Source: Escherichia phage cardinal
Reading direction: 5' to 3' (one strand)
Sequence record: PQ567651.1
Length of the DNA stretch: 64,000 bases
This document shows positions 1 through 64,000 of the stretch, piece by piece; the first letter of the stretch is position 1; each line of letters opens with the position of its first letter. Below the pieces are notes generated by a model. The model worked only from the letters and a program-made list of their open reading frames with translations, searched no databases and had not been told where the DNA came from. A program made the position numbers and the translations under genes.

Positions 1-168
1 TTCGCTTGCAATGTAAAAACACTATTGCCCTGTAATGCTTCCAGGTCATCATGTGCAAGGCGATACTCTTTAAAGCCTGATTCTATCATTTCAATAGCAT
101 CAAGTAAACGCGCGCGATGATAGAAAAAATCAGAGTTATCCAAATAAACACCGATCACAGATTTCATA
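1..168 (-). CDS. hypothetical protein, 3' part only (gene continues beyond window start)
   Basis: Minus-strand ORF with ATG at 168-166 reading MKSVIGVYLDNSDFF... and running off the window edge; not in the ORF track because truncated. Confidence 0.35.
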
Positions 169-496
169 ATTTTACCCTTTTGTTTGCGGCCTTTGCCGTT
201 TTCAAGATATAGTTTAAAGCATAACAAAAAATTGTCAAGCCTTTAAAGCGTACAACTATAAAACCTATTAAAACACAATGTATAACAACATGGCTATAGT
301 AGCAATACAACATAAAGCCATGCTTGTTTTCCTTCCTTCCTCGTATGCTGGATTTATTACGCTATATTGTACGGGAATAATTTTCATGCTGTTTCCTTAA
401 TGTCTTAAAACGTGGTTTACAATAGAAACAAGCATACAGAAGAAAAAAGATCCTGTCAATAAGATACCGAAAAATAAATGTAAATAGGGCATGGTT

Positions 497-799
497 TTAC
501 TCCTTAAAAAAATCATTGACAATTAAACTGATAACGCCCAGCACCAGATCACCAGGTAGTGCCGCGCTTTCGTTGTTGCTTGTTTGCACTTCCTCACTAG
601 TACCAGCACGATAGATTGCATGGTAAGCAATAGTATAATAACCTTTCGTTATTTCTTTAAGATTAATGATTAGCACGTTATTTGTTTCATCTTGAAACAA
701 TTTAGCGGTGATAGTATTGTTTTCTTTTACACTATCGACTTTTATTGATGGATCATTTACACCAGAAAAAAGAAAAAACGTTTTAGCTATGCCGTTCAT
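497..799 (-). CDS. hypothetical small early protein
   Basis: 100-aa ORF in a co-oriented minus-strand gene array; no recognisable motif. Confidence 0.45.
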   Translation of the reverse strand: MNGIAKTFFLFSGVNDPSIKVDSVKENNTITAKLFQDETNNVLIINLKEITKGYYTIAYHAIYRAGTSEEVQTSNNESAALPGDLVLGVISLIVNDFFKE

Positions 800-846
800 G
801 TAGTTCTCCTTTGTTGTGTGTATCTTATAACGTGCTTTCTATGTTG

Positions 847-1248
847 TCAATCTTTTATCTCGGTGCATTTTGCCAGGGTATACGTTGCAAGTGCTGACAC
901 TAGTTTTTCATTGCTACGATCTGCGGCTGTACTGTGTACTTTTTGAATACTTTTTAACCACGGCGTAAAATTTTGAGTAGTCAGCACACTGGTAATAATT
1001 TCACATGGCACATCTTCATTTAAGCCGTTAACAATAGATTTATCTATTTTTGCCGTTAGTTGTGTAACAGCACCATAAGCGATCATGTGTGAATCCTCCA
1101 TGATTTCATCGGGGATCGCATTATTAATAAGCATGACGTTTTCCATTGCATCAACGGCGCTTAATTCTGCTACTGTGGAGGATATCGCCGCGCTAGATGT
1201 TCCAACCATGCCAAAAGAGATTAAACCAGCGATCAATAATTTTTTCAT
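847..1248 (-). CDS. hypothetical secreted/periplasmic protein
   Basis: N-terminal MKKLLIAGLISFGMVGTSSAA looks like a signal peptide; start moved to second ATG, which has a GAGG RBS. Confidence 0.5.
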   Translation of the reverse strand: MKKLLIAGLISFGMVGTSSAAISSTVAELSAVDAMENVMLINNAIPDEIMEDSHMIAYGAVTQLTAKIDKSIVNGLNEDVPCEIITSVLTTQNFTPWLKSIQKVHSTAADRSNEKLVSALATYTLAKCTEIKD

Positions 1249-1256
1249 TTCTTGCC

Positions 1257-1439
1257 TCATATATGTTTTATTGAGATTATATTGTCACTATATACAACGT
1301 TTTTCAACGTGTCAATAAAAATCTTATTGCCTTCAATCCCCAGGATCACGCCGCTAGTTATGAAGCCATATTGATCACGATATCGGGCGCATAACCTTTG
1401 CCCCTGGGCTAGTGCCTTGCTTATTTCGTCTAATTTCAT
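1257..1439 (-). CDS. hypothetical small protein
   Basis: 60-aa ORF, co-oriented, tightly packed. Confidence 0.4.
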   Translation of the reverse strand: MKLDEISKALAQGQRLCARYRDQYGFITSGVILGIEGNKIFIDTLKNVVYSDNIISIKHI

Positions 1440-1534
1440 TTTTAAAGCTCCTGTAAAGCCGTCTAACGTTGATTTATAGGCTTATCCTGGCGTTACCATT
1501 GCCTATGGGTAACAAGCCTCTATATAAGCTAAAA

Positions 1535-1557
1535 GGGCGCTTATTGCGCCCTTTTTT
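1535..1557. terminator. intrinsic terminator hairpin (bidirectional)
   Basis: GGGCGC-TTATT-GCGCCC stem-loop flanked by an A-run upstream and a T-run downstream. Confidence 0.55.
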
Positions 1558-1711
1558 GTTATTCGTTCCAGTATCTTTTTGTGCTGCGATCTCTTTTTGT
1601 TTTGTTCCGCTTGTCGCCTTTTTTGGTGATCTCTTCGTTCCAATTTTTACGCGCCTTGCTGCGGTTGAATTTTTCGATCTGCTGTGATGCGTTCATGTTT
1701 CTTCCTCTTAA

Positions 1712-2071
1712 TTACGCCACGTTATGCTGTTTTGCCAGGATTACGATCATGCTTGCAATATATAACCAATAATTTTCCCGCTCACGGGTAACGGTTGTTT
1801 CTTTGCTTGTTTCTTTTATGTACTTCCATTCAATTAACAAGTGATCGATCTCGTTATAATCAAAAGCAATATTGATTTCTGACGGTAAACCTTGTAACCA
1901 GGAGGCTATCGCCTTGATCATGTTGTGATTGTAACGTTTTTGATTATCGGGATACCAGTATTCAGATGTAAAACGGCGCATCAGTTCGGTGATCTTTTCT
2001 TTTTCTGTTGTAGTACCCTCAAAAGAAATAGCCGACACAATGTAAGTTTTAATTGCTTTTACTGATTTCAT
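1712..2071 (-). CDS. hypothetical protein
   Basis: 119-aa ORF; promoter/palindrome module upstream at 2092-2112. Confidence 0.5.
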   Translation of the reverse strand: MKSVKAIKTYIVSAISFEGTTTEKEKITELMRRFTSEYWYPDNQKRYNHNMIKAIASWLQGLPSEINIAFDYNEIDHLLIEWKYIKETSKETTVTRERENYWLYIASMIVILAKQHNVA

Positions 2072-2091
2072 AATCTTATCTCTTTATTGTT

Positions 2092-2112
2092 GGCGGGAAA
2101 CCATTCCCCGCC
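2092..2112 (-). promoter_or_regulatory. GC-rich palindrome, member of a repeated leader/operator family
   Basis: ggcgggaaaccattccccgcc inverted repeat about 20 nt upstream of the start codon of 1712..2071; a TGTCAA (TTGACA on minus) lies about 45 nt further upstream. Confidence 0.5.
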
Positions 2113-2343
2113 GTTGTTGTTACTTTACTTATAAATGATGCTACTGTCAAACGGATATTATTTGTTTTTTAACGTTAATGTTCCCAGCTTATCAGCGTGA
2201 CGCAGACCAGGAAAGATCCATTTTCCTGATTCATCTTTTACCGGGGCTTTAAGCGTAGCGCCCAGGTTGGCGGCATTAACTTTACGTGCAACGTTGCGAG
2301 CGGCTTCACGGGTAGCGAAAGTGATCATGATGTTTTCCTCTTC

Positions 2344-2365
2344 TCTTTGTTAGGCGGTGGGCTAT
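2344..2365 (-). promoter_or_regulatory. GC-rich palindrome, same family
   Basis: ggcggtgggctattccaccgcc inverted repeat upstream of an unannotated ~56-aa minus-strand ORF (about 2163-2330). Confidence 0.4.
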
Positions 2366-2419
2366 TCCACCGCCTTGATGAATACAGTTTACTTTATTTT
2401 TGCAGTATTGCAAGCGGTT

Positions 2420-2635
2420 TTATGAAATAAATGTCAAAGTAAAATCATAATCTTTTGACAGTTTATATTGCACCTTGTTACCGTATATGTCACCTTTACG
2501 TAAAGATCCGCGAATACCTATTACATCCTTTACATCTTTAAGATTTTTCACGCCTGTAATGTCTTTATTGAAATGATCGTGATCAGAAAATAAAACCTGC
2601 TTTGCATTTTTTAACAGTGTGCGGATATTAGCCAT
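2420..2635 (-). CDS. hypothetical small protein
   Basis: 71-aa ORF preceded by palindrome 2656-2675. Confidence 0.45.
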   Translation of the reverse strand: MANIRTLLKNAKQVLFSDHDHFNKDITGVKNLKDVKDVIGIRGSLRKGDIYGNKVQYKLSKDYDFTLTFIS

Positions 2636-2655
2636 TTGATAATCTCTCTTACTAG

Positions 2656-2675
2656 GGGCGGCACTATTGCCGCCC
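2656..2675 (-). promoter_or_regulatory. GC-rich palindrome, same family
   Basis: gggcggcactattgccgccc followed by ctatgc..., then TGTCAA at the conserved distance. Confidence 0.45.
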
Positions 2676-2721
2676 TATGCATTACATTTTACTGATTTTA
2701 GTTATCTTGTCAATATTATTT

Positions 2722-2949
2722 TTAGTTTAATTGATCCAGGCACAACAAGCGATCAACATTCAGATCGGTTAGGCTAATCGTTGGCACCTGGTAGGATTCG
2801 ATGTACTCAACGCTCGACCATTGCCCGAAGTTAGCGACCGCCCAGCTATTCAAGGAAGAGTGAAGATCATCCCCTTTCTTCTCGGTGATAACTGCTACTA
2901 CCTGGGAGCTTCCAACCGTACCGGATACGCGAACAATAACGATAGCCAT
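2722..2949 (-). CDS. hypothetical small protein
   Basis: 75-aa ORF; GAAAGG RBS; palindrome 2972-2992 in the leader. Confidence 0.45.
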   Translation of the reverse strand: MAIVIVRVSGTVGSSQVVAVITEKKGDDLHSSLNSWAVANFGQWSSVEYIESYQVPTISLTDLNVDRLLCLDQLN

Positions 2950-2971
2950 AATGATAACCTTTCTTTGATTT

Positions 2972-2992
2972 GGCGGGAAACCATTTCCCGCC
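2972..2992 (-). promoter_or_regulatory. GC-rich palindrome, same family
   Basis: ggcgggaaaccatttcccgcc, identical to the copy at 5675-5695, followed by the conserved ctatgtgata box. Confidence 0.55.
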
Positions 2993-3003
2993 CTATGTGA
3001 TAT

Positions 3004-3031
3004 ATCTTACACTAATTTAAAACGTTGTCAA
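3004..3031 (-). promoter_or_regulatory. sigma70-like promoter (TTGACA, 16-nt spacer, TAAGAT)
   Basis: On the minus strand TTGACA at 3031-3026 and TAAGAT at 3009-3004; predicted transcript start falls at the edge of palindrome 2972-2992. Confidence 0.45.
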
Positions 3032-3126
3032 ATTATTTTCTATTTCTTCCGTAATAGCCCAATTTATGATCTAAGCTAAAACGTTTTGTGAGATAGGTCG
3101 AACGATGTTTCATTTTTATGTCTCCT

Positions 3127-3366
3127 TTACATTCCAACCATAGCGGCACGGATCGCGGTTTTACTGAACTTGAATCCGTCTGGCGTTTTATCTTGATCCA
3201 TACTTTCAAGAAATAACATCATATCCCGCGCTGCGTCATTCTTATTGGTGTTAGCTGCGATAAATTCACGCGCAAGATTATAAAAACCTTCATCGTTGTT
3301 GATCCAAAGGCTTACATTCCAATGAGTTTTGTTTTTGTGACCTAAGAACATTTTAGATTTAGCCAT
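3127..3366 (-). CDS. hypothetical small protein
   Basis: 79-aa ORF; palindrome 3391-3407 upstream. Confidence 0.5.
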   Translation of the reverse strand: MAKSKMFLGHKNKTHWNVSLWINNDEGFYNLAREFIAANTNKNDAARDMMLFLESMDQDKTPDGFKFSKTAIRAAMVGM

Positions 3367-3390
3367 GATGTTAATCTCTTTTTCAGTGAG

Positions 3391-3407
3391 GCGGGAACTA
3401 TTCCCGC
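3391..3407 (-). promoter_or_regulatory. GC-rich palindrome, same family
   Basis: gcgggaactattcccgc, identical core to the copy at 5227-5243; TGTCAA about 45 nt upstream on the minus strand. Confidence 0.5.
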
Positions 3408-3454
3408 TCTCGATATAAGTATTATATGCTTTTTATTCGTGCTGTCAATGCTTT

Positions 3455-3820
3455 TTATAAATCTTTTTTACGTTTAACATCGCTTGCATGACTGTATACA
3501 GCGATCCCATTATCACGGCAAAAACGGGAAAGATACGCGCCGCGTGAAAACTCTTTGCCCTCCAGGTTGATAACCTTGCTAAACTCTTCCAGGGCGACGG
3601 TATCAAAATGATCCCCATAACCATATTGAAACGGAACGTTAACGACTTCAATCAGTTTACCGCCGATCTCAACGTCAACCATCAAAGAGAAATAAGTATT
3701 ACCATAAGACTTTTGAAACCAGCGACGGGCGCTAATATGTACCGCTTCAATGCTGGATAGTTCAATTTTAGCAGTGTTAGCCAGGGTAGCATAAGCAGAA
3801 ACATTGATATTTTTAGCCAT
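3455..3820 (-). CDS. hypothetical protein
   Basis: 121-aa ORF in the co-oriented array. Confidence 0.5.
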   Translation of the reverse strand: MAKNINVSAYATLANTAKIELSSIEAVHISARRWFQKSYGNTYFSLMVDVEIGGKLIEVVNVPFQYGYGDHFDTVALEEFSKVINLEGKEFSRGAYLSRFCRDNGIAVYSHASDVKRKKDL

Positions 3821-4182
3821 AGTCTTTAATCTCTTTTGATTAGTTAGGAGTATTCCCGATAAAAGTTATTATGCTTGTACTATCGTTCGTTGTCAATAGC
3901 ACAAGACTAAAACTTTTAACGATAATCATCATAGGCTTTATTGACCTGGCGAATATAGCATTCAAAAGCTAGATCAATAGATTTATATTCACGGATATAA
4001 TCACCATAGGAAACCACATACATTTCTATAGCTTCCTCATATGCCAGGATGATAGAATCTAAACCTACGATCTCAGTCTTTGCAATAATAGCCATGCTTT
4101 TATTCCTTAGTAATGTTTCAATCTATATAAGCATTATAGCTTACTGATTTCAGGTGTCAAGTGATTTTTTATTTCACCTTAT

Positions 4183-4197
4183 GGGGCGTTGCCCCGC
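4183..4197 (-). promoter_or_regulatory. GC-rich palindrome, same family (degenerate)
   Basis: ggggcgttgccccgc followed by tttatgtggtacat and TGTCAA at 4233-4238. Confidence 0.35.
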
Positions 4198-4241
4198 TTT
4201 ATGTGGTACATATTACGGGGCTTGTTCGCATATGTCAAGCC

Positions 4242-4796
4242 TTACACAAGACAATTTTCATAATTTTTTAGGGCTTGTCTTTTTTCCTCTTCCGTCGGCA
4301 TGTATGGCTGGATCTCTTCCTCTTCCAGGGTAGGCATGATTTCTTCCTCTTCCTCCTGGTCGTCCTGGTCTTCCTCTTGCGCTACTGCAACAAGTTTATT
4401 GATCTTCTCCTGGGCTTTAATCAATTTTGCATCTAGCACCATTTTAGCGGTGTTGTATACCGTCCATGCCATGCGTTTTTCTTCGTATGCTTTATCTAGT
4501 GCGGCTAATTTAGCGGGATACTCTTCCAACACCTTAAAAGCCGGATCAATGCTGTATAAGGGATTATTTTTAGCGTCATCGCTTGGATCTGCGGCGCTTG
4601 CAATGTCAGCGTTGCCATTCGCCAGCCATCCAGGGCGAACGGATCGCGCCTTTGTGTTGCCGTTGCTCTTTGCCGCTCGATTTCCTATCTGCTCCCCGCT
4701 ATACCCTACCATGTGATCGATCATGTCATCTGGTATTATGCGCGGATCATTAGCGTCATGCTTTACCCAGGACTGGATCACATATTCACGCCCCAT
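4242..4796 (-). CDS. hypothetical protein with acidic glutamate-rich N-terminal region
   Basis: 184-aa ORF; poly-E tract in the N-terminal region (coded at the high-coordinate end on the minus strand). Confidence 0.5.
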   Translation of the reverse strand: MGREYVIQSWVKHDANDPRIIPDDMIDHMVGYSGEQIGNRAAKSNGNTKARSVRPGWLANGNADIASAADPSDDAKNNPLYSIDPAFKVLEEYPAKLAALDKAYEEKRMAWTVYNTAKMVLDAKLIKAQEKINKLVAVAQEEDQDDQEEEEEIMPTLEEEEIQPYMPTEEEKRQALKNYENCLV

Positions 4797-5058
4797 GTTC
4801 GTTCGCCTCTTCTGTTAGTAGTTTACATACCTTAAACATGCTTGCCGCGTCTTTTGACGGTAGCCAGCCTATGCGATACACTCCAGGATCTGGATTCGTT
4901 ATATCTGTTAATTGAGCGTTACGATGATTAAAAATAGTGTAACCGCCGCCAGCACGGGGATAAACATTATCTTTAAACCTGATAGCGTATCTCGCCAGGT
5001 TGAACGTTGTAGCATGTTCAAAAGCGATCACATTATCAAAAACTTTTAGAAAAAACAA
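4786..5058 (-). CDS. hypothetical small protein
   Basis: 90-aa ORF overlapping the upstream gene end by a few codons, typical phage packing. Confidence 0.45.
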   Translation of the reverse strand: MFFLKVFDNVIAFEHATTFNLARYAIRFKDNVYPRAGGGYTIFNHRNAQLTDITNPDPGVYRIGWLPSKDAASMFKVCKLLTEEANEHGA

Positions 5059-5226
5059 GATTATCCTCCCCAGCGTTTAAAGCCCGTTGCACGGTTATTT
5101 TTTAACTCTCGTTTTAGTCTCTTGCAACGGTTTACAAGTGCAAACCGTGCCGGAGTGGTAACAGTAGCGCCGTTTTTGGTGTGAATACTCATTACATATT
5201 GTTTCATAAAGTTTTATCCTATGTAA

Positions 5227-5243
5227 GCGGGAACTATTCCCGC
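5227..5243 (-). promoter_or_regulatory. GC-rich palindrome, same family
   Basis: gcgggaactattcccgc upstream of an unannotated ~43-aa minus-strand ORF; TGTCAA at the conserved offset. Confidence 0.45.
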
Positions 5244-5285
5244 TTTAAGATAGCTTATCAGGTTTTAGTGCAATGTCAACCGTTT

Positions 5286-5648
5286 TTATTCGTAAATTTT
5301 ACCGCTTTCTACCCATACCATAACGCGGCGCATATTATCCCATGCATCTTGTCGCAGATTTAAGGCATGCAATTCTTCGGTTGTGCTCATACCTGGTACG
5401 GGCTTGCTATATGTTACAAAGAGATCGCCAGCATATTCATAAGCCAGGGTAAGATCACATTGAATCATCTTTTTAAGCATAGCATTAAGCATCATATTAG
5501 CGGCATGTTGATCACGTTTTAGCGGTAGCGTTGCGATCTGTGAGCGATAGCTTTCGATCCGTGCATCCACTGCATCACGTGGAAGATTTTTCACGTCGTC
5601 GCGGAAAGATACCAGGTTTAACATGATAGTATTGATTTGCTTGCTCAT
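5286..5648 (-). CDS. hypothetical protein
   Basis: 120-aa ORF; palindrome and promoter module immediately upstream. Confidence 0.5.
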   Translation of the reverse strand: MSKQINTIMLNLVSFRDDVKNLPRDAVDARIESYRSQIATLPLKRDQHAANMMLNAMLKKMIQCDLTLAYEYAGDLFVTYSKPVPGMSTTEELHALNLRQDAWDNMRRVMVWVESGKIYE

Positions 5649-5674
5649 TGTGTTACCCTTTCTTTGATGGCCTG

Positions 5675-5695
5675 GCGGGAAACCATTTCCCGCCC
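5675..5695 (-). promoter_or_regulatory. GC-rich palindrome, same family
   Basis: ggcgggaaaccatttcccgcc plus ctatgtgata box, identical to the 2972-2992 copy. Confidence 0.55.
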
Positions 5696-5705
5696 TATGT
5701 GATAC

Positions 5706-5733
5706 ATCTTATCAGATTAAAAAACGTTGTCAA
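5706..5733 (-). promoter_or_regulatory. sigma70-like promoter (TTGACA, 16-nt spacer, TAAGAT)
   Basis: TTGACA at 5733-5728 and TAAGAT at 5711-5706 on the minus strand, same architecture as 3004-3031. Confidence 0.45.
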
Positions 5734-5752
5734 GAATATTTTTTAGATAATT

Positions 5753-6067
5753 TTAACTATATGATCCACATTGTTCGCAGTAGTGATCATCGTCGCCATC
5801 AGCTACCTGGCTGATAAAGTGATCTACTTTTGCTTTTAGGTTATTATAATTGTTTTCTACTTCCTTTAATCGCTCCTGATAGTAGCCCAGGGCTTTAATA
5901 TACGCCGCCTCTTCTGTTTTTTCACGCATGGCTAAATTCATGCCGCGCGTATCATCATACAGCCAAAAGCCATCGGTACATTCACTCATTGAAAGGGTAG
6001 GGCTTAACTCTTTATGATTAATTACCTTGCTCATAGTGTGCGCCTTATAGAATGATTGAAACAACAA
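5753..6067 (-). CDS. hypothetical protein with C-terminal cysteine cluster
   Basis: 104-aa ORF ending ...HYCEQCGSYS, possibly a small zinc-binding motif. Confidence 0.45.
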   Translation of the reverse strand: MLFQSFYKAHTMSKVINHKELSPTLSMSECTDGFWLYDDTRGMNLAMREKTEEAAYIKALGYYQERLKEVENNYNNLKAKVDHFISQVADGDDDHYCEQCGSYS

Positions 6068-6418
6068 TTGCTACAGTGATCCACACTGGAACGGCTAACA
6101 AAATAGCGTTAATCGTTCCAACCGTCAAGCTGTTTTCTTTCTTGATCATCGTTATCAACCTTTTATAAGTAATGTTATTGTGACGGTGGATTGTGGAGAT
6201 CCTCACCTTTGCCCGTCCTGCATTGCGCCCTCCTTTTGTTTATTGTCGTTGTGCCTCGCCCCCCTCGACAAGATGAATAATACGCTACCAGGTGAGGAAC
6301 GTCAACCCCTTTTTTAATCTTTTTTTCATTTCTTTTTTTTGCTTGCTATCTATAAAGGAAAGGGCTATTATCTTTCTACCACGCCAACCAGGGCGCACAT
6401 CAAAGAAAGGGCGATACC

Positions 6419-6685
6419 ATGACAAATACTACTTTACACCTCATGCACTCATTAGGCTGGCAAGGCGGCACGGTGCACCAGGTAGCAAGCGCAACGGGCT
6501 TAAAGGTTGAAACCGTTCTCAACCTGGGCGATCATAAGGTGGAAGAAATAGATCATTTTGATACGTTCGCAAATGGTTATCTATGGGCTTGCAGTGGCGG
6601 CGGGGAAAGCAAGATCCCACCAGGGGCGCGGGGTGATATATATTTTTGGTTAGGTGTCCTATCCTGGCAAGAAAACAAAAAATAA
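6419..6685 (+). CDS. hypothetical protein
   Basis: 88-aa ORF, first plus-strand gene after the divergent region. Confidence 0.4.
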   Translation: MTNTTLHLMHSLGWQGGTVHQVASATGLKVETVLNLGDHKVEEIDHFDTFANGYLWACSGGGESKIPPGARGDIYFWLGVLSWQENKK

Positions 6686-6835
6686 TATTGACAAGCCCAG
6701 GGATCGGGCTTATACTGTTTTACATACAGAAGAGGAAGCGCCACCCCCACGGCGTAAAGGCGGGGCTAACATACCAGGGCACTACTGGTTGGAAGGTTGA
6801 TCGCTGGTACAACGTATTTACAAAGGAGGTTAGCA

Positions 6836-7429
6836 ATGAAAAAAGTTTTTGGAGTAGGCATTAACGATAGTGCAAAGCCGATCAAAGGTTGTCGATTCTA
6901 TGCAACATGGCGCAACATGTTACAACGTTGTTATAGTGAATCATATCAGGACAAAAGGCCATCTTATAAAGGTTGTAGTGTTTGTGATGAATGGTTGACG
7001 TTTAGCACTTTTCGTGCTTGGATGGAACAGCAGGATCACCAGGGAAAACAATTAGATAAAGATATAATAACACCGGGTAATAAACTCTATTGTCCTGATC
7101 GTTGCGTATTTGTAACGCAAGAAATGAATAGTTTGTTAACAGTTACAAAGAGTAACAAAGGGGATCATCCTTTGGGTGTTTCATTTTTGAATCATAAACC
7201 ATTGCCGCGCCCTTATTTAGCAACAATACGTTATAATAACGTAGTGGAAAGATTAGGGTACTATGTAGATCCTTTATCCGCTCATTTGGCCTGGAATAGG
7301 CGCAAACGTGAAATAATCATAGAGATTATTAGTAATGAAACGGATTCAAGGATCGCCGCTGGCTTGGCTTTACGTGTTGACGCTCTCGATCTGGCTTATG
7401 AAAATAAAGCGGAAATAACTTGCTTATGA
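6836..7429 (+). CDS. putative homing-endonuclease-like / DNA-binding protein
   Basis: AGGAGG RBS then ATG at 6836; motif ATWRNMLQRCYSESY...YKGCSVCDEWLTFSTF, resembling the W..M..RC...Y.G..VC..W..F..F signature of phage HNH-associated proteins (assigned from memory). Confidence 0.4.
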   Translation: MKKVFGVGINDSAKPIKGCRFYATWRNMLQRCYSESYQDKRPSYKGCSVCDEWLTFSTFRAWMEQQDHQGKQLDKDIITPGNKLYCPDRCVFVTQEMNSLLTVTKSNKGDHPLGVSFLNHKPLPRPYLATIRYNNVVERLGYYVDPLSAHLAWNRRKREIIIEIISNETDSRIAAGLALRVDALDLAYENKAEITCL

Positions 7430-7432
7430 CGC

Positions 7433-7461
7433 TTGACAAGCGCCCGACAAGGGCGCATAAT
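7433..7461 (+). promoter_or_regulatory. sigma70-like promoter (TTGACA, 17-nt spacer, CATAAT)
   Basis: TTGACA at 7433-7438 and CATAAT at 7456-7461; fires into the non-coding repeat region. Confidence 0.45.
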
Positions 7462-7682
7462 CTCTTACATAGACAGGAACGCCTACCAATGGCGCTAAAC
7501 TTGGTGATGATAGCCGCAGGGCATCGACAGCTATAATCGCCGGTAGCTCGTCTAAAATAAATTTGTAAAGAAATGTAAAGATAAAAATAATCGCTTGCTT
7601 TTGTTGTTGGTTATGCTATTCTTATTGTATGGCGAGGGGACACGGGAGCGCGAGACAAACACCGCCCCTGCGCGTTATTTTC

Positions 7683-7800
7683 TAAATGAGAAAATTCTCA
7701 TTTGCTAATGATTCTCATTCTCTTACTGAGAATGATTATCACTTACATAATTAAATGATAATGATTCTCATTTACAAATGAGAATGATTATCATACGCAT
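7683..7800. promoter_or_regulatory. cluster of AT-rich palindromes resembling Fur boxes
   Basis: tgataatgattctcatt and aatgagaatgattatcat match the GATAATGATAATCATTATC Fur consensus at about 14-15 of 19 positions; 3-4 overlapping copies. Confidence 0.35.
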
Positions 7801-7810
7801 ACCTATAAAA

Positions 7811-8035
7811 ACACGAAATTGAACTTTTCATTTTTGATTTTTCTACGGAAAAAGGCAAAAAAACTTTAAATAAACTGGGGAATTTTTAAAAAATTGAAGT
7901 TTTCATTTTCAAAATCTGGATAGAAATACGTACAAAAACTTTAAATAATTTTGACCAAACTTGAACTTTTCATTTTCAAAATTTGTACCCAAAAATCTGT
8001 AAAAACTTTAAATAATTTTGTACTTTTTATAAAAA
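7811..8035. repeat. three tandem ~72-bp direct repeats (iteron-like)
   Basis: Each unit contains ttgaa(c/g)ttttcatttt(c/t)aaaat and aaaaactttaaataa; AT-rich, no ORF. Confidence 0.6.
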
Positions 8036-8171
8036 TGATTTTACTGTTCTGTTATAAGTAGTAGTTAAGAGATAGTATGCCTTTTAAAGATCAGATACCA
8101 TAGTCAAACAAACAAATTAAATACTTTATTAACAGAGTACAGAATAATATTTACTCTGGATATATTATTCA

Positions 8172-8210
8172 GAGGGTGGATTTCCGTACATGAAACCCAC
8201 ACCCCTTTTT
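8172..8210 (+). terminator. putative intrinsic terminator
   Basis: gggtggatttc / gaaacccac stem followed by ccccttttt; no plus-strand CDS upstream, so it may end a non-coding transcript. Confidence 0.4.
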
Positions 8211-8331
8211 ATAAAAATAAAAATTTTCAAAATATCAGTAAATATCAGATTGTGCTTTTAGATAAACAGCAAGGTCTGTATGCCATTTTCCTAAAAGATT
8301 TTGTCCTTTCCAACAGTCCTTATTTTCCACA

Positions 8332-8787
8332 TCACGATCCCACATTCCCATTTTTGATACCATAAATAGAATCATAAGGGCTTGCCTCTACGAACTCCTT
8401 ATCTGCGTAAGCGATAAGTTTATTTTTGAGATCTTCATTTTGTGTGTATTTAAGATACAAACCACGTTTGACAATCTTCTCCCGTAAAGAAGTCCAGGTA
8501 TCTTCATCATAATCTTTAACTAATCTGCCTAGACGTTTATAATATGCTTGTTCTTTTTCTCCTGTATATCTTAGATCTCCGGTTAAAATAGAAGATGCAA
8601 TATTGTAATCATAAAACAAACATGCTTTTCTCCACATCATATATTGTTCCACACAAGTAAATTCGACAGAACTTGTGATAGAATTATTATACTTGGGAGC
8701 TAAAGGTTCAATAAAAGATGATAGATACCAGTTGCTAAATTCATCTTTTGCCGAGAAAAAGAACACATACTTGTCAGTAATCCGCAT
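8332..8787 (-). CDS. NADAR (YbiA/DUF1768-like) domain protein, putative ADP-ribose N-glycosidase
   Basis: 151 aa; FFFS..DEFSN, CVEQYMMWRKA, YKRLGR, WTSLREKIVKRGLYLKYTQNEDLKNKL and SPYDSIYGIKNG align with the conserved blocks of E. coli YbiA. Confidence 0.65.
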   Translation of the reverse strand: MRITDKYVFFFSAKDEFSNWYLSSFIEPLAPKYNNSITSSVEFTCVEQYMMWRKACLFYDYNIASSILTGDLRYTGEKEQAYYKRLGRLVKDYDEDTWTSLREKIVKRGLYLKYTQNEDLKNKLIAYADKEFVEASPYDSIYGIKNGNVGS

Positions 8788-10185
8788 TTACACCTCCTTA
8801 TTGTATACTAATTTGCCACCATATTGTGTAACAATTTTTTGAAGATTTTCCAAATCAGAAACACTTACTGTTTCTGTATGACCATCTTTCAACTCTCTTG
8901 CCGTTAAAATACCAGTTTTTAATTTTTTCTTTATAGCTCTTTCAGCAGCCTTACATTGTTTCACTGTGCTAAAATCATATAAACAAATACGCTCCATAGG
9001 AAACATATTACAGCTATTTTGACGTTTTAATCGACTATCACTATTTTTAGCTATACCAAACTTAAGAGCAACTATAATATTATCATCCTTAACAATATTA
9101 ATATATAACTGCTGCTGACTATGACCAGCACACATAGGACAACCTCGACCGTGGCTTAATAAGGCATTAGCCCTCCCTGTCTGTTCCCCATGCACAAGAC
9201 AAAGATATTTAAACTTACCGTGACTTCTAGACGGTTTACCGATCCAACCTACCCAGACATACCCTTTCCCTTCTACTTCCTTTTTTACCCTGTAGGTAAT
9301 CTGATTTTCTGTATAGTGATAACTAGTTGCACAGCGGCAAGGGATACTTCCTTGTTTTAGGGGCCACCCTTTAGAGTAAAATTTACCATCGCAAACACCT
9401 GCTTGAACATATTCATCATGGGAGCAAACAGGACACTCAACCATCCATACTGCATCACGCTTGTTACGTTTCCCTGTATTGGTGAAGATAGTGCCTTCCT
9501 TAAATTTCCCTGTAGAAAAGAAATCTGCAATATGTTGATCGTCGGACATTGTTAGTGCCTTCCTTGTATTCTCATACCTACATAAAGGACAACCATAACC
9601 ACGTTTAAAATTGTTAATACTTGTAGTATCCCATTTATAACCACAGTGACACAACAAATCAAGTTTTGTTTTATGTCCTTTCCATTTTCCAACGTACCCT
9701 AACACCTGATACCCCTTCTTCTGTGCTATCTCTTCCAAGATCGGTAATTCTGTTTCCCATGCTAACGGTTTATTACTTGCACATGCCGGACAACCACGTC
9801 CATTCCTAAAATCAATAATGTTTGTGGTGTTCCACTCTCCATGTTTAGGGCAAATTATGCGAATTTTTGTTCGCACACCTCGCCACTCCTCGGCAAGACC
9901 TATAAAAGTAAACCCTCTTTCTTTAGCAATATCAACAAGGGAGATACATTCCTTTTCTTCTGTTACTTTTCTATGACCATTGCAATCGGAGCAACATTTA
10001 CCGCCTTTAGTTTTAAATACATTGATTATGGTACTTTCCCACTCTCCATGATCAGAGCAAGATAGCTTAAGCCTAGTCCTGCTACCTTTCCATTCACCAA
10101 CATAACCCAAGATTTGAATATTGTGATTTTTAGCAAGGGGTATTAATTCTTCTTTATATTGTTCCCATGATTTTAGTGCTACCAT
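8788..10185 (-). CDS. protein with five tandem zinc-ribbon-like repeats and a C-terminal T5orf172/GIY-YIG-like domain
   Basis: Five ~50-aa repeats of the form GY.G.WKG..T...L.C..HGEW......F..G.GC..C; C-terminus IVALKFGIAKNSDSRLKRQ...AERAIKKKL resembles the T5orf172 family. Confidence 0.5.
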   Translation of the reverse strand: MVALKSWEQYKEELIPLAKNHNIQILGYVGEWKGSRTRLKLSCSDHGEWESTIINVFKTKGGKCCSDCNGHRKVTEEKECISLVDIAKERGFTFIGLAEEWRGVRTKIRIICPKHGEWNTTNIIDFRNGRGCPACASNKPLAWETELPILEEIAQKKGYQVLGYVGKWKGHKTKLDLLCHCGYKWDTTSINNFKRGYGCPLCRYENTRKALTMSDDQHIADFFSTGKFKEGTIFTNTGKRNKRDAVWMVECPVCSHDEYVQAGVCDGKFYSKGWPLKQGSIPCRCATSYHYTENQITYRVKKEVEGKGYVWVGWIGKPSRSHGKFKYLCLVHGEQTGRANALLSHGRGCPMCAGHSQQQLYINIVKDDNIIVALKFGIAKNSDSRLKRQNSCNMFPMERICLYDFSTVKQCKAAERAIKKKLKTGILTARELKDGHTETVSVSDLENLQKIVTQYGGKLVYNKEV

Positions 10186-10223
10186 CTACTACTCCTTTTA
10201 TTAAATCTGGCATCAATACAAGA

Positions 10224-10246
10224 AAACCCGCCGAAGCGGGTTTTTA
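10224..10246. terminator. intrinsic terminator hairpin
   Basis: aaacccgccgaagcgggttttt with flanking A- and T-runs, between two minus-strand genes. Confidence 0.55.
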
Positions 10247-10259
10247 TTTGCTGGCTTAC

Positions 10260-11294
10260 TTAAAACACACTTGCCAAAGTTGCACCATTGGTGATAGTTG
10301 GTTCCAGAACAATACGGAAAGAATCTTCTGGATCATCACTAAACACAACGATTTTACCGCCTGTAATAAGGTCTGCTTTCATTTTTGTCGCATTCAATGG
10401 AATTCGAGCATCTCCTTCATCATCAAAAACCACGTAAGAGCTATTAGCAAGGGCTTCTTTAGAGTCTGCATCACTTGGAGATGACAAGTACACGTCTAGT
10501 GTGCACGAACCACCTAAAAAGATTGCAGGTGTGAAGTTATGCCAACTAGATACCCAGCTAACTTTCTGAAGTTTTCCATTAATAACAACGCTGCTGATAT
10601 CCCATTTATTACCACCACCTAAAGAAACACCCATCATAGAGATGCATTCTTTAAAGGATAAATCAGGGTAGAAATTAAGTTCTTCTACTATACCTTGGAT
10701 CACATCAAAGGACAACTCTAAACTTACATCCCAAAGTCTTTGGAAATTATCAAAGTGTGCTTTGTTATCCAGGTTTTTATCTAAATAGTCAATCATAGTT
10801 TCTAGTGAGATTTTATCATAATTAAAATTATAAAACACACGACTAGGACGATTTAAAAAGAATTCAGAGATAAAACCACTGTTTTTAGTCAGAATAAACA
10901 GTTTATTACCACTGCCAGTACCATCTAACAAAGTGAGAAGTGCTTCTTGATCTTGTTTCTTCTCATACACTTTATCAAACTCGTCAAAAATAATCACTGC
11001 TTTGTCGGTGATCTTGCTAATAAGTTCAATGAAATTAGCATCGCTGTAGGCTTGAGTAACCATAATAGTTGGAATACCTTCTTCTACAAGGTCACGACTA
11101 ATGAGTTTGGCTAACATAGTTTTACCACTGCCCTTAGTTCCTGTCAGGAGCAAACCTGTATTTTTACCTTGTGCACTCCGGCGATGGAATGTACGAATAA
11201 CGTGATTTGCTCGTTTTTCTGTTTCACCATACAGAACATCCGGTACACCTGTTAGATTACCACGGCTTAAAAAAATAATTGCCAAGGGGATCAC
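10260..11294 (-). CDS. AAA-type P-loop ATPase; N-terminal ~30 codons lie in another frame (to ~11388)
   Basis: Walker A GTKGSGKT and Walker B IIFDEFDK; clear paralog of 26400..27560; N-terminal homology continues in a different frame up to an RBS-preceded ATG at 11388. Confidence 0.6.
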   Translation of the reverse strand: MIPLAIIFLSRGNLTGVPDVLYGETEKRANHVIRTFHRRSAQGKNTGLLLTGTKGSGKTMLAKLISRDLVEEGIPTIMVTQAYSDANFIELISKITDKAVIIFDEFDKVYEKKQDQEALLTLLDGTGSGNKLFILTKNSGFISEFFLNRPSRVFYNFNYDKISLETMIDYLDKNLDNKAHFDNFQRLWDVSLELSFDVIQGIVEELNFYPDLSFKECISMMGVSLGGGNKWDISSVVINGKLQKVSWVSSWHNFTPAIFLGGSCTLDVYLSSPSDADSKEALANSSYVVFDDEGDARIPLNATKMKADLITGGKIVVFSDDPEDSFRIVLEPTITNGATLASVF

Positions 11295-11400
11295 GACTAA
11301 CAGTATAGAATCCAGGTGGAAGATAGTTAGATTCCACGCCCATATCTTTATTTACACTTACAATATCACCATAAATCGTGTATTTCATTTTAAACCCCTT

Positions 11401-11838
11401 TTATTTTTGTTGAGATGAACGAATTAAATCAGCAGCAAATTCAATCAGATACACTTTTGGTGCAATAATGATTTTTAGCCAATCAAAATTCGAAAAGAAA
11501 ATAACAAATCCTAAAAAGAAAAAGAAAGCACAGACAACAAGACCAACAATAGGTAAAGCAGATACTTCACCATAGCGATCTCGTGACCACAGGCATTCTT
11601 TATCTTTAATTGCTTTTACGAGGTTCCGTACAGCAATAAAAGTAATAAACATAAAGCAAATACTAAAAAGTTGCCATAAACCTGCGGATACTGCTTTCCA
11701 CAATAACAATTGATGGATTACTTCTGGAATTTGTTGTTTTCCAAACTCCACAACATCACTCATTGTTTGAATAGTGACGTTAACCATGTTCAGAAGTACA
11801 TCCGTTGCTTTATCTGCGATTGCGTTTGTTTTACTCAT
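11401..11838 (-). CDS. hypothetical membrane protein
   Basis: 145 aa with at least two hydrophobic helices (LWQLFSICFMFITFIAV, LPIVGLVVCAFFFFLGFVIFF). Confidence 0.45.
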   Translation of the reverse strand: MSKTNAIADKATDVLLNMVNVTIQTMSDVVEFGKQQIPEVIHQLLLWKAVSAGLWQLFSICFMFITFIAVRNLVKAIKDKECLWSRDRYGEVSALPIVGLVVCAFFFFLGFVIFFSNFDWLKIIIAPKVYLIEFAADLIRSSQQK

Positions 11839-12046
11839 TCTTTATTCCTCACTTACCTTTTAAGGAAACCAATCATAATGAAGAACCACATCCAGGCAGG
11901 AGAGATAATAAAGCCAAAGAAACCGCAAATAACCGCTTTCTTAATCTCTTCCAGACAACCCACCAGGAAAAGACCGAGTGAGACTACAATCCAGATAGCC
12001 ATAAATACTGTAACAAAGAAACTCATACCTTTCTCCCGTCTGTATT

Positions 12047-12298
12047 TTAAAATTCAACCACCACTTTATCGAGGTGCTCTGCTTCAACTTGATCTAATGT
12101 TAACACCTCAACTAAACCCTTGTCAATACCTAATTTAATAACATCAACATATTGTCCAAACAGATCCTGAATAGATATCTTGTGTTCGACAACAACCACT
12201 ACTTCATTCCCTTTTGTGAATTCTCTCCATACACGTCCACATTTGAAAATAAAGTCTGCTTCATCTGCTGTTATCATTTTAGGTTTGATACTTAACAT
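12047..12298 (-). CDS. hypothetical small protein
   Basis: 83-aa ORF; stop overlaps the start of the upstream gene. Confidence 0.4.
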   Translation of the reverse strand: MLSIKPKMITADEADFIFKCGRVWREFTKGNEVVVVVEHKISIQDLFGQYVDVIKLGIDKGLVEVLTLDQVEAEHLDKVVVEF

Positions 12299-12849
12299 TA
12301 TAAAACTCCGTATTCCGGCTCAAAATCATATTTTTCACAAATCATGTCCCAGCGTTCGTTGCCGAAGCTGCGACCACAAATTGCATCGTAAGCATAATGC
12401 TCTGCTAACCATTTTACAACAGTGTCTACATCGTTATCAAGTGGTAATCTGAATTCTTTGCCATATCGCATACGAAGAACAAATTCATCCCCTTCTTCAA
12501 ACAAGTGCATATGGCTTTTTGCATAAGAAGCCAAGTTGAAAAAAGATACCTCTTCCCAGCATTCTTTTTCCACTGCAATCCCGTGATCAACAACTAAAGC
12601 ACCGATAACGCGATACATAATAGGGCTAAACAGTGCGCTTGAGCTAGGCTGCTCTTCAACTACAGACCAACCTGTTCCCTGCCAAATTTCATTTTTGAAC
12701 CATTGTTGCATGTCATTCCCTTTTTCATCTACAAGGGATCGGTTACGCATTTCAAACCATTCTCCTTCGCAAAAGTATTTATGTTTAACACGTTTGCCTT
12801 TTAACATTGCTTCTTTGGCTTCTATCCAAGTCAGATCGGTGTTTTGCAT
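12298..12849 (-). CDS. hypothetical protein, possibly DUF2829-like N-terminal domain
   Basis: Start chosen at the GAGGAG-preceded ATG (MQNTDLTWIEAKEAMLKGKRVKHKYF...); the W.EA..A...GK.V pattern resembles DUF2829, family assignment uncertain. Confidence 0.4.
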   Translation of the reverse strand: MQNTDLTWIEAKEAMLKGKRVKHKYFCEGEWFEMRNRSLVDEKGNDMQQWFKNEIWQGTGWSVVEEQPSSSALFSPIMYRVIGALVVDHGIAVEKECWEEVSFFNLASYAKSHMHLFEEGDEFVLRMRYGKEFRLPLDNDVDTVVKWLAEHYAYDAICGRSFGNERWDMICEKYDFEPEYGVL

Positions 12850-12968
12850 TCGTTTATCTCCTCTCATTTGTGTATGCATTAAGATTAGCACAATAAAACA
12901 GTATGTCAATACTTGATCTGAAATTAATTTCTGGTATTCTGTGTGTATCGTAACAAAAGAGGTTAGAT

Positions 12969-13259
12969 ATGAACATCACACTAGCAACTAAGAATATTAC
13001 AGAAACTTTTGATGGTTTTGGCATTATTATTGCTGTTCATGGGCATAACGAAAAATGGTTAGCCTCTTTTGAAGAGGACAAAGAACGCAATGTACGTTTG
13101 AATGCACCAATCAAAGTTTTACACCAGGTAGGTGAGAATAAGAAACAATGGAGATCATACAAAGAGTGGAACATTACGAACGAGTTAATACACAAACTTG
13201 ACAAAGTGATAAACATGTTCGACAATGCACCAAGCAGTGCAAAACGTGTTTTACTATAA
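12969..13259 (+). CDS. hypothetical early protein
   Basis: 96-aa ORF, first gene of the long plus-strand block. Confidence 0.45.
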   Translation: MNITLATKNITETFDGFGIIIAVHGHNEKWLASFEEDKERNVRLNAPIKVLHQVGENKKQWRSYKEWNITNELIHKLDKVINMFDNAPSSAKRVLL

Positions 13260-13270
13260 AGGAGAGTGAT

Positions 13271-13624
13271 ATGAAAATTGTACACGATGAAATTCAATTT
13301 GAAGAGAGTGATCTTCTTGATCTAGATGTAGCACTAAGTAAACTGATCTACAATGCACTTTCTGCTTATCGTGCAAAAGTGATAGCCACAAACAATGTTA
13401 AAATTCCTAGTGGGTTACTTCGTCGGATGTACCCACACGCTAAAGGTGACTATCTACCTTATATGGAAGAACGAGCAGCAGAGCACTGGTTGGAAATTCT
13501 TGAAAAAATGGAGTCTTCTTTTAAGGACTCAACTCCACCAGAAGAAGTTAATGAAAAACAGCGGCAAGATCGTTTAGAAGGTCGTATTTTGTTTGCTAAG
13601 TATTTTCATAATCTGTGGATGTAA
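13271..13624 (+). CDS. hypothetical protein
   Basis: 117-aa ORF; AGGAG RBS. Confidence 0.45.
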   Translation: MKIVHDEIQFEESDLLDLDVALSKLIYNALSAYRAKVIATNNVKIPSGLLRRMYPHAKGDYLPYMEERAAEHWLEILEKMESSFKDSTPPEEVNEKQRQDRLEGRILFAKYFHNLWM

Positions 13625-13788
13625 CAAGGAGTAAACATGGTTATCTACAAAAATAAGTTCACTGGCTGTCTGCGTAAATTTATTGACAAAAAAGGGTATG
13701 TTTCTGTTGACAATGGTGTTACGTGGGTGCAAAATGGCACTTCAGAACAACTGATCAAGGCTTTACCTTACTATGAGGAGTTTACAAA

Positions 13789-13989
13789 ATGACAGGATGG
13801 GCAAAAGTAGAAGATCCATACGATATCCCACTAGGTGAGTATGTGGTGGTAATGGAAGATGGTGGAAAAGGGTATTGTGAAGTGCATAAAAGTATGTCTG
13901 GTAAGATTATTGTGGTGAACCATCATTTTCACTTTGATTACCCTCCCATTGTGGCATATATGCCTTTACCTAAATATGAAGGGGATTAA
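13789..13989 (+). CDS. hypothetical small protein
   Basis: 66-aa ORF. Confidence 0.4.
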   Translation: MTGWAKVEDPYDIPLGEYVVVMEDGGKGYCEVHKSMSGKIIVVNHHFHFDYPPIVAYMPLPKYEGD

Positions 13990-14132
13990 ATGTTATTCTT
14001 TAGACTTAATATTGCTTTTTGTTTGTTTGCAAACATTGCATTCTGGGTATTGGGTAGTGTAAAATTAGGCTACTTCTTTATTGTACTACAAGCTATTTGT
14101 TTAGCTGGTCAAATAATCACTAAGGGGCGAGT

Positions 14133-14561
14133 ATGACACAACAAATCCAAGACAAGTTTAATGAACTCTATCCAGCAAGCGAAAGCGGCACTCATAACGT
14201 GCGTAAATCGCTCTATAACGTCTTTAAAGCAGGATGGGAGGCTTGCCTTCAGGCTCAAGAAGAACCAGCTTCAGGGACGCGTAACGGCTTTTATATCCCG
14301 ATTGTTGAAAGTGAGGAAGGATGGGGTAGCAAACATGATGGTTATATGGTAGGATTCACCATAGAAGATCTTGAAGAACGCCGTAAAGTCTTTGAGGCAG
14401 CTAATACAGAAAAGTATGGCTACTATTATGAACGACCTGTTCGTTACATTCCTGTTGTGCTTAGTCCTAAAGCTGTTGAAACAATGTCTGCAACAGAAAA
14501 AGAAAGGACTCGCCATTGTGTATGGTTTGACGATATTGACGATTTTCGATTTGGAGAATAA
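14133..14561 (+). CDS. hypothetical protein
   Basis: 142-aa ORF. Confidence 0.5.
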   Translation: MTQQIQDKFNELYPASESGTHNVRKSLYNVFKAGWEACLQAQEEPASGTRNGFYIPIVESEEGWGSKHDGYMVGFTIEDLEERRKVFEAANTEKYGYYYERPVRYIPVVLSPKAVETMSATEKERTRHCVWFDDIDDFRFGE

Positions 14562-14564
14562 ATT

Positions 14565-14837
14565 ATGAAAAATAAACACCCTTACTACAAATTATTGCAT
14601 GTACTGCGCCGATTGCGCAATAAACAGATTGAAGATTTCCGTCACTTCAAGCGTGATCGTGTGAATCGTCAATGGATGGATCATCGTTTCTTCTCTTTAA
14701 CTGTACGTAAGTTCCGTGAAGAGATTAAGAAGACAGACCAGGTAATTGCAGGTGCTAAACGTGCAATCTCTATGTCAAAAATCACAGGTGTAAATCATAT
14801 GTACGACTTCAAAACAGACTCTGTTGTACCTATGTAA
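14565..14837 (+). CDS. hypothetical basic protein
   Basis: 90-aa ORF rich in R/K. Confidence 0.45.
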   Translation: MKNKHPYYKLLHVLRRLRNKQIEDFRHFKRDRVNRQWMDHRFFSLTVRKFREEIKKTDQVIAGAKRAISMSKITGVNHMYDFKTDSVVPM

Positions 14838-15001
14838 AAGTATTTTGTAAAGTTTTGTGGAGAGTATTGACTTTTTCAGAAAAACATGCTACCCTAAACC
14901 TGAAAGGTGACGAGCGAAGCGAGTTAGTATTCTCTATAGATATTGTTCCTGTCACTCATGGAGGGGCAGGAACAGAGTATATTACTGTATAGGAGAATGC
15001 T

Positions 15002-15208
15002 ATGGATATTACTACACTAAAGTTTATACTTCTCTTCTTACTTATAGTTATAGGCTTAATTGTTATACCCTATCTATATGTCTACATGTTATCTCGTAAG
15101 TATGGTTATGAGCGTATACCATTTTACTATTTAATACCTGTCTTAGTTATCTATCTATTTCTCTTTTGTAGATATTGTCCTGAACTAGTCCTGAACATTG
15201 GAAGTTAG
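15002..15208 (+). CDS. hypothetical small membrane protein
   Basis: 68 aa, two hydrophobic helices. Confidence 0.4.
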   Translation: MDITTLKFILLFLLIVIGLIVIPYLYVYMLSRKYGYERIPFYYLIPVLVIYLFLFCRYCPELVLNIGS

Positions 15209-15502
15209 AACCTGTTGAAGTTTACCATCGTGTATGGAAGACAAAATACAGATCTAACAGTAATTAGTTATTGACTCTATCTACTAAATAATCTAGACTC
15301 TATGTAAAGTTTACTAAGGAGATTACTATGCAAAACATTTCTATCACTAAAACAAAAAGATCTGTACCTAAACTTACTCACTCTACCTACCCTGTTATCA
15401 TCCGAAAAGGAAAAGAATGGATTAAAGATGATCATGGTGGTTATGTAGAAGTGTCAAAGCTGAAAGAAGCAGAAGTTAACTTTGTACGCTAAGGAGTAGA
15501 TT

Positions 15503-15784
15503 ATGACTGAAGAGTTTAAGCAATGGTTTGATAAAAACTTTCTACCACATCTGTGGCCTAATGAAGAAGAACGTCAAGAGATGATGATCTACACTTGGCT
15601 TGCCTGGCGGGATGGCATCCGTAGCAAAGAAGCACAGGAAGAGGAACCTATTGCTTACATCTTTAAACATCCAGCAGGTAAGTTGTTTTGGGCTTTAACA
15701 GATGAAAGTAATAAAGATCACGACGATGTTATTCCTGTGTATACCAAGAGCAATGTAAAGGATCAATCAGATGACAATGTATAG
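15503..15784 (+). CDS. hypothetical protein
   Basis: 93-aa ORF; RBS AAGGAG. Confidence 0.45.
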   Translation: MTEEFKQWFDKNFLPHLWPNEEERQEMMIYTWLAWRDGIRSKEAQEEEPIAYIFKHPAGKLFWALTDESNKDHDDVIPVYTKSNVKDQSDDNV

Positions 15785-16253
15785 CATATGGGGTAGAATG
15801 GGCGAAGACCATGATTACTATTGCTTGAAAAGTAATGTTGAACAGGCAGATGTTGATAAAATTATAAAGCACTACCTAAAAACATGGCGTGAAGTGGAGT
15901 TTAGAGAGTTCGCTATCCTCCATAGTCAAGAAGGAGAAAAGGAGATAGACATGAGTACACTAACTAAAGCAGTACAAACGCATAAAGAATATGAGGAAGC
16001 AGTTAAAGATGAAATAAACCCTACTTCACTGACCTTCGAAAACCTTACCCCTTTGTTTTGGTCATACGATGGTAATGAAATTCTTACACATCATACACCA
16101 GAAGCCGTTAAAAATTGGGAAGGCTGTTGTAATTCCTATGAGGTATTATATGTCGTAGAAGAAGATGATACGTACATTATGTTCCGCATAGATAACGGTT
16201 GTGGTGATCAATGGGATATTGTTCTTTCTAAACATTTGCAATTGGGTGGTTAA
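15771..16253 (+). CDS. hypothetical protein
   Basis: 160-aa ORF overlapping the previous stop. Confidence 0.5.
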   Translation: MTMYSIWGRMGEDHDYYCLKSNVEQADVDKIIKHYLKTWREVEFREFAILHSQEGEKEIDMSTLTKAVQTHKEYEEAVKDEINPTSLTFENLTPLFWSYDGNEILTHHTPEAVKNWEGCCNSYEVLYVVEEDDTYIMFRIDNGCGDQWDIVLSKHLQLGG

Positions 16254-16254
16254 A

Positions 16255-16617
16255 ATGCTAAAGTACCTGATGATCACTTGGTTATGTTTACTTTCATTTG
16301 CTGGACATGCAACAGAAGGTTTTAAACTTGGTGCTGACGGTACTAAATTCTTTACATATTGGGGTGGGAAAGCCTTATACCAAGAAGAAAAGAATAGCAT
16401 AGAGTGTACGGTTAGTAAGAAGATTAAATCAGTAGATCAATATGGGGATGCCTATACTGGTGTAGGTTTTAACTGTGGAAAAGATTTATTTCTATTTGTT
16501 AAGAAGTATTTAGATGTTAACCTTGTATTGCTTATTGTTGTAGATCCTGCTAAGTTTGAAGAGCGTAAAGCATATCGTGCAGATATGTTCTTAGAATATG
16601 ATGATAAGGAGAAATAA
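16255..16617 (+). CDS. hypothetical secreted protein
   Basis: Start at MLKYLMITWLCLLSFAGHA (signal-peptide-like), ATG overlapping the upstream stop. Confidence 0.45.
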   Translation: MLKYLMITWLCLLSFAGHATEGFKLGADGTKFFTYWGGKALYQEEKNSIECTVSKKIKSVDQYGDAYTGVGFNCGKDLFLFVKKYLDVNLVLLIVVDPAKFEERKAYRADMFLEYDDKEK

Positions 16618-16968
16618 ATGCTTGATGTAACTATTAATGGTGTTAAATATATTCCTTATGTAGAGAAAAGCAATCCTGATGCCTTGGATGTTATGTTTGA
16701 GGATTCAGATCTTGGTACTGTCACTGTACGGGAATATTTCCGACAACTACTCTCTACGTTATGGAGAGAAGAAGAGTGTTTTAATGGTAAACGTCCATTT
16801 GGTAACTCATGCTGGCAATTTGATATGATCCGCGCCTTAATTGAGGCAGGGTATATTGAAGGTACAGTTGTGTACGATGAAGATGGATATCCAGAAGAGA
16901 CTGACTACGACAGTAAAGAAGCTAATAAATTTATACAGGGCTTGATTGCACAGATGTGTTTGGGTTAA
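16618..16968 (+). CDS. hypothetical protein
   Basis: 116-aa ORF. Confidence 0.5.
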   Translation: MLDVTINGVKYIPYVEKSNPDALDVMFEDSDLGTVTVREYFRQLLSTLWREEECFNGKRPFGNSCWQFDMIRALIEAGYIEGTVVYDEDGYPEETDYDSKEANKFIQGLIAQMCLG

Positions 16969-16969
16969 T

Positions 16970-17356
16970 ATGAAAGTATTAAATTTTTACCACTTAGGTA
17001 AAGTAATACCTGAAGGTGCAGTGTACATTGGCAGAGCTATGCCTCATATGGGACTAAAAGCCTCAAAGTTTGCAAATCCTTTTAAGCTAAAGGATGATGA
17101 ACCACGAGGATCAACTATACAAAGATATAAAGAGTGGTTGTGGGAACAAATTCGTTGTGGTAAAATCACTCTTGAGGATTTGTTAGAATTAGAAGGGAAA
17201 GACTTAGTTTGCTTCTGCGCACCTCAACCTTGTCATGGTGATGTGTTGGTAGCAGCGGTTGCTTGGGCTAGAACAGAGTGGGATAAAAGGCATCCTACTT
17301 ACACAGATGATTATTGGATTTGGGAGGATATTTATGAAGACTACACAAGAAATTAA
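16970..17356 (+). CDS. DUF4326-like protein
   Basis: SKFANPF...YKEWL...GKDLVCFCAPQPCHGDVL matches the conserved signature of the DUF4326 family. Confidence 0.5.
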   Translation: MKVLNFYHLGKVIPEGAVYIGRAMPHMGLKASKFANPFKLKDDEPRGSTIQRYKEWLWEQIRCGKITLEDLLELEGKDLVCFCAPQPCHGDVLVAAVAWARTEWDKRHPTYTDDYWIWEDIYEDYTRN

Positions 17357-17699
17357 CGTATTTGATCTGTCAGGTTTAGATATGGAAAAAGCAACCCTGT
17401 ATCATCACGATAAAGATAACATTACATACATCTACATCGGAGCAGATAAATATAACATTCCTGAAAACTCCCTGGCAGTAATGAAGGAAGGGGATATGCC
17501 TTTGCAAGAGAAGATGATTGGTTTTTCCTTTCGTCAAGATGTTAAGATGGATGGTGTTATTGCTATCTTCCAGGTGGACGAGTTTTATATGGTTACTTTT
17601 GTCACACCAAATTTCACCAATATCAATGGGGAAGAGGCAGCAAACGATGTTATTGTTCTAACGTTGGGTAATGCCTTAAAAGATTTAGAAAACGTTTAA
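17334..17699 (+). CDS. hypothetical protein
   Basis: Start at GGGAGGA-preceded ATG (MKTTQEINVF...). Confidence 0.45.
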   Translation: MKTTQEINVFDLSGLDMEKATLYHHDKDNITYIYIGADKYNIPENSLAVMKEGDMPLQEKMIGFSFRQDVKMDGVIAIFQVDEFYMVTFVTPNFTNINGEEAANDVIVLTLGNALKDLENV

Positions 17700-17720
17700 C
17701 AAACCAATAAGGAAAATATA

Positions 17721-18236
17721 ATGTTTTTTGATGCTCAATCTCCACTTGTTGACTCTGTAAGCAGGGCGGTAATATATCCAGACTTTGATGAAAGAGAAAT
17801 ATGGCTTAAGGAACACCACTATGATCCAGAAAATGTCAACTGGTGCAATCTGGATGTTGGTAAGTATCCGCGAGATAAGGGCATCTTGAAATATTATGCT
17901 TGCTATACGGTGGATAACATCTATGAATACTACGTGTTTCGTAGTTTGATTATCCATCTAAATAAATTGGGTGCTCTAACAGGGGATTCTCAATTTACTC
18001 TAGGCCACTATAAACCATTTAAGAAAGGTGGAGAGCACTTTCCAAGCAATTGGATTATACAAACATTAAAAGATAATTCTCGTGCTAGTGATGTTATCCC
18101 AGACAAAAAAGAAAAGTGGACATGGCATGAGCAAATGGAGTATATTATACAACATATGCCACAACGTGTATTGTATGAGGAAAAGTTGGTCAACCGTTGT
18201 GCCGAGTTAATACAGATTGTTAAAGGGTTTTACTAG
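17721..18236 (+). CDS. hypothetical protein
   Basis: 171-aa ORF. Confidence 0.5.
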   Translation: MFFDAQSPLVDSVSRAVIYPDFDEREIWLKEHHYDPENVNWCNLDVGKYPRDKGILKYYACYTVDNIYEYYVFRSLIIHLNKLGALTGDSQFTLGHYKPFKKGGEHFPSNWIIQTLKDNSRASDVIPDKKEKWTWHEQMEYIIQHMPQRVLYEEKLVNRCAELIQIVKGFY

Positions 18237-18244
18237 GGGGAAAT

Positions 18245-18721
18245 ATGTCTAAACGTTTTGGTCGTAATCAAAAAAGAAAGTTAAGTGCTCAACTAGCAGC
18301 TTTGCAAAAAGAGGTTAACACTTTACAAAAAAGTGTTTGTGAACTTAAGGAACAAAACCAACTTGAAAAAGAGTGTATCCAGCTTACACAGGAAGTTATT
18401 GGTGAGTATTTTCCTTCACTAGTTCCTAAGAAGGTGGCTCTTAGGGAAAATCTACCTTTTACCTTGTCCTTAATGCAAGCAAATGATAGATTCCAAACTG
18501 AAACTGATGATTTGATGTTTGCAATGCATCAATTACATGGTTTAGAATATACAGCACAAGTGGATAAACTTCGTAACATGTTATATGTGCGGGTAGAAAC
18601 ACCTAAAGGTGAGACAGTAGCTTTTAATTATAATTTCCAACAGCTACCTGATCATATTATTGAACAAATTTTAAAACGAGATTTTGTTCCTATGCTTGTT
18701 AAACAAATTAAGAGAGGTTGA
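18245..18721 (+). CDS. hypothetical protein with N-terminal coiled coil
   Basis: 158-aa ORF; heptad-like QLAALQKEVNTLQKSVCELKEQNQLEKE. Confidence 0.5.
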   Translation: MSKRFGRNQKRKLSAQLAALQKEVNTLQKSVCELKEQNQLEKECIQLTQEVIGEYFPSLVPKKVALRENLPFTLSLMQANDRFQTETDDLMFAMHQLHGLEYTAQVDKLRNMLYVRVETPKGETVAFNYNFQQLPDHIIEQILKRDFVPMLVKQIKRG

Positions 18722-18722
18722 A

Positions 18723-21497
18723 ATGGCTAAGAAAGAGTTGAGCTTCACTCCGACAGAAGAGCAAACAGCTATTAAGGAGGCTTTTCCAGATCATCGCTTT
18801 TTAACTATCCAAGCTAAATCTGGATCAGGTAAAACGTCAACACTTTATTTGCTGGCTAACAGTACAGAAGATCGCATTCTTTACTTAGCTTTCAATAAAA
18901 GCATGGCAGAAGAAGCACGACGTAAGATGCCACCAAATGTAGAATGCCGTACATTGCATTCTATTTGCTATCAATTCCTGGATCATCGTTTACGTGCAAA
19001 ACTGTCACGACCAGAAGGACAGTATGTTAACGTTGCAGGTACAGGTAGCGAGATAGCAAAGAAATTTAAGATTAATAATCTTATTGATAAACGAGGGAAA
19101 ACACTTTTAACTCGTGCTATGATTGGTTTAATGATCAAGCAAACCGTAGGTAAGTTTGAATTTTCGGATGATCCTTTTATCAGCCGTAAACATTTTCCTA
19201 GTGTACATCTTGCAGATATTAAAAGAAAAGGTATTAACGAACACAAACTAATTACAGAAGTAGTTAAGTATGCAAAACAATTGTGGCGAGAGCGCATCGA
19301 TCCTAACACAGATACTTTGATGACGCATGACACCTATGTAAAATTGTTTGAATTGTCTGGTGCTGATCTTGGTTATGACATTATTTTTGGGGATGAATTC
19401 CAGGATGTTAACCCTGCATTCTTGTCTATTCTGCGAAATGCTAAATCTGCAAAACAAATTGTGGTAGTTGGCGATGAATTCCAATGTGTGTCGGAAAACA
19501 CGGTACTTAACACCGAGAATGGTCAGGTTACAATGAAAGACCTGCAAATCGGTGATAAGGTAGAGTCTTATTCTAATGGTAAAGTTACATTTAGAAAAGT
19601 AACAAATAAGACTTTATCTACACGTACAAAAGGTAGGAATATTATTACTGCTACAGGTAAAACTTTAGATATGACACATAACCATCGTATTTGGGCTTCA
19701 TCCTATGTTCTGAAAGATGACCAGATGGTGGTATACCTAATGTGGAGGAAAGATTTAGGTTTCCGAGTAGGGATCACTAACAAATTCGATGATAAAGAAG
19801 GTTTTTCTAAACTGGGGCAACGTACACGTTCTGAAAAAGCACAGAAATTATGGGTGTTGGACATTGTTGAAAATCGCGAAGCTGCTATGGAAAAAGAAAT
19901 GGCATACAGTTTACAATATGGCATTCCTACTTGTGTATTTGAAGCAAGTTCACGCGGCATTAATCAAGAAAGGATCAATAACATCTTTGAACAATTCGGA
20001 CAAAATGGTTTTAAACTTTTAGAGGATAAAGATTATCATTTTGCTTATCCACACTGGCACAGCATCAATTGTGCAGTAGATGAAAGAAAAATGCTAACAG
20101 TGACTTTGCGAGCACAAAGTTGTAAAGGAACACAAGTTAGTTTTGAGTGGACAGAAAGTGAAATGCCGATCTATTCTTCACTGATTAAAGCAGGTGTAAG
20201 CGTAAGTGCTGCTAAATTGGAAGGTCGTTACCGTGTACGTAAATATTTCAATTCTTATCGTGAAGCATTGAGTTTTGCACAAAAGATCCTTGAAATAGTT
20301 CCGTTTGCATCTTTAAAAGAATGCATGTCCTCTGTGAACAGTGCCAAATATAACTTAATTCCGGCAGCGGGTTTGTTTAAAGGCATGTCTGTGTTGGTAA
20401 AAGATGGTGATACTGTAACGGCAGAAGAGATTGTGGATATTGTAGATAGTGAGGGTATCTATTATGATATTGAAGTAGAGGATACTGCTAACTTCTTTGG
20501 CAATGAAATTCTTAGCCACAACTGCATTTATCAATTTAGAGGTAGCTCTAATATGATGATTGAAACAGCTAAGTATGGGGCAGAACTTCCATTAACTGCT
20601 TGCTTCCGTTTTGGCCCCAAAGTGGCAAACATTGCCAATATGATTTTAAGCGATAAAGAACCTTTGCGTCATCCTTTGGTTGGTAAAGGCTTTGATACTG
20701 TAGTAGGTAGCTACAAATCAGATGTTGTAGACTATACAAAACCTTACACTATCATCTTTCGCAAGAATTTAACCTTGCTTATGGAGGCAATGGATCGTAT
20801 TGCAGATGGGGAAGAAATTATTATTAACGTAGATACCAGGGATTTTATCTCTATGGTAGATAGTGTTAATGCTCTTCGGAGAGGAGATATTGAGAAAGTA
20901 AAACATGAAACTGTATTACCTTACGCAGACTGGGATGAATTTGTTGAGTGTGCAGAGGCTGATCCAGATGCTAAACGCTTGTTAAACATCGTAGTTTCTG
21001 GTAAGGCGAACACCATAGCACATACACTTAGAACGCACAGAAATTCTCCTACAGCAAAAGTCACACTTACTACAGCACACAAGTCTAAAGGTTTGGAGTG
21101 GGATCAGGTTATTGTTGCTAATGATTTTCCTTCCAACTATGATAAAAAGACTGGTGAATGGGTAGGACTAGAAGAGGCAGAGCGAAACCTACTGTATGTA
21201 GCGCATACCCGTTGTGTTAAATGCTTACAATGGAACACAACCGTACAGGAGATTATAGATATCAATCGTGTTGCAACAGAGAAAGTACCAACAAGCACCA
21301 CTTTACCGATCAATGGTATTAAACTTGGTGTATTTGGCGCTGGCACATCTCGAAAAACTGTAGAAAAATTTGTTGCAGATTCTTTTGATGGTAACTATAA
21401 TCATGCACAAGCATATGAGAGTTGGTTAGAGGAAGGTGAAGGTGATTTTTTAGGTGAAATAAATCTTTTACCAGACATAAATAAACTGGTAAACTAA
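18723..21497 (+). CDS. UvrD/PcrA-like SF1 DNA helicase containing an intein
   Basis: Walker A AKSGSGKTST, motif II FGDEFQDVN, motif III split as VVGDEFQ | intein | CIYQFRGSS; precursor 924 aa. Confidence 0.8.
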   Translation: MAKKELSFTPTEEQTAIKEAFPDHRFLTIQAKSGSGKTSTLYLLANSTEDRILYLAFNKSMAEEARRKMPPNVECRTLHSICYQFLDHRLRAKLSRPEGQYVNVAGTGSEIAKKFKINNLIDKRGKTLLTRAMIGLMIKQTVGKFEFSDDPFISRKHFPSVHLADIKRKGINEHKLITEVVKYAKQLWRERIDPNTDTLMTHDTYVKLFELSGADLGYDIIFGDEFQDVNPAFLSILRNAKSAKQIVVVGDEFQCVSENTVLNTENGQVTMKDLQIGDKVESYSNGKVTFRKVTNKTLSTRTKGRNIITATGKTLDMTHNHRIWASSYVLKDDQMVVYLMWRKDLGFRVGITNKFDDKEGFSKLGQRTRSEKAQKLWVLDIVENREAAMEKEMAYSLQYGIPTCVFEASSRGINQERINNIFEQFGQNGFKLLEDKDYHFAYPHWHSINCAVDERKMLTVTLRAQSCKGTQVSFEWTESEMPIYSSLIKAGVSVSAAKLEGRYRVRKYFNSYREALSFAQKILEIVPFASLKECMSSVNSAKYNLIPAAGLFKGMSVLVKDGDTVTAEEIVDIVDSEGIYYDIEVEDTANFFGNEILSHNCIYQFRGSSNMMIETAKYGAELPLTACFRFGPKVANIANMILSDKEPLRHPLVGKGFDTVVGSYKSDVVDYTKPYTIIFRKNLTLLMEAMDRIADGEEIIINVDTRDFISMVDSVNALRRGDIEKVKHETVLPYADWDEFVECAEADPDAKRLLNIVVSGKANTIAHTLRTHRNSPTAKVTLTTAHKSKGLEWDQVIVANDFPSNYDKKTGEWVGLEEAERNLLYVAHTRCVKCLQWNTTVQEIIDINRVATEKVPTSTTLPINGIKLGVFGAGTSRKTVEKFVADSFDGNYNHAQAYESWLEEGEGDFLGEINLLPDINKLVN
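19485..20522 (+). mobile_element. intein (346 aa) inserted in helicase motif III
   Basis: Begins with Cys (CVSENTVLNTENGQV...), ends ...EILSHN followed by +1 Cys; extein junction restores GDEFQ-CIYQFRG. Confidence 0.7.
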
Positions 21498-21507
21498 GGG
21501 GGTTAAA

Positions 21508-21759
21508 GTGGCAGGGTATCATTTGAAGGAGATTAGCAAAGAGGAATATGGTTCTATTGCTAAGATTCAAGAAGAGCTTTATGAACTTCAAGATGCTATT
21601 GATCAAGATTGCAAGCTGATGCAACTTATTGAGTTATCAGATATTGTAGGCGCTGTTGAAGGTGTTCTTGAACAACATTTTCCTGATATGACGCTTCAAG
21701 ATTTGATCACTATGTCAAACATTACTAAACGTGCATTCCGCAATGGAGGTCGATCATGA
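21508..21759 (+). CDS. hypothetical protein
   Basis: 83-aa ORF; GTG start after GGGGG RBS. Confidence 0.4.
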   Translation: MAGYHLKEISKEEYGSIAKIQEELYELQDAIDQDCKLMQLIELSDIVGAVEGVLEQHFPDMTLQDLITMSNITKRAFRNGGRS

Positions 21760-22328
21760 ATGTTGCAGTAATAGCTCAAGCTGTTGATTACTATGGTCGG
21801 TTTGCACAAATGTTGGAAGTTCCATATCTCGTGGATGCTGATATACTGGCGTACACACTACCAGAAAATAAAGAGGATCGCCCATTAGGGCATCCTAACG
21901 GTAAATACTATGTAGCTAGTGCAGAACAATCTTTCCTGCAAATGGAGAAGGATGGTTTTGAATTTGCAGCAGGAAATCCTTACATGGCACTAACACCATG
22001 TTACCGTACAGAAGAAAATTTAGATGATACTCATTTTAATATTTTCTTGAAATTGGAGTTGATTGAGTTCTACCCTGATGCTACAATTGAAGAGTATGCT
22101 AACTCTATGCGCTGTTTCTTCTCTACTTATTATGGAGTTAAAACATATTTAGTACCCACTAATATTGGGGTTGACGTAGAGGATGAATATGGTTTAGAAT
22201 TAGGTTCATTCGGTATAAGGGAGTCTCCAAAAGGTCATCCTTATATCTATGCAACAGGTATTGCGGAGCCTAGGGCTTCACTGGCAATAAACCGTGTTGT
22301 AAATAAGATTCAAAGCATTAGCAAATAA
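21756..22328 (+). CDS. class II aminoacyl-tRNA-synthetase-like / AsnA-like catalytic core (minimal)
   Basis: TPCYRTEENLDDTHFNIFLKLELIEFY resembles class II motif 2 (CFRNE...H.PEFT.LE.Y); only 190 aa. Confidence 0.35.
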   Translation: MNVAVIAQAVDYYGRFAQMLEVPYLVDADILAYTLPENKEDRPLGHPNGKYYVASAEQSFLQMEKDGFEFAAGNPYMALTPCYRTEENLDDTHFNIFLKLELIEFYPDATIEEYANSMRCFFSTYYGVKTYLVPTNIGVDVEDEYGLELGSFGIRESPKGHPYIYATGIAEPRASLAINRVVNKIQSISK

Positions 22329-22340
22329 GAGGAGAATAGA

Positions 22341-22775
22341 ATGTCTATTGTGACACAAATGAAAGCAGATCGTATCTTAGCACGTACAACCGATAAGGGT
22401 GCTTTTGCTTTGTTAACTAATATTATTGGTGAGTTTGACCTTGCTCGTACTCAAAAGGCAAATCTGAATAAATCAGAAGATGATATTATGATTAACATTG
22501 TTAAGATTGGTATTGCACACGCTAAAGAGGAACTAGACTCGCTTAAGAAAGTTAATGCCTCCATTAGCAAATGTGAGCGAGCTATGCGTGATATCACCAC
22601 TCTGGAGAAATATTTACCAGAAATGCTATCTGAAGATGATCTTCGAGCTATTGCCGAAGAATTTGCCTTGACAGGCAAGAAAATGCCAGATATGATGAAA
22701 CACCTTAAAGCAGAGTATCCGAATCAATATGATGGAAAACTTGCTTCTACCATTGCAAAAGAAATTTTAAACTAA
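22341..22775 (+). CDS. GatB/YqeY-domain protein
   Basis: LEKYLPEMLSEDDLRAIAEEF...DGKLASTIAKEIL aligns with the YqeY motif (YLP..LSDEEL ... DGK..S..V...L). Confidence 0.55.
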   Translation: MSIVTQMKADRILARTTDKGAFALLTNIIGEFDLARTQKANLNKSEDDIMINIVKIGIAHAKEELDSLKKVNASISKCERAMRDITTLEKYLPEMLSEDDLRAIAEEFALTGKKMPDMMKHLKAEYPNQYDGKLASTIAKEILN

Positions 22776-22792
22776 TTTAGAAGGAGAACATA

Positions 22793-23743
22793 ATGATTGC
22801 ATTTTACGCTAATAAACTGGAAGTTAAAAAAGCAGCAGAAGAGATGGGTATCCTGCATATTCTTAATGAAGCAATTCACAAAAGTTTTGGTTACACATCT
22901 GAAGCAGAAATCAATGATCTGATTCATAGTGTTAATGACTTGTTCTTCTATCCTAACTTCCTACAGCAATTAGATGGTTGTGGATTTGAATATATGGAAC
23001 TTCACCCTGAATACACATTTATGGAAGTAACACCTGAAGGTTTTCTGGAGATTATTCGTACTGAATATCTTGCCAACGAGGATAAAGAAATGGATATGGT
23101 TGCAAAAGTACAACTGACTGTGCATAATACGTGTTTCCTGGATACTAGTGCAACGGAAGAAGATATTAGTTATCTGCTTTCCGTTTGTAATCCGCATTGT
23201 CCACAACCACATTGGAAAGATGCAGACCATTATCTAACATATTCAACTGAAGAAAACATTACTTTCTTCGATGAAAACAGTGGTATTAATGGTGCACATA
23301 AGAATTCTCCATATAGGAAAGATCGGTTTGTAGTTGATGTAAAAACATTTACTAAACTGTTTGAGGAGTATTATTCAAAAAATGAAAGTAAGACTGAATC
23401 TTCACCAAAACCACGTTTTCGTCGTCCACGTAAACCTGTGCCTACTCGTTCTGTAAGTTATGTTCGTATCATTTACACTACGCAGCAGGTATATACTCTT
23501 AAGAACGTAAGCACTCTTACTGTACAAGAAGATGTAATTAATATTGTGCGTAATAATGTTATTACAGAGGGTATTGAGGAAAAGATTATGTCTGTTATCG
23601 ATCCTAAACTTGTTATGGCAATCATTATTAATGAACCAAAAGGTGTAACAACATTGTTCCGAAATATTCATGGCACTTGGGAAACTCAAGTTGACGGTTT
23701 GACTTCTGACGGTTGTACACGTATTACCAAAAACCTTGACTAA
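22793..23743 (+). CDS. hypothetical protein
   Basis: 316-aa ORF with AAGGAG RBS; no recognisable domain; terminator downstream. Confidence 0.55.
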   Translation: MIAFYANKLEVKKAAEEMGILHILNEAIHKSFGYTSEAEINDLIHSVNDLFFYPNFLQQLDGCGFEYMELHPEYTFMEVTPEGFLEIIRTEYLANEDKEMDMVAKVQLTVHNTCFLDTSATEEDISYLLSVCNPHCPQPHWKDADHYLTYSTEENITFFDENSGINGAHKNSPYRKDRFVVDVKTFTKLFEEYYSKNESKTESSPKPRFRRPRKPVPTRSVSYVRIIYTTQQVYTLKNVSTLTVQEDVINIVRNNVITEGIEEKIMSVIDPKLVMAIIINEPKGVTTLFRNIHGTWETQVDGLTSDGCTRITKNLD

Positions 23744-23791
23744 GATCAAGGACAATCTTACGAAAAAGATTTAAAATAAAGATCCACCCTA

Positions 23792-23819
23792 AAGCCAGCA
23801 TTAAGCTGGCTTTTATTTT
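23792..23819 (+). terminator. intrinsic terminator
   Basis: aagccagc-atta-gctggctt stem-loop followed by ttattttc. Confidence 0.55.
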
Positions 23820-23832
23820 CCACGGAGGATTA

Positions 23833-24690
23833 ATGACCCAAAAACTATATGAGGATGTAATCGGATTCCTCGAACAAACATCCGAAGAATTTACTCGTGA
23901 AAATGCAAACAAACCTGCAATGATTGTTAATACTCACCGAGATTTACTAGCAGGTATCCTAAGCAAGCACATGGCAATGACCCATATTTTACCTGAAGAT
24001 TTAGCAGAATGGCATAAAAGTGGGTATGGTCACATCCACGATTTAGATTATTTACTCTCACCTTTAACTAATTGTTGCCTGGTAAATTACCAAGATATGC
24101 TTGAGAACGGTTTCCGTATTGGTAATGCACATATTGAAAAACCAAAATCTATCGGTGTAGCGACTACTGTCCTAACTCAAATTATTCAAGCAGTAGCTTC
24201 TAGCCAATATGGTGGACAAACTTGTGCACATGTTGATACTGGGCTTAGTCAATACGTTAAAGCAAGTTTTAATAAAATATATGCCGATGTTGGCGATTAT
24301 GATATTGCTATGCGTATGGTAGATAAACAGGTCTATGATGCAATGCAAACTTTAATCTACCAGGTGAACACTCTAATGAGTGTAAATGGTCAGTCACCTT
24401 TTATAACAATTAGTTTAGGTTTGGATACCTCTGCTTTTGGTAGAATGATCACTAAAAACTACCTAATGGTGCACAAACAAGGATTGGGAAAAGATAGGGT
24501 AACTCCTGTGTTTCCTAAAGTTATCTTCTTCTTGGAAGATGGTGTTAACATGAAAGCTGGCGATCCAAACTATGATTTGAAGCAACTGGCAATGGAGTGT
24601 TGTGCTGAACGCATTTATCCTGATTTTATCTCTGTACCTTTAAACAAAGAAGTTACAGGATCTTCAGATGGTCGCGTCACAAGCATGGGT
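23833..24690 (+). CDS. nrdD: anaerobic ribonucleoside-triphosphate reductase, exon 1
   Basis: Aligns with E. coli NrdD from NENANK...RDLLAGI through GDPNYDLKQLAMEC to ...VTGS...MG; exon ends on U after the Gly codon. Confidence 0.85.
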
Positions 24691-24970
24691 AAACTATAAC
24701 TGCTCATGTAAAATCTGCCTAAACGGGGGAACTCTCAACGAGACAATCCCGTGCTAAACGTAACAGAACTCCCAACACAGAAGAAGGGGGGTACTATTAC
24801 GAAATGCCTAACGACTAGCTGTGATGAATGTAGCAGCGTAGGGTGTAAGCCTATGACACCCCAAATGGTAGACATGCTTTAAGCATGAAGATATAGTCTG
24901 ATCTGCATGGTGACATGCAGCAGCACGTAATGGTGCGGGAGTGGCCTTGCGAGCCACTTTGAACATAATG
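24691..24970 (+). mobile_element. group I self-splicing intron (ORF-less) in nrdD
   Basis: 280 nt separating two NrdD halves that sit in different frames; core element ctaaacgggggaactctc...gacaatcccgtgctaaa closely resembles the phage T4 td/nrd intron core; 5' exon ends in U and intron ends in G. Confidence 0.75.
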
Positions 24971-25912
24971 TGTAGAAGTTTCTTGTCATACTATGCAACA
25001 GAGCAAGGTGAAAAATATGATGGTCGTTTCAACTTAGGCGTAGTTTCTTTAAACTTACCTATCATTGCAGCAGAGTCCCGTGAAAAGGGCATCTTATTTA
25101 CTGAACTGTTGGAACAACATATGGAGATGGCGTATAAGGCACATATGCTACGTGTTAACCGTATTAGACATACCAAAGCATCTCAAAACCCTACATTGTT
25201 TATGGAAGGGGCTTTAGCTCGACTAGAAGCTAATGAAGAGATTGGTAAACTATTTGAAGGTGGTTATGCCTCTATTAGTATCGGTTATGTAGGTTTAGCA
25301 GAAGCTATGGAGATTTTATACCCAAATAACACCAATCCAAAAGCAATGGGTAAAAACATCCTTCAATATATGAAGGATATCTGTTGCACATTTAAAGAAC
25401 GTTCTGGTTTAGCTTTTAGTTTGTATGGAACACCAGCAGAATCCTTGTGCTATAAATTTGCCAAAGCGTTAAATGATCGCTATCCTGGCTCTATTGATCG
25501 TGACTATTTGACAAACTCTTTCCATCAACCTGTATGGATGCACACTACCCCGTTCCAAAAGTGGGATTATGAGGAAGGTTTTGCACAAATTAGTAATGGT
25601 GGGAACATAGGTTATGTAGAAACACCAAACCTTAAAAATAACTTGCAAGCACTGGAAACTCTTGTAGATTATGCCTACAATAAAATTCCTTATTTTGGCG
25701 TGAACCAACCTGTAGATCAGTGTTTCAAATGTGGTTTTCATGGTGAATTTAAGGCAACAGCTAAAGGCTTCGAGTGTCCAAGTTGTGGAAATCATGAAGA
25801 AGAATCCATATCTGTGATCAGAAGAGTGTCAGGATACCTTTCTGCTCCTAACTCTCGCCCTTATAATAAAGGTAAGATGCAAGAGGTACTAGAAAGGGAG
25901 AAACACTTTTGA
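24971..25912 (+). CDS. nrdD: anaerobic ribonucleoside-triphosphate reductase, exon 2
   Basis: Begins CRSFLS (E. coli MGCRSFLG), contains NLGVVSLNLP, the C..C...C..C zinc ribbon and glycyl-radical motif RRVSGYL. Confidence 0.85.
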   Translation, partial: CRSFLSYYATEQGEKYDGRFNLGVVSLNLPIIAAESREKGILFTELLEQHMEMAYKAHMLRVNRIRHTKASQNPTLFMEGALARLEANEEIGKLFEGGYASISIGYVGLAEAMEILYPNNTNPKAMGKNILQYMKDICCTFKERSGLAFSLYGTPAESLCYKFAKALNDRYPGSIDRDYLTNSFHQPVWMHTTPFQKWDYEEGFAQISNGGNIGYVETPNLKNNLQALETLVDYAYNKIPYFGVNQPVDQCFKCGFHGEFKATAKGFECPSCGNHEEESISVIRRVSGYLSAPNSRPYNKGKMQEVLEREKHF

Positions 25913-26379
25913 ATTACGCCGGATATGAACCTGTTGACATGCTCAACGGTGACGGTGTAAGATGCTCTTTGTGGGTGAGCGGTTGTAGCCACGGTTGCCG
26001 TGGCTGCTTTAACCAGAAAGCCTGGTCGTATAACTACGGACAAGAGTTCACTGCTGAAACATTAGATCTTATCTTGGAAGATTTATCTCGACCTTTCATT
26101 AAAGGATTAACAGTTTTAGGTGGTGAACCTCTTGACAAAGAGAACATTGACACTGTAGAGTATGTTCTTGAGAAGGTAAGAGATTGTTTTGGAAACAAAA
26201 AAGATATTGTCTTATATACAGGATATCTTTTTGAAGAAATTCCAGAGAAAATTAAAAAACTGGTTGACATAGTGATAGATGGTAAGTATGATATGAATCA
26301 ACCAACAACGAAACGTTATAGAGGTTCAGATAATCAACGAATGTGGGTTAAGAAAGACAACATTTGGGAATCTGACTAA
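25909..26379 (+). CDS. nrdG: anaerobic RNR activating protein (radical SAM)
   Basis: CSLWVSGCSHGCRGCFN cysteine-cluster motif; immediately downstream of nrdD; TTG start overlapping the nrdD stop. Confidence 0.8.
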   Translation: MNYAGYEPVDMLNGDGVRCSLWVSGCSHGCRGCFNQKAWSYNYGQEFTAETLDLILEDLSRPFIKGLTVLGGEPLDKENIDTVEYVLEKVRDCFGNKKDIVLYTGYLFEEIPEKIKKLVDIVIDGKYDMNQPTTKRYRGSDNQRMWVKKDNIWESD

Positions 26380-26399
26380 ATTAAATAGAGGAGAAAACT

Positions 26400-27560
26400 A
26401 TGTTTACAGTATTCGGCAATCAAATCTTTCTGCGTCAGAAATCTGGTACAGATATTGAAGAAATTCCAGCAGGAACTTTTGGTGTAGGTGTTACTCAAAG
26501 TGGTGAGTTCTTCCTGTATCCTAAAAACGATATGGAAGTCCCTTCAGTAACATACGGTGATACTGATGATAAATCAGAACGTATTATCAAAACGTTCCTT
26601 AGCCGCAAAGGTAAAAACACAGGTGTTCTCCTTGAAGGTACGAAAGGTAGCGGTAAAACTTTGCAAGCTAAAATGCTGTCTTCTGCTCTTCGTGAAATGG
26701 GTATTCCTACTATTTCTATCGGTAGTGCTTTTAATGGTGAAGGCTTTATCAATTTTATGTCTAAAATCACACAACCTGTGATGATTATGATCGATGAATT
26801 TGATAAACTGTATGCTGAAAAAGATGCACAAGATGGTTTGCTTACCCTGCTGGATGGTGTTGGTGGCTACGACAAACTGTTTGTATTGACTAAAAATGAT
26901 GGTTATGTATCAGAATTTTTGCGTAATCGTCCTAGCCGTATTTTCTACAGTTTTAGCTATAAGAAACTACCTAAAGCTACTATGGATGATTATCTGGCTA
27001 AAAATCTGGAGAACAAAGCCTTCTTACCAGACTTTGAAACGCTTTATAATCTCTCCGTGGATTTGAACTTTGATATTGTTCAGTCATTAGTAGAAGAACT
27101 TAACCGTTACCCTAATGACAAATTTTCTGATGCACTTGCACTAATGGGTATCAGTATTACTGAACACCGCTATGCTGCAAAAGAGGTTAAACTTCTGAAA
27201 GTTAACGGTGTAGATCGTACAGGAGATGTTTCGGCAGATACCGATATTGACGGTATGACAGCACAAGGTTTGTTTAGTGGTAATCGTTATGTTGTAGCTG
27301 TAGACCATAAACTAGGTGAAGAGCATCTTCCTGAAATGGAAGGGATCGTTACCGTAGAAGATAAAGATGAAGAAGGTGACTACTACTGGGGTGTAGACCG
27401 TATCTTGCTAACGTATGATGAAAAACACATCCGTACAATGGGTGGTGACGGTTATCACTTTATGTTCACCGATGATAAAGGTAACAACATTGAAGTTGTT
27501 ATTAAAAACAAAGAACGTAAAAACTACACAGAGTATGTGTTTGGTGGTCGTTCTTACTAA
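26400..27560 (+). CDS. AAA-type P-loop ATPase (paralog of 10260..11294)
   Basis: Walker A GTKGSGKT, Walker B MIMIDEFDK, LLTLLDG and LTKN blocks shared with the minus-strand paralog. Confidence 0.65.
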   Translation: MFTVFGNQIFLRQKSGTDIEEIPAGTFGVGVTQSGEFFLYPKNDMEVPSVTYGDTDDKSERIIKTFLSRKGKNTGVLLEGTKGSGKTLQAKMLSSALREMGIPTISIGSAFNGEGFINFMSKITQPVMIMIDEFDKLYAEKDAQDGLLTLLDGVGGYDKLFVLTKNDGYVSEFLRNRPSRIFYSFSYKKLPKATMDDYLAKNLENKAFLPDFETLYNLSVDLNFDIVQSLVEELNRYPNDKFSDALALMGISITEHRYAAKEVKLLKVNGVDRTGDVSADTDIDGMTAQGLFSGNRYVVAVDHKLGEEHLPEMEGIVTVEDKDEEGDYYWGVDRILLTYDEKHIRTMGGDGYHFMFTDDKGNNIEVVIKNKERKNYTEYVFGGRSY

Positions 27561-27566
27561 GTGATA

Positions 27567-27593
27567 AAAGGAGGCGAAAGCCTCCTTTATTTA
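27567..27593 (+). terminator. intrinsic terminator
   Basis: aaaggaggc-gaaa-gcctccttt followed by atttat. Confidence 0.5.
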
Positions 27594-27594
27594 T

Positions 27595-27798
27595 ATGGAG
27601 GGTATTATGGATCATTATTTTGTTTTTAAAGATAAAGTTGATACAGCAGGTGGTCACGTTGCTAAAAATGATCGTGACATTAAAGAAGTATTAGGAGATC
27701 TGATTAACATTTTAGAACAAAAAGAGTTGCTTTTAGATAAGGATATTGCTAGACTTCTTGGTGTGGGGATAAGTGATATACAAAGATTACCATTCTAA
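27595..27798 (+). CDS. hypothetical small protein
   Basis: 67-aa ORF. Confidence 0.4.
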   Translation: MEGIMDHYFVFKDKVDTAGGHVAKNDRDIKEVLGDLINILEQKELLLDKDIARLLGVGISDIQRLPF

Positions 27799-27967
27799 AG
27801 GGGAAGAAAATGCTTACAGATGATGAATATAAAGCTATCCAAGAAAAACTAACGGAGCTTGAAATTCTTGCTGTCAATATTAAAGATCAATCACATGCTG
27901 GAAAGTTACTACATCAAGAGATCAATAAAATTAAGCAGATGATATTCTTTTGGACGGAGGATTAAAA

Positions 27968-28624
27968 ATGACTGTTAAGCATATTTCTTTTGATGTATGG
28001 AACACTCTTATTACTGCTAATCCTTTGTATGCAGAAGAGCGCAACAAGGTAATTGCCGAGTATGCCTCTTGTTCTGAGGCAGAAGCAGCAACTGTATATA
28101 AAGAAGTAAAAACTCTCCTGGATTTAAGAGCAGAAAAAGGCATTTGTGGAACATCTAGAAATGCTTGGGAAACACTTTCTGCTCATTTGAACATTGATCT
28201 TGATAAAGTAGATGGGTTAAAAAGAGACTGTTTAGCAATGTTTATAAAACATCCTCCAATATTAAACCCTGAACTTTGCAAGAAGTTGGAAGAGCTAAGT
28301 TCAACCTATTCTTTGAGTATTAAAAGCAATACCAATTTTGTACCTGGTAGTTTCTTAGCTGTATATTCTGGCTTGACAAAATTACCATTTGACTTTATGC
28401 ATTTTTCTGATGAGTTTTGCTTGTGTAAACCAGATCCCAGGTTTTTTAAACTCTCTTTTGATGAAATGGTAACGTTTGATCTCGCACCAGAGGAGATCTT
28501 ACACGTTGGAGATAGTTTGATCTATGATGGAAAAGCTGTTGACATAGGGATGAAGTTCTGTCATATTATTAATCCAGAAGACTTGTTGGCTAAACTTAAA
28601 AAAGAGGAACTTATTAATGCGTAA
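27968..28624 (+). CDS. HAD-superfamily hydrolase-like protein with atypical motif I
   Basis: Motif I ISFDVWNTL (Asp nucleophile, but Trp where the second Asp is expected), motif III CKPDPRFF, motif IV HVGDSLIYDGKAVD. Confidence 0.55.
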   Translation: MTVKHISFDVWNTLITANPLYAEERNKVIAEYASCSEAEAATVYKEVKTLLDLRAEKGICGTSRNAWETLSAHLNIDLDKVDGLKRDCLAMFIKHPPILNPELCKKLEELSSTYSLSIKSNTNFVPGSFLAVYSGLTKLPFDFMHFSDEFCLCKPDPRFFKLSFDEMVTFDLAPEEILHVGDSLIYDGKAVDIGMKFCHIINPEDLLAKLKKEELINA

Positions 28625-29474
28625 TCAAATTCAACATTTTGCTAATATTTTTACTAACCTGAAGGAAGCAAAATTTAACATTGCAGATTATTCCAAGCTA
28701 AAGTTTGGTAGTAACCAGGCAGCAAAAAGAATGGGGCGCATTCTGGCTGAAAGTTTCTTTTCCAAGTATGAAGAACGACTGGTAAATGAAAGTTTTGTTG
28801 TTATTCCATCTCCATATAACTATGTGAAAAATGCAGCTACAGTGTTATCTGAACATTTTGTAGATCACCTCAACTACCTAATCTCTATCAAAGGAGGTAA
28901 AGCAGTGGAGTGGGATATCGTTCATCGTAAAGTGAGCTATATCAATGATTATGGATTTCTTAGCAAAGAAGATCGTAAGGCTTTGATCGATGGTGACACT
29001 TTCTCTATCAATCGTGATTTCTGGGGTAATAAAACTCTGATTTTCATTGATGATGTTAATATTACAGGAACGCACGAAGAAAAACTTATTGAAATTTTAG
29101 ACAAAGAAGGTGTTGAAAACGATACGTTTTTCCTGTACTTTGCAAAGTATGAAGGTACAGAAGCCAACACCGAAGCTGCACTTAACTTCAACTATATCAA
29201 TAACCTGGCAGCTTTTATTAAAATGATTAAGCAAGAAACTGATGCTAAATGTTTGGTTCGTCCTATTAAGTATCTAATGAGTCAAAGCGAAGTTGATTTT
29301 AAAATTGCACTTTCACAGCTTCCTTTGTATTATGTAGAACAACTGTTCTTTGGTTGCCTTGCAGAAGGCTACAATAACATTGAAAAATATAAAGAGAACT
29401 TTGATTTCCTGCGTCAATTTTTTGAAAGCAACATTATCAACAAATCTAATGTTAAAGGGGATTATTATGTCTAA
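28617..29474 (+). CDS. phosphoribosyltransferase (PRTase type I) domain protein
   Basis: PRPP-binding loop LIFIDDVNITGTH (hydrophobic-DD-xx-TG-T); overlaps the HAD gene stop, so probably co-translated. Confidence 0.55.
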   Translation: MRNQIQHFANIFTNLKEAKFNIADYSKLKFGSNQAAKRMGRILAESFFSKYEERLVNESFVVIPSPYNYVKNAATVLSEHFVDHLNYLISIKGGKAVEWDIVHRKVSYINDYGFLSKEDRKALIDGDTFSINRDFWGNKTLIFIDDVNITGTHEEKLIEILDKEGVENDTFFLYFAKYEGTEANTEAALNFNYINNLAAFIKMIKQETDAKCLVRPIKYLMSQSEVDFKIALSQLPLYYVEQLFFGCLAEGYNNIEKYKENFDFLRQFFESNIINKSNVKGDYYV

Positions 29475-30183
29475 TAAAGTAATGACTTTCGGAGATCCTA
29501 TCACCAATATTACAGAAAAAGATTTTGGGCGTGTAGCAACAGATAAAGATGGTGTCTTAAGAATTCGTGTACAAGGTATTACAGCACAGGATGAATATGC
29601 TGTGTATGTTTCAGGTCTTAACTATATTGATGATCGCATTACACAAAACTTTGCACTGATCGGTGGTGTAGAGAAAATGTATTGGGAAGATGAAATTGTA
29701 ACAAGTTATCCGGCAGGTATCATTGAGGTATACGGTGATCTTTTAGCAGCAGCCGAGAGAGGCGATATAGACGCTATAGCACACTGCTGTAACTGTTTTT
29801 GCACTATGGGTAGTGGTATTGCACCAAAAATTAAAAGCAAGTGGCCTGGTGCGTTTAAAGCAGATTGTGCCACTAAACGTGGTGATTATAAAAAATTAGG
29901 TACGTTTACCAAATATACAGAAAACAATTTGACAATTTATAATTTATATGGACAATATGGTTATAGTCGTCGTGAGGAAGGTAAGCGTGACCTGAATTAT
30001 GAAGCTATCTACAATGCGTTAGATAGTATGGGAGACGATGTTGTATCTTCAGGCGGTAAAGTTGTAGGTTTACCGATGCTGGGTTGTGGTTTGGCTGGAG
30101 GGTCTTGGAATATTGTAAAACTTATGATCGAAGAAACTCTAGTAAACAAAGGTTTAAATGTAATTGTTTACAAACTGAAATAA
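29467..30183 (+). CDS. macrodomain protein (TARG1/DarG-like), putative ADP-ribosyl hydrolase
   Basis: C-terminal ~150 aa align with human TARG1 as recalled: AIAHCCNCFCTMGSGIAPKIKSKW vs [23 protein letters not shown], and VGLPMLGCGLAGGSWNIVKLMIEETL...VIVYKL vs [26 protein letters not shown]...ITVYTL; N-terminal ~90 aa unassigned. Confidence 0.65.
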   Translation: MSNKVMTFGDPITNITEKDFGRVATDKDGVLRIRVQGITAQDEYAVYVSGLNYIDDRITQNFALIGGVEKMYWEDEIVTSYPAGIIEVYGDLLAAAERGDIDAIAHCCNCFCTMGSGIAPKIKSKWPGAFKADCATKRGDYKKLGTFTKYTENNLTIYNLYGQYGYSRREEGKRDLNYEAIYNALDSMGDDVVSSGGKVVGLPMLGCGLAGGSWNIVKLMIEETLVNKGLNVIVYKLK

Positions 30184-30192
30184 GGAGAAAGT

Positions 30193-30399
30193 ATGGCAGG
30201 TGTTTTAGCAGTATTAGGTTGTTTTATTGTTGTGTTTTTGATTGTGTTAATCCCTAGTTGGCTGCTGCTTTTAGCATACAACTATATGATTGACATTATC
30301 GGTTTAGACTGGCATCATGTTCCTGTAACGTTTTGGAGTGTAGTCTGTGTGACGTTCATTCTTGCGGTACTTCGTGGTATCTTTCAATCTAACAAATAA
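30193..30399 (+). CDS. hypothetical small membrane protein
   Basis: 68 aa, two hydrophobic helices. Confidence 0.4.
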   Translation: MAGVLAVLGCFIVVFLIVLIPSWLLLLAYNYMIDIIGLDWHHVPVTFWSVVCVTFILAVLRGIFQSNK

Positions 30400-30426
30400 G
30401 AGAGGATTTTTATATGCGTAAAGTAA

Positions 30427-30663
30427 ATGTTGAAGTGCTTGAAAAAATTTAGAAACACTCGTGATTGTACTATCGGCAAGGTTTACGAGGCTATTCTCCT
30501 TGAAGATGGAGATCAAGTTCCTGCCCCGTATCACGCCTTTAATGGTCAGATTAGCAAAGTGGAAGGTGGTATTGCTATTTGCTTTATTGATGACGTAGGT
30601 GATGCTGTAGCTTTCCCTATCATTAACAAAGAAGATAAACTTAAAATTACAGAACTGAACTAG
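30427..30663 (+). CDS. hypothetical small protein
   Basis: 78-aa ORF; start uncertain (a 12-codon ORF with a better RBS lies just upstream in another frame). Confidence 0.35.
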   Translation: MLKCLKKFRNTRDCTIGKVYEAILLEDGDQVPAPYHAFNGQISKVEGGIAICFIDDVGDAVAFPIINKEDKLKITELN

Positions 30664-30740
30664 TTGACTTTCTTTAAAAACAGTTTATAGTATAAGACAT
30701 AGAGCGGAGGATTGTCCTCCGCATTAAAGAGGAGAAAAGA

Positions 30741-31718
30741 ATGCAACTGGGTTTCCCAATTATTGATGTGGTTGTTTTAGTGGGTATTTTAGTCTTGTCG
30801 ATTTGTATTGACTTCTTTGGACACAGAGAAAACAAAGAAATTTCATTTAAATCGGCAGTTGGTTGGTCAATTTTCTGGATTGGAGTATCATTAGCCTACT
30901 ATGGTTTTGTATACTTCCAACACGGTGCTGATTTTGCGAGCTTGTTCTTGAGTGGGTATGTGTTGGAGAAATCTCTTTCTGTAGATAACTTAGTAGTATT
31001 TGTGGCAGTATTCGCAAGTTTTGGTATTAAAAGCACACACTTGCAACACAAGATTCTACTTTGGGGTATTGCAGGTGCGATTGTCTTCCGAGGTGTGTTT
31101 GTAGCAGTAGGCACTTACTTGTTGAGTTTGGGCTGGTATGTTAATATCTTCTTCGGTGCTGTCATCCTTTTCTGTGCGGCTAAAATGGTATTCGCTGGAG
31201 ATAATGATGCAGAAGTTGATTACTCTAAACACTGGGCTACTCGCATTGTTCGTAAGCTGTTCCCTGTATCTGATCAGATGGATGGTGAGAAGTTCTTCAC
31301 AATCAAAAATGGTGTTCGTGTAGCAACTCCGGCTCTGGTTTGTGTGTTTGTAATGGAAATGGTTGACGTAATCTTTGCAGTAGACTCTGTTCCAGCAGTA
31401 ATTGCAGTGACACAAGAACCTCTGCTTGTATTTTCTTCGATGCTCTGTGCAATCTTAGGTTTACGTGCTCTGTTCTTTGTTCTTAGTGTTGCACTGAAGT
31501 ATTTGGTTCATCTGGAGAAAGCAGTTATCGTAGTCCTGGTATTTGTGGGTGCAAAACTGATGTATCATCCGTTTGCAGAAACTCTGCACGCAAAAATGAG
31601 TTTCCTGCCAGCACACATTGATCCGACGATCAGTATGTATATTGTGTTAGGTACTCTTGGGTTGGGTGTTGTTGCAAGTTTAATCTTCCCTGAAAAAGAA
31701 GATCAGACTGTTGCTTAA
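30741..31718 (+). CDS. TerC-family integral membrane protein
   Basis: Multiple transmembrane helices and both TerC signature repeats: LEKSLSVDNLVVFVAVF and MVDVIFAVDSVPAVIAVT. Confidence 0.75.
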   Translation: MQLGFPIIDVVVLVGILVLSICIDFFGHRENKEISFKSAVGWSIFWIGVSLAYYGFVYFQHGADFASLFLSGYVLEKSLSVDNLVVFVAVFASFGIKSTHLQHKILLWGIAGAIVFRGVFVAVGTYLLSLGWYVNIFFGAVILFCAAKMVFAGDNDAEVDYSKHWATRIVRKLFPVSDQMDGEKFFTIKNGVRVATPALVCVFVMEMVDVIFAVDSVPAVIAVTQEPLLVFSSMLCAILGLRALFFVLSVALKYLVHLEKAVIVVLVFVGAKLMYHPFAETLHAKMSFLPAHIDPTISMYIVLGTLGLGVVASLIFPEKEDQTVA

Positions 31719-31724
31719 TTCATT

Positions 31725-31746
31725 AAGCCCCTTCGGGGGCTTTGTT
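31725..31746 (+). terminator. intrinsic terminator
   Basis: agcccc-ttcg-ggggct followed by ttgttg. Confidence 0.5.
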
Positions 31747-31950
31747 GAGGTGATCTGATGGTGGTTTTACGTGTTCTTTGGATTCTGTTTGAAAATATTT
31801 GTTTTGCTCTAGGGTTGTTTTGTTTGATTTTTATCTTGACAACATATATTGATAACCATACAATTACTATCAACAGGAACGGAGAACAGATGTATTGTTT
31901 CTCTAGGGATTTTAAAAATTGTGTTGAGACTTTAAATGAGAGGGTTACAA

Positions 31951-32541
31951 ATGAAAAACATTAAATCTTTTATTGTTGCAGTTGTTTTAGGTAGTGCATT
32001 GCTGGTAGGTTGTGATGATTCTGAAAATGTACAAAATCAACGTTACCAACAAACACCAAATCAGATGGTAGATGAACAATATGTAAATCAGCCTGCACCT
32101 CAAGTTGTTCAAGCAGCACCTGCACAACCTTCAACAGTTGTTGTGCAAGGAGGCGGCAGTGGTTCTTCTGGCGTAGGTGAGTTTGCTACAGGTATGCTTC
32201 TTGGTCATATGTTGAGTGGTAATAGTGGCGGTGGTGGTTATAGAGATGGCGGTAGCAATACAACAATTATTAATAACAACGCTGCTCCTACAACTAACAG
32301 TAAAGCATATACAACACAAAAACATAGTTTTTATGATAAACAAGGGAATACATATACAACAACTAAACAAAACACAATTAAGCAGCAAAGTGTACAAACG
32401 TATTCACGCCCATCAACAACAAAAGTGAATAGTGATTACTCTGCTCGTAAGTCTTACTCAAGCCCTATTAGCTCTTATAGTAAGTCTTCGAAAAGTTATT
32501 CTTCGTCGAAACGTAGTTTTAGTAGCTCACGTCGTCGTTAA
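31951..32541 (+). CDS. lipoprotein with low-complexity S/T/N-rich C-terminal region
   Basis: Signal peptide with lipobox LLVGC; remainder rich in Q/S/T/G with SYS..SK repeats. Confidence 0.55.
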   Translation: MKNIKSFIVAVVLGSALLVGCDDSENVQNQRYQQTPNQMVDEQYVNQPAPQVVQAAPAQPSTVVVQGGGSGSSGVGEFATGMLLGHMLSGNSGGGGYRDGGSNTTIINNNAAPTTNSKAYTTQKHSFYDKQGNTYTTTKQNTIKQQSVQTYSRPSTTKVNSDYSARKSYSSPISSYSKSSKSYSSSKRSFSSSRRR

Positions 32542-32576
32542 TAATTTAATACAGATTAAATAAGAAGGAGAAACAG

Positions 32577-33428
32577 ATGAAACTAGAAGTTGGTAAAGTG
32601 TATCGCCTGGAAGGTTGGATCTTTAATCAAGAAATTCTTGAGAAGAATAAAGATGGTTTTGAGTTTGTTGGTACTACCAAAGAAAGTATGCACGATGACG
32701 AATACTGTAAATTCGTTGGTAAAAATACAGGTCAAGAACAATTTTGCTTTAAAAGCGCAATCGGTGATTATGCTTCTGTAATGCCAACACCAGAAAAGAC
32801 TTCGAAGCAATATACTGTCTTTGGTGTAAAACTTGAAGAACTTGTAGAACACCCACGTTTTGAAGAGTTCAAGGTTGCTGCAATGCGCAAGCATTCTGAA
32901 ATTAAAATACATAATTTGTTTGATTTAGAAGATCGGTTTGATATCTTTATGTATGATCGCAGGGAAAAGCATTTTGATGCAACGACTTCAAAATTTGCTG
33001 CAACAGAGGATATTAAAATCCTTGATGTTGATACCTTTCTTGAGAGTGTATCGTTTGTATTCATCCATAAATACAAGAAACGTAGTGATCATAAACGTGT
33101 GAAAGGAACTCCTCGTAAGAAACGTACTGTAAACAAAGCAACTTTGCACTTCACTTCTGGTGATAAATATACTCTCAAAGGGTTTGAAAGTGTTTTGTAT
33201 GATGCTGGAACGGGTAATATCAAGTTTATTATTAAGGCAACCTACAAAGGTACGGTATTGCACGAAGAGGCTGTTACACTACCTGTATTCGATATCTCTC
33301 GTGTTGAGGTACGGGGTGTTAAAGAGTCCTTCGATCTGGATTTCTTAACTGCTAATACCACGGGTTATGTTAATCTGGAAGCAGATGGAGCATTTATTAC
33401 TACAAATTATTTAGATATGTTTGTTTAA
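32577..33428 (+). CDS. hypothetical protein
   Basis: 283-aa ORF with AAGGAG RBS. Confidence 0.5.
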   Translation: MKLEVGKVYRLEGWIFNQEILEKNKDGFEFVGTTKESMHDDEYCKFVGKNTGQEQFCFKSAIGDYASVMPTPEKTSKQYTVFGVKLEELVEHPRFEEFKVAAMRKHSEIKIHNLFDLEDRFDIFMYDRREKHFDATTSKFAATEDIKILDVDTFLESVSFVFIHKYKKRSDHKRVKGTPRKKRTVNKATLHFTSGDKYTLKGFESVLYDAGTGNIKFIIKATYKGTVLHEEAVTLPVFDISRVEVRGVKESFDLDFLTANTTGYVNLEADGAFITTNYLDMFV

Positions 33429-33496
33429 TACTTAACTTGTGTTATGATGGTGGTACAGAGGTATCACCATTTACTAAAGAATATGGAGGAAATTGA

Positions 33497-34600
33497 ATGT
33501 CCAGTCCTTTTATCAGTGCCGTAAAAAGCAAACCGTCTGAAATGAGTGTATTCACGGCAACAACAGAAAAAAGTAAGTCTTTGTTTGCTCCAAGTGCTAT
33601 GGATGCAAGCCCTGTATATGCCCCTGCTGTTGCACGCCCTGTACAAATGCTGCCTCCAATGTCTCGTGAAGAGATTGAACAGGTTGGTGCTGATGCAGGA
33701 CTTACTCTTCGTAACCTTAATGCTGAAGTGCTTAAACACCAGCGTTCATCTCAGGGAGATGAAATGAGTGAACGTTTAACTGCGCTTATTAAGCAAGCAA
33801 AGCAACTTGATCCTAACTCTATTAAACAATCTAAAGGTTTAGGTAAACTAGTTAAGAAAGTTTTAGGTATGAAAGAAGATTTGTTTGGAGAATTTGACAC
33901 CATCAATAACCGTATTGAAGGTTTGGTAAAGACACTCCAAACAGACTTGAAAAAAGAAGAAGATTCTTTACGATATCTGCAACGTTTAGAGGAAGCTATT
34001 GCAAAATATGCTCTTAGCTTAAACAGGGATATAGAGCTTCTAACAGCTACTTATGAAAAAGAAGAAGTTCGCCTTAATACACTACCTGAAAATGAGGTAG
34101 AAGAGCGTCAACGTACTCGTGATACTATGGATCTGCTTGAAATTCGTATTGCAGACCTGAAAGCCTTACGCTTACTATGTGTTCAGATGGGGCCACGTGT
34201 ACAAAGTATGCAGAAAGTATCTGCAAGTTTGATGCGATCAGCCCGTAATATTGTGAATAATGTTATTCCTGCTTACTCTGCAAACTTTTCTATGTATATT
34301 GAAAGTCTACGCCAGAAGAAAGCAGCCGATACACAGAACAATGTACTGAATGAATTTAATGCTGCTATTGCAATGGGTAGTGATCTGGCTGCACAAAACC
34401 AGATTGAAGCTACACAACTTGCTAATCGTCAAGTATTGGATATTGAAACATTGCGTCGTGATCAAGAAAACTTAGTTAAAATGTTGGAAGAAACTAACCG
34501 AATCAACACTGAAGCCCGTGCTGCTCGTATTGATTACATTCAAGAAGTGCAGTCTCTTGAAGATGGTATGATTCAAACTGTTAAACGTGGTCTACTTTAA
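33497..34600 (+). CDS. TelA-like (toxic anion resistance / KlaB family) protein
   Basis: 367 aa, coiled-coil-rich; C-terminal blocks VIPAYSANFSMYIESLRQKKA, NEFNAAIAMGSDL and IDIETLRRDQENLVKMLEE match the TelA family pattern (assigned from memory). Confidence 0.55.
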   Translation: MSSPFISAVKSKPSEMSVFTATTEKSKSLFAPSAMDASPVYAPAVARPVQMLPPMSREEIEQVGADAGLTLRNLNAEVLKHQRSSQGDEMSERLTALIKQAKQLDPNSIKQSKGLGKLVKKVLGMKEDLFGEFDTINNRIEGLVKTLQTDLKKEEDSLRYLQRLEEAIAKYALSLNRDIELLTATYEKEEVRLNTLPENEVEERQRTRDTMDLLEIRIADLKALRLLCVQMGPRVQSMQKVSASLMRSARNIVNNVIPAYSANFSMYIESLRQKKAADTQNNVLNEFNAAIAMGSDLAAQNQIEATQLANRQVLDIETLRRDQENLVKMLEETNRINTEARAARIDYIQEVQSLEDGMIQTVKRGLL

Positions 34601-34613
34601 GGAGAAATATATT

Positions 34614-34820
34614 ATGAATATTAAAATTTACAAACTGTCTGGTTCTATGATTGCTGTTCAGTATGACAATGAAGATCGTTATGTTCTCCTCCAGGATGCT
34701 TGGTTAGATGATCCTAATGTATTCACTGTCCTGCGAGAACTACGTGCTGTCTATACCTATTCTTCTAAAGATGGTTTTGACAATTCAACAATGGAATTGG
34801 TAAAAGAGGAGAATGTGTAA
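34614..34820 (+). CDS. hypothetical small protein
   Basis: AAGGAG RBS then ATG (MNIKIYKL...). Confidence 0.4.
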   Translation: MNIKIYKLSGSMIAVQYDNEDRYVLLQDAWLDDPNVFTVLRELRAVYTYSSKDGFDNSTMELVKEENV

Positions 34821-35020
34821 TGAGTAAAGATATTCACTTAACTCGTGAAGAATTGCAAACCATTATGGAAGATGCTTTCATTGATGGTTGGAAACAAGGT
34901 CAAGAATCAGATTGGTATGATGCCGAAGATTTTTTGTATTATCATATGACTGCACCTGTAGACGAGCAAACACACTCTGAAACAACTTTGGCTTTAATTG
35001 ATCTTAAGGCTGGTGTATAA
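34820..35020 (+). CDS. hypothetical small acidic protein
   Basis: 66-aa ORF, translationally coupled. Confidence 0.4.
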   Translation: MSKDIHLTREELQTIMEDAFIDGWKQGQESDWYDAEDFLYYHMTAPVDEQTHSETTLALIDLKAGV

Positions 35021-35583
35021 TGGGGTGTTTTAGTTTCTTGTGCAAAGAGTCTGGTAATGCTGCTCTTTCTACCTCTTTCGATGGCTCTCCTTGCTACCTA
35101 TTTCTTTTGAAAGGTGGTAAGGTTGTCGAAGAGATGTATGGGAATTATGATAGCTATGGTAGTGTTTTCTCTAACGAAGAAGATAAACATGGCAATCGTA
35201 AAAGATTCAAGTGGTCTATGCCTTGGGAAGAAGTTTGTAATTTGATGTTCTCTTCCGATCTTGGAGATGGGATTGCTCTGGTATTAGAAGAGCACTTTAC
35301 AGGCGAGATCCCAACAGAAAGATCTGAAGAAGATCCTAACCAGGGTTGGGGTGATGGGGAAGAAGATCCAGATTGCTTCTTCAGCACTGAAAATAATAAA
35401 TTTAAACGTGTTGACAATCCTTACCACAAAGTGCATAATACTTGCATTGAGACAGAAGAAGACTCAAAGCTAGAAATTGAAGATGATTTAGTTGTAACTA
35501 TCTCTTTAAACGAGTTGCAAAAGATCACCAGAGAGGCTTTCTATTTAGGCTTGAGAGCAGGTAAAGGAGAAGACAGTGCTTAA
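35020..35583 (+). CDS. hypothetical protein
   Basis: 187-aa ORF, acidic. Confidence 0.45.
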   Translation: MGCFSFLCKESGNAALSTSFDGSPCYLFLLKGGKVVEEMYGNYDSYGSVFSNEEDKHGNRKRFKWSMPWEEVCNLMFSSDLGDGIALVLEEHFTGEIPTERSEEDPNQGWGDGEEDPDCFFSTENNKFKRVDNPYHKVHNTCIETEEDSKLEIEDDLVVTISLNELQKITREAFYLGLRAGKGEDSA

Positions 35584-35845
35584 ATTTAATATCAAAGACG
35601 ACAAATCAGATGAACCTAAATGTTTTGGAGAACTTGACGTAGGTGATACATTTGTATATTATGTTGCCTATCAAGATTCTGGTTTAGATACGTTCAGAAA
35701 CTTAGTGTTTATTAAAGTTAATACAAACCAAGCAATGTGTCTGAACGGTTCGCAAAGAGGTCAAATTAGCTGTATTTCGTATGATACAGAAATGGTAGAA
35801 GTGGATTTAGAAGTTACTAACATTACACTCAGAAAGGAGAAATAA
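35576..35845 (+). CDS. hypothetical protein
   Basis: 89-aa ORF. Confidence 0.4.
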   Translation: MLKFNIKDDKSDEPKCFGELDVGDTFVYYVAYQDSGLDTFRNLVFIKVNTNQAMCLNGSQRGQISCISYDTEMVEVDLEVTNITLRKEK

Positions 35846-35846
35846 T

Positions 35847-36640
35847 ATGTCCAATAAAATCAGTCTTAAAAAACGTCAAGAAACTCTTACCGTATCTCTG
35901 CGTAAGAAAAAGATTAACGATGTTGTTCTTCGTGTCGGTAGCGCCTTAGATATTTCGGGTAGTATGTGTGAGCTGTATCGTGATGGCACTGTTAGTGATT
36001 TTGTAGGTAAGCTGCTGCCGTTTGGTATGAAGTTTGATGATAATGCACAGATTGACATGTGGGCTTTCAATAGTTCTTCTTTTGAACTGCCTCCTGCAAC
36101 GGCTGATGTATATGATGATTATGTCGGCTCTTGTATGTCTAACGTTTGCATCAATGGTGGTACAGCTTATGCTCCAGTAATGCAAGAGATCTATGATACA
36201 TACTTCGGTAGTGTACCTATGAAAAATATTACACGCGAAGTCGTTGAGTATGAAGAAGTTCCGGCTAAGGGTTTCCTTGCTAAACTAACTGGTAAAAAGA
36301 ACTTGTAGAAGTAACACGTACTGTTGTAGAACAGGTTGTAGATACTGATGCACAAGTTGATCGTACTCCTGCAATGATTTTCTTCCAAACTGACGGGGAG
36401 AACATGGATACTTCAGCAGTACGTAGCTTACTGAACAAACACCGCAATACGCCTGTTTACTGGTTTATGGTTGGTGTAGGTAATGCAAACTTTAAATTCC
36501 TGAAAGACTTGGCAAAGGAATACGATAATGTTGACTTTATCGGTATTGCAGATTTGTCCTTGTCTGATGAAGAACTTTACGATAAACTGTTATCCGAAGA
36601 GTTTGGTGAGTGGGTTAAAAAATTTGGAGCAAAAGCGTAA
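35847..36640 (+). CDS. vWA-domain protein (TerY-like), reading frame interrupted by a -1 shift near 36291-36300
   Basis: MIDAS motif DISGSM in frame 0 (35847..36308); the vWA domain continues as IFFQTDGENMD in the -1 frame (36296..36640); junction at ggT AAA AAG. Confidence 0.55.
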
Positions 36641-36712
36641 AAAACGCTTGACTTTGTAGAAAAGATTAGTAAAATAGACAACGTAAATTAACAACAAAGG
36701 AGATAATAAATT

Positions 36713-37309
36713 ATGACTCAGAAAATTTCCCTGAAAAAAGGTTCTAGCGAAAAAGTTTCTCTGAAAAAGATCGCACCAGCACTGAAACGCATTCGTCTGG
36801 AATTCTCTTGGAAATCTAACGAAAAACTGGATCTGGATGTTAGTGCTCTGATTTGCCGACACAATGCATCTGGTCTGCCGGAACTGTTGTCTCCTCGTCA
36901 CCTGGTGTGCTACGCGCAGAAATTTGATCCTGAACGTTCTACTTTTGCAGGTGAAGATGTTCGTGATGGTGTAGGACAGATGGAGCAGATCGATGTTACT
37001 CTGGATAATATCTCTGCTGAAGCACAGGAAATTGCATTCGTAATTACTATTGATGACGAAACGGGTAAGAAACGCCTTGGTCACGCTACCGAAGGTTTCC
37101 TTAAAATCTTCGATGATGAACGTAACGTTGAACTGCTGGATTTTGACTTCTTGGCTCCAGAACTTGCAGGTAATACCATTTGCCACGTTGCCTCCCTGGT
37201 GCGGGAAGATAATGAATGGAAACTGAAAGCATATGGTGTAGGTAAAGCTGGACTTGACATTTATGATGTAGTTAAAGCGTTTGGCGCTGGTGACGATTGG
37301 TTCGAGTAA
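36713..37309 (+). CDS. TerD-domain protein
   Basis: ISLKKG...VSLKK...LEFSWKS...LDLDVSALI...GEDVRDGVG..EQIDV...IAFVITI....FDFLAPELAGNT matches TerD/TerZ family blocks. Confidence 0.75.
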   Translation: MTQKISLKKGSSEKVSLKKIAPALKRIRLEFSWKSNEKLDLDVSALICRHNASGLPELLSPRHLVCYAQKFDPERSTFAGEDVRDGVGQMEQIDVTLDNISAEAQEIAFVITIDDETGKKRLGHATEGFLKIFDDERNVELLDFDFLAPELAGNTICHVASLVREDNEWKLKAYGVGKAGLDIYDVVKAFGAGDDWFE

Positions 37310-37317
37310 TAAATCAT

Positions 37318-37342
37318 AGCGCCCTTCGGGGCGCATATTTTA
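37318..37342 (+). terminator. intrinsic terminator
   Basis: agcgccc-ttcg-gggcgc followed by atatttt. Confidence 0.5.
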
Positions 37343-37361
37343 AATAGAAGAGGAGAAAACA

Positions 37362-37964
37362 ATGGGTATTACTTTAGAAGGTCAAAAACTTATTCGTAGC
37401 GGTAATTTTCTTGTAGATATTGACAACAATGAAGATTATGCTTTAGAAGTTAGTGATGTACTGTTTGATGCTTTGCAGTCTGGTTTCAATTTTGAAGTTT
37501 ATGAAGTAATCCGTGGAACTAAACTCAGAGAAACCCTTGGATCAACTAGTGATGTTTATTCTGCGATCTGGCAATATTTCGGGTTAATGGATGGTAAGAC
37601 ATACCTTACTGATAGTTATTCTGAAGATGTTGTTTATCTTGATATGGAAGAGTTTCGTCGTCTGTTCAAGAATGAAGAAAATGAAGAAGAGGGCGAACTT
37701 TTTGAAGGAATTACTCTCGAAGGTAATGTTGAAATTGTGTATAAAGCAGGAAAAACATTCCACTTGCGCGAAAACGGTAAAGCAAAAGTTGATTTTGTAA
37801 ACAAGACAGTGACAACCGAACATAATTATCTTAAAGATGGTCAACCAGCTTTTGAACGTGTAAAAATTAAATTTAAAGTGTTGTCTGCACTAGTTACGGA
37901 TCAAGAACGTATTGATTTTGTAGAAGATGGTGTAGTAACTCATACAAAGGTTTACAATATCTAA
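37362..37964 (+). CDS. hypothetical protein
   Basis: 200-aa ORF with GAGGAG RBS. Confidence 0.5.
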   Translation: MGITLEGQKLIRSGNFLVDIDNNEDYALEVSDVLFDALQSGFNFEVYEVIRGTKLRETLGSTSDVYSAIWQYFGLMDGKTYLTDSYSEDVVYLDMEEFRRLFKNEENEEEGELFEGITLEGNVEIVYKAGKTFHLRENGKAKVDFVNKTVTTEHNYLKDGQPAFERVKIKFKVLSALVTDQERIDFVEDGVVTHTKVYNI

Positions 37965-38056
37965 CAGAGTGTAAGAGGGGGATAGTCCCCCTCCACTTGC
38001 AAAATAGCCTCTTCTGTGTTACAATAAAAGTTCGTTTAACAAAATAGGAGGCAAGT

Positions 38057-38566
38057 TTGTCAATAAAAACCTTTGTCGCAATTGCGTTACTATCCTTAAC
38101 TGCTTTTACATTTACACCTGTTGTGGCGCAAGCCGAAGCTGCAAACGTAAAAACTGCTAAAGTAGTTCACAAGTGTACAAAGCGTGATAGTAAAGAAAAT
38201 CTATTAGCTTGTGCAATCTATGCAGAAAGTCGTAATCAAGGAAAGCGCGGTATGTCTGCTGTTGGTAATGTAGTATTGAATAGGGCTAGAGATTCATATT
38301 TCCCTGATACTATAAAAGAAGTTTTGTTTCAAAAAGGACAATTCTCTTACACAAAGACATTCAACGTTATGGAACGTGATAAGTGGAAAGACGCTAAAGC
38401 TATAGCAGAACGTCTACTTTATCTCGATAACCATTTTCCAGAATTACGAATTGCATTAGATATTACAAAAGGAGCATTATACTTTAAAAAATCTACAATA
38501 AGAGCACACTGGGAAAAAGATATGGTTCTAGTGTACCGCTACAAAGAACATCAATTCTATCGCTAA
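38057..38566 (+). CDS. SleB-like cell wall hydrolase (Hydrolase_2 family) with signal peptide
   Basis: Signal peptide MSIKTFVAIALLSLTAFTFTPVVAQA; LACAIYAESRNQGKRGMSAVGNVVLNRA matches the cell wall hydrolase signature; TTG start after AGGAGG. Confidence 0.6.
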   Translation: MSIKTFVAIALLSLTAFTFTPVVAQAEAANVKTAKVVHKCTKRDSKENLLACAIYAESRNQGKRGMSAVGNVVLNRARDSYFPDTIKEVLFQKGQFSYTKTFNVMERDKWKDAKAIAERLLYLDNHFPELRIALDITKGALYFKKSTIRAHWEKDMVLVYRYKEHQFYR

Positions 38567-38576
38567 GGAGATATAG

Positions 38577-38855
38577 ATGAAAGATGGCGTTATCGTTGCA
38601 AGTTATCTTGTTATTGGTCTTACAGAAGAGGATGTACATTACATTAGGAAACATTTAGAACAGTTTGCAATGATGTTCATCGAAGACGAAGACAATGTGG
38701 ATGTTTATTCAATTGAAATGATCAATGATAACGTCTATCCTTGTGTAGCTTTACGAGTCGATGAAGATGTTTGGGAACGTTTTTCACGTAGTCACGATAA
38801 TGTTGAATGTTCTATGGTTATGTCACAAAGCAACATACTGGGAGTGTTACACTGA
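38577..38855 (+). CDS. hypothetical protein
   Basis: 92-aa ORF. Confidence 0.4.
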   Translation: MKDGVIVASYLVIGLTEEDVHYIRKHLEQFAMMFIEDEDNVDVYSIEMINDNVYPCVALRVDEDVWERFSRSHDNVECSMVMSQSNILGVLH

Positions 38856-39085
38856 TGGCTGATGTTATTGAAGTTAACTTTAAAACAAAAAAGAAAGTTG
38901 ATAAGTATACAATCTTAAAAAATATTTGCGTTGTGTGCTTCAATTCTGTAATATATGACTCACGTAAGGGCGAAAATGAAAATGAACCTTACATCCAGAT
39001 TTCTAAAGGTAAAGGGCAGTGTATCTGCAAAAACTGTGCTGTAGCAATTAAGGAGGTTGTAGATGAAAACCATTGGGATCAATGA
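38855..39085 (+). CDS. hypothetical zinc-ribbon protein
   Basis: CVVCF ... CICKNC cysteine pairs; ATG overlaps the upstream stop. Confidence 0.4.
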   Translation: MADVIEVNFKTKKKVDKYTILKNICVVCFNSVIYDSRKGENENEPYIQISKGKGQCICKNCAVAIKEVVDENHWDQ

Positions 39086-39257
39086 TACTGGTGAAGTTGT
39101 AAAGTCTTGGGATGATCTTAGTGGTATCCCTACAGATAAACTGATTAAACTGCGTGATGTTTGTCGTGATCATCTTAATGAAACATATAAAGAGTATATG
39201 GAAGCACGAGATCACAGTTTAGCTATCCAGATGGAACTCGCAAAACGTAATCAATAG
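39063..39257 (+). CDS. hypothetical small protein
   Basis: 64-aa ORF. Confidence 0.4.
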   Translation: MKTIGINDTGEVVKSWDDLSGIPTDKLIKLRDVCRDHLNETYKEYMEARDHSLAIQMELAKRNQ

Positions 39258-39314
39258 GTAAAACCATTTGGACTTTTTAGTCTAAAAATGCTAAAGTAAT
39301 AATACGGAGGGAGT

Positions 39315-39878
39315 ATGATATTTCACATAACTCCCTATCTTTCTGGAGATATTGGAAAAGGTATCAATGACACAATAAGTGTCTTACCAGAAGATAGTTG
39401 GATTTGCCTAAGAGACATTGATACAATGTTTCTTCTTCCAGAACAACCTGCTTGGTTGGAATCAATAGTCCGTTCAAATCCTGATTTTGATGTTCTTGGT
39501 GCATCTTGTAATAGATTGGGATCAACATATCAATTATTTAATAATGAAAGAAGTGAAGATCCAAATATATTACACCACATTGAGATTGCAAAAAGAGCAC
39601 ATCTAGAATGGGGAAACTCAATAGAGGAAGTACCTACAGATGCTATCTTAGCAGGATTCTTTCTTCTCTTTCGTAAGAGTCTGTGGAATGAAATCCCTTT
39701 TGAGGAAAGATCAATACAGTTTGATATAATTTTCTCTAAAGCATTACACGCTAACAATAAAAGGCTAGGTTTATTACGTGGGCTATATTTATTTCACACA
39801 TACCGTTTAGGTAGTGATGATCCTAGGAAAGCTGTTTCACACCTTTTACATTGTCAAGACATGAATAAAATTATTTAA
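39315..39878 (+). CDS. putative glycosyltransferase-like protein
   Basis: 187 aa with D.D-like CLRDIDTMF; first gene of a four-gene cassette; weak assignment. Confidence 0.3.
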   Translation: MIFHITPYLSGDIGKGINDTISVLPEDSWICLRDIDTMFLLPEQPAWLESIVRSNPDFDVLGASCNRLGSTYQLFNNERSEDPNILHHIEIAKRAHLEWGNSIEEVPTDAILAGFFLLFRKSLWNEIPFEERSIQFDIIFSKALHANNKRLGLLRGLYLFHTYRLGSDDPRKAVSHLLHCQDMNKII

Positions 39879-39887
39879 GGAGTTATT

Positions 39888-40574
39888 TTGGAAAATACAA
39901 AAATTGGTGTTGGTGTTATTACTGTAGGTAAGCGTCCTCTTAAAGATTATCTTGTGACTGATCCTAATGCTACTTTTGTTGTACAGTATGATCGGGAACG
40001 AAAAGGTGTTGCATATGCCCGTAATGAACTGATGAAAAAGTTTTATGATGAAGGGTATGATTACTGGTTTATTTTTGATGATGATTGTTATCCGGTTGTG
40101 CCAGGTTGGGAAACATATTTTGTAAAACAGGCTAAGGAAAATGGTTGGGATTTCTTTGGTATGCCTGAATACTTTAAAGATAAAGTAAAAGGTATTGAAG
40201 GTGAAGTGGTTATTTGGGAACTAGGTATGTGCCAGTTTGGTATGTATTCCCGTGCAGTTATTGAGAAAGCTGGCTATTTCCGTTCATACACCCACGGTTA
40301 TGGATATGAAGATGCAGAGTGGATTCAGCGCGTTCCACTGGCAGGTTTGAACCGAGGTATTCTCGGCGTACCATGTCCTATTCGAATTATGGCGTTTATC
40401 CATCCTGACGATGTGTTTGGAGATAATCCTTTACCTTTTGCGAATCTGTCAAAAGAAGAGAAAGAACAGGGGATTGGTGTAAACTGGGAACAATATAAAC
40501 AATCACTGGAGGATCTTCGCAATGGTAAAACTTTTATCTCTTATGAGGAGGCTCAAAAATATGGTAAGTCCTAA
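39888..40574 (+). CDS. putative GT-A-fold glycosyltransferase
   Basis: DxD motif in YDYWFIFDDDCYPV preceded by a nucleotide-binding-like N-terminus; YGYEDAEW block. Confidence 0.5.
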   Translation: MENTKIGVGVITVGKRPLKDYLVTDPNATFVVQYDRERKGVAYARNELMKKFYDEGYDYWFIFDDDCYPVVPGWETYFVKQAKENGWDFFGMPEYFKDKVKGIEGEVVIWELGMCQFGMYSRAVIEKAGYFRSYTHGYGYEDAEWIQRVPLAGLNRGILGVPCPIRIMAFIHPDDVFGDNPLPFANLSKEEKEQGIGVNWEQYKQSLEDLRNGKTFISYEEAQKYGKS

Positions 40575-41535
40575 TACTCCTGTACTTAAGTGTGATAATA
40601 AGTTAGGCAGTGGTTGTGATTACCATCGTATTGTAATGCCGTTTGCGGGAAATACATTTAAACCTAAGAAAGACGTTTTGGTTTTTAATAGAGTGTATTC
40701 TCGTGGATCAGACGAGGTTAAACGCCTGAAGGCACAAGGTGTTAAGATTATTGTTGACTTAGATGACTTTTATTCACTTAACCCTGAACATTATATGGCT
40801 GGCGTATTTACTAATCACTCAAAGACTATTGTAGAGATGATTAAGTTAGCAGATGTTGTTACTGTAACAACAGAATATCTAGCTTACAAAATTCGTCATT
40901 TAAACCGTAATGTTGTCGTTATTAGAAACGCACTGCCTTACGACGAAGGTCAATTTACTTTGACAAAAGACCGTTATTCTGACACGCCTATTATTTGGGC
41001 TGGAGGAGCAAGCCATGAGCCTGACTTATCTCTTGTAGCTAATACATTTGATGATACACTATTGACAATTGCAGGGTATGAAGTGTATCCTTCTGCACCT
41101 GTTGGAAATAATAGTCAGTATCTAACTACTGCGGAGTGGGTTAAAGTAAAACGTAAAATTCCAAATGCACAGTATAAACCAGCTATTAAAAATTTAGGTG
41201 AGTATATGTCTGTGTATGACGGTCACAGTATTGCAATTGCTCCTCTGGTAGATAACGACTTCAACAACTGTAAAAGTAATTTGAAGATTTTGGAAGCAGG
41301 TGCAAAGGGTCTTCCTATTATCTGTTCTCCTGTGCTGCCGTACTTCAATCCGGTAGATGCAAAGGCTGTTATCTATGCAGACTCTAAAGCATCTTGGCAT
41401 TATGAAGTTGTCAAGCTAATGAGAAACCCTAGATACACAGAAGATCGTGGTATGATGCTTGCAGAACACGTTCGTCTTAATTATAATCTTGCAGATGCCA
41501 ATGAACTGCGTCGTCAAGTTATTGAAAGTCTTTAA
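40561..41535 (+). CDS. putative GT-B-fold glycosyltransferase (tandem paralog 1)
   Basis: C-terminal KSNLKILEAGAKGLPIICSP resembles the GT1/GT4 EAmA.G.PvV block; paralogous to the next gene. Confidence 0.45.
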   Translation: MVSPNTPVLKCDNKLGSGCDYHRIVMPFAGNTFKPKKDVLVFNRVYSRGSDEVKRLKAQGVKIIVDLDDFYSLNPEHYMAGVFTNHSKTIVEMIKLADVVTVTTEYLAYKIRHLNRNVVVIRNALPYDEGQFTLTKDRYSDTPIIWAGGASHEPDLSLVANTFDDTLLTIAGYEVYPSAPVGNNSQYLTTAEWVKVKRKIPNAQYKPAIKNLGEYMSVYDGHSIAIAPLVDNDFNNCKSNLKILEAGAKGLPIICSPVLPYFNPVDAKAVIYADSKASWHYEVVKLMRNPRYTEDRGMMLAEHVRLNYNLADANELRRQVIESL

Positions 41536-41546
41536 TAAGGAGCGAT

Positions 41547-42491
41547 ATGCCTAATATTATTCTTGACACACGTGGGCATGAGAGGTATAGTGTATGTGAT
41601 TTTCATAGAATCATTTTGCCATATAAACGCAAACTGACCATTAATCCTAAGCATAATATTTTTGTGTTTAATGGAGTACCAACCCGTGGAAAGCCAGGTT
41701 TCCTGGCTCTTAAACAACTTGGGTTTAAATTGGTAATGGATCTGGATGATTCTTTAATTATTCCTGAAGGGCATATGCTGGAAGGATTATTTGAAAATCA
41801 AATCCGAGATGACCTAAAATGGTTCCTTGAAAGAAGCGATCTTGTAACTACAACAACTCCGGCATTAAAGGTTGAACTAAGCCAATACAATGATAATGTA
41901 CATATTGTGCCTAACGGACTACCTTTTGATGAAGGACAGTTTGTTCTTACTAAAGATCGTTATTCTAAAAGTCCACTGGTTTGGGCGGGAAGTGAAACAC
42001 ATAAACATGATTTAGCAATTCTTCCTGATTTTGGTAAAGATTTAACTTTATGTGGATTTCGTAGAGATCACGAAGAGTTAAGTAGTGCTCAATGGTTGCA
42101 AATTAAAGAAAATATTCAACCAGATTGTGTTTATGAAGGTATTCGTCCTTATGAGTGTTATATGGAAGCATACGATGGTCATCAAATCTCCATAGCTCCA
42201 TTAGTAAATAATCATTTTAATAATGCCAAAAGTAATTTAAAAATTCTTGAAGCTGGTGCTAAAGGTTTGCCACTCGTTTGTTCGCCACGAGAGAACTATT
42301 ATACTGAAGAATTTAAAGATCTAATCTTCTTTGCTGATTCAGTTAAAGAGTGGAAAGATATTGTAGAATACTTAATCGAATCCCCTGATGTTTGTATTGA
42401 GAAAGGATTGGCTCTTGCTAAGTATGTAAGAGATAACTACAATATTGATGATTTAAATGAAACCCGCAGACTGCTTATCGAGGATTTATAA
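41547..42491 (+). CDS. putative GT-B-fold glycosyltransferase (tandem paralog 2)
   Basis: Shares CD(Y/F)HRI, DLDD, LTKDRYS, WAG, DGH.I(A/S)IAPLV.N.FNN.KSNLKILEAGAKGLP blocks with 40561..41535. Confidence 0.45.
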   Translation: MPNIILDTRGHERYSVCDFHRIILPYKRKLTINPKHNIFVFNGVPTRGKPGFLALKQLGFKLVMDLDDSLIIPEGHMLEGLFENQIRDDLKWFLERSDLVTTTTPALKVELSQYNDNVHIVPNGLPFDEGQFVLTKDRYSKSPLVWAGSETHKHDLAILPDFGKDLTLCGFRRDHEELSSAQWLQIKENIQPDCVYEGIRPYECYMEAYDGHQISIAPLVNNHFNNAKSNLKILEAGAKGLPLVCSPRENYYTEEFKDLIFFADSVKEWKDIVEYLIESPDVCIEKGLALAKYVRDNYNIDDLNETRRLLIEDL

Positions 42492-42760
42492 TGCACACTT
42501 TTGATTTTGAGTATAAACAAGATAATAAAGAACCTATTATTGTTGAAGTAGATTACTATTATGAAGAACCTAACCCTTTCTCACGAGAAAGTGATTGGGA
42601 TTATTATGGTGGTCTTATTGTTGATGGTATTAGGTTTTATTCTGGTACAAAAGACCTTTTTGATATAGATATTTCCCCATCGGAAATTGTTTACCAATTT
42701 AAGAAACATATGGAAGATTTGGAAATGCAATATATTATGGAGACAAACGAATCATTTTAG
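42491..42760 (+). CDS. hypothetical protein
   Basis: 89-aa ORF. Confidence 0.4.
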   Translation: MHTFDFEYKQDNKEPIIVEVDYYYEEPNPFSRESDWDYYGGLIVDGIRFYSGTKDLFDIDISPSEIVYQFKKHMEDLEMQYIMETNESF

Positions 42761-42772
42761 TAGGAGAATCCT

Positions 42773-44545
42773 GTGTCTTATGTTGTAAATAAATATGGGT
42801 ATAACATTGATCTAAGTCAAGAAGGACATACTGGGTGTCCTCGTTGTATGAAAGGAGGGCGTGATCGATCACAAAACAATTTGATGGTATATGGCTTAGA
42901 TGCCGATGAAGACCATCGAGGCGCACATTGTTTTTCTTGTGGCTTTACTATCCCTGATCAAAAATGGTTAAATGCACACGGCGAAGAAATTGAAGAGGAG
43001 GATATCTTGGGTAGTGAGTTTAATCCAGAAGTACATGATAAACTAAAAGCCAGCACTGGAACTAATCCAAAAGGTTATCGCGGTATTCGTGAAGATATCT
43101 CTAAGCCTTTCGGTGTACGTTATATGTACGATGAAGCTACTGGCGAAGTAATTTCAACACTATACCCTACAACTAAAGATTACAATATTGCTGGGTATAA
43201 ACAACGTATCGATCCAAAAGATTTCTCACATCCTATAGGTGAAACAGGAAAGGATTGTGATCTTTTTGGGGAGTTTAAATATCGTAACCACAGCGGTACT
43301 ATTCTAATCGTTGGTGGTGAACACGATATGCTGGCTGCAACACAGATGCTAAAAGATTATAACAAGGGTGGTAAATATCCTGTTCCTGCTGTAGTATCTG
43401 GTACTTGTGGCGAAACATCTCTGCATAAGCAGCTTCAACATCGTTATAAATTCTTAGATCAATTTAAAAAGATTGTTCTATGTATGGATAATGATGAAGC
43501 TGGACGTGCAGCAGTTGAGAAATGTGTTAAAATCTTACCACGTAATAAAGTTTACGTGATGGAACTAACGGATGTTAAAGATCCTAACCAGGCACTAGTA
43601 GAAGGAAAAATTGATCATTTTATTGATCGCTTTTTCAAAGCTAAACTGTACACACCTGCTGGTGTTTACGCTTCTAACGTACTATATGAAGCAGCCTTGG
43701 AATGCCTGGAAGCTAAAATGATCACCCTTCCTCCATTCATGCGTGTTGCTTCTAACATGTTAGGTGGAGGCTTGGTAGAAGAAGAAATTACTGTTATACT
43801 TGCAAAAACAAGTATCGGTAAAACACTGTTGGTTAACGAGATTACGAAGCACATTATTCTTGCACACCCAGAACATACTCTTGGTATTTTATCTTTGGAG
43901 GCAACGTATAAGAAGTATTCTCGTAACTTACTGTCTTCATTCTTGCACATCCCTCTTCACCGTAAAACAAAAGAAGAGAAGGAAAAGATTTTAAAAGATA
44001 ATGAAGAAAAGATTCGTGATTTTTACGAACGAGAAGATGGAACACCACGTTTCTATGTTTGTGATGATCGTGGAGCTAACGTAGATGTGATTAAAGAGAA
44101 GGTTCTGGAAATGATTATTTATTTCGGAGTAACCATTCTTGTTATCGACCCTTATTCTGACTTGCTTTCTGGTATGGACGTGTCACAACAAGAGGAACTT
44201 GCGACGTGGCTCAAACGCATTATGAAAGAGTACGCAATTACCATTGTTGTAATTTCACACGTTAAAAAGTCTTCTAACAATAGTAATGAACATATTGTAG
44301 AAGATGATGCAATGGGTAGTAGCTTCCTTGCTAAAGGTGCTGGTATCACAATTGCGCTGGAGCGTGATAAACAAGCTGAAGATCCTATGGAACGTAACCG
44401 CACATATTGCTACATTCTAAAGAACCGTGAGTTCTCAGAGACTGGTGCAGCAGGTAGTTTCTTCTATGAGATTAAAACAGCGACACTTCACGATTACGAT
44501 CAATACACAAGTAACCCAGAGAATATTCCTGATGGTTCTTATTAA
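42773..44545 (+). CDS. T7 gp4-like bifunctional primase-helicase
   Basis: N-terminal zinc finger CPRC...CFSC, central TOPRIM-like region (ILIVGGEHDMLA, CMDNDEAG), C-terminal DnaB-like helicase with Walker A AKTSIGKT. Confidence 0.8.
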   Translation: MSYVVNKYGYNIDLSQEGHTGCPRCMKGGRDRSQNNLMVYGLDADEDHRGAHCFSCGFTIPDQKWLNAHGEEIEEEDILGSEFNPEVHDKLKASTGTNPKGYRGIREDISKPFGVRYMYDEATGEVISTLYPTTKDYNIAGYKQRIDPKDFSHPIGETGKDCDLFGEFKYRNHSGTILIVGGEHDMLAATQMLKDYNKGGKYPVPAVVSGTCGETSLHKQLQHRYKFLDQFKKIVLCMDNDEAGRAAVEKCVKILPRNKVYVMELTDVKDPNQALVEGKIDHFIDRFFKAKLYTPAGVYASNVLYEAALECLEAKMITLPPFMRVASNMLGGGLVEEEITVILAKTSIGKTLLVNEITKHIILAHPEHTLGILSLEATYKKYSRNLLSSFLHIPLHRKTKEEKEKILKDNEEKIRDFYEREDGTPRFYVCDDRGANVDVIKEKVLEMIIYFGVTILVIDPYSDLLSGMDVSQQEELATWLKRIMKEYAITIVVISHVKKSSNNSNEHIVEDDAMGSSFLAKGAGITIALERDKQAEDPMERNRTYCYILKNREFSETGAAGSFFYEIKTATLHDYDQYTSNPENIPDGSY

Positions 44546-44555
44546 GGAGAGAAAT

Positions 44556-44951
44556 ATGAAAGACAACGAAAATATCCTCTATGGAGTATCCCCTTCTGCG
44601 TTAGGGTATGATTATACGAAAACTATTGCTAAGTTTAAATTTCAAGATGGATCGGAGTTAGAACCATACGGTTATGCTTATGGTGAACATTTGTGGTTTG
44701 AGGATGGTTGCCTATACCTTCTCATTCAAACTACCAGTGGTTTTGTGGGAGAGCTTGTAGATCGTATGCTGAAAAATGTTAGTGATAAAGTTGTTCTTGA
44801 TATCGCTAGTAAGGATGAAAACATTAATAACATTGTTTCCACTTTTAATGGTTTGACAGGCACTGTTAAAATTGAACGTGTAGGCTTGAGAAATACCAAT
44901 GGTGTCCCTAATTGCCTTATTAAAGTACAACTAAGTGCTGACAATAAATAA
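44556..44951 (+). CDS. hypothetical protein
   Basis: 131-aa ORF with GGAGAG RBS. Confidence 0.45.
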   Translation: MKDNENILYGVSPSALGYDYTKTIAKFKFQDGSELEPYGYAYGEHLWFEDGCLYLLIQTTSGFVGELVDRMLKNVSDKVVLDIASKDENINNIVSTFNGLTGTVKIERVGLRNTNGVPNCLIKVQLSADNK

Positions 44952-45041
44952 CAAGAAGGGGCGAAAGCCCCTTTACAAAACAATTAATTTGTGGTACAGT
45001 ATTAACAAATTAAGACTTTAGAAATATTTTAAGGAGGGAGA

Positions 45042-48000
45042 ATGGGAGCTTTTACTTTCGACATTGAAAGTAACAACTTGCTTAATGACGAAAGTGTAGA
45101 TTACTTGGCAAGTCCATATCGTTTAAAAGATAGTTTTGCAATGCACTGTATTGTGTGCGAAAGTCATGAGACTGGAGAGATTATTGCTTTCCATGATGGT
45201 GATAAATATCTTTTCGATGGTCGTCCGTATATTGAGACTGACGGAAAGTATGAATACCGACTGGAGGAATATGAGCATTTAGAATATACCCATTTCCCTC
45301 TTAAAGATTTTCCTGATTTTGTAAATGGAACAGGTAAATTTAAAGGTAATTCAAACTATAAAATTACCAAAGTAGTTGGACATAACATCATTAACTTTGA
45401 CTTACTGGCAATTAAATTATTTTTTAAACTCAACTACAGTATTAAGTACAATACTTGGGGTAATAGTAACATTGAAATTTGTGATACTATGATCTTAAGT
45501 AAGACACTAAACCCTGATCGCTTCGGTGGTCATAGTCTGGCAGAGTTATCTAAGAAAGCTGGAGGGGATGTTAAAATTGATTTTAGAAAAAACATCCCTG
45601 AAACTGAAAGATTTAAAACATTTGCAGCAGATATGCTGTATTACTGTATTTACGATAACAAAGCTAACACCGCAGTGTTCCGTTATTTGATGGAAGAGTG
45701 GGGTGATTATAATAAGTGGTCTGAACCATTTAACTTAGAACAACGTGTAGCTGATATTATTACACGTCAAGAGCACCGTGGCTTTGCTTTCAATATGAAG
45801 CAAGCAGAAGATAATATTCGTGATCTGGATGCTCGAATGGAAGCATGTCGTTTAGAGGCAGAACCTGTGCTACCTCCTAAACCTGCTACTAAAGGTTATT
45901 TGAAATCATTCATTCCACCTAAACTACAGTTTAAAAAGAATGGTGAACCTTCAAGTAACATGATAAAGTTTGCAGAGAAACATTCTGGTGAACTTGTACA
46001 AAAAGAAGATGGTTGGTGGTTATTTGCATTAGGTAAAGAGTTTAAACTGCCTATTCCAGCAGAAGAACCTATTTGTGATCCTACAGTACCTGCTACTTTA
46101 GACGACACTACACATATTAAAAATTGGTTAGTTGGTTTAGGTTGGAGTCCATCTGAATATAAAGATAAAGATATCACTCTTAAATCTGGCACTAAGATTA
46201 AGAAAGATGAAGCACAAATGGAGAAAGCTATTCGTGACTATGTTGATCAAACGTTAGCATCTAACTTCTGCCAGGACAGATGTGATCATCTGGAGTGCAC
46301 ACCAGAAACTTTGGAATGGAAACTAAGAGATCGTATTGCTAAAGCTAAAGGTCGTGGTGTTAAAGTGCTTACTAACCCTTCCTTTACAAAAGGGCAAGAG
46401 AAAGATATTTGTCCTAATTTGGAAGCACTAGGTGAAAAGTTTCCTTATGCTACGCAGATTGTGCAGTATCTTACGTATAAACACCGTAGGAACTCTATTC
46501 TAGGGGGTGGTGCTGATTGGGAAGAAGATGAAGAGGATTACGATAAAGGTTATCTGGCAGCAGTAAGGGCTGATGGTCGTATACCAACCCCTGCTGCAAC
46601 GTGTGATGCAGCTACGTCTCGTATGAAACATAGGTTAGTAGCAAATATCCCACGTGTAACATCTCTGTACGGATATGAAATGCGTAATTTATTTGGTGTA
46701 GAAGTTCCAAAATACTTCCAAATTGGTTATGACTTTGATTCTCTTGAGGCAAAAATAGAATCACACTACTGTGTACCTATGGATGCACAAGCACTAACCC
46801 GTAAAGGTTGGGTTGGTTATCACGATCTACAAGAAGGGGATGAAATCTTAGGATATAACCCAGAAACAGGACTTAAAGAATGGACTAAAGTAAAAGGTAA
46901 GGTCTTCTATAAAAATAGTAAGACGTTTGAGATTAAAGGGAAATCACACACTTACCGTGCAACAGCAGATCACCGTTGGTATGTTAATACCCGTAGTAAA
47001 GGGAATACTTATGTGCCTAAAGTCAGAACAACTGCCGAGCTTTGCACAGGAGATAATATTATTTGTAATGCTCCATTTAACATGGAACAAGATCAGGTAA
47101 ATAGTTTAACTTCTGTTCAACAAGGTAAATGGGATGTTCCGTGGGTAGAGCGTGTAGTTAATATGTCTCATGCCGAGCGTGTGGCTTTCTTGGAAGGTTT
47201 TTTGATTGCGGATGGTTACTGGCATGAACATAAACAAAAACCTGTTTGGCGTTGGGCGCAGAACCCAGGTGAACTTTTTGAAGCAGCTTTAACTGCCTCG
47301 TACCTGGTGCATGGAGGCAATATCTCTGTAGCTTTCAATACAAAAGAGCAGAAAGTAAAAGTGGCAACATTGGCTAACCGCTCTCACATTCCTGTTCAAA
47401 GTTTGACTATTGAAGAGTGGGGTGTAGAGGATGTTTGGTGTCCACAAACAGAACTTGGTACGTGGGTCATGCGTCAGAAAGACTGCATTACCATCACAGG
47501 AAACTGTTGGCGGTACGAGCAGGAACCACACGAATATTGTAATGCTCTATTATTGGAAAAACCTAATGATGTTCATACAATGATGGCTCGACGTATTTCT
47601 GACACTATTGGTCGTAAGTTTGAACGAAGCCCTGCTAAATCTGTTAAGTATGGTATTACTTATGGTGCTCAAGCTGCAAAAGTAGCAAAAACTATAGGTA
47701 GTGATATGTATACAGGACAGCTTGTATACGATGCTTTCTGGGAAGCTGCAAAACCTCTTGCGCTTCTTAAAGAACGTCTGCATGATTTTTGGGTTAAAAC
47801 AGGTAAGAAATACATTCTTGGTATTGATGGTAGGAAAGTACCTACACGATCTGCACACGCAATACTTAACTCTCTGTTCCAGAGTGGTGGTGTTATTTGT
47901 GCAAAAAGAGCAATGGTTATCTACGACGATCTTATCGAAGAAGAAGGATTAGCTGTTGACTTTTTTGTTGATGACTGGAAAAATAAGTCATTCGTTCAAC

Positions 48001-48356
48001 AAATGATTGCATATCACGATGAAGCACAGCTTGAAGTAACTCGTGATCTGGTGCATTTTAAATGGTTCTCTAAAGAATCTTTAGGTTGGACTCAAGTTGA
48101 TGATCCAGAGGAACAAAAGAAAATTGATAAAGAATGTTTGGATAAAGTTAATGCCTGGAAAGAAGAGGAAGAGAAGCGTACTGGCAAGATTTGGGCTAAC
48201 GTACATGAATCTCCAAAAGGTGGTTGGTTTACAGCCTACAGTCGTGCTGGAGAATTAGCATCTATTGCTGTTAATAAAGCTGGTGAGTATTACAATCTTA
48301 ATGTACCTCTCACTGCTGGATACGATGTTGGTAGTTCATGGTCAACTTGTCACTGA
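45042..48356 (+). CDS. family A (Pol I/T7-like) DNA polymerase containing an intein
   Basis: N-terminal 3'-5' exonuclease motif FDIESNNL; motif A region GYDFDSLEAKIESHY | intein | CWRYEQ...; downstream AKSVKYGITYGAQAAKVAKTIG aligns with T7 Pol AKTFIYGFLYGAGDEKIG. Confidence 0.85.
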   Translation: MGAFTFDIESNNLLNDESVDYLASPYRLKDSFAMHCIVCESHETGEIIAFHDGDKYLFDGRPYIETDGKYEYRLEEYEHLEYTHFPLKDFPDFVNGTGKFKGNSNYKITKVVGHNIINFDLLAIKLFFKLNYSIKYNTWGNSNIEICDTMILSKTLNPDRFGGHSLAELSKKAGGDVKIDFRKNIPETERFKTFAADMLYYCIYDNKANTAVFRYLMEEWGDYNKWSEPFNLEQRVADIITRQEHRGFAFNMKQAEDNIRDLDARMEACRLEAEPVLPPKPATKGYLKSFIPPKLQFKKNGEPSSNMIKFAEKHSGELVQKEDGWWLFALGKEFKLPIPAEEPICDPTVPATLDDTTHIKNWLVGLGWSPSEYKDKDITLKSGTKIKKDEAQMEKAIRDYVDQTLASNFCQDRCDHLECTPETLEWKLRDRIAKAKGRGVKVLTNPSFTKGQEKDICPNLEALGEKFPYATQIVQYLTYKHRRNSILGGGADWEEDEEDYDKGYLAAVRADGRIPTPAATCDAATSRMKHRLVANIPRVTSLYGYEMRNLFGVEVPKYFQIGYDFDSLEAKIESHYCVPMDAQALTRKGWVGYHDLQEGDEILGYNPETGLKEWTKVKGKVFYKNSKTFEIKGKSHTYRATADHRWYVNTRSKGNTYVPKVRTTAELCTGDNIICNAPFNMEQDQVNSLTSVQQGKWDVPWVERVVNMSHAERVAFLEGFLIADGYWHEHKQKPVWRWAQNPGELFEAALTASYLVHGGNISVAFNTKEQKVKVATLANRSHIPVQSLTIEEWGVEDVWCPQTELGTWVMRQKDCITITGNCWRYEQEPHEYCNALLLEKPNDVHTMMARRISDTIGRKFERSPAKSVKYGITYGAQAAKVAKTIGSDMYTGQLVYDAFWEAAKPLALLKERLHDFWVKTGKKYILGIDGRKVPTRSAHAILNSLFQSGGVICAKRAMVIYDDLIEEEGLAVDFFVDDWKNKSFVQQMIAYHDEAQLEVTRDLVHFKWFSKESLGWTQVDDPEEQKKIDKECLDKVNAWKEEEEKRTGKIWANVHESPKGGWFTAYSRAGELASIAVNKAGEYYNLNVPLTAGYDVGSSWSTCH
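46770..47504 (+). mobile_element. intein (245 aa) with LAGLIDADG-like endonuclease motif in DNA polymerase
   Basis: Starts CVPMDAQALT, ends ...ITITGN with +1 Cys; internal VAFLEGFLIADGYW resembles a LAGLIDADG motif. Confidence 0.65.
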
Positions 48357-48493
48357 CATCTCTTTGATTTTAAAGGAGTTTTTATGTGGAACAATCTGTG
48401 ATTGCCAAGGTTGTTCCGCACTTTTAAACCATTTCATAATTAGATGTTTGAACATCTAGAATAACGCAAAGACCATAAAAGATAGGAGAAAAT

Positions 48494-49087
48494 ATGAATA
48501 TTGAAGATCAAAAAGTACGAGCTTTAGAAGTATTACGTATGTGCCAACTGGTAGATCCGTTTGCAATTGTAGCTGGCGGCGCTGTACGTGATTGGCGATT
48601 AGAGAAACCTGCGCAAGATATTGACATTTACTTGCGTATGCCTAACCACAATACACTCGTACTAGTAGAGAAATTTTTGATGTTGGGTGTTGGTGCACGT
48701 AATGTTAAACAACTTACTAAGCAAACAGAACACACTTATGCCGAACTACCACATTTGAAATGGGTATTTGAAGCATACTATAAAGATCTTAAGTTTAACT
48801 TTATGATCATGGAAGAAGGTGTACGTAGTGAAATCGTATGGAACTTTGATGTAGCTATCTGCCTGTGTTACTGGGATGGTCAAAATTATGTATATCATCC
48901 AGATTTTGAATTTGCATTGAAGACTAATATTTGCACTATTAATCACCGATACACAGGTAAAGAAGCACACGTCCGTAAAATGGCAGAACGTTTCCCTATG
49001 TTCCGCTTTGTAAAAGACGTTTTCATTCCCAAAGAACCAGAAGTACGTACACTAGATTCATTTAACAGTGAAGAATTTAAAATTTAA
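48494..49087 (+). CDS. Pol-beta-superfamily nucleotidyltransferase (CCA-adding enzyme head-domain-like)
   Basis: FAIVAGGAVRDWRLEKPAQDIDIYL matches the GGaVRD...DiD head-domain signature of tRNA nucleotidyltransferases and poly(A) polymerases. Confidence 0.5.
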   Translation: MNIEDQKVRALEVLRMCQLVDPFAIVAGGAVRDWRLEKPAQDIDIYLRMPNHNTLVLVEKFLMLGVGARNVKQLTKQTEHTYAELPHLKWVFEAYYKDLKFNFMIMEEGVRSEIVWNFDVAICLCYWDGQNYVYHPDFEFALKTNICTINHRYTGKEAHVRKMAERFPMFRFVKDVFIPKEPEVRTLDSFNSEEFKI

Positions 49088-49130
49088 GTGTTGACAAACA
49101 TTATAATTATGTGTTATTATGAGGACTTGA

Positions 49131-49529
49131 ATGACAGATAATCGTTCTAAAATCTTAGTCGAGACGTTTTACAGTAGAGAAACTAATCGTCTTGAGCTAA
49201 CCAAAAAAGATGTTGAACCTCAAGATAATACCTTTTTTATTCAAATACTATGTCTCTTTGGTGGATACAATCGTTTAACAGTGAGAGTAGAAAACAAAGA
49301 GATATCTGAAACCACTATCACAAAACGTGAACTTATGCTACTACAGGATACAATACGAGATGTTTTGGATAATCCTGGAAAAGCAAAAGTAATTAATCTT
49401 GGTGGAGAAAAGATACAAATTCTCCATTTTGAAAGTGGTGAAATAGGCTTTGGTATTGGTCTTGGTAAATACCTGTTGGAAGAAACTGACGCTACTCTTT
49501 TACGAGAGTTTTGTGTTAAAGTAATGTAA
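49131..49529 (+). CDS. hypothetical protein
   Basis: 132-aa ORF. Confidence 0.45.
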   Translation: MTDNRSKILVETFYSRETNRLELTKKDVEPQDNTFFIQILCLFGGYNRLTVRVENKEISETTITKRELMLLQDTIRDVLDNPGKAKVINLGGEKIQILHFESGEIGFGIGLGKYLLEETDATLLREFCVKVM

Positions 49530-49545
49530 CTATAGAGGAGAATTT

Positions 49546-50493
49546 ATGCCAGTAATTAATTCTGAAATCGACCGCCGTACTAAAAAAGAAGCATTCTGGG
49601 CTGAAGGTATCGTCGAATATGTCAAACTAGATAAGTTTGATGAAATGAAAGTCTCTTATATTAAGGTTGCAGGTCAGCCAGATAAGAAAATTGAATCAAC
49701 TCACAAAGCATCTCTGCTTATTAAAGAGAAAGGTGCTGGTGCTGATGATAAGGGTGTTTGGGTTAGCCTAGGTGAAGTTAAACTGCACCCAGAACATGAA
49801 AACCTGCAAGTTAAAGATGGTGATAAGTGGATTACTATCGAAAAAGGTGTAGAAGTAACTATGGATGTTAAACCTTCCGAATGGAATGGCAAAACATACT
49901 ACAACTCCTCTAAAGGTAAAATCACTGTTCTTTCAACAGAAGGTGTTCAGCAAGCACAATCTTCTTCAAAAGGTGGAAATAAGCCATCTAATAACGAAGG
50001 TAGCAAGCCTAACTACAAAAAACGTGATACCGTAGGGATTGAAACAGGACACGCTGTAAACGGCGCTCTGGAGCTTCTACGTGCTGGTGTGAAAGGTGAT
50101 GCTTTCGACTTGGCTGGTGTGGTACAATCTGCAACTGTTACTCTGAAAGCAGAAATTGCTAAAGATCGTGGCGTTGATGTGACTGACTATGATCTTGGTG
50201 CTTCAGTTGGACATGCAATTCTTAACGCTTGTCGTGATCATACAGGTAAAACTGTAACGGCAGAAGAGATTATTGAAGCTGCTCGTGAAGTTCTTGCTTT
50301 GTCTGATAAAGTAGCTGCTGCTATCCGTGGAATGTCTACCCCGGTACAAGAAGTTAAGAAAGAAACTAAAAAAGTAGAGAAGAAAGAGCCAGCACCGAAA
50401 GAACCAGAACCTGTTGTTCAAGATTTCGATGATGATATCCCATTTGCTCCTATTGGTTTGCAGTATGGTCGAAACTTCCTGCACTGTTTCTAA
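49546..50493 (+). CDS. putative ssDNA-binding protein with SSB-type acidic tip motif
   Basis: N-terminal OB-fold-like region, G/S/N-rich linker, and DFDDDIPF (the E. coli SSB C-terminal tip) located 15 residues before the actual C-terminus. Confidence 0.45.
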   Translation: MPVINSEIDRRTKKEAFWAEGIVEYVKLDKFDEMKVSYIKVAGQPDKKIESTHKASLLIKEKGAGADDKGVWVSLGEVKLHPEHENLQVKDGDKWITIEKGVEVTMDVKPSEWNGKTYYNSSKGKITVLSTEGVQQAQSSSKGGNKPSNNEGSKPNYKKRDTVGIETGHAVNGALELLRAGVKGDAFDLAGVVQSATVTLKAEIAKDRGVDVTDYDLGASVGHAILNACRDHTGKTVTAEEIIEAAREVLALSDKVAAAIRGMSTPVQEVKKETKKVEKKEPAPKEPEPVVQDFDDDIPFAPIGLQYGRNFLHCF

Positions 50494-50515
50494 TAGTTAA
50501 ATATTGTGTGAATAT

Positions 50516-50541
50516 AAGGAGCCTAACGGCTCCTTTTCTTT
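50516..50541 (+). terminator. intrinsic terminator
   Basis: aaggagcc-taac-ggctcctt followed by ttctttg. Confidence 0.55.
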
Positions 50542-50553
50542 GAAGGAGATATA

Positions 50554-51285
50554 ATGAGCGAATTTGTAAACAACACCGCATTAAACTACCTGCAAACCCT
50601 CGAAAGCAATAGTGTAGATTTGATTCTTACTGACCCGCCATATGCTATTTCTCGTGACACAAATTTTCAGTCTGGAGAGCCTACTGGAAAAGATACGGAT
50701 AGATTCCGTGTATCTTACAACTTTGGTGATTGGGATGTTGTAGATATTCCTTACTTTAAAGAAGTATTCAAAGAAGCCTACAGGGTGCTTAGAAAAGGTG
50801 GTACTTGCATAGTTTGGTATGATATCTGGAAGATCCAGGAGCTACGTGAAATCCTTGAACCGCTTGGTTTTCGTATGTTCCGTACTATCGAATGGATTAA
50901 AACAAACCCTGTACCCATCAACAGTGGTGTTAACTACCTTAGTAACGCTAAAGAGATGGCTATTGTTTGTGTTAAAGGTTCGAAGCCAACCTTCAATGCT
51001 TCCTACCATAAGGGTGTGTTTGAGTATCCTATCTATCAAGGAGCAGATCGTTTTCATCCAACACAAAAACACTTGACTTTGTTTTGTGACCTTATTAATA
51101 TACACACCAACGAAGGAGATGTAGTCTTAGACTTCTTCTCTGGAAGTGCAACAACACAAGTTGCGGCACTTTTAACAGGTAGAGAATACTTAGGCTGTGA
51201 AGCCGATGTAAATATTTTTAAGCAAGCGGAGGAACGACTAAATGAGTACACTGAACAGCAAAATCACCCTGAAAGCACTGATTAA
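50554..51285 (+). CDS. DNA N6-adenine / N4-cytosine methyltransferase (beta class)
   Basis: Motif IV DLILTDPPYAIS near the N-terminus and AdoMet-binding VLDFFSGSATT near the C-terminus. Confidence 0.75.
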   Translation: MSEFVNNTALNYLQTLESNSVDLILTDPPYAISRDTNFQSGEPTGKDTDRFRVSYNFGDWDVVDIPYFKEVFKEAYRVLRKGGTCIVWYDIWKIQELREILEPLGFRMFRTIEWIKTNPVPINSGVNYLSNAKEMAIVCVKGSKPTFNASYHKGVFEYPIYQGADRFHPTQKHLTLFCDLINIHTNEGDVVLDFFSGSATTQVAALLTGREYLGCEADVNIFKQAEERLNEYTEQQNHPESTD

Positions 51286-51673
51286 CAATGGTATGAACCT
51301 GGACTCTGGTCTGTCTCCAAAGATTTCTATGGCACGACTGGAACAAGTTACTGGTCTTCGTCAAGTAAGTAATGGCGGTAAGATTATTCGTGATGACGCT
51401 GTACCTTTTAATAAATTTCAGATTGAACGTCACTACGATCCTGTAACTGCAAGTCTCACTGGTGTAACTTTCTCAGGTTATCGTACTGCCGGATACCAGC
51501 GTAAGGTTGTAGCTGAACGTATTAAGAGTCGCAAACAGAAAATTGCAACATTGAAGAAACTGGTAGAGAAAGATGTTTCAGAACTTCTTAACCTGTATGA
51601 AACTCTTGAAACAAAAGGTGAAGATCATAAACTCTTCTCTAAAGAAGATGTAAGCGTAATTTTCACTGATTAA
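51242..51673 (+). CDS. hypothetical protein
   Basis: 143-aa ORF overlapping the methyltransferase 3' end; true start may be further in. Confidence 0.4.
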   Translation: MSTLNSKITLKALINNGMNLDSGLSPKISMARLEQVTGLRQVSNGGKIIRDDAVPFNKFQIERHYDPVTASLTGVTFSGYRTAGYQRKVVAERIKSRKQKIATLKKLVEKDVSELLNLYETLETKGEDHKLFSKEDVSVIFTD

Positions 51674-51683
51674 GATAAAAGAA

Positions 51684-51710
51684 AAGGAGCCTATTGGCTC
51701 CTTTTTGTTT
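51684..51710. terminator. bidirectional intrinsic terminator between convergent blocks
   Basis: aaggagcc-tatt-ggctcctt flanked by an A-run and a T-run; separates plus-strand replication genes from minus-strand tail genes. Confidence 0.6.
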
Positions 51711-53595
51711 ATGTAACATTGACTGTAAATCTGACAAGAGGTGATAACACGTCATTATCAGCATCATAGTGTGCAACATCAAACGCTGTTGTACCTGCTG
51801 CAAATCCATATTGTTCAACCTGATCTGCATAAGTAAATGTGTAAGTGTTAGTATCCAGGGTTTGTTCTGTAAGAGTTGCTGTTGTGAGGACGTTTACATT
51901 TCGGAAGTAATGTTTAGTATATCCTGCTGGTTCCCAAGAGATAATTGCATCTTGGTTAGCTTGTCTTACAGCGGCTCCTCCTGTTGGAACAGACATATCA
52001 ACCCAAACAGGTGACGTTGATGTTAAATCTGTACCGTCTGCTGCTGATTTAGCAAGTTTTGTAGCTGCTGTTTGGTATACAGAAGAAATATAATGGATAC
52101 GACCATCAATACCTTCTTCATAAACATAACCACTGTAACGTTCAGCACCATCTACCCAAGAACCAATGATAACATCATCACGTGCTGTAGAGATGGTTCT
52201 TTGTACATTTCTGTACTTCTGCCAATCCACACCATTAACTTCTACACCATATAAATAAGAACGTCCTAGGATCTGCCAAACAATTTTTGCTTGAGAAGCA
52301 GGAACTATTGTACGCATCTTATCAAAGATAGCTATCGTAGCATCATGGTAACGTGTAGTGTTACTGTACCTACCTGCAACAGTCGAAGATGCTGATACAG
52401 CATCATTTTCACCTTGTCCCCAAATAATTGCTTTAACCTTACTTGCATAAGGTGTGACTTTAGTGATAAAGTTAGTTAAGCATGGCCCATCTGCTGTGTT
52501 ATCCAGATCATACCAGTAGTTGTCTGGTGTACCTGTTCCAGCTTTATCGTCAGCATATTTATCTGCTGCTGATGATCCAGAAGCTGTATTTAACGGAAGA
52601 ACTTCAGCATTTGCTAAACCACGTTGCGTAGCATATGCATTACGGGCTGTTGTGCTACCCATTGCTGCTTTATTTGCACCAGATAGTTCTGTAAAGTGTG
52701 CATTTACGTTATCTTGTCCAGCAAAGACAATAACTTCTTTAATGAACGAATCATCTGTAGCTATTGAGTTATTAAAGATAACGGCTGCTGCTTTGGTGCT
52801 CTTAACGCTAATTTTAAGGTATGTTGGAGCAAACCCATAAAGAGGAATAGAGTCAGAGATATCAAAGTAGGCGTAAGTATTCGTGGTTGTTGTAGTCCAC
52901 TGAACACTATTATTACTTAAATCTAATACTTCTACAGTATAAGTATCACCATCTAGCGGATCAGCTACATCCCAAGCAACACGAACGTCTCCATAGCTGT
53001 TTGCCACGGCTGTTACATTAGAGATAACAGGAATAGCATTAACACCTAAATAAGAACTATCAGAGGCCACCACTGTTCCTTGATAAGTTGCAGTACAACC
53101 TATACGGCAATTACCATCTTTAAGAGCAGTTATTAATCCTGTAGGGCTTACAGTAGCTACTTCTGGATCTGTTGTGGTGTACGTAATTACCATGTCTGGA
53201 AGATCTTTAGCACCTTCTGGACTGATTGTAGCAACCAACTGTTGAGTAGTGCCTACATCCATAGCCGATAGACTTTCAGAGTACACACTTAATTCTGAAG
53301 CATAACCACCAGATTGATCAGTTAAGACAGCACCTAAATTATTTTTAGCTGTCATTATTGCATCAAAACCACCTTCGGCAACAAACTCCATCATACCACT
53401 ATTATCTATAACCATTTTGGTATTATCTGAAGATGAAAAAGCTATATCAAATAATGCACCATCTTCCGGTGTAACTGTGTATGTCAGTTGTTTTTTACCA
53501 CCAACTATTGCAATACCAATAGAGGAAGTAGTTATAGATGTAGCTGTTACTACTGAAGCTGATGTTGTTGACATAAATAAAGGAATAGGATACAT
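51709..53595 (-). CDS. tail fibre / tailspike protein with Big_2-like domain and SASA/SGNH-like esterase domain
   Basis: YTTTDPEVATVSPTGLITALKDGNCRI (bacterial Ig-like); VIVFAGQDNVNAHF and KAIIWGQGENDA resemble the GQSNM and QGESD blocks of sialate-O-acetylesterase-type esterases. Confidence 0.55.
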   Translation of the reverse strand: MYPIPLFMSTTSASVVTATSITTSSIGIAIVGGKKQLTYTVTPEDGALFDIAFSSSDNTKMVIDNSGMMEFVAEGGFDAIMTAKNNLGAVLTDQSGGYASELSVYSESLSAMDVGTTQQLVATISPEGAKDLPDMVITYTTTDPEVATVSPTGLITALKDGNCRIGCTATYQGTVVASDSSYLGVNAIPVISNVTAVANSYGDVRVAWDVADPLDGDTYTVEVLDLSNNSVQWTTTTTNTYAYFDISDSIPLYGFAPTYLKISVKSTKAAAVIFNNSIATDDSFIKEVIVFAGQDNVNAHFTELSGANKAAMGSTTARNAYATQRGLANAEVLPLNTASGSSAADKYADDKAGTGTPDNYWYDLDNTADGPCLTNFITKVTPYASKVKAIIWGQGENDAVSASSTVAGRYSNTTRYHDATIAIFDKMRTIVPASQAKIVWQILGRSYLYGVEVNGVDWQKYRNVQRTISTARDDVIIGSWVDGAERYSGYVYEEGIDGRIHYISSVYQTAATKLAKSAADGTDLTSTSPVWVDMSVPTGGAAVRQANQDAIISWEPAGYTKHYFRNVNVLTTATLTEQTLDTNTYTFTYADQVEQYGFAAGTTAFDVAHYDADNDVLSPLVRFTVNVT

Positions 53596-53612
53596 TTAAT
53601 CTCCTTAAACAA

Positions 53613-53632
53613 TAAGCCCCCGAAGGGGCTTT
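53613..53632 (-). terminator. intrinsic terminator
   Basis: agcccc-cgaa-ggggct followed on the minus strand by ttattgttt. Confidence 0.5.
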
Positions 53633-53634
53633 GA

Positions 53635-55596
53635 TTATGTGCGTTTAGCAACAATAGCATCCACGTAATCACCAACACCACAATATGTTAGTTGTAGTAT
53701 TGTTACTCCGTTAGGATTTGTATTAATATCACTAGAACCAATTACTTTGTAAGATGGGTCTAAAGTAACAGTACGACCCCCAGTGGCATCTTGGATAAGA
53801 TAAACTATTGCAGAGAATGGTTTAGGTTTTGTGCTATCTTCGACACCAGGCCATGCTTTTATAGTAGAGTTACCAGTAAGATTCAACACATTCATGTTAT
53901 GTGTTCCTGGAGGTGTCCAGTCCCCTGTAACAGAGTTGTTGGTGTATGCTGTAACCTCTATAAAATTAGTTGTTACTTTTGTTGGAACTATATCTTGACC
54001 ATCTACAGAACTAGTGAGTTCTTCCCATGCTCCATCTTTACGAGCATAGATCTTACCGTCACTAGGTGCATCTGTGATGCTAGGTAGTGTACCTTGAGAA
54101 GTCCAGACAGTTGCAGATGTTTTTAAGAACACCTCACCAGTGGAGATATTAAAGGCATAATCACCTTGTTTACCATCACTAGAAATTGGATCTGTTGTTT
54201 TAACAATCCAATTTGCACCATCCGTACCGTTAGTACCAGCGTCACCTTTCTCACCCTTATCACCTTTCAAACTACCCATATCTACATATTCAGCAGTTTG
54301 AGTTTGTTCATTATAGGTGTAAATGTAAAGATGACCTGTATCTTCCGTCAGATAAGCATCACCGTAATTGGCTGTAGGAGGAAGCGCACTTGCAGACGCA
54401 ACGTGTCCTTTTGCAGTGATTGGAGTACCAGCTAAACGACCAACATTTGTCCACTCTGTGGCTCCTTGCAACCAGACCCAAAGTTCATTATTGATCAGAT
54501 AACCATCACCCTCTTCTCCAGTTTGTGGTAGTTCAGAAGTGTCAGTCAGAATATCAATAATGGTCAACCCTGCACCAGTTGGCCCCGTCAAGCCTTGTAT
54601 ACCCTGCTTACCTTGATCACCCTTGTCTCCCTTATCACCTTTTTCTCCTTTCAGAGAGGCAATATATTCGTCAATAGTACCAACGTTACCAGCGTTTAAC
54701 CAGACTTGATAAGCTGAATCACCAGTGTTACCCTTATCTCCTTTGTCGCCTTTATCTCCTTTTGGCCCCACTATAGCACCCATATTGATCCATTCTACAC
54801 CGTTTGACACGTATAGATATGTACCAATACTCCATGCTTGAGATGTGTTTCCAGGAGATGCAGAAGGAAGATCTGAAACGGAATTAGCTGCACCTTGGTA
54901 ATCAAAACCATTAGCATTGTTACCTGGTACACCTTGTGGCCCCTCTGGGCCAGGCTCCCCTTTATCACCTTTAATTGAAGCAAGATAATCTAGTTCTGTA
55001 CCTTGGTTTCCTGCTGCAAGCCAAACTTGATAAGCTGATTTACCTTCTGGCCCCTGTGAGTTTACTTTTCTCCAAGCAGTACCATCCCAAGCATACATAT
55101 TCTCGCCTACAATCCATGCATCTCCTGCATTGTTTCCGGTTGTAGGTAATTGGTTGGTATTAGATAGTGTCCCTAGCAGCTTTAATGGAGCACCTGGATC
55201 ACCTTTTAAAGAAGCCAACCAGTCTGTCTCAGTACCTTGGAAACCATTGTCTACGGCAATCTGGTAAGCTGATTTACCAGCTTCTGGAATGGATTCTCTA
55301 AGATCTTCAATTTCAGCTTCAATAGCATCTAATTCTGATTCTATTTGAGCAATGTCATCTGCATTACCCACATTTTTCCAAGCTGTATCTGAAATCCCTC
55401 CAGTAGATGTAGGAGTAGAGTTAGCAGGTACAACTTTAGGTAGAGAACCTTTCCACTGATAGTAGTTACCGTCAGTTTCAAAGAGCAATGCTTCACGAGC
55501 ATCTCTTAAGGTAAAACCACTTGCAAAACTTCTACGCTTTCTATAGCGAGACTCTACCATGTCTGCAATGGCACTATTTGGACGTGTTAAAATCAC
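53635..55596 (-). CDS. tail fibre protein with collagen-like Gly-X-Y tracts and phage tail-fibre repeats
   Basis: GDKGEPGPEGPQGVPG, GPKGDKGDKGDKGNTG, GEKGDKGDKGDQGKQGIQG tracts; three copies of SAYQ(V/I)..(A/N)G..GTE.D(W/Y)(L/I)ASLKG. Confidence 0.75.
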   Translation of the reverse strand: MILTRPNSAIADMVESRYRKRRSFASGFTLRDAREALLFETDGNYYQWKGSLPKVVPANSTPTSTGGISDTAWKNVGNADDIAQIESELDAIEAEIEDLRESIPEAGKSAYQIAVDNGFQGTETDWLASLKGDPGAPLKLLGTLSNTNQLPTTGNNAGDAWIVGENMYAWDGTAWRKVNSQGPEGKSAYQVWLAAGNQGTELDYLASIKGDKGEPGPEGPQGVPGNNANGFDYQGAANSVSDLPSASPGNTSQAWSIGTYLYVSNGVEWINMGAIVGPKGDKGDKGDKGNTGDSAYQVWLNAGNVGTIDEYIASLKGEKGDKGDKGDQGKQGIQGLTGPTGAGLTIIDILTDTSELPQTGEEGDGYLINNELWVWLQGATEWTNVGRLAGTPITAKGHVASASALPPTANYGDAYLTEDTGHLYIYTYNEQTQTAEYVDMGSLKGDKGEKGDAGTNGTDGANWIVKTTDPISSDGKQGDYAFNISTGEVFLKTSATVWTSQGTLPSITDAPSDGKIYARKDGAWEELTSSVDGQDIVPTKVTTNFIEVTAYTNNSVTGDWTPPGTHNMNVLNLTGNSTIKAWPGVEDSTKPKPFSAIVYLIQDATGGRTVTLDPSYKVIGSSDINTNPNGVTILQLTYCGVGDYVDAIVAKRT

Positions 55597-55613
55597 TTTA
55601 CTACTCCTTTTAT

Positions 55614-55636
55614 AAAGGGGCTTTCGCCCCTTTTTA
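55614..55636 (-). terminator. intrinsic terminator
   Basis: ggggc-tttc-gcccc flanked by T-runs. Confidence 0.5.
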
Positions 55637-55637
55637 A

Positions 55638-58052
55638 TTAAGCATTGTTGACAGTAACAAAAGTAACAGGGTTCAGAGCTTTAATTTGTGTATTCTCTGC
55701 TGTAGGTGTTACAATTGGATCTGCAATATCTATTGTGTACAAACTATTTGTCACATATGTAGCACGTGCTATAGTTGTCACAAGATCGCCGCCATTTGCA
55801 CCTGCACCTGGAATAACAATCTTAGTACCTGCTGCTTTAGCGTAGCCATTACTAGCCCAGTTTAAAGCATTAGACTGTAGATAGGTTTGACCTGTAACAG
55901 TTGCTTTTATTTTCTCGTTGGCACTAAAGAAAGCACCACCTACTGTAACAACATGTTTTTTACCGCTTGCACAATGAATAACTGTTCCAGTAGGGAATTC
56001 ACGCCCACCTGGGAATTCATCATAAGCTGTAAAATATTGTTCAGAAATAGTAGTTAAAACTGGCCCACGATGACCTGTACCATCAACAGCAGTTGGAACA
56101 CCAAAGTTATTTCCAACCTGATCGCAACGATCAGTGTAGATTTTAGCAAAAGAAACTGTTGTTTCATCTCCGCTAAGTGCTGTGCATCCTACCCACTTCA
56201 TATACGTGAATTGACTGCGAGTATAGAAACCGCCACCACTTCCTTCTCCGCTTCCGTGTTGACCAATAAAGTCAATACTACGGCAACGAATATTATTAAA
56301 GGTAGAGCTAGATGGTAGCCCACGCCATTTAAAAACATTACAATTGATATTACTAACAATTGTAGAGTTTTCCCAGGCATCTGATCCAGCCGTTGCAATC
56401 TCAATTGAAGATTCTGGAATATCCAAATTCTTAATTGTAAAGTTAATTGGTGGCCCCGCATATCTTCCACTGTTAACACCCCAGTCAATAAAGACCATGC
56501 GTGTTGAAACAGATGGATCATTAAGCAGATAACCAGTTAAACCATCAACTTCAAAATCTTGGCATCCGTATAATGCAACACCACAAGTAGTTAAACCTGT
56601 ACCTGTTGAAACTGCTGTGTTAGGATAAACTTCATTATCACGTATCGTGAAGTTTTTACCCATTTCAACGTGTAGACATTGACGGCAATTGTAAACCCTA
56701 TTCCCAACGATACTGAAGTTACGTACATATTGTGAATCAGGAACATCAACACCATATGGGCCACTACCTGCTACACCAATACCAATACCCCAGTTTGCAC
56801 CTTGTCCAGAAGCATCTACGTTAGCAATGTGGTTATTCTCGATAATCAAACCTTCAGTGTAGTGCTTTTGAACTACGTTAAGTTCAATAGCATCACCTTT
56901 GATATCGTGAATATAGTTGTTAGAGTAACGCCCATAGGTCATTACTTCTCCAGTACCTTGTTGCAGGATCGCATATTTACAACCATACATTTCGTTGTAA
57001 CTGAAGTCCAACGTACCTTCACTTGTCATTGCTTGCATTAAGAATGCTGCTGTAGATGTGGCGTTGGAGAAGATATTACGATAGAATCGGCAATCCCCAC
57101 CTAACATCTTAACATAACATTTTTCAAAGCGAACGTTTTCAATCCAGCAGGATACAGTAGAAATCATTGTTCCACCGTTACCAGTGAATGTACCACCATA
57201 CCAACGAATACCAGACATAGCAATTGAGCTTGTGAATCTATAATTCTTATCTGCACGTACTTGAATGTTATTCGTGTTAGCGAAAGTAATGGTTTTTAAA
57301 ATTGCTTGAGTATCATCGGTAACTCCATCACCAATTGCACCAAACTGCTCAGGCGTTACAAAGTATTGAGCTTGTAACAGGTTGCCTCCAGATGGAAGAC
57401 CAACCATTGCTGCACCAGTGGTAGATGACAAAAGGTTTTTCTCTACGTAAGAAGTAGAGGCTGTTGTTTTACCAATAAAAGCAAACAATTTGTTAGGTAG
57501 ACCAGTAGACGGATCTAAACCTAATGGTTCTGCCAGAATAATTTTACTATCTTTGATAGTAAATGCTTCACCTTGAATCTGAATTACACCGTTAATGGTG
57601 ACAATAGCATTATCAAAGATATAAGGAGGACTGATTTCTGTTTCATATCCTGTAGCACCTTTAAAATACCAAGGATATACATCTGAAGCTAACTGTTCAG
57701 TTTTAAGAGCGTACAGAGTCCAGTTACTGTCTCCTACAGGTGTACCCTGCATAGGTACAGGGTTCGCAGTAGTGGCAGATGGAGCATAATAGTACCCACT
57801 CAAGATACCGTTTTCAAAATAACGTAACTGGTTAAATACAGTTTCAGTTGATCCTGCTGACCAAGCAACAGGACTCTTAAAGAAGAAGTTATCAACAAGT
57901 GCTTTACGCAGTGTAGGTATTAAACCTGTTTCGGTTTCTACAGTTGCTGTAGCATCCCCATTAATAACATCATGCATCTGGTTAGACGAGAATATAACCA
58001 GATCAACACCTTGTTCTAGTGTCGTAGCAGGATATGTTGGAAAATTCGCCAT
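55638..58052 (-). CDS. tailspike protein (right-handed beta-helix / pectate-lyase-like)
   Basis: 804 aa; repetitive beta-helix-like segments (NNYIHDIKGDAIELN, IIENNHIANV, FSIVGNRVYN), typical of phage depolymerase tailspikes. Confidence 0.65.
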   Translation of the reverse strand: MANFPTYPATTLEQGVDLVIFSSNQMHDVINGDATATVETETGLIPTLRKALVDNFFFKSPVAWSAGSTETVFNQLRYFENGILSGYYYAPSATTANPVPMQGTPVGDSNWTLYALKTEQLASDVYPWYFKGATGYETEISPPYIFDNAIVTINGVIQIQGEAFTIKDSKIILAEPLGLDPSTGLPNKLFAFIGKTTASTSYVEKNLLSSTTGAAMVGLPSGGNLLQAQYFVTPEQFGAIGDGVTDDTQAILKTITFANTNNIQVRADKNYRFTSSIAMSGIRWYGGTFTGNGGTMISTVSCWIENVRFEKCYVKMLGGDCRFYRNIFSNATSTAAFLMQAMTSEGTLDFSYNEMYGCKYAILQQGTGEVMTYGRYSNNYIHDIKGDAIELNVVQKHYTEGLIIENNHIANVDASGQGANWGIGIGVAGSGPYGVDVPDSQYVRNFSIVGNRVYNCRQCLHVEMGKNFTIRDNEVYPNTAVSTGTGLTTCGVALYGCQDFEVDGLTGYLLNDPSVSTRMVFIDWGVNSGRYAGPPINFTIKNLDIPESSIEIATAGSDAWENSTIVSNINCNVFKWRGLPSSSTFNNIRCRSIDFIGQHGSGEGSGGGFYTRSQFTYMKWVGCTALSGDETTVSFAKIYTDRCDQVGNNFGVPTAVDGTGHRGPVLTTISEQYFTAYDEFPGGREFPTGTVIHCASGKKHVVTVGGAFFSANEKIKATVTGQTYLQSNALNWASNGYAKAAGTKIVIPGAGANGGDLVTTIARATYVTNSLYTIDIADPIVTPTAENTQIKALNPVTFVTVNNA

Positions 58053-58393
58053 TAATTTTTGTCCTTACTTTGTGTGCGCTTTGTAATCTCCTCTAGCATT
58101 AATTGAACAGGAGCATTTTTTAAATCCATTATTTTTTCAATCTTCTGTTCTAAGGCAGTATTATTTGCCATTAATGTAGAGTTGATCTGGTTAAGCATTT
58201 GAGCAAGTTCTGCTTTGGTAGCATAAGTGGATTCAACAAACACCAACTTCTTTTCTAGTTCGCGGTACTTGTCTTCCATTTTGTCCAAATCACTTGCCAT
58301 ATCATCTATCTTCTGTTTGAAGACCACCCAGATTACGCCAATAAGAGGGATAATCGCCTCTTTAGCGATATCCCATACTTCTGTTAGCTCCAT
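58052..58393 (-). CDS. hypothetical protein with N-terminal hydrophobic helix and coiled coil
   Basis: 113 aa; AIIPLIGVIWVVF then heptad-like region; possible holin-like or fibre-assembly role, uncertain. Confidence 0.4.
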   Translation of the reverse strand: MELTEVWDIAKEAIIPLIGVIWVVFKQKIDDMASDLDKMEDKYRELEKKLVFVESTYATKAELAQMLNQINSTLMANNTALEQKIEKIMDLKNAPVQLMLEEITKRTQSKDKN

Positions 58394-58402
58394 ACATTAC
58401 CC

Positions 58403-58954
58403 CTATTTCTTAGGTCTTGTAGGCCAAGTTATATTAGGTGCATCTTCAACGTTAATTTGAATTAATGTTGCACGATAGAGTTTAACTTTTCCTAACCAAT
58501 CTTTTTGTTCTTCAGATAAACCTTGTAATTCCTCTAAATCTTGAATCGCAGACACTTGATTCGTAGCCCAAGTTAACTCCTTTTCTAACTTAAGAGTAGC
58601 ATCTTCAATAGCAAGACTATTGTGAGGAACAAATTTACCTTCAACATATTGCCAAGAGCCAATATTACTTTCATCTTCTATTTTATCTGGTGCATTATAT
58701 GTAACTAAAATAGATTGTCCGGCAGGGAAATAGGTAGTAACATCTTTAGTAGCACCACGTACAATATTATTATCATCTAAGGTAATAAAATAAGCGTCGG
58801 GATATTCAGCCATCAAGGTTTTTTGAAGTTGATACCAATCATTACCATCCTTGTCTTGCAAAAAACCACCGCCAACAGAAAGATAAAGAATGTTTTCCTC
58901 TGTTAATTCCGGTTCGTACAATTCAAAACCTGTAAAAATAACATCTTTTTTCAT
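58403..58954 (-). CDS. hypothetical tail-associated protein
   Basis: 183-aa ORF inside the late tail block. Confidence 0.45.
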   Translation of the reverse strand: MKKDVIFTGFELYEPELTEENILYLSVGGGFLQDKDGNDWYQLQKTLMAEYPDAYFITLDDNNIVRGATKDVTTYFPAGQSILVTYNAPDKIEDESNIGSWQYVEGKFVPHNSLAIEDATLKLEKELTWATNQVSAIQDLEELQGLSEEQKDWLGKVKLYRATLIQINVEDAPNITWPTRPKK

Positions 58955-58963
58955 AGACTCTCC

Positions 58964-59947
58964 TTATGAAACGTTGGTTACTGTTATCCAGCTACCATTA
59001 ATATAATATTGTAGCGGGGCTGACCAATACCAAGCACCACGAAGTTCTTTCTTATCACCAAAGCCCCAACCTGTGATCACGTGACCAGCATAGAAACGAG
59101 ACTCAGACACACCAGCTTGGATACGTGCTCCTAGACGGATAGCAGACACAACAGAAGAAACTCTATTGTTAATGTTATTAATTTGGCCTTGCAAGTTGCT
59201 ATTAACGTTGTTAATATTATTTTGCAGTGTGCTTTGCAATGAGTTTAGTCTTGAGTTAAGATAATCTAATCTTACAAGGGCATTACCATTACCAGTATCT
59301 TGACCAGAATTAGAACGAGGGTTGTCTATTAAAACATAACCTGCATCATACAAACGGACTCCACAAGATGTTCCTCCAGTAGATGGATTTATTCTATAAA
59401 TATAGAGTTGACCACCTGCACCTGGTTCAGAAGACATATTGCCTACTGTTTGTCCGTTATAGTTTCTAAAAAATAATGTTGCAGGATCTGTAGCACTTGT
59501 ACCACAAGTGTAAATATCACCTGCATAGATAGCACCACCATTATCACGCTTAACAAGGACATTCCCTACAACTTGGTTTGATGTTGCGTCTGTAATGTTA
59601 GCTGATAAGTGATTATGGCTGTTATCTACTACTTGAATAGACAATGTTACAGCAGCATTACCATTCCATGTAACTTCACCTGTAGTATCACCTGCCATTG
59701 TAATTTTAGTACCGACTATAGGAAGATATGTCGTAGGCAATGTTGGGAAGAATTCATCTTGCATATAGCGAATCCAAGACCCAATATTGTTTAAGATCCA
59801 GTTCATTTCTTCACAAGTCATAATCTGACCAAAGTCCATACCAACATTACGGATGGTTTCTTTTGGTCTAATCTTGTTTGTGTTTCCCGTTCCTGGGAGG
59901 GTTACTGTTTGTGTCGCCCAGTCAGGGTAGTATTGTGGCTTTGCCAT
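58964..59947 (-). CDS. putative tail fibre / receptor-binding protein
   Basis: 327 aa; N/Q/S-rich repeats (NNINNVNSNLQGQINNINN) typical of fibre shafts. Confidence 0.45.
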   Translation of the reverse strand: MAKPQYYPDWATQTVTLPGTGNTNKIRPKETIRNVGMDFGQIMTCEEMNWILNNIGSWIRYMQDEFFPTLPTTYLPIVGTKITMAGDTTGEVTWNGNAAVTLSIQVVDNSHNHLSANITDATSNQVVGNVLVKRDNGGAIYAGDIYTCGTSATDPATLFFRNYNGQTVGNMSSEPGAGGQLYIYRINPSTGGTSCGVRLYDAGYVLIDNPRSNSGQDTGNGNALVRLDYLNSRLNSLQSTLQNNINNVNSNLQGQINNINNRVSSVVSAIRLGARIQAGVSESRFYAGHVITGWGFGDKKELRGAWYWSAPLQYYINGSWITVTNVS

Positions 59948-59960
59948 TAAGGGTAACTCC

Positions 59961-60590
59961 TTATTCTATTTGAGCTATCAGCATAGTCATTCGCCCTGTA
60001 TCATCTCCTTCAGCCTCTGTGTAAAGAGAACCTAAACCACCTATACCATGAGGTGGCTTAGTGGCATAATAGGAAGTGAAACCAAAGGCTGCACCCGCTT
60101 TCGCACCTAAGCGATAACTGCTTAGTATCGGGAAAACGTTAAGTAACTGTGCTACTGCCTGATCGGATTGTAGACACAAATTATAAAAGAATACGTCGAA
60201 TGTTTTATTTAATCCAACGTATGTATTAATCGTTTCTTTTTCTGTTCCTGTAAAACGAGCGAACATATCAATGATATCATCTCGCGTACCAGAAGACGCA
60301 ACACGATAAGCCCTGATTTTTAATATTGTACGATACTCTTCATCTGTAGCACCATTTCTTTCCATCCCCATTTCTTCACCAATAAGATCTAAATACTTAC
60401 CAGTTGCAGTAGAGATTAAGCGGTGTTTGGCAAGATAGATCATTGCCTGATCTATCTTTTGTTTTTCGCTAGAAATGATATAGAGTAGTTTGACAATGTT
60501 CGGAGAAGATTTAAAATCTTCAATCAGTAGGTCTTTAACATCTTCATTGATACTATCCCACGTTGTCACATGGTCAACACTCACTGCCAT
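59961..60590 (-). CDS. putative baseplate protein
   Basis: 209-aa ORF immediately upstream of the baseplate J-like gene, translationally coupled. Confidence 0.4.
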   Translation of the reverse strand: MAVSVDHVTTWDSINEDVKDLLIEDFKSSPNIVKLLYIISSEKQKIDQAMIYLAKHRLISTATGKYLDLIGEEMGMERNGATDEEYRTILKIRAYRVASSGTRDDIIDMFARFTGTEKETINTYVGLNKTFDVFFYNLCLQSDQAVAQLLNVFPILSSYRLGAKAGAAFGFTSYYATKPPHGIGGLGSLYTEAEGDDTGRMTMLIAQIE

Positions 60591-60592
60591 TT

Positions 60593-62080
60593 TTAGACTC
60601 CGTACTCGTAGGAAATATTATCAAGGTCAAAGGATGGTACAACATTGTACGCTGGAGTGATATCTCCCTCATTATATTTACTGTCATCCTCAGTATTAAG
60701 TTTAACATAAACACGGAGAGAAGTCAAGCGTCCGAACGCAAGTGCAGAATAAATTACACCTTTTATCTGATCGTTAGTTACTGTTGACCCTAACTCAAAA
60801 TAAGCCTGTAGATTTGAAAGAGCAGAAACAATATTTTCTCTTTCTGTTGTACTTAACACACTACCATTGCCAGTTTGATATATTAGTTTAAGTGAATATT
60901 CAGCATTGTCACCAGGAGAAAAACGAATTACTTCTTGACCGCCATCTTCTGTTACGATAGTAATTGCTGTTGTACCATAGGTTAAGGTGTTAATAGGCTT
61001 AGTATTATAAATAACCTGTGCAACTTCTTCTGCTGTACCACCATACACAATAGTCTGGAATGTCATAGCTGGAGCATGTTCCTGATCATGTAATGTAGGG
61101 TTATCATAAATCTTAACCTTTGTCACACCATCTGTCAGTAGCAGGGCTTTAACAATAGCAGCACGAGTAGCAGCATTAGCTTCATCCATATTATCATTGA
61201 AACGAGAACGGAATTCTGCATCTGTTTCAACATCCGTACCTGGAGAGAATGGGTAGAAGTTACCTGTATCTAAAAAGCCTGTAAACGTTGAAGAAATACC
61301 TGTAATACTTTCTGTACCTACTGGATTATAACCAACGTCTGAACACGTAACTGGAATTTCACTCCATTTTGTACCAATTGCAATAGATGCGTAAAATTTC
61401 ACTGGTGTTACTAGACCTATTGGGTTAACATTATCTTCTGGATTATAACCCATGTAAACATTACTAGCATCATTCCATACTAAAGCACGATCTGTTGTTG
61501 ATACGTTAGCTTTAATGAAATTCGTGAGATCTACAATAAAGTTTGTATTGCTAGGACTTAGTGTTTTACTGTTAAGCCCACCATCAATGGCACTTTGAAT
61601 GTAGAAAGTAATGGAAGTTTCACCAGAAGCTGTTGCGTTTGCTTTAGAAATGGTATATGCTCCAATCTTAGCATTCAACATTGTCGGTGCACTGACATAA
61701 TATGTTAAATCGTTATCAGCATTAAAATAAACATCTGTGCTTAGTTCATAAGTCCAAGCTGCCTTATTGTTAGATTTAACATAAGCATAACCACTACCAG
61801 CAGAAGCAGCTTTACGATAAAAACCTCTTTTAGAGAAGATTTCATCAAGGTAAATACCTTCTGCACCATCTAAGGTTTGGGTATTGTAAACACCTTGCAT
61901 ACCTTCCCAAAGGGTGTAATCTGTATATGCAATAATACGAAACAGTTGACCAAAGACAGTATCTTCGGATGTAGCTGTATCTGCACCGAAAGTGTTTTTC
62001 AATGCTGTCATATAATTATTTAAAATATCATCAAACGTTGGAATTACAAAACCAGCATCTGTTAAACCATAATCTGCCAT
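60593..62080 (-). CDS. baseplate J-like (baseplate wedge) protein
   Basis: N-terminal GFVIPTFDDILNNYMTALKNTFGAD...GQLFRIIAY...AEGIYLDEIFSKRGFYRKAASAGSG resembles the Baseplate_J family. Confidence 0.5.
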   Translation of the reverse strand: MADYGLTDAGFVIPTFDDILNNYMTALKNTFGADTATSEDTVFGQLFRIIAYTDYTLWEGMQGVYNTQTLDGAEGIYLDEIFSKRGFYRKAASAGSGYAYVKSNNKAAWTYELSTDVYFNADNDLTYYVSAPTMLNAKIGAYTISKANATASGETSITFYIQSAIDGGLNSKTLSPSNTNFIVDLTNFIKANVSTTDRALVWNDASNVYMGYNPEDNVNPIGLVTPVKFYASIAIGTKWSEIPVTCSDVGYNPVGTESITGISSTFTGFLDTGNFYPFSPGTDVETDAEFRSRFNDNMDEANAATRAAIVKALLLTDGVTKVKIYDNPTLHDQEHAPAMTFQTIVYGGTAEEVAQVIYNTKPINTLTYGTTAITIVTEDGGQEVIRFSPGDNAEYSLKLIYQTGNGSVLSTTERENIVSALSNLQAYFELGSTVTNDQIKGVIYSALAFGRLTSLRVYVKLNTEDDSKYNEGDITPAYNVVPSFDLDNISYEYGV

Positions 62081-62325
62081 TAGTTATCCTCCTTATCAGG
62101 GGCAGGTGATCTGCCCCAACGTAAATCTATTAAATTCTTCATTAGTCTGGATGGTGTGATCATAAAAACAAAAGCCCAGCCCATCCATTCAGGAATTTCT
62201 TTTTCTATTCCTAAAAAGATAAACATGCCTGTCATGGTTAGCATTCCCAGTGCGTTCCACACTTTAGTAGAACTGATTTTGTTGTTTGGATAAGTACAAA
62301 ATATTCCGATTAAAAACTTTCTCAT
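62080..62325 (-). CDS. hypothetical small membrane protein
   Basis: 81 aa with hydrophobic helices. Confidence 0.4.
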   Translation of the reverse strand: MRKFLIGIFCTYPNNKISSTKVWNALGMLTMTGMFIFLGIEKEIPEWMGWAFVFMITPSRLMKNLIDLRWGRSPAPDKEDN

Positions 62326-62656
62326 GGTGCGTTCTCATTACTTTTTAAATCACGATATACAGCTAATTCCCCAAGGTCTACAGAACAGAGGCTAAAGAGG
62401 CCTTTCTCGTGGCATCAGGTTGATCCACGACAAGATCGTTTGATAAAGTTACAACCCCAGTGCTATCAAGATCTGAGATAGCTACTGTTGGGCGACTAGT
62501 GGTGTAATTTAACATTTACTTTTCCTTTTATACGTTATGCACTGAACACCACCTGAAGGAGATGATTTCCCCTTCAGGGTGATGATACTCAGTCGCTTGT
62601 TCTTGTTGTGTCGTAAAGTGCGGCAAGCCACACAAACCATCTATTAACGTGTGTGC

Positions 62657-62685
62657 ATTATAACTTGTGCACACAAAGTTGTCAA
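62657..62685 (-). promoter_or_regulatory. consensus sigma70 promoter (TTGACA, 17-nt spacer, TATAAT)
   Basis: On the minus strand a perfect TTGACA at 62685-62680 and a perfect TATAAT at 62662-62657, embedded in a gtgtgca/tgcacac palindrome. Confidence 0.55.
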
Positions 62686-62773
62686 TGTTTTTGAAACATT
62701 GCGGTGTGATGATACTCTGTTTTGATAAATAGCATCAAAAGAAGAGGAGCACTTAACCCCTATTGATCAATAT

Positions 62774-64000
62774 TTATTCGGTTACGGTTTTTCTAGATAT
62801 TTCATCCCATTGGTTCGTGTAAAATTTAGTTAACGTCAATGTTTCTCCAGCTTGCATAGAGAATGAGGTATTCCCTTTAAGACGTATACCGGATGAATTA
62901 TGAGAAATAACCGTTCCATTAACTGTGGCCCTAATCTTAATTGTCTGGCCCAACACACCATCAGTGAAATCGGTTATGGTAGTGGCATCGCTCAGGATGA
63001 TCGTATCTCTGTCTTTGACTGATGGTGTAGAGTTACCTTTGTAGGACAAAATTGGACCGAAATCCCCAGAATAATCTGTAGTATTACCAGCTACATAAGC
63101 AGAAATCAACTTATAACTAAGAGTAGATAATATTCCTGTAGTATTCCCTGTGACTCTACCGCCCATTATTGAACAACCGGAAGCTGCAATCACGATCCCT
63201 CTGTTGTTCCGAATTACGCTCCCCACTTTGATAACAGCATTTATTGAAGAACAATAGATTCCATCTCCCGAATTATCCTTACATTCTGATACATCAATCG
63301 TAGGGGTATCACATTTTGTTATTGACAGACCAGCCATAGTATTTTCTCTGGAAGTGTGCGAAAGAATTTCAATATTGTTTAAAGTTGGATATAACGCATT
63401 ATCAGCACCTGTGAGAACCCCATTTTGTGTGTTGGAAATAGTGATATTACCCACACATTTAACATTATGATGATTAAAGATATACAACCCGCTACGGGAA
63501 CATGCTTTAATAATATTGTTAGCAACAACGACAGTAGAATTTGGTTTAAATGATTCAGAATTGGCGTTAGTCCCTACCCCCTGCTGTAGTGCATCTGAAA
63601 TCATAATCCCATAATAAGCCCCACGAGAAATTATATTATTGGAAATAATGGCTTCAGATGTTGCGTTCACACCAATACACGCTGGTGAAAGTGTCGTAGA
63701 ATCGGTGTTTTGATTTGTGAGATCTATGGTATTCCCAATCACTTTGATACCTTCGGCAGACAAAATGTATATCCCTGATCCGTAAGTATATGTTTGGGTT
63801 GTGGTATTAAGAACATTACCATAAATATTCTTAATGGTGTTCCCTTGTACCAATGTATTGGTGAGTGTCCCTGTCTTTGTTTCCAGATTGTTATAAACGA
63901 CTATACCATACCGCGTACAATTTTCAATAGTATTGTTAACTATTCTGTTGGCATTAGAATGGTCCCCATCATCAATTGTTTGCAAAACAATAGCAGTATC
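62774..64000 (-). CDS. beta-helix tailspike-like protein, 5' end beyond window
   Basis: Repetitive beta-helix-like segments (NTIENCTRYGIVVYNN, NNIISRGAYYGIMISD, NNIIKACSRSGLYIFNHHN); frame remains open to the window edge. Confidence 0.55.
   Translation of the reverse strand, partial: DTAIVLQTIDDGDHSNANRIVNNTIENCTRYGIVVYNNLETKTGTLTNTLVQGNTIKNIYGNVLNTTTQTYTYGSGIYILSAEGIKVIGNTIDLTNQNTDSTTLSPACIGVNATSEAIISNNIISRGAYYGIMISDALQQGVGTNANSESFKPNSTVVVANNIIKACSRSGLYIFNHHNVKCVGNITISNTQNGVLTGADNALYPTLNNIEILSHTSRENTMAGLSITKCDTPTIDVSECKDNSGDGIYCSSINAVIKVGSVIRNNRGIVIAASGCSIMGGRVTGNTTGILSTLSYKLISAYVAGNTTDYSGDFGPILSYKGNSTPSVKDRDTIILSDATTITDFTDGVLGQTIKIRATVNGTVISHNSSGIRLKGNTSFSMQAGETLTLTKFYTNQWDEISRKTVTE

What the first reader, a model, noticed from the sequence alone, without database searches (positions are those of the whole stretch)
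29467..30183. TARG1/DarG-type macrodomain protein as candidate anti-DarT or ADP-ribose-processing factor
The C-terminal 150 aa align block-for-block with the TARG1/DarG class of macrodomains (AHC...MG(S/A)GIA, GCGL, IEE...(I/V)(T/V)VY(T/K)L). DarG macrodomains reverse DarT ADP-ribosylation of thymidine in ssDNA, and DarTG is an antiphage system. An unassigned ~90-aa N-terminal extension may provide targeting.
Basis: partly seen in the sequence, partly recalled or inferred. Interest (0 to 1): 0.78.

Follow-up and report, generated by a model that had tools for sequence, protein, structure and literature searches.

The report
Phage macrodomain likely reversing DNA ADP-ribosylation
This gene of a phi92-like E. 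coli phage encodes an ADP-ribose-removing macrodomain enzyme of the same family as phage T4's recently described anti-DarTG2 factor, so it most likely strips a bacterial defence toxin's marks off phage DNA; it is a new member of a kind that is already known.

Summary
Window 29467-30183 (+) is an intact 238-aa ORF, equivalent to Phi92_gp185 and bas61_0068. Residues 85-238 form a confidently predicted macrodomain (pLDDT >90). It matches Pfam Macro above threshold. Its best solved relatives are TARG1 (TM 0.91), BT1257, DarG and SCO6735.

It is not a DarG. It lacks the DarT-binding domain, has no darT neighbour, and has Gln163/Ala210 where TARG1 has Lys84/Asp125. This is the SCO6735-type active site (His106, Asn109, Gln163, Gly206, Gly208), and Gln163 is invariant in 44 relatives. 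SCO6735 removes ADP-ribose from thymidine in DNA and rescues cells from DarT.

The protein falls in phrog_335 together with T4 Tk.4 (31% identity). A 2025 preprint named Tk.4 AdfM and showed T4 needs it on DarTG2 hosts. The same window also carries a NADAR gene, and phi92-like phages encode a proven anti-DarT1 NADAR. Anti-DarT2 DNA de-ADP-ribosylation is therefore the best reading (about 0.6), but it is untested here.

The N-terminal 84 residues are a rare, acidic, all-beta domain. In sister phages this domain heads a MazG-like gene just upstream, so the protein arose by an in-frame deletion fusion.

The flanking HAD-PRTase_3-Ter module occurs without a macrodomain in 17 of 17 distant phage loci.

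The parts
29467..30183 (+). Complete gene: a 238-aa two-domain protein (N-domain plus macrodomain). Equivalent to Phi92_gp185, PAULA_0133 and bas61_0068.
   Evidence: ORF list. 100% aa identity to EmilieFrey and intact at 100% coverage in all 54 phage records of >=95% identity. All 9 nt differences from EmilieFrey are synonymous.
29455..29461 (+). Shine-Dalgarno-like AAGGGGA, 5-6 nt before ATG 29467. It lies inside the 3' end of the PRTase_3 gene, whose stop codon overlaps the macrodomain gene start by 8 nt.
   Evidence: Sequence read directly. ORF coordinates 28617-29474 and 29467-30183.
29467..29718 (+). N-terminal domain (aa 1-84). Acidic (net charge -5), predicted all-beta, rare. Homologous to the N-terminus of a MazG-like protein encoded between PRTase_3 and the macrodomain gene in sister phages.
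   Evidence: BLASTP against L004 ORF184 gives 28% identity, E 1e-7. Only 6 hits among 1.84 billion representative proteins, and two of those (P0123, P0126) are long repetitive proteins. Invariant D19, G21, R22, A24, G29, F62, G67, M71, W73 across four architectures. Charge. AlphaFold2 pLDDT 61 with six strands. No significant PDB fold match, best E 0.15.
29719..30180 (+). Macrodomain (aa 85-238), ALC1-like class, SCO6735/Tk.4 subtype.
   Evidence: Pfam Macro. PDB sequence hits. pLDDT >90. Foldseek: TARG1 TM 0.91, DarG 0.81, SCO6735 0.78. phrog_335. The DarG models of PADLOC and NCBIfam match over the macrodomain part only.
29782..29793 (+). Active-site loop 1, H106-C107-C108-N109. Equivalent to SCO6735 His24-Val25-Cys26-Asn27.
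   Evidence: HMMER alignment to 5e3b with the chain numbering offset checked. Residue roles from PMC9411070. N109 is invariant and H106 >=90% conserved in 44 relatives.
29953..29955 (+). Gln163 codon, at the position of the catalytic Lys of TARG1 (K84) and DarG (K80). Equivalent to the essential Gln85 of SCO6735.
   Evidence: Alignments. Invariant in 44 family members. T4 Tk.4 also has Gln here, in NLYTQF. SCO6735 Q85A abolishes activity.
30082..30102 (+). Diphosphate-binding loop G206-C-G208-L-A210-G-G212. G206 and G208 correspond to SCO6735 Gly126 and Gly128. A210 replaces TARG1 Asp125.
   Evidence: Alignments. G206, L209 and G212 invariant; G208, A210 and G211 >=90% conserved.
27950..29474 (+). 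Upstream co-oriented genes with overlapping stop and start codons: HAD-family hydrolase (27950/27968-28624) and PRTase_3 ComF-like phosphoribosyltransferase (28617-29474). These are context, probably a separate module.
   Evidence: Pfam Hydrolase E 1.2e-5 and PRTase_3 E 1.2e-41. HAD lies upstream of PRTase_3 in 22 of 22 viral loci. A macrodomain gene is nearby only in the 5 Stephanstirmvirinae-type loci and in 0 of 17 distant ones.
27567..27588 (+). Terminator-like hairpin after the AAA ATPase gene, marking the upstream edge of the putative transcription unit.
   Evidence: Consensus scan. This is pattern evidence only.
30704..30722 (.). GC-rich palindromic hairpin (GCGGAGGACAATCCTCCGC) between the two small ORFs that follow the macrodomain gene and terC, marking the downstream edge of the putative unit.
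   Evidence: Consensus scan. A terminator is annotated at the equivalent place in phage Paula.
8332..8787 (-). NADAR-domain gene elsewhere in the window. It is the probable counterpart of AdfN(Bas60), the anti-DarT1 enzyme of phi92-like phages, and would be the functional partner of the macrodomain in a two-enzyme anti-DarT set.
   Evidence: Pfam NADAR E 9.2e-30. Bas60-62 encode a NADAR that neutralises DarT1 but cannot reverse thymidine-linked ADP-ribose (PMC11825919). The window is 98.7% identical to Bas61 over the 3.9-kb stretch compared. Identity to the tested protein itself was not verified.

Best explanation
The gene encodes an orphan, phage-borne ADP-ribosyl glycohydrolase of the T4 Tk.4/AdfM type.

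**Proposed mechanism.**
- When the phage infects a host carrying a DarTG2 toxin-antitoxin system, freed DarT2 ADP-ribosylates thymidines in single-stranded phage DNA and blocks replication.
- The macrodomain (aa 85-238) binds the ADP-ribose moiety through the H106/N109 loop and the G206-G212 diphosphate loop.
- It then hydrolyses the thymine-ribose bond by the lysine-independent, Gln-centred, water-mediated mechanism proposed for SCO6735, here using Gln163. This releases free ADP-ribose and restores the DNA.
- It would complement the phage's NADAR enzyme, which handles guanine-linked (DarT1) adducts. T4 likewise carries both AdfN and AdfM.
- The N-terminal 84-aa acidic beta domain is an accessory module acquired by an in-frame deletion fusion with the neighbouring MazG-like gene. 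Its role (targeting, partner binding, or none) is unknown.

**Shown here:** the fold, family membership, conservation of the catalytic residues, gene integrity with purifying selection, and the origin of the fusion.

**Inferred:** the substrate (thymidine-ADP-ribose DNA) and the counter-defence role.
For: - **Macrodomain fold and class.** Pfam above cut-off, pLDDT >90, and Foldseek top hits TARG1, BT1257, DarG and SCO6735.
- **Top sequence match with a solved structure.** SCO6735 (E 3e-15) reverses DarT-made thymidine-ADP-ribose in vitro and rescues both E. coli and Streptomyces from DarT. That paper calls thymidine de-ADP-ribosylation a unifying function of the class.
- **Catalytic residues.** All five SCO6735 residues whose mutation cripples activity, or that bind the diphosphate, are conserved: His24/H106, Asn27/N109, Gln85/Q163, Gly126/G206 and Gly128/G208. 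Q163 and N109 are invariant in 44 relatives.
- **Same phage family as T4 Tk.4.** Both fall in phrog_335, at E 2.3e-65 and 1.3e-65. Pairwise identity is 31%, E 1e-18, and both have Gln at the catalytic position. In a transposon screen tk.4 was the single T4 gene depleted on DarTG2 hosts, and a clean knockout sensitised T4.
- **Defence and naming libraries.** The only match in each is DarG: PADLOC E 7e-14 and NCBIfam E 5e-13.
- **A free niche.** The phage group's proven NADAR anti-DarT1 factor cannot act on thymidine adducts, and a NADAR gene lies in this window.
- **Autonomous cargo.** The macrodomain family occurs in 2794 of 50,697 phage records in varied contexts, including T4, CR3 and PaoP5.
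- **Gene maintained.** It is intact at full length in all 54 records of >=95% identity, and all 9 differences from EmilieFrey are synonymous.
Against: - No experiment exists on this protein or on any phi92-like phage. I found no data on whether Bas60-62 resist DarTG2.
- Identity to T4 AdfM is only 31%, and macrodomain substrate range is notoriously broad. SCO6735 and TARG1 also act on proteins.
- The T4 evidence is a preprint. It shows a phenotype, not enzymology.
- The two SCO6735 lysines that position DNA (Lys34, Lys89) are Ser116 and Ser167 here. However, T4 Tk.4 also has Ser at the first position, and the adjacent loop is basic (RREEGKR).
- The close stand-alone homologue P0004 is acidic (pI 4.85), unlike the electropositive SCO6735.
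- The gene overlaps PRTase_3 in a manner compatible with translational coupling. It keeps its position next to HAD-PRTase_3 throughout Stephanstirmvirinae, which could reflect a functional link.
Confidence: 0.6

Rival explanations
1. The macrodomain is an enzyme of the HAD-PRTase_3(-MazG-like)/Ter module. In this reading it acts on a small phosphoribosyl or ADP-ribose-like metabolite made by the phosphoribosyltransferase, for example as an ADP-ribose-1''-phosphatase or deacylase. That would match its database label 'phosphatase'. It would not act on DNA.
For: - Stop and start codons overlap by 8 nt at both junctions, HAD/PRTase_3 and PRTase_3/macrodomain, and the genes lie between two terminator-like hairpins.
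- The order HAD-PRTase_3-(MazG-like)-macrodomain-TerC is kept in three diverged Stephanstirmvirinae lineages at 49-66% macrodomain identity.
- The N-domain is shared with a MazG-like nucleotide pyrophosphatase.
- In PaoP5 the homologue lies next to NamPT and PRPP synthetase.
- Poa1p-type ADP-ribose-1''-phosphatases appear among the structural matches, at TM about 0.74.
Against: - In 17 of 17 more distant viral PRTase_3 loci (PRTase_3 <=50% identical), HAD is adjacent but no macrodomain lies within 6 kb.
- About 2794 phage records carry the macrodomain but only 156 carry PRTase_3.
- Homologues in T4 and CR3 have unrelated neighbours.
- The nearest characterised relatives act on DNA or protein adducts.
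- Synteny within one subfamily can be inheritance alone.
Confidence: 0.12
2. It removes ADP-ribose from another macromolecule. Candidates are Asp/Glu-linked protein ADP-ribosylation or ADP-ribosylated RNA made by other host defence transferases. Alternatively it could tune ADP-ribosylation by a phage-encoded transferase.
For: - SCO6735 and TARG1 hydrolyse protein-linked ADP-ribose as well as DNA adducts, and SCO6735 Q85A is inactive on both substrates.
- Macrodomains process the whole spectrum of 1''- and 2''-linked ADP-ribose conjugates. They co-occur with NADAR in DNA viruses more often than chance would give (PMC9503650).
- An RNA ADP-ribosylating defence system exists (mentioned).
Against: - The only in vivo phenotype known for a phage member of this PHROG is anti-DarTG2.
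- No ADP-ribosyltransferase gene was seen beside the gene.
- Nothing in the sequence points to a protein or RNA substrate rather than DNA.
Confidence: 0.15
3. It degrades or sequesters ADP-ribose-derived immune signals (Thoeris-type cyclic or conjugated ADP-ribose). Alternatively it feeds ADP-ribose into phage NAD+ reconstitution, countering NAD-based immunity rather than DarT.
For: - Aravind and colleagues proposed that phage Macro and NADAR domains mainly target soluble ADP-ribose derivatives.
- The PaoP5 homologue is adjacent to NAD salvage genes.
- In Rhizobium phage Y65, HAD-PRTase_3 lies next to an NMN adenylyltransferase/Nudix gene.
Against: - No NAD salvage genes were seen near the gene in this window.
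- No member of this class is known to cleave cyclic ADP-ribose isomers.
- The characterised relatives act on macromolecular adducts.
Confidence: 0.05

Closest known systems
T4 Tk.4 = AdfM (anti-DarT factor Macrodomain), preprint 10.1101/2025.11.20.689424
   Same: - Same PHROG (phrog_335) and the same fold.
- 31% identity, pairwise E 1e-18.
- Same motifs: H-x-C-N-C, MGSG(I/V)A and NLY(G/T)Q(Y/F), with Gln at the catalytic position.
- An orphan gene in a large virulent E. coli myovirus that also carries a NADAR gene.
   Different: - Tk.4 is a single 155-aa macrodomain. The window protein carries an extra 84-aa N-terminal domain.
- The genomic context differs: the vs/tk region in T4, HAD-PRTase_3/Ter here.
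- The diphosphate loop is GAGIGKG in T4 and GCGLAGG here.
- The anti-DarTG2 phenotype is shown for T4 only.
Streptomyces coelicolor SCO6735 (PDB 5E3B)
   Same: - Best PDB sequence match, E 3e-15.
- Same lysine-less active site (His, Asn, Gln, Gly-x-Gly) and an identical GCGLAGG loop.
- A long loop after the Gln.
- It removes thymidine-linked ADP-ribose from DNA and acts as an orphan DarT antidote.
   Different: - Bacterial and under a DNA-damage-type promoter.
- Its DNA-positioning Lys34 and Lys89 are Ser here.
- No N-terminal domain.
- About 31% identity.
Human TARG1/OARD1 (PDB 4J5S)
   Same: - Best structural match, TM 0.91 and rmsd 2.2 A.
- Shares the AHC..MG(A/S)GIA, GCGL and MIEE..VY.L blocks.
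- Also cleaves thymidine-linked ADP-ribose according to PMC9411070.
   Different: TARG1 uses a Lys84/Asp125 dyad. The phage protein has Gln163 and Ala210 at those positions, so that mechanism cannot apply.
DarG antitoxin of DarTG2 (Thermus 5M3E, M. tuberculosis 5M3I; NCBIfam NF048014)
   Same: - The macrodomain part aligns: PADLOC DarG E 7e-14, TM 0.81.
- The presumed reaction is the same, removal of ADP-ribose from thymidine in ssDNA.
   Different: - No C-terminal DarT-binding domain (49 bits against a 250-bit cut-off).
- No adjacent darT gene.
- The catalytic Lys80 is replaced by Gln.
- About 22% identity.
Chimallivirus AdfM (PhiKZ gp104), PMC13309987
   Same: A phage-encoded orphan macrodomain shown to remove DarT2-made ADP-ribose from DNA and to protect the phage. 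It is the same kind of counter-defence.
   Different: PhiKZ AdfM is DarG2-like, with a catalytic Lys (K78), and is imported into the phage nucleus. The window protein belongs to the Gln-type Tk.4/SCO6735 lineage. Direct similarity between the two was not tested.
AdfN (NADAR) of T4 and of Bas60-62, PMC11825919
   Same: The same strategy: an orphan antitoxin-like glycohydrolase that cleans ADP-ribose off phage DNA. It is present in the same phage group, and a NADAR gene lies in this window.
   Different: An unrelated fold. It is specific for guanine adducts made by DarT1 and cannot reverse thymidine adducts.

Membership tests
Macrodomain superfamily (Pfam PF01661) | Profile match above the curated threshold | tested here: met
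   31.5 bits against a cut-off of 22, E 1.8e-7, aa 106-217.
Macrodomain superfamily (Pfam PF01661) | Three-layer alpha/beta/alpha macro fold | tested here: met
   AlphaFold2 pLDDT >90 for aa 83-238. 228 PDB matches at E<=0.001; the 50 listed are almost all macrodomains.
Macrodomain superfamily (Pfam PF01661) | ADP-ribose-binding loops: Asn in loop 1 and a Gly-rich diphosphate loop | tested here: met
   N109 and G206/G212 are invariant and G208 is nearly invariant in 44 relatives.
ALC1-like class (TARG1 / DarG / SCO6735) | Closest sequence and structural neighbours are members of this class | tested here: met
   phmmer places SCO6735, BT1257, TARG1 and DarG at the top. Foldseek ranks 1-13 are all from this class.
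TARG1/DarG lysine-type hydrolases | Catalytic Lys (TARG1 K84, DarG K80) and, for TARG1, Asp125 | tested here: not met
   Gln163 and Ala210 occupy these positions. The equivalences come from PMC9411070.
SCO6735/BT1257/Tk.4 glutamine-type hydrolases | His-x-x-Asn loop, Gln at the Lys position, GCGLAGG-type loop | tested here: met
   H106, N109, Q163, G206 and G208.
SCO6735/BT1257/Tk.4 glutamine-type hydrolases | DNA-positioning lysines Lys34 and Lys89 of SCO6735 | tested here: not met
   Ser116 and Ser167 here. T4 Tk.4 also has Ser at the first position. Basic residues R168, R169, K173 and R174 follow in the loop.
DarG antitoxin (NCBIfam NF048014 equivalog) | Full-length match including the C-terminal DarT-binding domain | tested here: not met
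   49 bits against a cut-off of 250. Only profile positions 4-147 of 338 match.
DarG antitoxin (NCBIfam NF048014 equivalog) | Encoded next to a darT toxin gene | tested here: not met
   The neighbours are PRTase_3, HAD, two small ORFs and TerC. No ADP-ribosyltransferase family matched them.
Phage AdfM, Tk.4 type (phrog_335) | Homology to T4 Tk.4 and the same phage protein family | tested here: met
   phrog_335 at E 2.3e-65 (window) and 1.3e-65 (T4). BLASTP 31% identity, E 1e-18.
Phage AdfM, Tk.4 type (phrog_335) | Required for phage growth on DarTG2 hosts, or rescues cells from DarT2 | not testable with these tools
   Shown for T4 only. No data found for phi92-like phages.
Phage AdfM, Tk.4 type (phrog_335) | Hydrolysis of thymidine-linked ADP-ribose on ssDNA | not testable with these tools
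   Shown for SCO6735, TARG1, DarG and PhiKZ AdfM. Not shown for this protein.
HAD-PRTase_3 (Ter-linked) module | The macrodomain co-occurs with PRTase_3 wherever the module is found | tested here: not met
   HAD is adjacent in 22 of 22 loci. A macrodomain is nearby in 5 of 5 Stephanstirmvirinae-type loci but in 0 of 17 distant loci. PRTase_3 is in 156 phage records and the macrodomain in 2794.

The most novel reading that the evidence does not exclude
The rare acidic N-domain may be a portable adaptor. It is found fused to a MazG-like pyrophosphatase, to a macrodomain, to a third unrelated C-terminal region, and on its own. It could dock different nucleotide-processing enzymes onto one common partner. 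Two versions of this idea remain open:

- It binds and blocks DarT2 directly. That would make the protein a convergent, two-pronged DarG-like antitoxin, one that erases the mark and also inhibits the writer.
- It tethers the macrodomain to the phage's HAD-PRTase_3/Ter machinery. The macrodomain would then edit a phosphoribosyl or ADP-ribose-like product of that still-uncharacterised pathway.
Probability: 0.1. Interest if true: 0.6.

Novelty: new member of a known kind. Interest (0 to 1): 0.35.

Why it matters
If correct, phi92-like phages carry a complete two-enzyme kit against DNA ADP-ribosylation: a NADAR for guanine adducts and a macrodomain for thymine adducts. These phages have a broad host range and are of therapeutic interest. 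T4 has the same pairing. This would extend the newly described AdfM counter-defence to a second large phage group. By homology it may extend to several thousand phage genomes, since phrog_335-type macrodomains occur in about 5% of sequenced phages.

The finding also gives a clear example of a lysine-less, Gln-type macrodomain in a virus. That is useful for testing the SCO6735 water-mediated mechanism.

The domain fusion documents how phages reshuffle small accessory domains among nucleotide-processing enzymes.

It is not a new principle. The gene is already annotated as a macrodomain in some records, and the function was predictable from work published in 2022-2026.

Tried and rejected
- **Membership in DarG.** Rejected. 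Only the macrodomain half matches, the score is far below the NCBIfam cut-off, there is no darT neighbour, and the catalytic Lys is absent.
- **A TARG1-like Lys/Asp mechanism.** Rejected, because the residues are Gln163 and Ala210.
- **The macrodomain as an obligate part of the HAD-PRTase_3 module.** Tested on 22 viral loci and on three annotated distant phages, and not supported.
- **Identifying the N-domain.**
  - Pfam found nothing credible.
  - The word-indexed protein search returned only fragments.
  - The exhaustive HMMER search returned 6 hits, two of them long repetitive proteins.
  - AlphaFold2 on a shallow alignment gave pLDDT 61.
  - The Foldseek PDB search gave nothing significant, best E 0.15, with only generic small beta-barrels such as Sm, Tudor, WYL and KOW.
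  - The fold therefore stays unassigned.
- **Papers I could not read.** The Ter-system comparative-genomics paper (PMC4104200) and the LeRoux 2022 DarTG paper (PMC9250638) are not held. What I say about the Ter-linked 'nucleoside-like metabolite' prediction rests on citing papers and on my own knowledge.
- **DarTG2 sensitivity of Bas60-62.** I searched for data and found none.
- **Accession of AdfN(Bas60).** The supplement is not held.
Full report
**What the window is.** Over the 3.9 kb compared around the finding, the sequence is 98.7% identical to Escherichia phage EmilieFrey. EmilieFrey is Bas61 of the BASEL collection, genus Justusliebigvirus, subfamily Stephanstirmvirinae. More than 50 other phi92-like myoviruses match at a similar level. 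The target ORF corresponds to Phi92_gp185. Records annotate it variously as 'putative phosphatase', 'hypothetical protein' or 'putative macrodomain protein'.

- ATG 29467 to stop 30183 is an intact 238-aa ORF. A Shine-Dalgarno-like AAGGGGA lies 5-6 nt upstream.
- Pfam Macro is matched above its curated threshold.
- phmmer against PDB sequences ranks SCO6735 (3e-15), BT1257 (3.8e-15), TARG1 (3e-10) and Thermus DarG (1e-3).
- An AlphaFold2 model built on 44 relatives has pLDDT >90 for residues 83-238.
- That model superposes best on TARG1 (TM 0.91, rmsd 2.2 A), then BT1257, DarG and SCO6735. Alphavirus nsP3 and Poa1p macrodomains rank lower.

**Which kind of macrodomain.**
- TARG1 uses Lys84 and Asp125, and DarG uses Lys80. 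The phage protein has Gln163 and Ala210 at those positions.
- This is the active site of SCO6735. There, Gln85 is essential, and Asn27, His24 and Gly128 are needed. Catalysis is proposed to run through a backbone-positioned water rather than a lysine (PMC9411070).
- I checked the numbering offset between the PDB chain and the paper. With it, the equivalents are H106, N109, Q163, G206 and G208.
- Q163 and N109 are invariant in an alignment of 44 family members.
- SCO6735 is experimentally a thymidine-ADP-ribose DNA hydrolase that rescues cells from DarT.
- The two lysines that position DNA in SCO6735 are serines here. This is a mild caveat.

**It is not a DarG.** The only hit in the PADLOC and NCBIfam libraries is DarG. 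However, only the macrodomain half of the profile matches, and the score (49 bits) is far below the equivalog cut-off of 250. No darT-like gene lies nearby. It is an orphan macrodomain.

**Link to a proven phage counter-defence.**
- The macrodomain alone finds homologues in 2794 of 50,697 phage records. These include T-even phages, rV5-like, FelixO1-like, Pakpunavirus and Vibrio phages.
- The T4 homologue is Tk.4. It is 31% identical to the window protein (E 1e-18).
- Tk.4 falls in the same PHROG (phrog_335) and also has Gln at the catalytic position.
- A November 2025 preprint found tk.4 to be the single T4 gene depleted on DarTG2-expressing hosts. It confirmed this with a clean knockout and named the gene adfM.
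- Independently, a DarG2-like, lysine-type macrodomain of PhiKZ-like phages was shown to remove DarT2-made ADP-ribose from DNA (PMC13309987).
- Bas60-62, the phi92-like phages, encode a NADAR enzyme that neutralises DarT1 but cannot reverse thymidine adducts (PMC11825919).
- I located a NADAR gene in this window at 8332-8787 on the minus strand.
- The phage thus appears to carry the same NADAR-plus-macrodomain pair as T4.

**The N-terminal extension.**
- Among the 120 listed database relatives, only P0001 (99% identical) and P0002 (53% identical, 230 aa) share it. The next-closest relatives (60-68% identity) are stand-alone proteins of about 153 aa on phage contigs of about 150 kb.
- In a sister lineage a separate gene of about 184-187 aa sits between PRTase_3 and the macrodomain gene. 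This lineage comprises contig L004, Klebsiella phage phi1_175008, L016 and L017.
- The C-terminal half of that gene is MazG-like (phrog_1247 E 1.7e-23; Pfam MazG E 0.016, below its threshold).
- Its N-terminal roughly 85 residues are homologous to the window's extension (28% identity, E 1e-7).
- Relative to that arrangement, about 350 nt are missing from the window gene. The missing stretch covers the MazG-like half and the first codons of the macrodomain gene. The window protein is therefore an in-frame deletion fusion.
- Phapecoctavirus phages lack the extra gene altogether.
- The fusion is old and maintained. It is present in the 53%-identical P0002 and intact in all close relatives. All 9 nucleotide differences from EmilieFrey are synonymous.
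- An exhaustive HMMER search of 1.84 billion representative proteins found the domain only six times. It occurs with a MazG-like domain, with another C-terminal region, alone, and in two repetitive proteins that match only its F-x-L-I-G-G...Y-W-E motif.
- Nine positions are invariant across the architectures, and the domain is consistently acidic.
- Its fold could not be assigned. AlphaFold2 gave pLDDT 61 with six strands, and there was no significant PDB match.
- It is a real, mobile, rare domain of unknown role.
- BFVD shows that other Tk.4-type phage macrodomains also carry about 90-100 extra residues.

**Genomic context and the main rival.**
- The gene lies in a co-oriented run, bounded by terminator-like hairpins at 27567-27588 and 30704-30722.
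  - The run is: two small ORFs, a HAD hydrolase, a PRTase_3 (ComF-like) phosphoribosyltransferase, the macrodomain gene, and two more small ORFs.
  - Stop and start codons overlap at the HAD/PRTase_3 and PRTase_3/macrodomain junctions.
- Downstream come TerC, TelA, a vWA-TerF-like gene and TerD. This is a phage-borne Ter cluster.
- In bacteria, a Ter-linked biosynthetic gene cluster has been predicted to make a nucleoside-like metabolite (as cited). The macrodomain could therefore belong to that chemistry.
- I tested this on 22 viral PRTase_3 loci.
  - HAD is immediately upstream in 22 of 22.
  - Ter genes lie within 6 kb in 12 of 22.
  - A macrodomain is present only in the five Stephanstirmvirinae-type loci and in none of the 17 more distant ones.
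  - The annotated regions of XaC1, Rhizobium phage Y65 and CcrColossus agree.
- Conversely, most macrodomain-carrying phages lack PRTase_3 (156 records against 2794).
- The adjacency therefore looks lineage-specific rather than obligatory. I give this rival about 0.12.

**Other rivals.** Action on protein- or RNA-linked ADP-ribose, or on soluble ADP-ribose signals, cannot be excluded from sequence alone. The class is promiscuous, and the PaoP5 homologue lies next to NAD salvage genes.

**Verdict.**
It needs three refinements: the Gln-type active site, orphan status rather than DarG, and an N-domain of fusion origin.
- The most likely function is removal of DarT2-made ADP-ribose from thymidines in phage DNA (confidence about 0.6). 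This is inferred from homology and conserved catalytic residues, not demonstrated.
- Equivalent phage factors have been reported in T4 (preprint, 2025) and chimalliviruses (2026), and some records already annotate the gene as a macrodomain. It is therefore a new member of a known kind, of moderate interest.

Noticed in passing
window 8332-8787 (-): A NADAR-domain protein of 151 aa (Pfam NADAR E 9.2e-30). It is probably the phi92-like AdfN(Bas60) anti-DarT1 enzyme described in PMC11825919. Only profile positions 9-132 of 163 match, so the C-terminus may be short.
   Followed up: partly
window 8788-10185 (-): A 465-aa protein with five CapR-homology repeats and a T5orf172 domain. It abuts the NADAR gene directly, with its stop next to the NADAR start. 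It may be a homing-endonuclease-like or DNA-binding element.
   Followed up: no
window 30741-37309 (+): A phage-borne tellurite-resistance-like cluster: TerC (30741-31718), TelA (33497-34600), vWA-TerF-like (35847-36640) and TerD (36713-37309). It is conserved across Stephanstirmvirinae, and its function in a lytic phage is unknown.
   Followed up: partly
window 36293-36297: The vWA-TerF-like gene is split into two ORFs (35847-36308 and 36374-36640). The cause is a 1-nt deletion in an A-run: A5 here against A6 in EmilieFrey and Paula, where the gene is a single 264-aa ORF. It is either a sequencing error in a homopolymer or a genuine frameshift.
   Followed up: yes
window 27950-29474 (+); loci L014-L035: The HAD hydrolase and PRTase_3 pair is invariant. 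HAD lies directly upstream in 22 of 22 viral loci, including jumbo phages of Xanthomonas, Caulobacter, Brevundimonas and Rhizobium. Ter genes lie within 6 kb in 12 of 22. In Rhizobium phage Y65 the pair sits next to an NMN adenylyltransferase/Nudix gene. This is a widespread phage nucleotide-metabolism module with no known product.
   Followed up: partly
L011 (Pseudomonas phage PaoP5) 1952-5462: The PaoP5 macrodomain homologue (44% identity) lies immediately downstream of nicotinamide phosphoribosyltransferase and PRPP synthetase. It is therefore adjacent to an NAD+ reconstitution pathway.
   Followed up: no
P0123 (4335 aa) and P0126 (766 aa), hits of the N-domain search: Two long repetitive proteins match only the F-x-L-I-G-G...Y-W-E-(D/P)-E motif of the N-domain, 20 and 6 times respectively. 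P0126 repeats 'GNFVLVGGPTGYNWEPETF' between collagen-like stretches. It is unclear whether this is homology or a chance short motif.
   Followed up: no
window 39315-42491 (+): A run of glycosyltransferase-like genes, including a weak match to the TET-associated glycosyltransferase family (39888-40574, E 6.7e-5, below threshold). EmilieFrey annotates genes here as glycosyltransferases and disaccharide synthases. The run may relate to the dTDP-sugar or DNA-modification machinery suggested for phi92-like phages.
   Followed up: no
window 30193-30663 (+): Two small conserved ORFs follow the macrodomain gene within the same putative unit. One is 68 aa and strongly hydrophobic (phrog_16065). The other is 78 aa (phrog_17459). 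Both are of unknown function.
   Followed up: no
phage records MG065645, MG065650, MG065662 (hits H63, H104, H150): Several records labelled 'Campylobacter phage' (A145, B15, A142) carry PRTase_3 or macrodomain genes up to 99.6% identical to those of E. coli phi92-like or Phapecoctavirus phages. This suggests mislabelled hosts or contaminating phages in those deposits.
   Followed up: no

What the first reader, a model, noticed from the sequence alone, without database searches (positions are those of the whole stretch)
36285..36305. vWA gene interrupted at an A AAA AAG-like site: programmed -1 frameshift, pseudogene or sequencing error
The TerY-like vWA domain starts in frame 0 (MIDAS motif DISGSM) and continues in the -1 frame (IFFQTDGENMD). 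The frames can be joined at ggT AAA AAG, which is one base away from the canonical X XXY YYZ slippery heptamer A AAA AAG used for -1 frameshifting in dnaX. This could give two products, a truncated 153-aa form and a full vWA protein.
Basis: partly seen in the sequence, partly recalled or inferred. Interest (0 to 1): 0.55.

Follow-up and report, generated by a model that had tools for sequence, protein, structure and literature searches.

The report
One-base gap splits phage vWA gene
A phage gene looks split into two reading frames only because this one assembly has five A's where every related phage has six, so it is most likely a sequencing slip or a fresh knockout, not a programmed frameshift.

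Summary
A vWA-TerF-like gene starts in frame 0 (35847..36308, 153 aa) and continues in the -1 frame (36296..36640), joined at GGT AAA AAG.

The programmed-frameshift reading is not supported:
- The window is a phi92-like phage (Justusliebigvirus).
- All 54 GenBank relatives carry one more base in the 200 nt around the site, and every copy read directly has GGT AAA AAA GAA (A6).
- Every annotation inspected shows one 264-aa ORF.
- Adding one A restores the commonest allele exactly (306 contigs).
- The 153-aa product exists on one contig, a raw k-mer (Logan) assembly of run SRR33749226.
- That assembly has two more private single-A changes in A/T runs (30442, 11269). Both break genes that are intact in every relative inspected.
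- Its private base substitutions show strong purifying selection (120 synonymous, 35 non-synonymous).
- Two unrelated noisy Logan assemblies show the same A6-to-A5 change among many homopolymer deletions.
- No stimulatory hairpin, Shine-Dalgarno-like element or Rfam frameshift element is present.
- More distant homologues lack the A-run.

Best explanation: a homopolymer-length artefact (about 0.68). A real recent null or leaky mutation is about 0.28, and programmed recoding about 0.02. Interest is low.

The parts
35847..36308 (+). N-terminal fragment of the vWA-TerF-like gene (homologue of phi92 gp173). It is 153 codons plus a TAG stop in frame 0 and contains the DISGS MIDAS motif.
   Evidence: Pfam PF10138, profile positions 3-98 of 200, E=1.2e-15; identical to residues 1-151 of the intact 264-aa allele P0065
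36294..36298 (+). A5 run. Every relative read directly has A6 here (GGT AAA AAA GAA). This is the site of the private one-base deletion that causes the frame break.
   Evidence: alignments (nine different relatives, all A6); all 54 GenBank records span one base more than the 200-nt query; 2 IMG/VR contigs and 1 metagenome contig have the A6 length
36293..36299 (+). T_AAA_AAG pseudo-heptamer. The A_AAG tetramer is in register, but the first position does not fit X_XXY_YYZ. It is an accidental by-product of the deletion, not a conserved signal.
   Evidence: no downstream structure beyond shuffles; no Rfam frameshift element at the site; AAAAAG is at chance frequency
36296..36640 (+). C-terminal part of the same vWA gene in the -1 frame: 114 codons plus TAA, containing FFQTDGEN. 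It has no independent ribosome-binding signal. Gene callers report only an 88-aa ORF from ATG 36374.
   Evidence: Pfam PF10138, profile positions 87-194 of 200, E=1.7e-21; protein identical to residues 152-264 of P0065
30442..30447 (+). Second private homopolymer change in the same assembly: A6 where relatives have A5. It frameshifts the 82-codon phi92 gp183 homologue after codon 11. The rest is readable from ATG 30427 (78 aa).
11269..11275 (-). Third private homopolymer change: A7 on the + strand (T7 in the coding strand) where all 55 relatives are one base shorter. It splits the 375-aa AAA ATPase (phi92 gp221 / UAB_1 gp228) into 43-aa and 344-aa ORFs.
36713..37309 (+). Context: intact TerD-domain gene immediately downstream.
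   Evidence: Pfam PF02342, E=4e-28
33497..34600 (+). Context: intact TelA-family gene upstream. Together with TerC (30741..31718), it places the vWA gene in a Ter-like accessory module.
   Evidence: Pfam PF05816 and PF03741; phi92 annotation

Best explanation
The vWA gene is not recoded. It is the ordinary single 264-codon vWA-TerF-like gene of phi92-like phages, written in this assembly with one A too few in an A6 run (GGT AAA AAA GAA became GGT AAA AAG AA). The near-slippery T AAA AAG is simply what an A6 run followed by G looks like after losing one A.

The most likely cause is a homopolymer-length error carried into an unpolished read assembly (inferred). The real phage would then make one full-length protein by normal translation.

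Shown:
- the break is a one-base deletion in a homopolymer;
- it is private to this assembly;
- it is accompanied by two other private A/T-run frameshifts;
- it is not conserved.

Inferred:
- the cause is sequencing rather than mutation.
For: 1. Phi92, PATM, ECGD1, JLBYU50 and UAB_1 all annotate one 795-nt ORF. Nine relatives read base by base have A6. All 54 GenBank records cover the 200-nt query with one extra base. The IMG/VR and metagenome contigs are also A6.

2. The exact 153-aa product is on a single contig, Logan SRR33749226_0, which is 100% identical to the window. The 15 listed members of its 76-member 90% cluster are otherwise all 264 aa, on hundreds of contigs.

3. The repaired protein equals the commonest allele, P0065 (306 contigs), with 0 differences. 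The downstream frame therefore shows no decay.

4. The same assembly has two further private single-A changes in A/T runs, at 30442 and 11269. Each breaks a gene that is intact in every relative whose annotation or sequence was inspected, and 50 of 54 and 55 of 55 relatives are one base shorter across those sites. The four exceptions at 30442 carry an extra intergenic T and an intact gene.

5. Its 158 private substitutions are 120 synonymous, 35 non-synonymous and 3 intergenic. Selection has filtered the substitutions but not the indels.

6. Two independent strains in other Logan assemblies (L023, L024, about 2% different from the window) show the same A6-to-A5 change among many other one-base homopolymer deletions.

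7. Logan contigs are k=31 graph assemblies that drop only singleton k-mers and use no quality values or read polishing (PMC12424806).
Against: - The sequencing platform of SRR33749226 is unknown. A 72-kb contig from a k=31 graph suggests accurate reads, and with Illumina reads a majority A5 call would be a real allele.
- The error density (3 per 64 kb) is far lower than in the clearly noisy assemblies L023 and L024.
- Two of the three changes are insertions, not the deletions seen in those assemblies.
- Two of the three frameshifts lie near N-termini with alternative in-frame starts. That is what tolerated real mutations would look like.
- Two of the three lie in the Ter-like module.
Confidence: 0.68

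Rival explanations
1. This is a real, very recent one-base deletion, giving a null or leaky allele (pseudogene) of a dispensable Ter-like accessory gene in this phage stock. The main product is the 153-aa truncated protein. A small fraction of ribosomes slipping -1 at A_AAG would restore the exact wild-type protein, giving unprogrammed, 'savior-indel'-type leakiness.
For: - The deletion is in the reads' majority path in the Logan assembly, and the window extends 5.7 kb beyond that contig, so the window is not that contig alone.
- The long, clean contig suggests accurate reads.
- The other two private frameshifts are N-terminal with alternative starts.
- Two of the three lie in the Ter-like module.
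- An independent phage (KKP 3954) has the homologous gene truncated by a frameshift at a different position, which hints that the gene is dispensable.
- A_AAG is the most shift-prone tetramer in E. coli (PMC4066793; PMC5009743).
- Unprogrammed suppression of one-base deletions can reach 1-10% in aggregate (PMC10861913).
Against: - Three private frameshifts in 64 kb, in genes intact in about 54 relatives, is unusual for a lineage whose substitutions show strong purifying selection.
- The downstream frame is 100% identical in protein to the commonest allele, so any mutation must be extremely young.
- The same A6-to-A5 call recurs as an evident error in noisy assemblies.
- Without a stimulator, tetramer motifs shift only about 0.15%, against a 0.11% background.
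Confidence: 0.28
2. This is a programmed -1 ribosomal frameshift of the dnaX type at T_AAA_AAG, giving a fixed ratio of a 153-aa form and a full-length vWA protein.
For: - A_AAG is in the correct register, and the slip would give an uninterrupted vWA domain.
- The host is E. coli, whose single tRNA-Lys is shift-prone on AAG (PMC5009743).
Against: - The arrangement is not conserved in any of 54 relatives or in hundreds of contigs.
- More distant homologues read GKTE, without an A-run.
- The heptamer's first position does not fit.
- The hairpin downstream is weak: -7.2 kcal/mol, z = -0.5, with 53 of 200 shuffles folding as well. Longer folds give z = -0.6 to -1.0.
- There is no GGAG, GAGG or AGGA within 20 nt upstream.
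- No Rfam frameshift element lies at the site.
- The motif occurs at chance frequency.
Confidence: 0.02
3. Transcriptional slippage by RNA polymerase on the A-run adds an A to part of the mRNAs and so restores the frame.
For: The frame break sits in a homopolymer, and adding one A to the mRNA would restore the gene.
Against: Efficient slippage by bacterial RNA polymerase is documented for runs of 9 A or T (PMC5009743). The run here is 5 A. The arrangement is also not conserved.
Confidence: 0.01

Closest known systems
Phi92 gp173 and its orthologues in Justusliebigvirus (vWA-TerF-like protein, PF10138)
   Same: About 98-99% nucleotide identity and the same neighbours (TelA, four small genes, vWA, TerD). 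The repaired protein is identical to the commonest allele, which is the one carried by UAB_1, muut and PATM.
   Different: The window copy lacks one A of the A6 run, so it reads as 153-aa and 88/114-aa fragments.
E. coli dnaX programmed -1 frameshift (A_AAA_AAG, upstream Shine-Dalgarno-like element, downstream stem-loop)
   Same: There are lysine codons AAA AAG with A_AAG in register and a nearby zero-frame stop after the site.
   Different: The first base of the heptamer is T. There is no Shine-Dalgarno-like element, no significant stem-loop and no conservation. In dnaX the shifted product is the short one, whereas here the shifted product would be the long one (PMC5009743).
Homopolymer-length errors in unpolished or long-read assemblies
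   Same: The changes are a single base gained or lost in A/T runs of 5-7. They are private to one assembly, there are several per contig, they break otherwise conserved ORFs, and the same site is hit in two other noisy assemblies.
   Different: The density is low (3 in 64 kb) and insertions are mixed with a deletion. The platform is not known.
'Savior' or leaky frameshift alleles compensated by low-level ribosomal slippage (for example herpes simplex thymidine kinase G-run mutants; Atkins et al. 2016)
   Same: An indel in a homopolymer sits next to a shift-prone site, and a slip there would restore the wild-type protein.
   Different: There is no evidence that the allele is real, selected, or that any compensation matters.

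Membership tests
vWA-TerF-like domain protein (Pfam PF10138) | Significant match to the family profile across the whole domain | tested here: met
   Fragment 1 scores 58.7 bits (profile 3-98) and fragment 2 scores 77.7 bits (profile 87-194). Intact phi92 gp173 scores 134.5 bits. The curated cut-off is 29.4.
vWA-TerF-like domain protein (Pfam PF10138) | MIDAS metal-site residues (DxSxS, then T and D in later loops) | tested here: met
   DISGS is in fragment 1 and QTDGE in fragment 2, read directly. Metal binding itself is not testable here.
vWA-TerF-like domain protein (Pfam PF10138) | Encoded as one uninterrupted ORF | tested here: not met
   The window copy is split by a one-base deletion. 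Of 63 homologue clusters at 28-99% identity, 62 are single full-length proteins.
Programmed -1 ribosomal frameshift site (dnaX / IS type) | X_XXY_YYZ heptamer in the zero frame | tested here: not met
   The site is T_AAA_AAG. Only the A_AAG tetramer fits.
Programmed -1 ribosomal frameshift site (dnaX / IS type) | Stimulatory element: a downstream stem-loop or pseudoknot 5-9 nt away, or an upstream Shine-Dalgarno-like sequence | tested here: not met
   The best hairpin is -7.2 kcal/mol with z = -0.5. The 81-nt and 121-nt folds give z = -0.6 and -1.0. There is no GGAG, GAGG or AGGA in the 20 nt upstream. There is no Rfam frameshift element at the site.
Programmed -1 ribosomal frameshift site (dnaX / IS type) | Two-frame gene organisation and shift site conserved among homologues | tested here: not met
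   None of the 54 GenBank relatives, 3 other contigs or listed cluster members share it. Distant homologues have GKTE in place of GKKE.
Programmed -1 ribosomal frameshift site (dnaX / IS type) | Both products made in a set ratio | not testable with these tools
   This needs a reporter assay or proteomics.
Homopolymer-length sequencing or assembly artefact | A one-base gain or loss inside a homopolymer, private to one assembly | tested here: met
   A6 became A5. The exact 153-aa product is on 1 contig only.
Homopolymer-length sequencing or assembly artefact | Other such changes in the same assembly, indifferent to coding constraint | tested here: met
   Changes at 30442 (A5 to A6) and 11269 (A6 to A7) both break conserved genes, while private substitutions are 120 synonymous to 35 non-synonymous.
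Homopolymer-length sequencing or assembly artefact | The same site is miscalled in independent data | tested here: met
   L023 and L024 are different strains and different runs. Both have the same A6-to-A5 change among many homopolymer deletions.
Homopolymer-length sequencing or assembly artefact | Raw reads disagree with the assembly, or show mixed or strand-biased run lengths | not testable with these tools

The most novel reading that the evidence does not exclude
The three A/T-run frameshifts are real and recent in this phage stock. They knock down two Ter-like module genes (vWA and the gp183 homologue) and an AAA ATPase. The vWA allele is kept leaky by unprogrammed -1 slippage at T_AAA_AAG, which regenerates the exact wild-type protein at a low dose. 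That would be a 'savior indel' tuning of an accessory stress module during propagation on a particular host.
Probability: 0.05. Interest if true: 0.35.

Novelty: not a real feature. Interest (0 to 1): 0.07.

Why it matters
It matters mainly as quality control. Split genes at short A-runs in raw Logan-type assemblies should not be read as recoding signals unless the split is conserved in relatives.

If the deletion proved real, it would be an ordinary loss-of-function allele of a dispensable Ter-like accessory gene. It would be of modest interest for what that module does for phi92-like phages.

Tried and rejected
Checks on the programmed-frameshift reading, all negative:
- Downstream stimulatory structure: three folds, none better than shuffles.
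- Known frameshift elements: the permissive Rfam scan of 35800-36800 gave only chance-level hits, none at the site. The HIV_FE hit at 36720-36768 is on the opposite strand, E=6.9, far below the gathering score.
- Over-representation of the motif: AAAAAG is at chance frequency.

Searches for the A5 allele elsewhere:
- IMG/VR, JGI metagenomes and GTDB genomes yielded only A6 copies or nothing.
- The run accession was not found in any paper.

Other checks:
- The third shared indel, a G-run at 24786, was tested as a possible error. It is a real polymorphism shared with phages alia and VEcB, inside the nrdD group I intron.
- The private-indel census in the variable early region (1-12 kb) found further private indels at 1472, 2635, 6096 and 6333. 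Where they could be placed, they lie in intergenic DNA or a doubtful tiny ORF. They were compared with only 3-5 relatives, so they are uninformative.
- The ratio of private substitutions to indels could not separate an artefact from a very recent mutation. Only the reads can.
- The 88-aa ORF2 as an independent gene was rejected. It is called separately only where the gene is broken or cut by a contig end.

Full report
**What is in the sequence**

The window carries an ORF at 35847..36308 (+). It encodes 153 aa, contains ALDISGSM and ends ...LTGKKNL*. The -1 frame has a TAA at 36293-36295 and is then open from 36296 to 36640. It reads KELVEVTRTVVEQ...AMIFFQTDGENMD...GAKA*.

Both pieces hit Pfam PF10138 (vWA-TerF-like) on complementary halves of the profile, positions 3-98 and 87-194 of 200. 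The neighbours are TelA (33497..34600), TerD (36713..37309) and, further upstream, TerC (30741..31718).

The junction is GGT AAA AAG, that is T_AAA_AAG at 36293-36299. A -1 slip of tRNA-Lys from AAG to AAA would continue with GAA CTT GTA... The hexamer AAAAAG is unremarkable: 104 copies in the window against 96 +/- 10 in shuffles.

**What the relatives show**

The window is a phi92-like myovirus (Justusliebigvirus, Stephanstirmvirinae), 98-99% identical to 54 GenBank records across this gene.

- In phi92 (gp173), PATM, ECGD1, JLBYU50 and UAB_1 the gene is annotated as one 795-nt ORF of 264 aa.
- Base-by-base alignments of nine different relatives all read GGT AAA AAA GAA. The window has A5 where they have A6.
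- All 54 records cover a 200-nt query centred on the site with exactly one extra base.
- Two IMG/VR contigs and one metagenome contig that match the flanks also have the A6 length. No bacterial genome contig matches.
- A search of 5.8 billion protein clusters found 63 homologue clusters at 28-99% identity. Sixty-two are full-length single proteins. The exception, from phage KKP 3954, is truncated by a frameshift about 20 codons upstream of the window's site.
- More distant homologues read GKTE instead of GKKE, so the A-run is not a family feature.

A programmed frameshift would require the two-frame organisation to be conserved. It is not.

**Where the A5 allele comes from**

The exact 153-aa product occurs on a single contig among 153 billion gene positions. 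That contig is Logan assembly SRR33749226_0 (71,993 nt), which is 100% identical to the window over every stretch fetched, including 20,237 nt in one piece. The 15 listed members of its 76-member 90% cluster are otherwise all 264 aa, on hundreds of contigs.

Inserting one A gives a protein with zero differences from P0065, the commonest allele, which is found on 306 contigs. The part now out of frame therefore shows no decay.

Logan contigs are k=31 de Bruijn graph assemblies. They discard only singleton k-mers and use no base qualities or read polishing (PMC12424806).

**Other breaks in the same assembly**

I listed every indel between the window and UAB_1, phi92, alia, VEcB, A150 and PD211. 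In the 43 kb covered by all six, the window has 158 substitutions shared with none of them. They split 120 synonymous, 35 non-synonymous and 3 intergenic, which is the signature of purifying selection.

The same 43 kb holds exactly two private indels, both single-A changes in A-runs inside genes:
- the vWA site;
- 30442-30447 (A5 to A6), which stops the 82-codon gp183 homologue after 12 codons.

Fifty of the 54 relatives are one base shorter across the gp183 site. The four with equal length have an extra T in the upstream intergenic T-run and an intact gene.

A third change lies at 11269-11275 (A6 to A7 on the + strand). It splits the 375-aa AAA ATPase (phi92 gp221) into 43-aa and 344-aa ORFs. 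All 55 relatives are one base shorter there.

A G-run difference at 24786 turned out to be a shared polymorphism inside the nrdD group I intron. Indels that distinguish the relatives from one another in the conserved region are intergenic.

So selection has filtered the window's substitutions, but its private indels all hit coding sequence. That is expected of artefacts or of mutations only a few generations old.

**Independent miscalls at the same site**

The 88-aa ORF2 product is called as a separate gene on seven contigs:
- One is the window's own contig.
- Three are simply cut by a contig end.
- One has a 630-nt inversion.
- Two are informative: SRR32346278 and SRR32346273. They are different strains, about 2% different from the window. 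Both carry the same A6-to-A5 change, along with many other one-base deletions in homopolymers within about 2 kb.

In such data this A6 run is evidently a recurrent target of homopolymer under-calling.

**Could ribosomes or polymerase repair it?**

Nothing marks the site as a recoding signal:
- The RNA downstream folds no better than shuffles. The 43-nt hairpin is -7.2 kcal/mol with z = -0.5, and the 81-nt and 121-nt folds give z = -0.6 and -1.0.
- There is no Shine-Dalgarno-like sequence in the 20 nt upstream.
- No Rfam frameshift family matches at the site.

In E. coli, A_AAG is the most shift-prone tetramer, but only with a strong stimulator (5.6% with the IS3 pseudoknot). Without one, tetramer motifs average 0.15% against a 0.11% background (PMC4066793). 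Efficient bacterial transcriptional slippage needs runs of about 9 A or T (PMC5009743).

If the deletion were real, a trace of wild-type protein could arise by unprogrammed slippage. This is the 'savior indel' situation of Atkins et al.. Aggregate suppression of one-base deletions can reach 1-10% (PMC10861913). That would be leakiness, not a programmed mechanism.

**Weighing artefact against real mutation**

For an artefact:
- the unpolished assembly;
- three private A/T-run changes that ignore coding constraint;
- a perfect downstream frame;
- recurrence of the same miscall elsewhere.

For a real allele:
- the platform is unknown;
- the contig is long and otherwise clean;
- two of the three changes are insertions;
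- two frameshifts lie near N-termini with usable alternative starts;
- two lie in the Ter-like module;
- the window extends 5,674 nt beyond the Logan contig's start, so it is not that contig alone.

I put artefact at about 0.68, a real recent null or leaky allele at about 0.28, a programmed frameshift at about 0.02 and transcriptional slippage at about 0.01. Only the reads or Sanger sequencing can separate the first two.

**Verdict**

The frame break is real in the text of the sequence, but it is not a biological recoding signal. The gene is the known vWA-TerF-like gene of phi92-like phages. Interest is low.

Noticed in passing
window 30415-30663 (A-run 30442-30447): The phi92 gp183 homologue, just upstream of TerC, is frameshifted by a private extra A. 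The annotated start now stops after 12 codons, and a 78-aa ORF from ATG 30427 keeps the rest.
   Followed up: yes
window 10260-11400, minus strand (run 11269-11275): The AAA ATPase (phi92 gp221, 375 aa) is split into 43-aa and 344-aa ORFs by a private extra base in a T6 run. All 55 relatives are one base shorter.
   Followed up: yes
window 24645-24920: There is a group I intron (Rfam RF00028, 72 bits) inside the anaerobic ribonucleotide reductase gene nrdD. A G5/G6 run inside it is a polymorphism shared with phages alia and VEcB. Some relatives match this stretch in two pieces spanning about 690 nt, which implies an extra insert there; one such record annotates an endonuclease.
   Followed up: partly
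window about 18700-21500 (L032 1-1071; L033 1-1463): The 924-aa UvrD-like helicase carries weak Pfam hits to Hint and Intein_splicing, which suggests an intein.
   Followed up: no
window 37305 (end of the TerD gene): There is a 12-nt indel (AGTAATACGTCA) at the TerD stop codon relative to UAB_1. Several independent assemblies share it, so it is a natural tandem-duplication polymorphism.
   Followed up: partly
window 32918: There is an 18-nt in-frame tandem-repeat difference (GTTTGATTTAGAAGATCG) relative to phi92, in the gp179 homologue.
   Followed up: no
L021 (Logan SRR31708054_197) 1383-2012: A 630-nt segment covering the 3' half of vWA and the 5' end of TerD is inverted relative to all other genomes. 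It is either a graph misassembly or a real inversion.
   Followed up: no
P0047 (Escherichia phage KKP 3954): The homologous vWA gene of a more distant phage is truncated to 158 aa by a frameshift about 20 codons upstream of the window's site. This could be a second sequencing error or a sign that the gene is dispensable.
   Followed up: partly
window about 26400-37300: There is a Ter-like accessory module: AAA ATPase, HAD-type hydrolase, PRTase_3, a Macro-like phosphatase, TerC, TelA, vWA-TerF-like and TerD. From my own recall, not checked against a paper here, this resembles the Ter-associated biosynthetic modules described for bacterial ter clusters.
   Followed up: partly
window 1-5674: The window starts 5,674 nt upstream of the first base of Logan contig SRR33749226_0, although it is identical to that contig wherever compared. 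Its source is therefore a longer or joined sequence. Further private indels at 1472, 2635, 6096 and 6333 (T6 to T8) lie in this variable early-gene region.
   Followed up: partly
GenBank MG065639 and related records: Several records labelled 'Campylobacter phage' (UNVERIFIED) are Justusliebigvirus genomes about 98% identical to this E. coli phage, so they are probably mislabelled.
   Followed up: no

Follow-up and report, generated by a model that had tools for sequence, protein, structure and literature searches.

Phage T4 encodes two glycosyltransferases (GTs) near its replication genes, a-gt and b-gt, both of which are GT-B-fold enzymes; the surroundings of b-gt include uvsX, gene 41, and gene 43, and the hydroxymethylase gene adjoins it. 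A second group, the TET-associated GTs (TAGT; Pfam PF20691), consists of small GT-A enzymes with a DxD motif. In giant viruses, whose hosts are eukaryotic, the rhamnose donor is UDP-rhamnose, not dTDP-rhamnose, and the presence of glycans on capsid or fibrils has been demonstrated; PBCV-1 A64R serves viral capsid protein glycosylation, and mimivirus R655/R699 occur together with virus-encoded rhamnose synthesis. As summarized in two later papers, mycobacteriophages carry clusters of several phage-encoded soluble GTs (Che8 gp108-110, Corndog gp38), and Che8 virions are reportedly glycosylated by phage GTs (Freeman et al. 2023, via PMC12363180 and PMC11256854). The closest counterpart to the locus described here is formed by phi92 gp166-gp163 and the orthologues of these genes in Justusliebigvirus and Phapecoctavirus, which match it gene for gene in order and position without any material difference.

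The DNA that we analyzed (the window) is a stretch of 64,000 nucleotides from Escherichia phage cardinal (PQ567651.1), a phi92-like coliphage (Justusliebigvirus) with ~98% identity to 55 deposited genomes. The sequence-only reading had described four GT genes at positions 39315-42491, directly upstream of a primase-helicase gene, and had taken them for a possible DNA hypermodification cassette. Four co-directional ORFs were indeed found there:

ORF1, 39315-39878, + strand, 187 aa: small GT-A-fold glycosyltransferase, orthologue of phi92 gp166, with an invariant D34-x-D36
ORF2, 39888-40574, + strand, 228 aa: GT-A-fold glycosyltransferase, orthologue of phi92 gp165, with an invariant FDDD (residues 63-66)
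ORF3, 40561-41535 (longest ORF from 40522, 337 aa), + strand, 324 aa: GT-B-type, GT4-like glycosyltransferase, paralogue of ORF4 and orthologue of phi92 gp164
ORF4, 41547-42491, + strand, 314 aa: GT-B-type, GT4-like glycosyltransferase, orthologue of phi92 gp163

For ORF3, the ATG at 40561 (324 aa) is the more likely start than 40522 (337 aa), because it is preceded by AGGAGG 9 nt upstream and corresponds to the methionine at which the annotation of phi92 gp164 begins. The cassette does lie upstream of the primase-helicase gene (42773-44545; DnaB_C and Toprim_2 domains in Pfam) and nearly adjoins it, but an 89-aa ORF (42491-42760) intervenes. The DNA methyltransferase that had been placed at 50554-51285 was also recovered (N6_N4_Mtase, E = 1.9e-30, Pfam). 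The cassette is in the replication block of the window and not among late structural genes. Gene junctions within the cassette are short or overlapping; a promoter and terminator scan of 37900-45100 found no + strand terminator, and promoter-like sites in this interval were not enriched (32 versus 26 ± 4 expected). The four genes are probably co-transcribed with one another and with their neighbors. Compared with PVP-SE1, the 89-aa gene downstream of the cassette matches gp007 (E = 8e-10), and no PVP-SE1 homologue of the 64-aa gene upstream was found at E < 1e-3; the notion that the cassette is an insertion relative to PVP-SE1 is therefore only half supported.

The four genes are core genes of the subfamily Stephanstirmvirinae and are conserved across it, with amino acid identities between orthologues of ~98-100% within Justusliebigvirus and 66-78% in Phapecoctavirus. 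That they are glycosyltransferases is already known from the annotation of public relatives: the phi92 GenBank record notes a GT fold, a ppGalNAc-T2 fold, a GT-B fold (gp164), and a "trehalose-synthase TRET fold" (gp163), and the orthologues in BASEL phages are annotated as glycosyltransferases or "disaccharide synthases." We found no experimental work on these genes in the literature on Justusliebigvirus, Phapecoctavirus, Stephanstirmvirinae, and phi92, and no reports of glycans on phi92-type virions in the literature searched.

Our analysis agrees with this annotation, identifying all four as nucleotide-sugar glycosyltransferases, and with the division into two GT-A-like and two paralogous GT-B-like enzymes, using PHROGs, Pfam, fold, and motif evidence. 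The orthologue families are PHROGs 14179, 2456, and 7162, all named "glycosyltransferase"; ORF1 matches phrog_14179 (E = 1.5e-112), ORF2 matches phrog_2456 (E = 1.2e-78), and both ORF3 (E = 3.7e-149) and ORF4 (E = 1.4e-145) match phrog_7162. The predicted structures of ORF1 and ORF2 each have a single Rossmann-like GT-A fold. Both enzymes are GT2-like and carry the acidic DxD motif, which binds metal and nucleotide, beyond the fourth strand. The DxD motif that had been picked out in ORF2 holds, as D64-D65-D66 is invariant in 18 sequences, and D34 and D36 of ORF1 are invariant in 35 sequences. In a structure search, the fold neighbors of the GT-A enzymes were polysaccharide, teichoic acid, and glycoprotein transferases, including the rhamnosyltransferase RmlT and PBCV-1 A64R. 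A search of viral structures returned GT2/GT25-like phage and giant-virus proteins and no named DNA glucosyltransferase, a result that is not discriminating given the many unnamed entries. Single-sequence searches of PDB chains with ORF1, ORF2, and ORF4 gave nothing meaningful. ORF2 also showed a weak match to phrog_842, "beta-glucosyl-HMC-alpha-glucosyltransferase" (E = 5.2e-5), and one to Pfam TAGT (E = 6.7e-5) whose 23.3 bits are under the 27.5-bit gathering threshold and whose alignment spans only profile positions 37-96 of 205, i.e., the nucleotide-binding N-terminus.

ORF3 is a paralogue of ORF4 (41% identity, E = 7e-83), and by Pfam and the phi92 annotation both are classed as GT-B type. 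ORF4 passes Pfam Glyco_trans_1_2 (PF13524) with 26.8 bits against a gathering score of 25 bits, and ORF3 gives weak matches to Glyco_trans_1_4 and Glyco_trans_1_2 (14.7 bits, under threshold). Searched against the PDB, the profile of this family found weak matches to TreT, MshA-like proteins, and PglA, confined to the C-terminal nucleotide-sugar domain; its top match was a spurious designed repeat protein.

A possible sugar donor is encoded by the phages themselves. The complete dTDP-L-rhamnose pathway, rmlABCD, is encoded elsewhere in the genome of the 98%-identical relative EmilieFrey, where the rml genes adjoin nucleotide-metabolism genes. Like the cassette, rmlABCD are Stephanstirmvirinae core genes, and rmlD and the cassette occur in roughly coinciding sets of ~140 phage records; the link between the two consists in this shared core status and is not independent evidence. 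In more distant Stephanstirmvirinae-like relatives (L005, L010, and L026), a nucleotide-sugar epimerase/dehydratase gene lies inside the cassette.

The acceptor cannot be read from the enzymes, because GT folds do not reveal acceptors, but it is very probably something other than bulk DNA. The four genes would form a soluble cytoplasmic assembly line for an oligosaccharide, in which the two GT-A enzymes with their DxD motifs and the paralogous GT4-like GT-B pair act in sequence on phage-made dTDP-rhamnose and host UDP-sugars. The product would be a short glycan attached to something other than DNA, most likely to at least one phage structural protein (capsid, tail, or fiber), and virions so glycosylated would have altered surface properties, be it antibody recognition, stability, or adhesion. 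A virion protein as the specific acceptor is a serious possibility, though one that falls short of probable; somewhat more tentatively, we propose that Stephanstirmvirinae use self-made dTDP-rhamnose and the four-enzyme cassette to glycosylate virion proteins, with capsid or decoration proteins and the collagen-domain tail fiber as candidates. Glycosylation of virion proteins had not been among the possibilities raised by the sequence-only reading.

We favor glycosylation of virion proteins because of the gene context of distant homologues. Homologues of ORF1 and of the GT-B pair in small phages occur near head genes. In unrelated phages, six of nine homologue contexts lie within or directly beside packaging or head genes, usually with sugar-tailoring enzymes:

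L006: between terminase and portal, with UDP-Galp mutase, GT2, polysaccharide deacetylase, and two Methyltransf_24 genes
Cellulophaga phage phi18:2 gp39: between portal and major capsid protein
Streptomyces phage KimJongPhill gp6: before terminase, with UDP-glucose dehydrogenase and methyltransferase
L021: a GT-A and GT-B pair before small terminase, portal, protease, and capsid genes
L022 and L025: the remaining contexts counted among the six

The binomial tail for this tally is 0.01 at a background of 25% and 0.10 at 40%, both of them assumed values, and the count itself may be inflated by the tendency of accessory genes in small phages to gather next to terminase. Two further homologue contexts are glycan clusters of ~10 kb with aminotransferase, epimerase, O-methyltransferase, and Stealth genes; such chemistry is characteristic of glycoconjugates rather than DNA bases.

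ORF2 also has a homologous GT in 341 Mycobacterium phage records, for the most part from phages of the Che8/Boomer type, and it matches the N-terminal domain of Boomer gp102, a cluster-F GT without characterization (tblastn, E = 3e-13). The cassette proteins had no significant match to Che8 gp108-110 themselves, either by hhalign of family profiles against the single sequences or by tblastn. The mycobacteriophage systems further differ from the present one in that cardinal has a Gram-negative host and carries its cassette in the replication block. Toward the giant-virus enzymes, the likeness is that of a generic GT-A fold at 7-9% identity.

The alternative that the sequence-only reading had itself offered is modification of host surface polysaccharide. 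Soluble GTs working on the cytoplasmic side of the inner membrane would decorate lipid-linked intermediates (lipid A-core, ECA, or O-antigen units) with rhamnose-containing side groups, and these would mask the phage's own receptors and so curb superinfection or keep more progeny from being lost to cell debris. Several fold neighbors (the prophage-encoded TarP, TarS, RmlT, PglA, GlfT2, and K4CP) do act on lipid-linked or wall polymers, and the receptors of phi92-like phages are surface glycans and the LPS core (PMC8594841). No 19-residue stretch of the four proteins exceeds a hydropathy of 1.2, but missing transmembrane segments do not exclude lipid-linked acceptors, because peripheral LPS-core GTs such as WaaG likewise need none. 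However, NCBIfam gave no match to an LPS, O-antigen, or ECA family (none of any kind at E ≤ 1 for ORF1, ORF2, and ORF4, and a single irrelevant match of 11.7 bits for ORF3), and the genes flanking the cassette include no GtrA/B/C-type membrane component and no flippase. The seroconversion systems known from phages are those of temperate phages, in which the lysogen benefits, and a strictly lytic phage would have little time in which to exchange the glycan already on the surface; the small-phage homologues, moreover, sit among head and packaging genes and not among lysogeny or moron genes. We regard an envelope acceptor as unlikely, though still as a rival to be reckoned with.

Another soluble acceptor is also conceivable, in that the enzymes might make a free disaccharide or another glycosylated small molecule, or might glycosylate RNA or a host protein during host takeover. 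At the sequence level, the GT-B family comes closest in the PDB to the trehalose synthase TreT, in keeping with the existing "TreT fold" (phi92) and "putative disaccharide synthase" (BASEL) annotations, but this likeness is weak (E ~0.01) and confined to the C-terminal nucleotide-sugar-binding domain, so that it does not indicate the acceptor. Just upstream of the cassette lies a Ter module (TerC, TelA, vWA-TerF, and TerD) with PRTase_3, HAD, and macro genes, to which such a role could be linked; in L008 and L026 the Ter module likewise precedes the cassette, but the small-phage contexts of the homologues have no Ter genes. In Burkholderia, a GT-B homologue adjoins an invasin-like adhesin gene. 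Four transferases of two folds would fit the stepwise building of a glycan better than the making of a single small product, and we consider this explanation quite doubtful.

Transfer of rhamnose or other sugars to hydroxylated bases of the phage's DNA, perhaps confined to certain motifs and serving to evade restriction, is very unlikely, and the multistep hypermodification in the manner of T4 that had been suggested for these genes is poorly supported, given the missing hydroxymethylase, the lack of homology to the T4 GTs, and the susceptibility of close relatives to RM systems. The position of the cassette beside the primase-helicase and polymerase genes does resemble that of b-gt in T4, but b-gt adjoins a hydroxymethylase gene and the cassette has no comparable neighbor. 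A tblastn search with T4 gp42 found no match (best E = 8) in either the window or the complete genome of EmilieFrey; by this search, that genome lacks a dCMP/dUMP hydroxymethylase, near the cassette or far from it; the EmilieFrey "thymidylate synthase" is ThyX-like and not ThyA-like, and Pfam scans of its 30 larger unannotated proteins found no TET/JBP, 2OG-oxygenase, or hydroxymethylase. No enzyme that would make an acceptor hydroxyl was found by these searches. The ORF3/ORF4 family shows no detectable homology to the T4 enzymes (hhalign probabilities of 0.2% for b-gt and 3.4% for a-gt), and a tblastn search of 50,697 phage records with ORF4 matched no T-even phage. The weak matches of ORF2 to phrog_842 and TAGT would favor a DNA acceptor, but the latter is below threshold and covers 60 of 205 profile positions, and the TET/JBP partner of the TAGT enzymes was not found; only a Dcm-like C5-methyltransferase is present, ~60 kb away in EmilieFrey, which in principle could seed 5mC and then 5hmC. 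The acidic pI of ORF1, ORF2, and ORF4 (5.1-5.6) was considered as an argument against DNA binding and dropped, as T4 a-gt is itself acidic (pI 6.1).

The behavior of close relatives points the same way. The phi92-like phages Bas60-62 (98% identical) are "exceptionally susceptible" to a panel of six RM systems of types I, II, and III, whereas the glycosylated T-even phages are essentially immune to RM systems (PMC8594841); modification at specific sites would, however, escape the panel used. Phi92-like phages are also hit by Druantia III and ARMADA II, both of which, according to the authors, most likely recognize unmodified DNA. The clustering of distant homologues with aminotransferases, deacetylases, and O-methyltransferases is typical of glycan synthesis and likewise argues against a DNA acceptor. 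DNA rhamnosylation was proposed in PMC7552041 and repeated in PMC10844046, a speculation that rests on the presence of rmlABCD; the location of the rml genes beside nucleotide-metabolism genes would be in keeping with it.

Phi92-like and phAPEC8-like phages are among the coliphages with the broadest host ranges and are present in many therapeutic and biocontrol collections, and they spend eight conserved genes (rmlABCD and the four GTs) on sugar chemistry. The literature has drifted toward a "rhamnose modification" of their DNA without data (PMC10844046); the absence of the genomic prerequisites for DNA glycosylation from the genomes searched suggests that attention should shift to a glycoconjugate. 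If host glycans are what the cassette modifies, it would represent a new strategy of superinfection exclusion or receptor masking in a lytic phage. Should the virions prove to be glycosylated, no earlier system of this kind would have been described for a phage of Gram-negative bacteria, and the finding would bear on immunogenicity, pharmacokinetics, antibody neutralization, mucus adherence, and particle stability.

The region at 39000-43000 matched 56 phage records by megablast, with query coverage of at least 80% in 52 of the 56 and identities of 95-99% in 55 and 90-95% in one. The relatives that were inspected or carry annotation include phi92, Bas60-62 of the BASEL collection (e.g., EmilieFrey, MZ501063), and VEcB, of the genus Justusliebigvirus and subfamily Stephanstirmvirinae; judged by these matches, the source of the window is a phi92-like virulent E. 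coli myovirus of roughly 146 kb. Because these relatives are so close, their genomes can stand in for the rest of this one, and the parts beyond the window were judged from complete annotated genomes of relatives. Four records named "Campylobacter phage" with C. jejuni as host (MG065639, MG065645, MG065656, and MG065689) are 98.3% identical here to E. coli phi92-like phages and similar to them in genome size (~146 kb), which suggests mislabelling or contamination.

Outside the cassette, the anaerobic ribonucleotide reductase gene nrdD consists of two ORFs, 23833-24699 and 24941-25912 (+), which meet at position 263 of the Pfam NRDD profile and have a group I intron in the gap at 24645-24920 (+; Rfam RF00028, 72.3 bits versus a 50-bit gathering score, E = 1.6e-18); EmilieFrey nrdD is uninterrupted (1830 nt). 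The UvrD/Rep-type helicase (18684-21497, +) has 937 aa versus 578 aa in EmilieFrey and carries, between its N- and C-terminal helicase domains, an intein with Intein_splicing and Hint domains (residues ~267-613). The family A DNA polymerase (45042-48356, +) has 1104 aa versus 859 aa in EmilieFrey, and its extra ~245 residues, which start at a Cys ("HYCVPMDAQALTRKGW..."), include the LAGLIDADG-like "LEGFLIADGYW", and end in "...ITITGNC", look like an intein; Pfam reported DNA_pol_A alone for this protein at E <= 1e-4, and Klebsiella phage KP13-16 also carries a polymerase gene of 3327 nt. A 465-aa protein (8788-10185, -) has five CapR homology domains (E = 8.6e-50) and a T5orf172 (GIY-YIG-like) domain; its gene is probably of the mobile homing-endonuclease type, and none of that size is annotated in the matching EmilieFrey region, where the nearest hypothetical gene encodes 325 aa.

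The sequence-only reading had described four glycosyltransferase (GT) ORFs, two of them tandem paralogs, and all four are present exactly where it had placed them.

Cassette and downstream genes (phi92 orthologs in parentheses)
39315-39878, + strand, ORF1, GT-A (gp166)
39888-40574, + strand, ORF2, GT-A (gp165)
40522-41535 by longest ORF, + strand, ORF3, GT-B (gp164)
41547-42491, + strand, ORF4, GT-B (gp163)
42491-42760, 89-aa gene between cassette and primase-helicase
42773-44545, primase-helicase

Their identity as GTs was borne out, since all four match PHROGs annotated "glycosyltransferase" (E 1e-78 to 1e-149), as was the paralogy of ORF3 and ORF4 (41% identity, E = 7e-83); ORF4 also scores above the Pfam threshold for Glyco_trans_1_2, and the methyltransferase reported at 50554-51285 is real. 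The start of ORF3 is most likely the ATG at 40561, given the AGGAGG upstream and agreement with the phi92 gp164 annotation. The cassette does lie upstream of the primase-helicase, but not directly, as had been claimed, because the 89-aa gene intervenes. A homolog of that gene is gp007 of the rV5-like phage PVP-SE1 (E = 8e-10), which precedes the primase-helicase and polymerase genes there and has no GTs around it, and no Vequintavirinae were returned in any of the three cassette searches. This fits the view that the cassette would be an accessory module, set into a common replication backbone and not itself at work in replication; support is partial, since the gene upstream of the cassette has no PVP-SE1 match. 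The cassette is already known, being present and annotated in >140 public genomes. The phi92 GenBank annotation gives gp166 as "predicted glycosyl-transferase fold," gp165 as "polypeptide N-acetyl-galactosaminyl-transferase 2 fold," gp164 as "GT-B fold," and gp163 as "trehalose-synthase TRET fold," and the BASEL annotation gives two genes as "putative glycosyltransferase" and two as "putative disaccharide synthase." No experimental work on the cassette genes was found in the literature on Justusliebigvirus, Phapecoctavirus, Stephanstirmvirinae, or phi92.

EmilieFrey encodes rmlA, rmlB, rmlC, and rmlD, a phage-encoded sugar supply, and rmlD and the cassette have nearly the same distribution, ~140 Escherichia/Klebsiella phage records. 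Cassette content varies: a Klebsiella phage of the subfamily carries a single GT-B rather than a pair, and the three metagenomic relatives L005, L010, and L026, which share the layout, have a nucleotide-sugar epimerase/dehydratase gene inside the cassette, variation that is typical of glycan-structure diversification. We propose that the cassette would assemble a glycan in four steps, drawing on dTDP-rhamnose that the phage itself makes, and that the acceptor would be something other than DNA.

The most informative evidence on that acceptor is context in unrelated phages, where 6 of the 9 contexts examined have homologs of the cassette genes within the packaging and head module or immediately next to it.

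Homologs in or beside packaging and head modules
Locus L006: ORF1-like gene with UDP-galactopyranose mutase, GT2, polysaccharide deacetylase, and two Methyltransf_24 genes, between terminase and portal/capsid
Cellulophaga phage phi18:2 gp39: ORF1-like domain fused to a second domain, beside Methyltransf_24, between portal and major capsid protein
Streptomyces phage KimJongPhill gp6: GT-B homolog with UDP-glucose dehydrogenase and methyltransferase, immediately before terminase
Locus L021: Glyco_transf_7C-like GT-A and GT-B homolog at the head of an operon of small terminase, terminase, portal, protease, and capsid
Locus L022: homolog inside or beside the packaging and head module
Locus L025: homolog inside or beside the packaging and head module

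Two further contexts are glycan clusters of roughly 10 kb with DegT aminotransferase, epimerase, GT-D-like, TOD1/MUCI70, Stealth, radical-SAM, and O-methyltransferase genes, and a Burkholderia homolog adjoins an invasin-like adhesin gene. The tally is suggestive but not decisive, because accessory genes do cluster near terminase genes (the binomial tail is 0.01 when the share of accessory genes assumed to lie there by chance is a quarter, and 0.10 when it is 40%). Structural matches to the predicted ORF1 and ORF2 folds include GlfT2, K4 chondroitin polymerase, ppGalNAc-T1, TarP, TarS, RmlT (a rhamnosyltransferase of Listeria), SpsA complexed with dTDP, mimivirus R655 and R699, and PBCV-1 A64R, which glycosylates a viral capsid protein. 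Among viral structures, the fold neighbors are GT2/GT25-like proteins from phages and giant viruses. Giant viruses offer a precedent for virus-encoded rhamnose plus GTs. Mycobacteriophage Boomer gp102 is also homologous to ORF2 in its N-terminal domain (E = 3e-13, local), and similar GTs occur in 341 Mycobacterium phage records. In that group, two papers report Che8 virions to be glycosylated by phage GTs (PMC12363180, PMC11256854), but the ORF2 match is to Boomer gp102 and not to Che8 gp108-110, with which hhalign and tblastn gave no significant match. Taken together, the homolog contexts, the mycobacteriophage link, and the giant-virus precedent lead us to suggest, tentatively and by analogy, that the acceptor may be virion proteins, the likeliest of the candidates; against this stands the position of the cassette within the replication block of this phage.

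Host envelope glycolipids or polymers are a less likely acceptor: several fold neighbors use such substrates and the receptors of this phage are glycans, but ORF1-ORF4 match no curated LPS/O-antigen families, Gtr-type partners are absent, and the benefit to a lytic phage would be limited. Another soluble acceptor seems less likely still, as the TreT similarity behind the disaccharide-type annotation is weak and confined to the nucleotide-sugar domain; in its favor are that annotation and the adjacent Ter/PRTase/HAD/macro module, a tellurite-resistance-type stress module at 27950-37309 (+), just upstream of the cassette.

Genes of the Ter module (start or span)
27950, + strand, HAD hydrolase
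28617, + strand, PRTase_3 ComF-like
29350-30183, + strand, macrodomain protein
30741, + strand, TerC
33497, + strand, TelA
35847, + strand, vWA-TerF
36713, + strand, TerD

Metagenomic relatives L008 and L026 have the same Ter genes upstream of the GT cassette, and the gene set resembles the Ter-linked "nucleoside-like metabolite" neighborhoods that Anantharaman, Iyer and Aravind reportedly proposed in 2012. The vWA-TerF-like gene is split (35847-36308 and 36374-36640, +; profile positions 3-98 and 108-195), whereas EmilieFrey and phi92 (gp173) have it as one gene of 795 nt. The split reflects either a pseudogene made by a frameshift or an error in the sequencing of this genome. A NADAR domain protein (8332-8787, -, E = 9e-30) is encoded in the window, and EmilieFrey encodes a sirtuin, nicotinamide phosphoribosyltransferase, and PRPP synthetase at 104-142 kb; this concentration of NAD/ADP-ribose genes (NADAR, macrodomain, sirtuin, etc.) suggests a counter to NAD-depleting or ADP-ribosylating defenses. 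The replication/accessory block also holds a SleB-type cell wall hydrolase (38057-38566, +; Pfam Hydrolase_2, E = 7e-20) with an apparent N-terminal signal peptide (MSIKTFVAIALLSLTAFTFTPVVAQAEA), distinct from the annotated endolysin encoded elsewhere in the genome.

A DNA glycosyltransferase requires a hydroxylated base, and no enzyme to make one was found. In T4, b-gt immediately adjoins gene 42 (dCMP hydroxymethylase), with dCTPase, primase, and helicase near; tblastn with T4 gp42 matched nothing (best E = 8) in the window or anywhere in the EmilieFrey genome, where the annotated "thymidylate synthase" is ThyX-like, not ThyA-family. A Pfam scan of 30 of the larger unannotated proteins from the window and the rest of the genome returned no TET/JBP domain, 2OG-oxygenase, or hydroxymethylase; it did return two genes of general nucleotide metabolism, one for a MazG-like pyrophosphohydrolase and one for an NT5C-like nucleotidase. 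The GT-B family of ORF3 and ORF4 shows no relationship to the T4 DNA GTs (hhalign probability 0.2% for b-gt and 3.4% for a-gt), and tblastn of the GT-B query against all phage records returned no T-even phages. The DNA-hypermodification proposal of the sequence-only reading, which invoked the nearby replication genes, thus finds no support in an acceptor-making enzyme or in likeness to known DNA glycosyltransferases. The same hypothesis is already in print: Olsen et al. noted that these phages encode the full dTDP-rhamnose pathway and proposed rhamnosylation of hydroxymethylated nucleotides (PMC7552041), Maffei et al. found phi92-like phages without restriction-modification (RM) protection "despite a putative dTDP glycosylation machinery" (PMC8594841), and a later paper speaks of "rhamnose modification in Stephanstirmvirinae," noting RM sensitivity too (PMC10844046). 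In a panel of six RM systems that covered types I, II, and III with two systems per type, the T-even phages, whose hmC is glycosylated, were insensitive or very weakly sensitive, and Vequintavirinae and phi92-like relatives were "exceptionally" sensitive (PMC8594841). ARMADA II targets Bas61 and Bas62, and Druantia III targets Stephanstirmvirinae; both most likely recognize unmodified DNA, according to the authors, since T4 modifications abolish Druantia III defense. These defense phenotypes of near-identical phages also point away from DNA glycosylation. RM sensitivity rules out bulk C or T modification and is compatible with rare motif-specific modification, the sole argument against which is the absence of an oxygenase. 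The match of ORF2 to the TET-associated glycosyltransferases (TAGT, Pfam PF20691) falls short of the gathering score (23.3 versus 27.5 bits), with the N-terminal nucleotide-binding third alone aligned, and its match to phrog_842 is 41 residues long. With proximity to replication genes and the weak TAGT match on one side, and the missing base-hydroxylating enzyme and the RM sensitivity of phi92-like phages on the other, DNA is the least likely of the candidate acceptors, and we are fairly confident that bulk DNA is not the substrate.

Because GT folds are silent on acceptors, the choice among acceptors lies beyond computation. What remains of interest is a testable role for eight conserved sugar-metabolism genes in a widely used group of coliphages.
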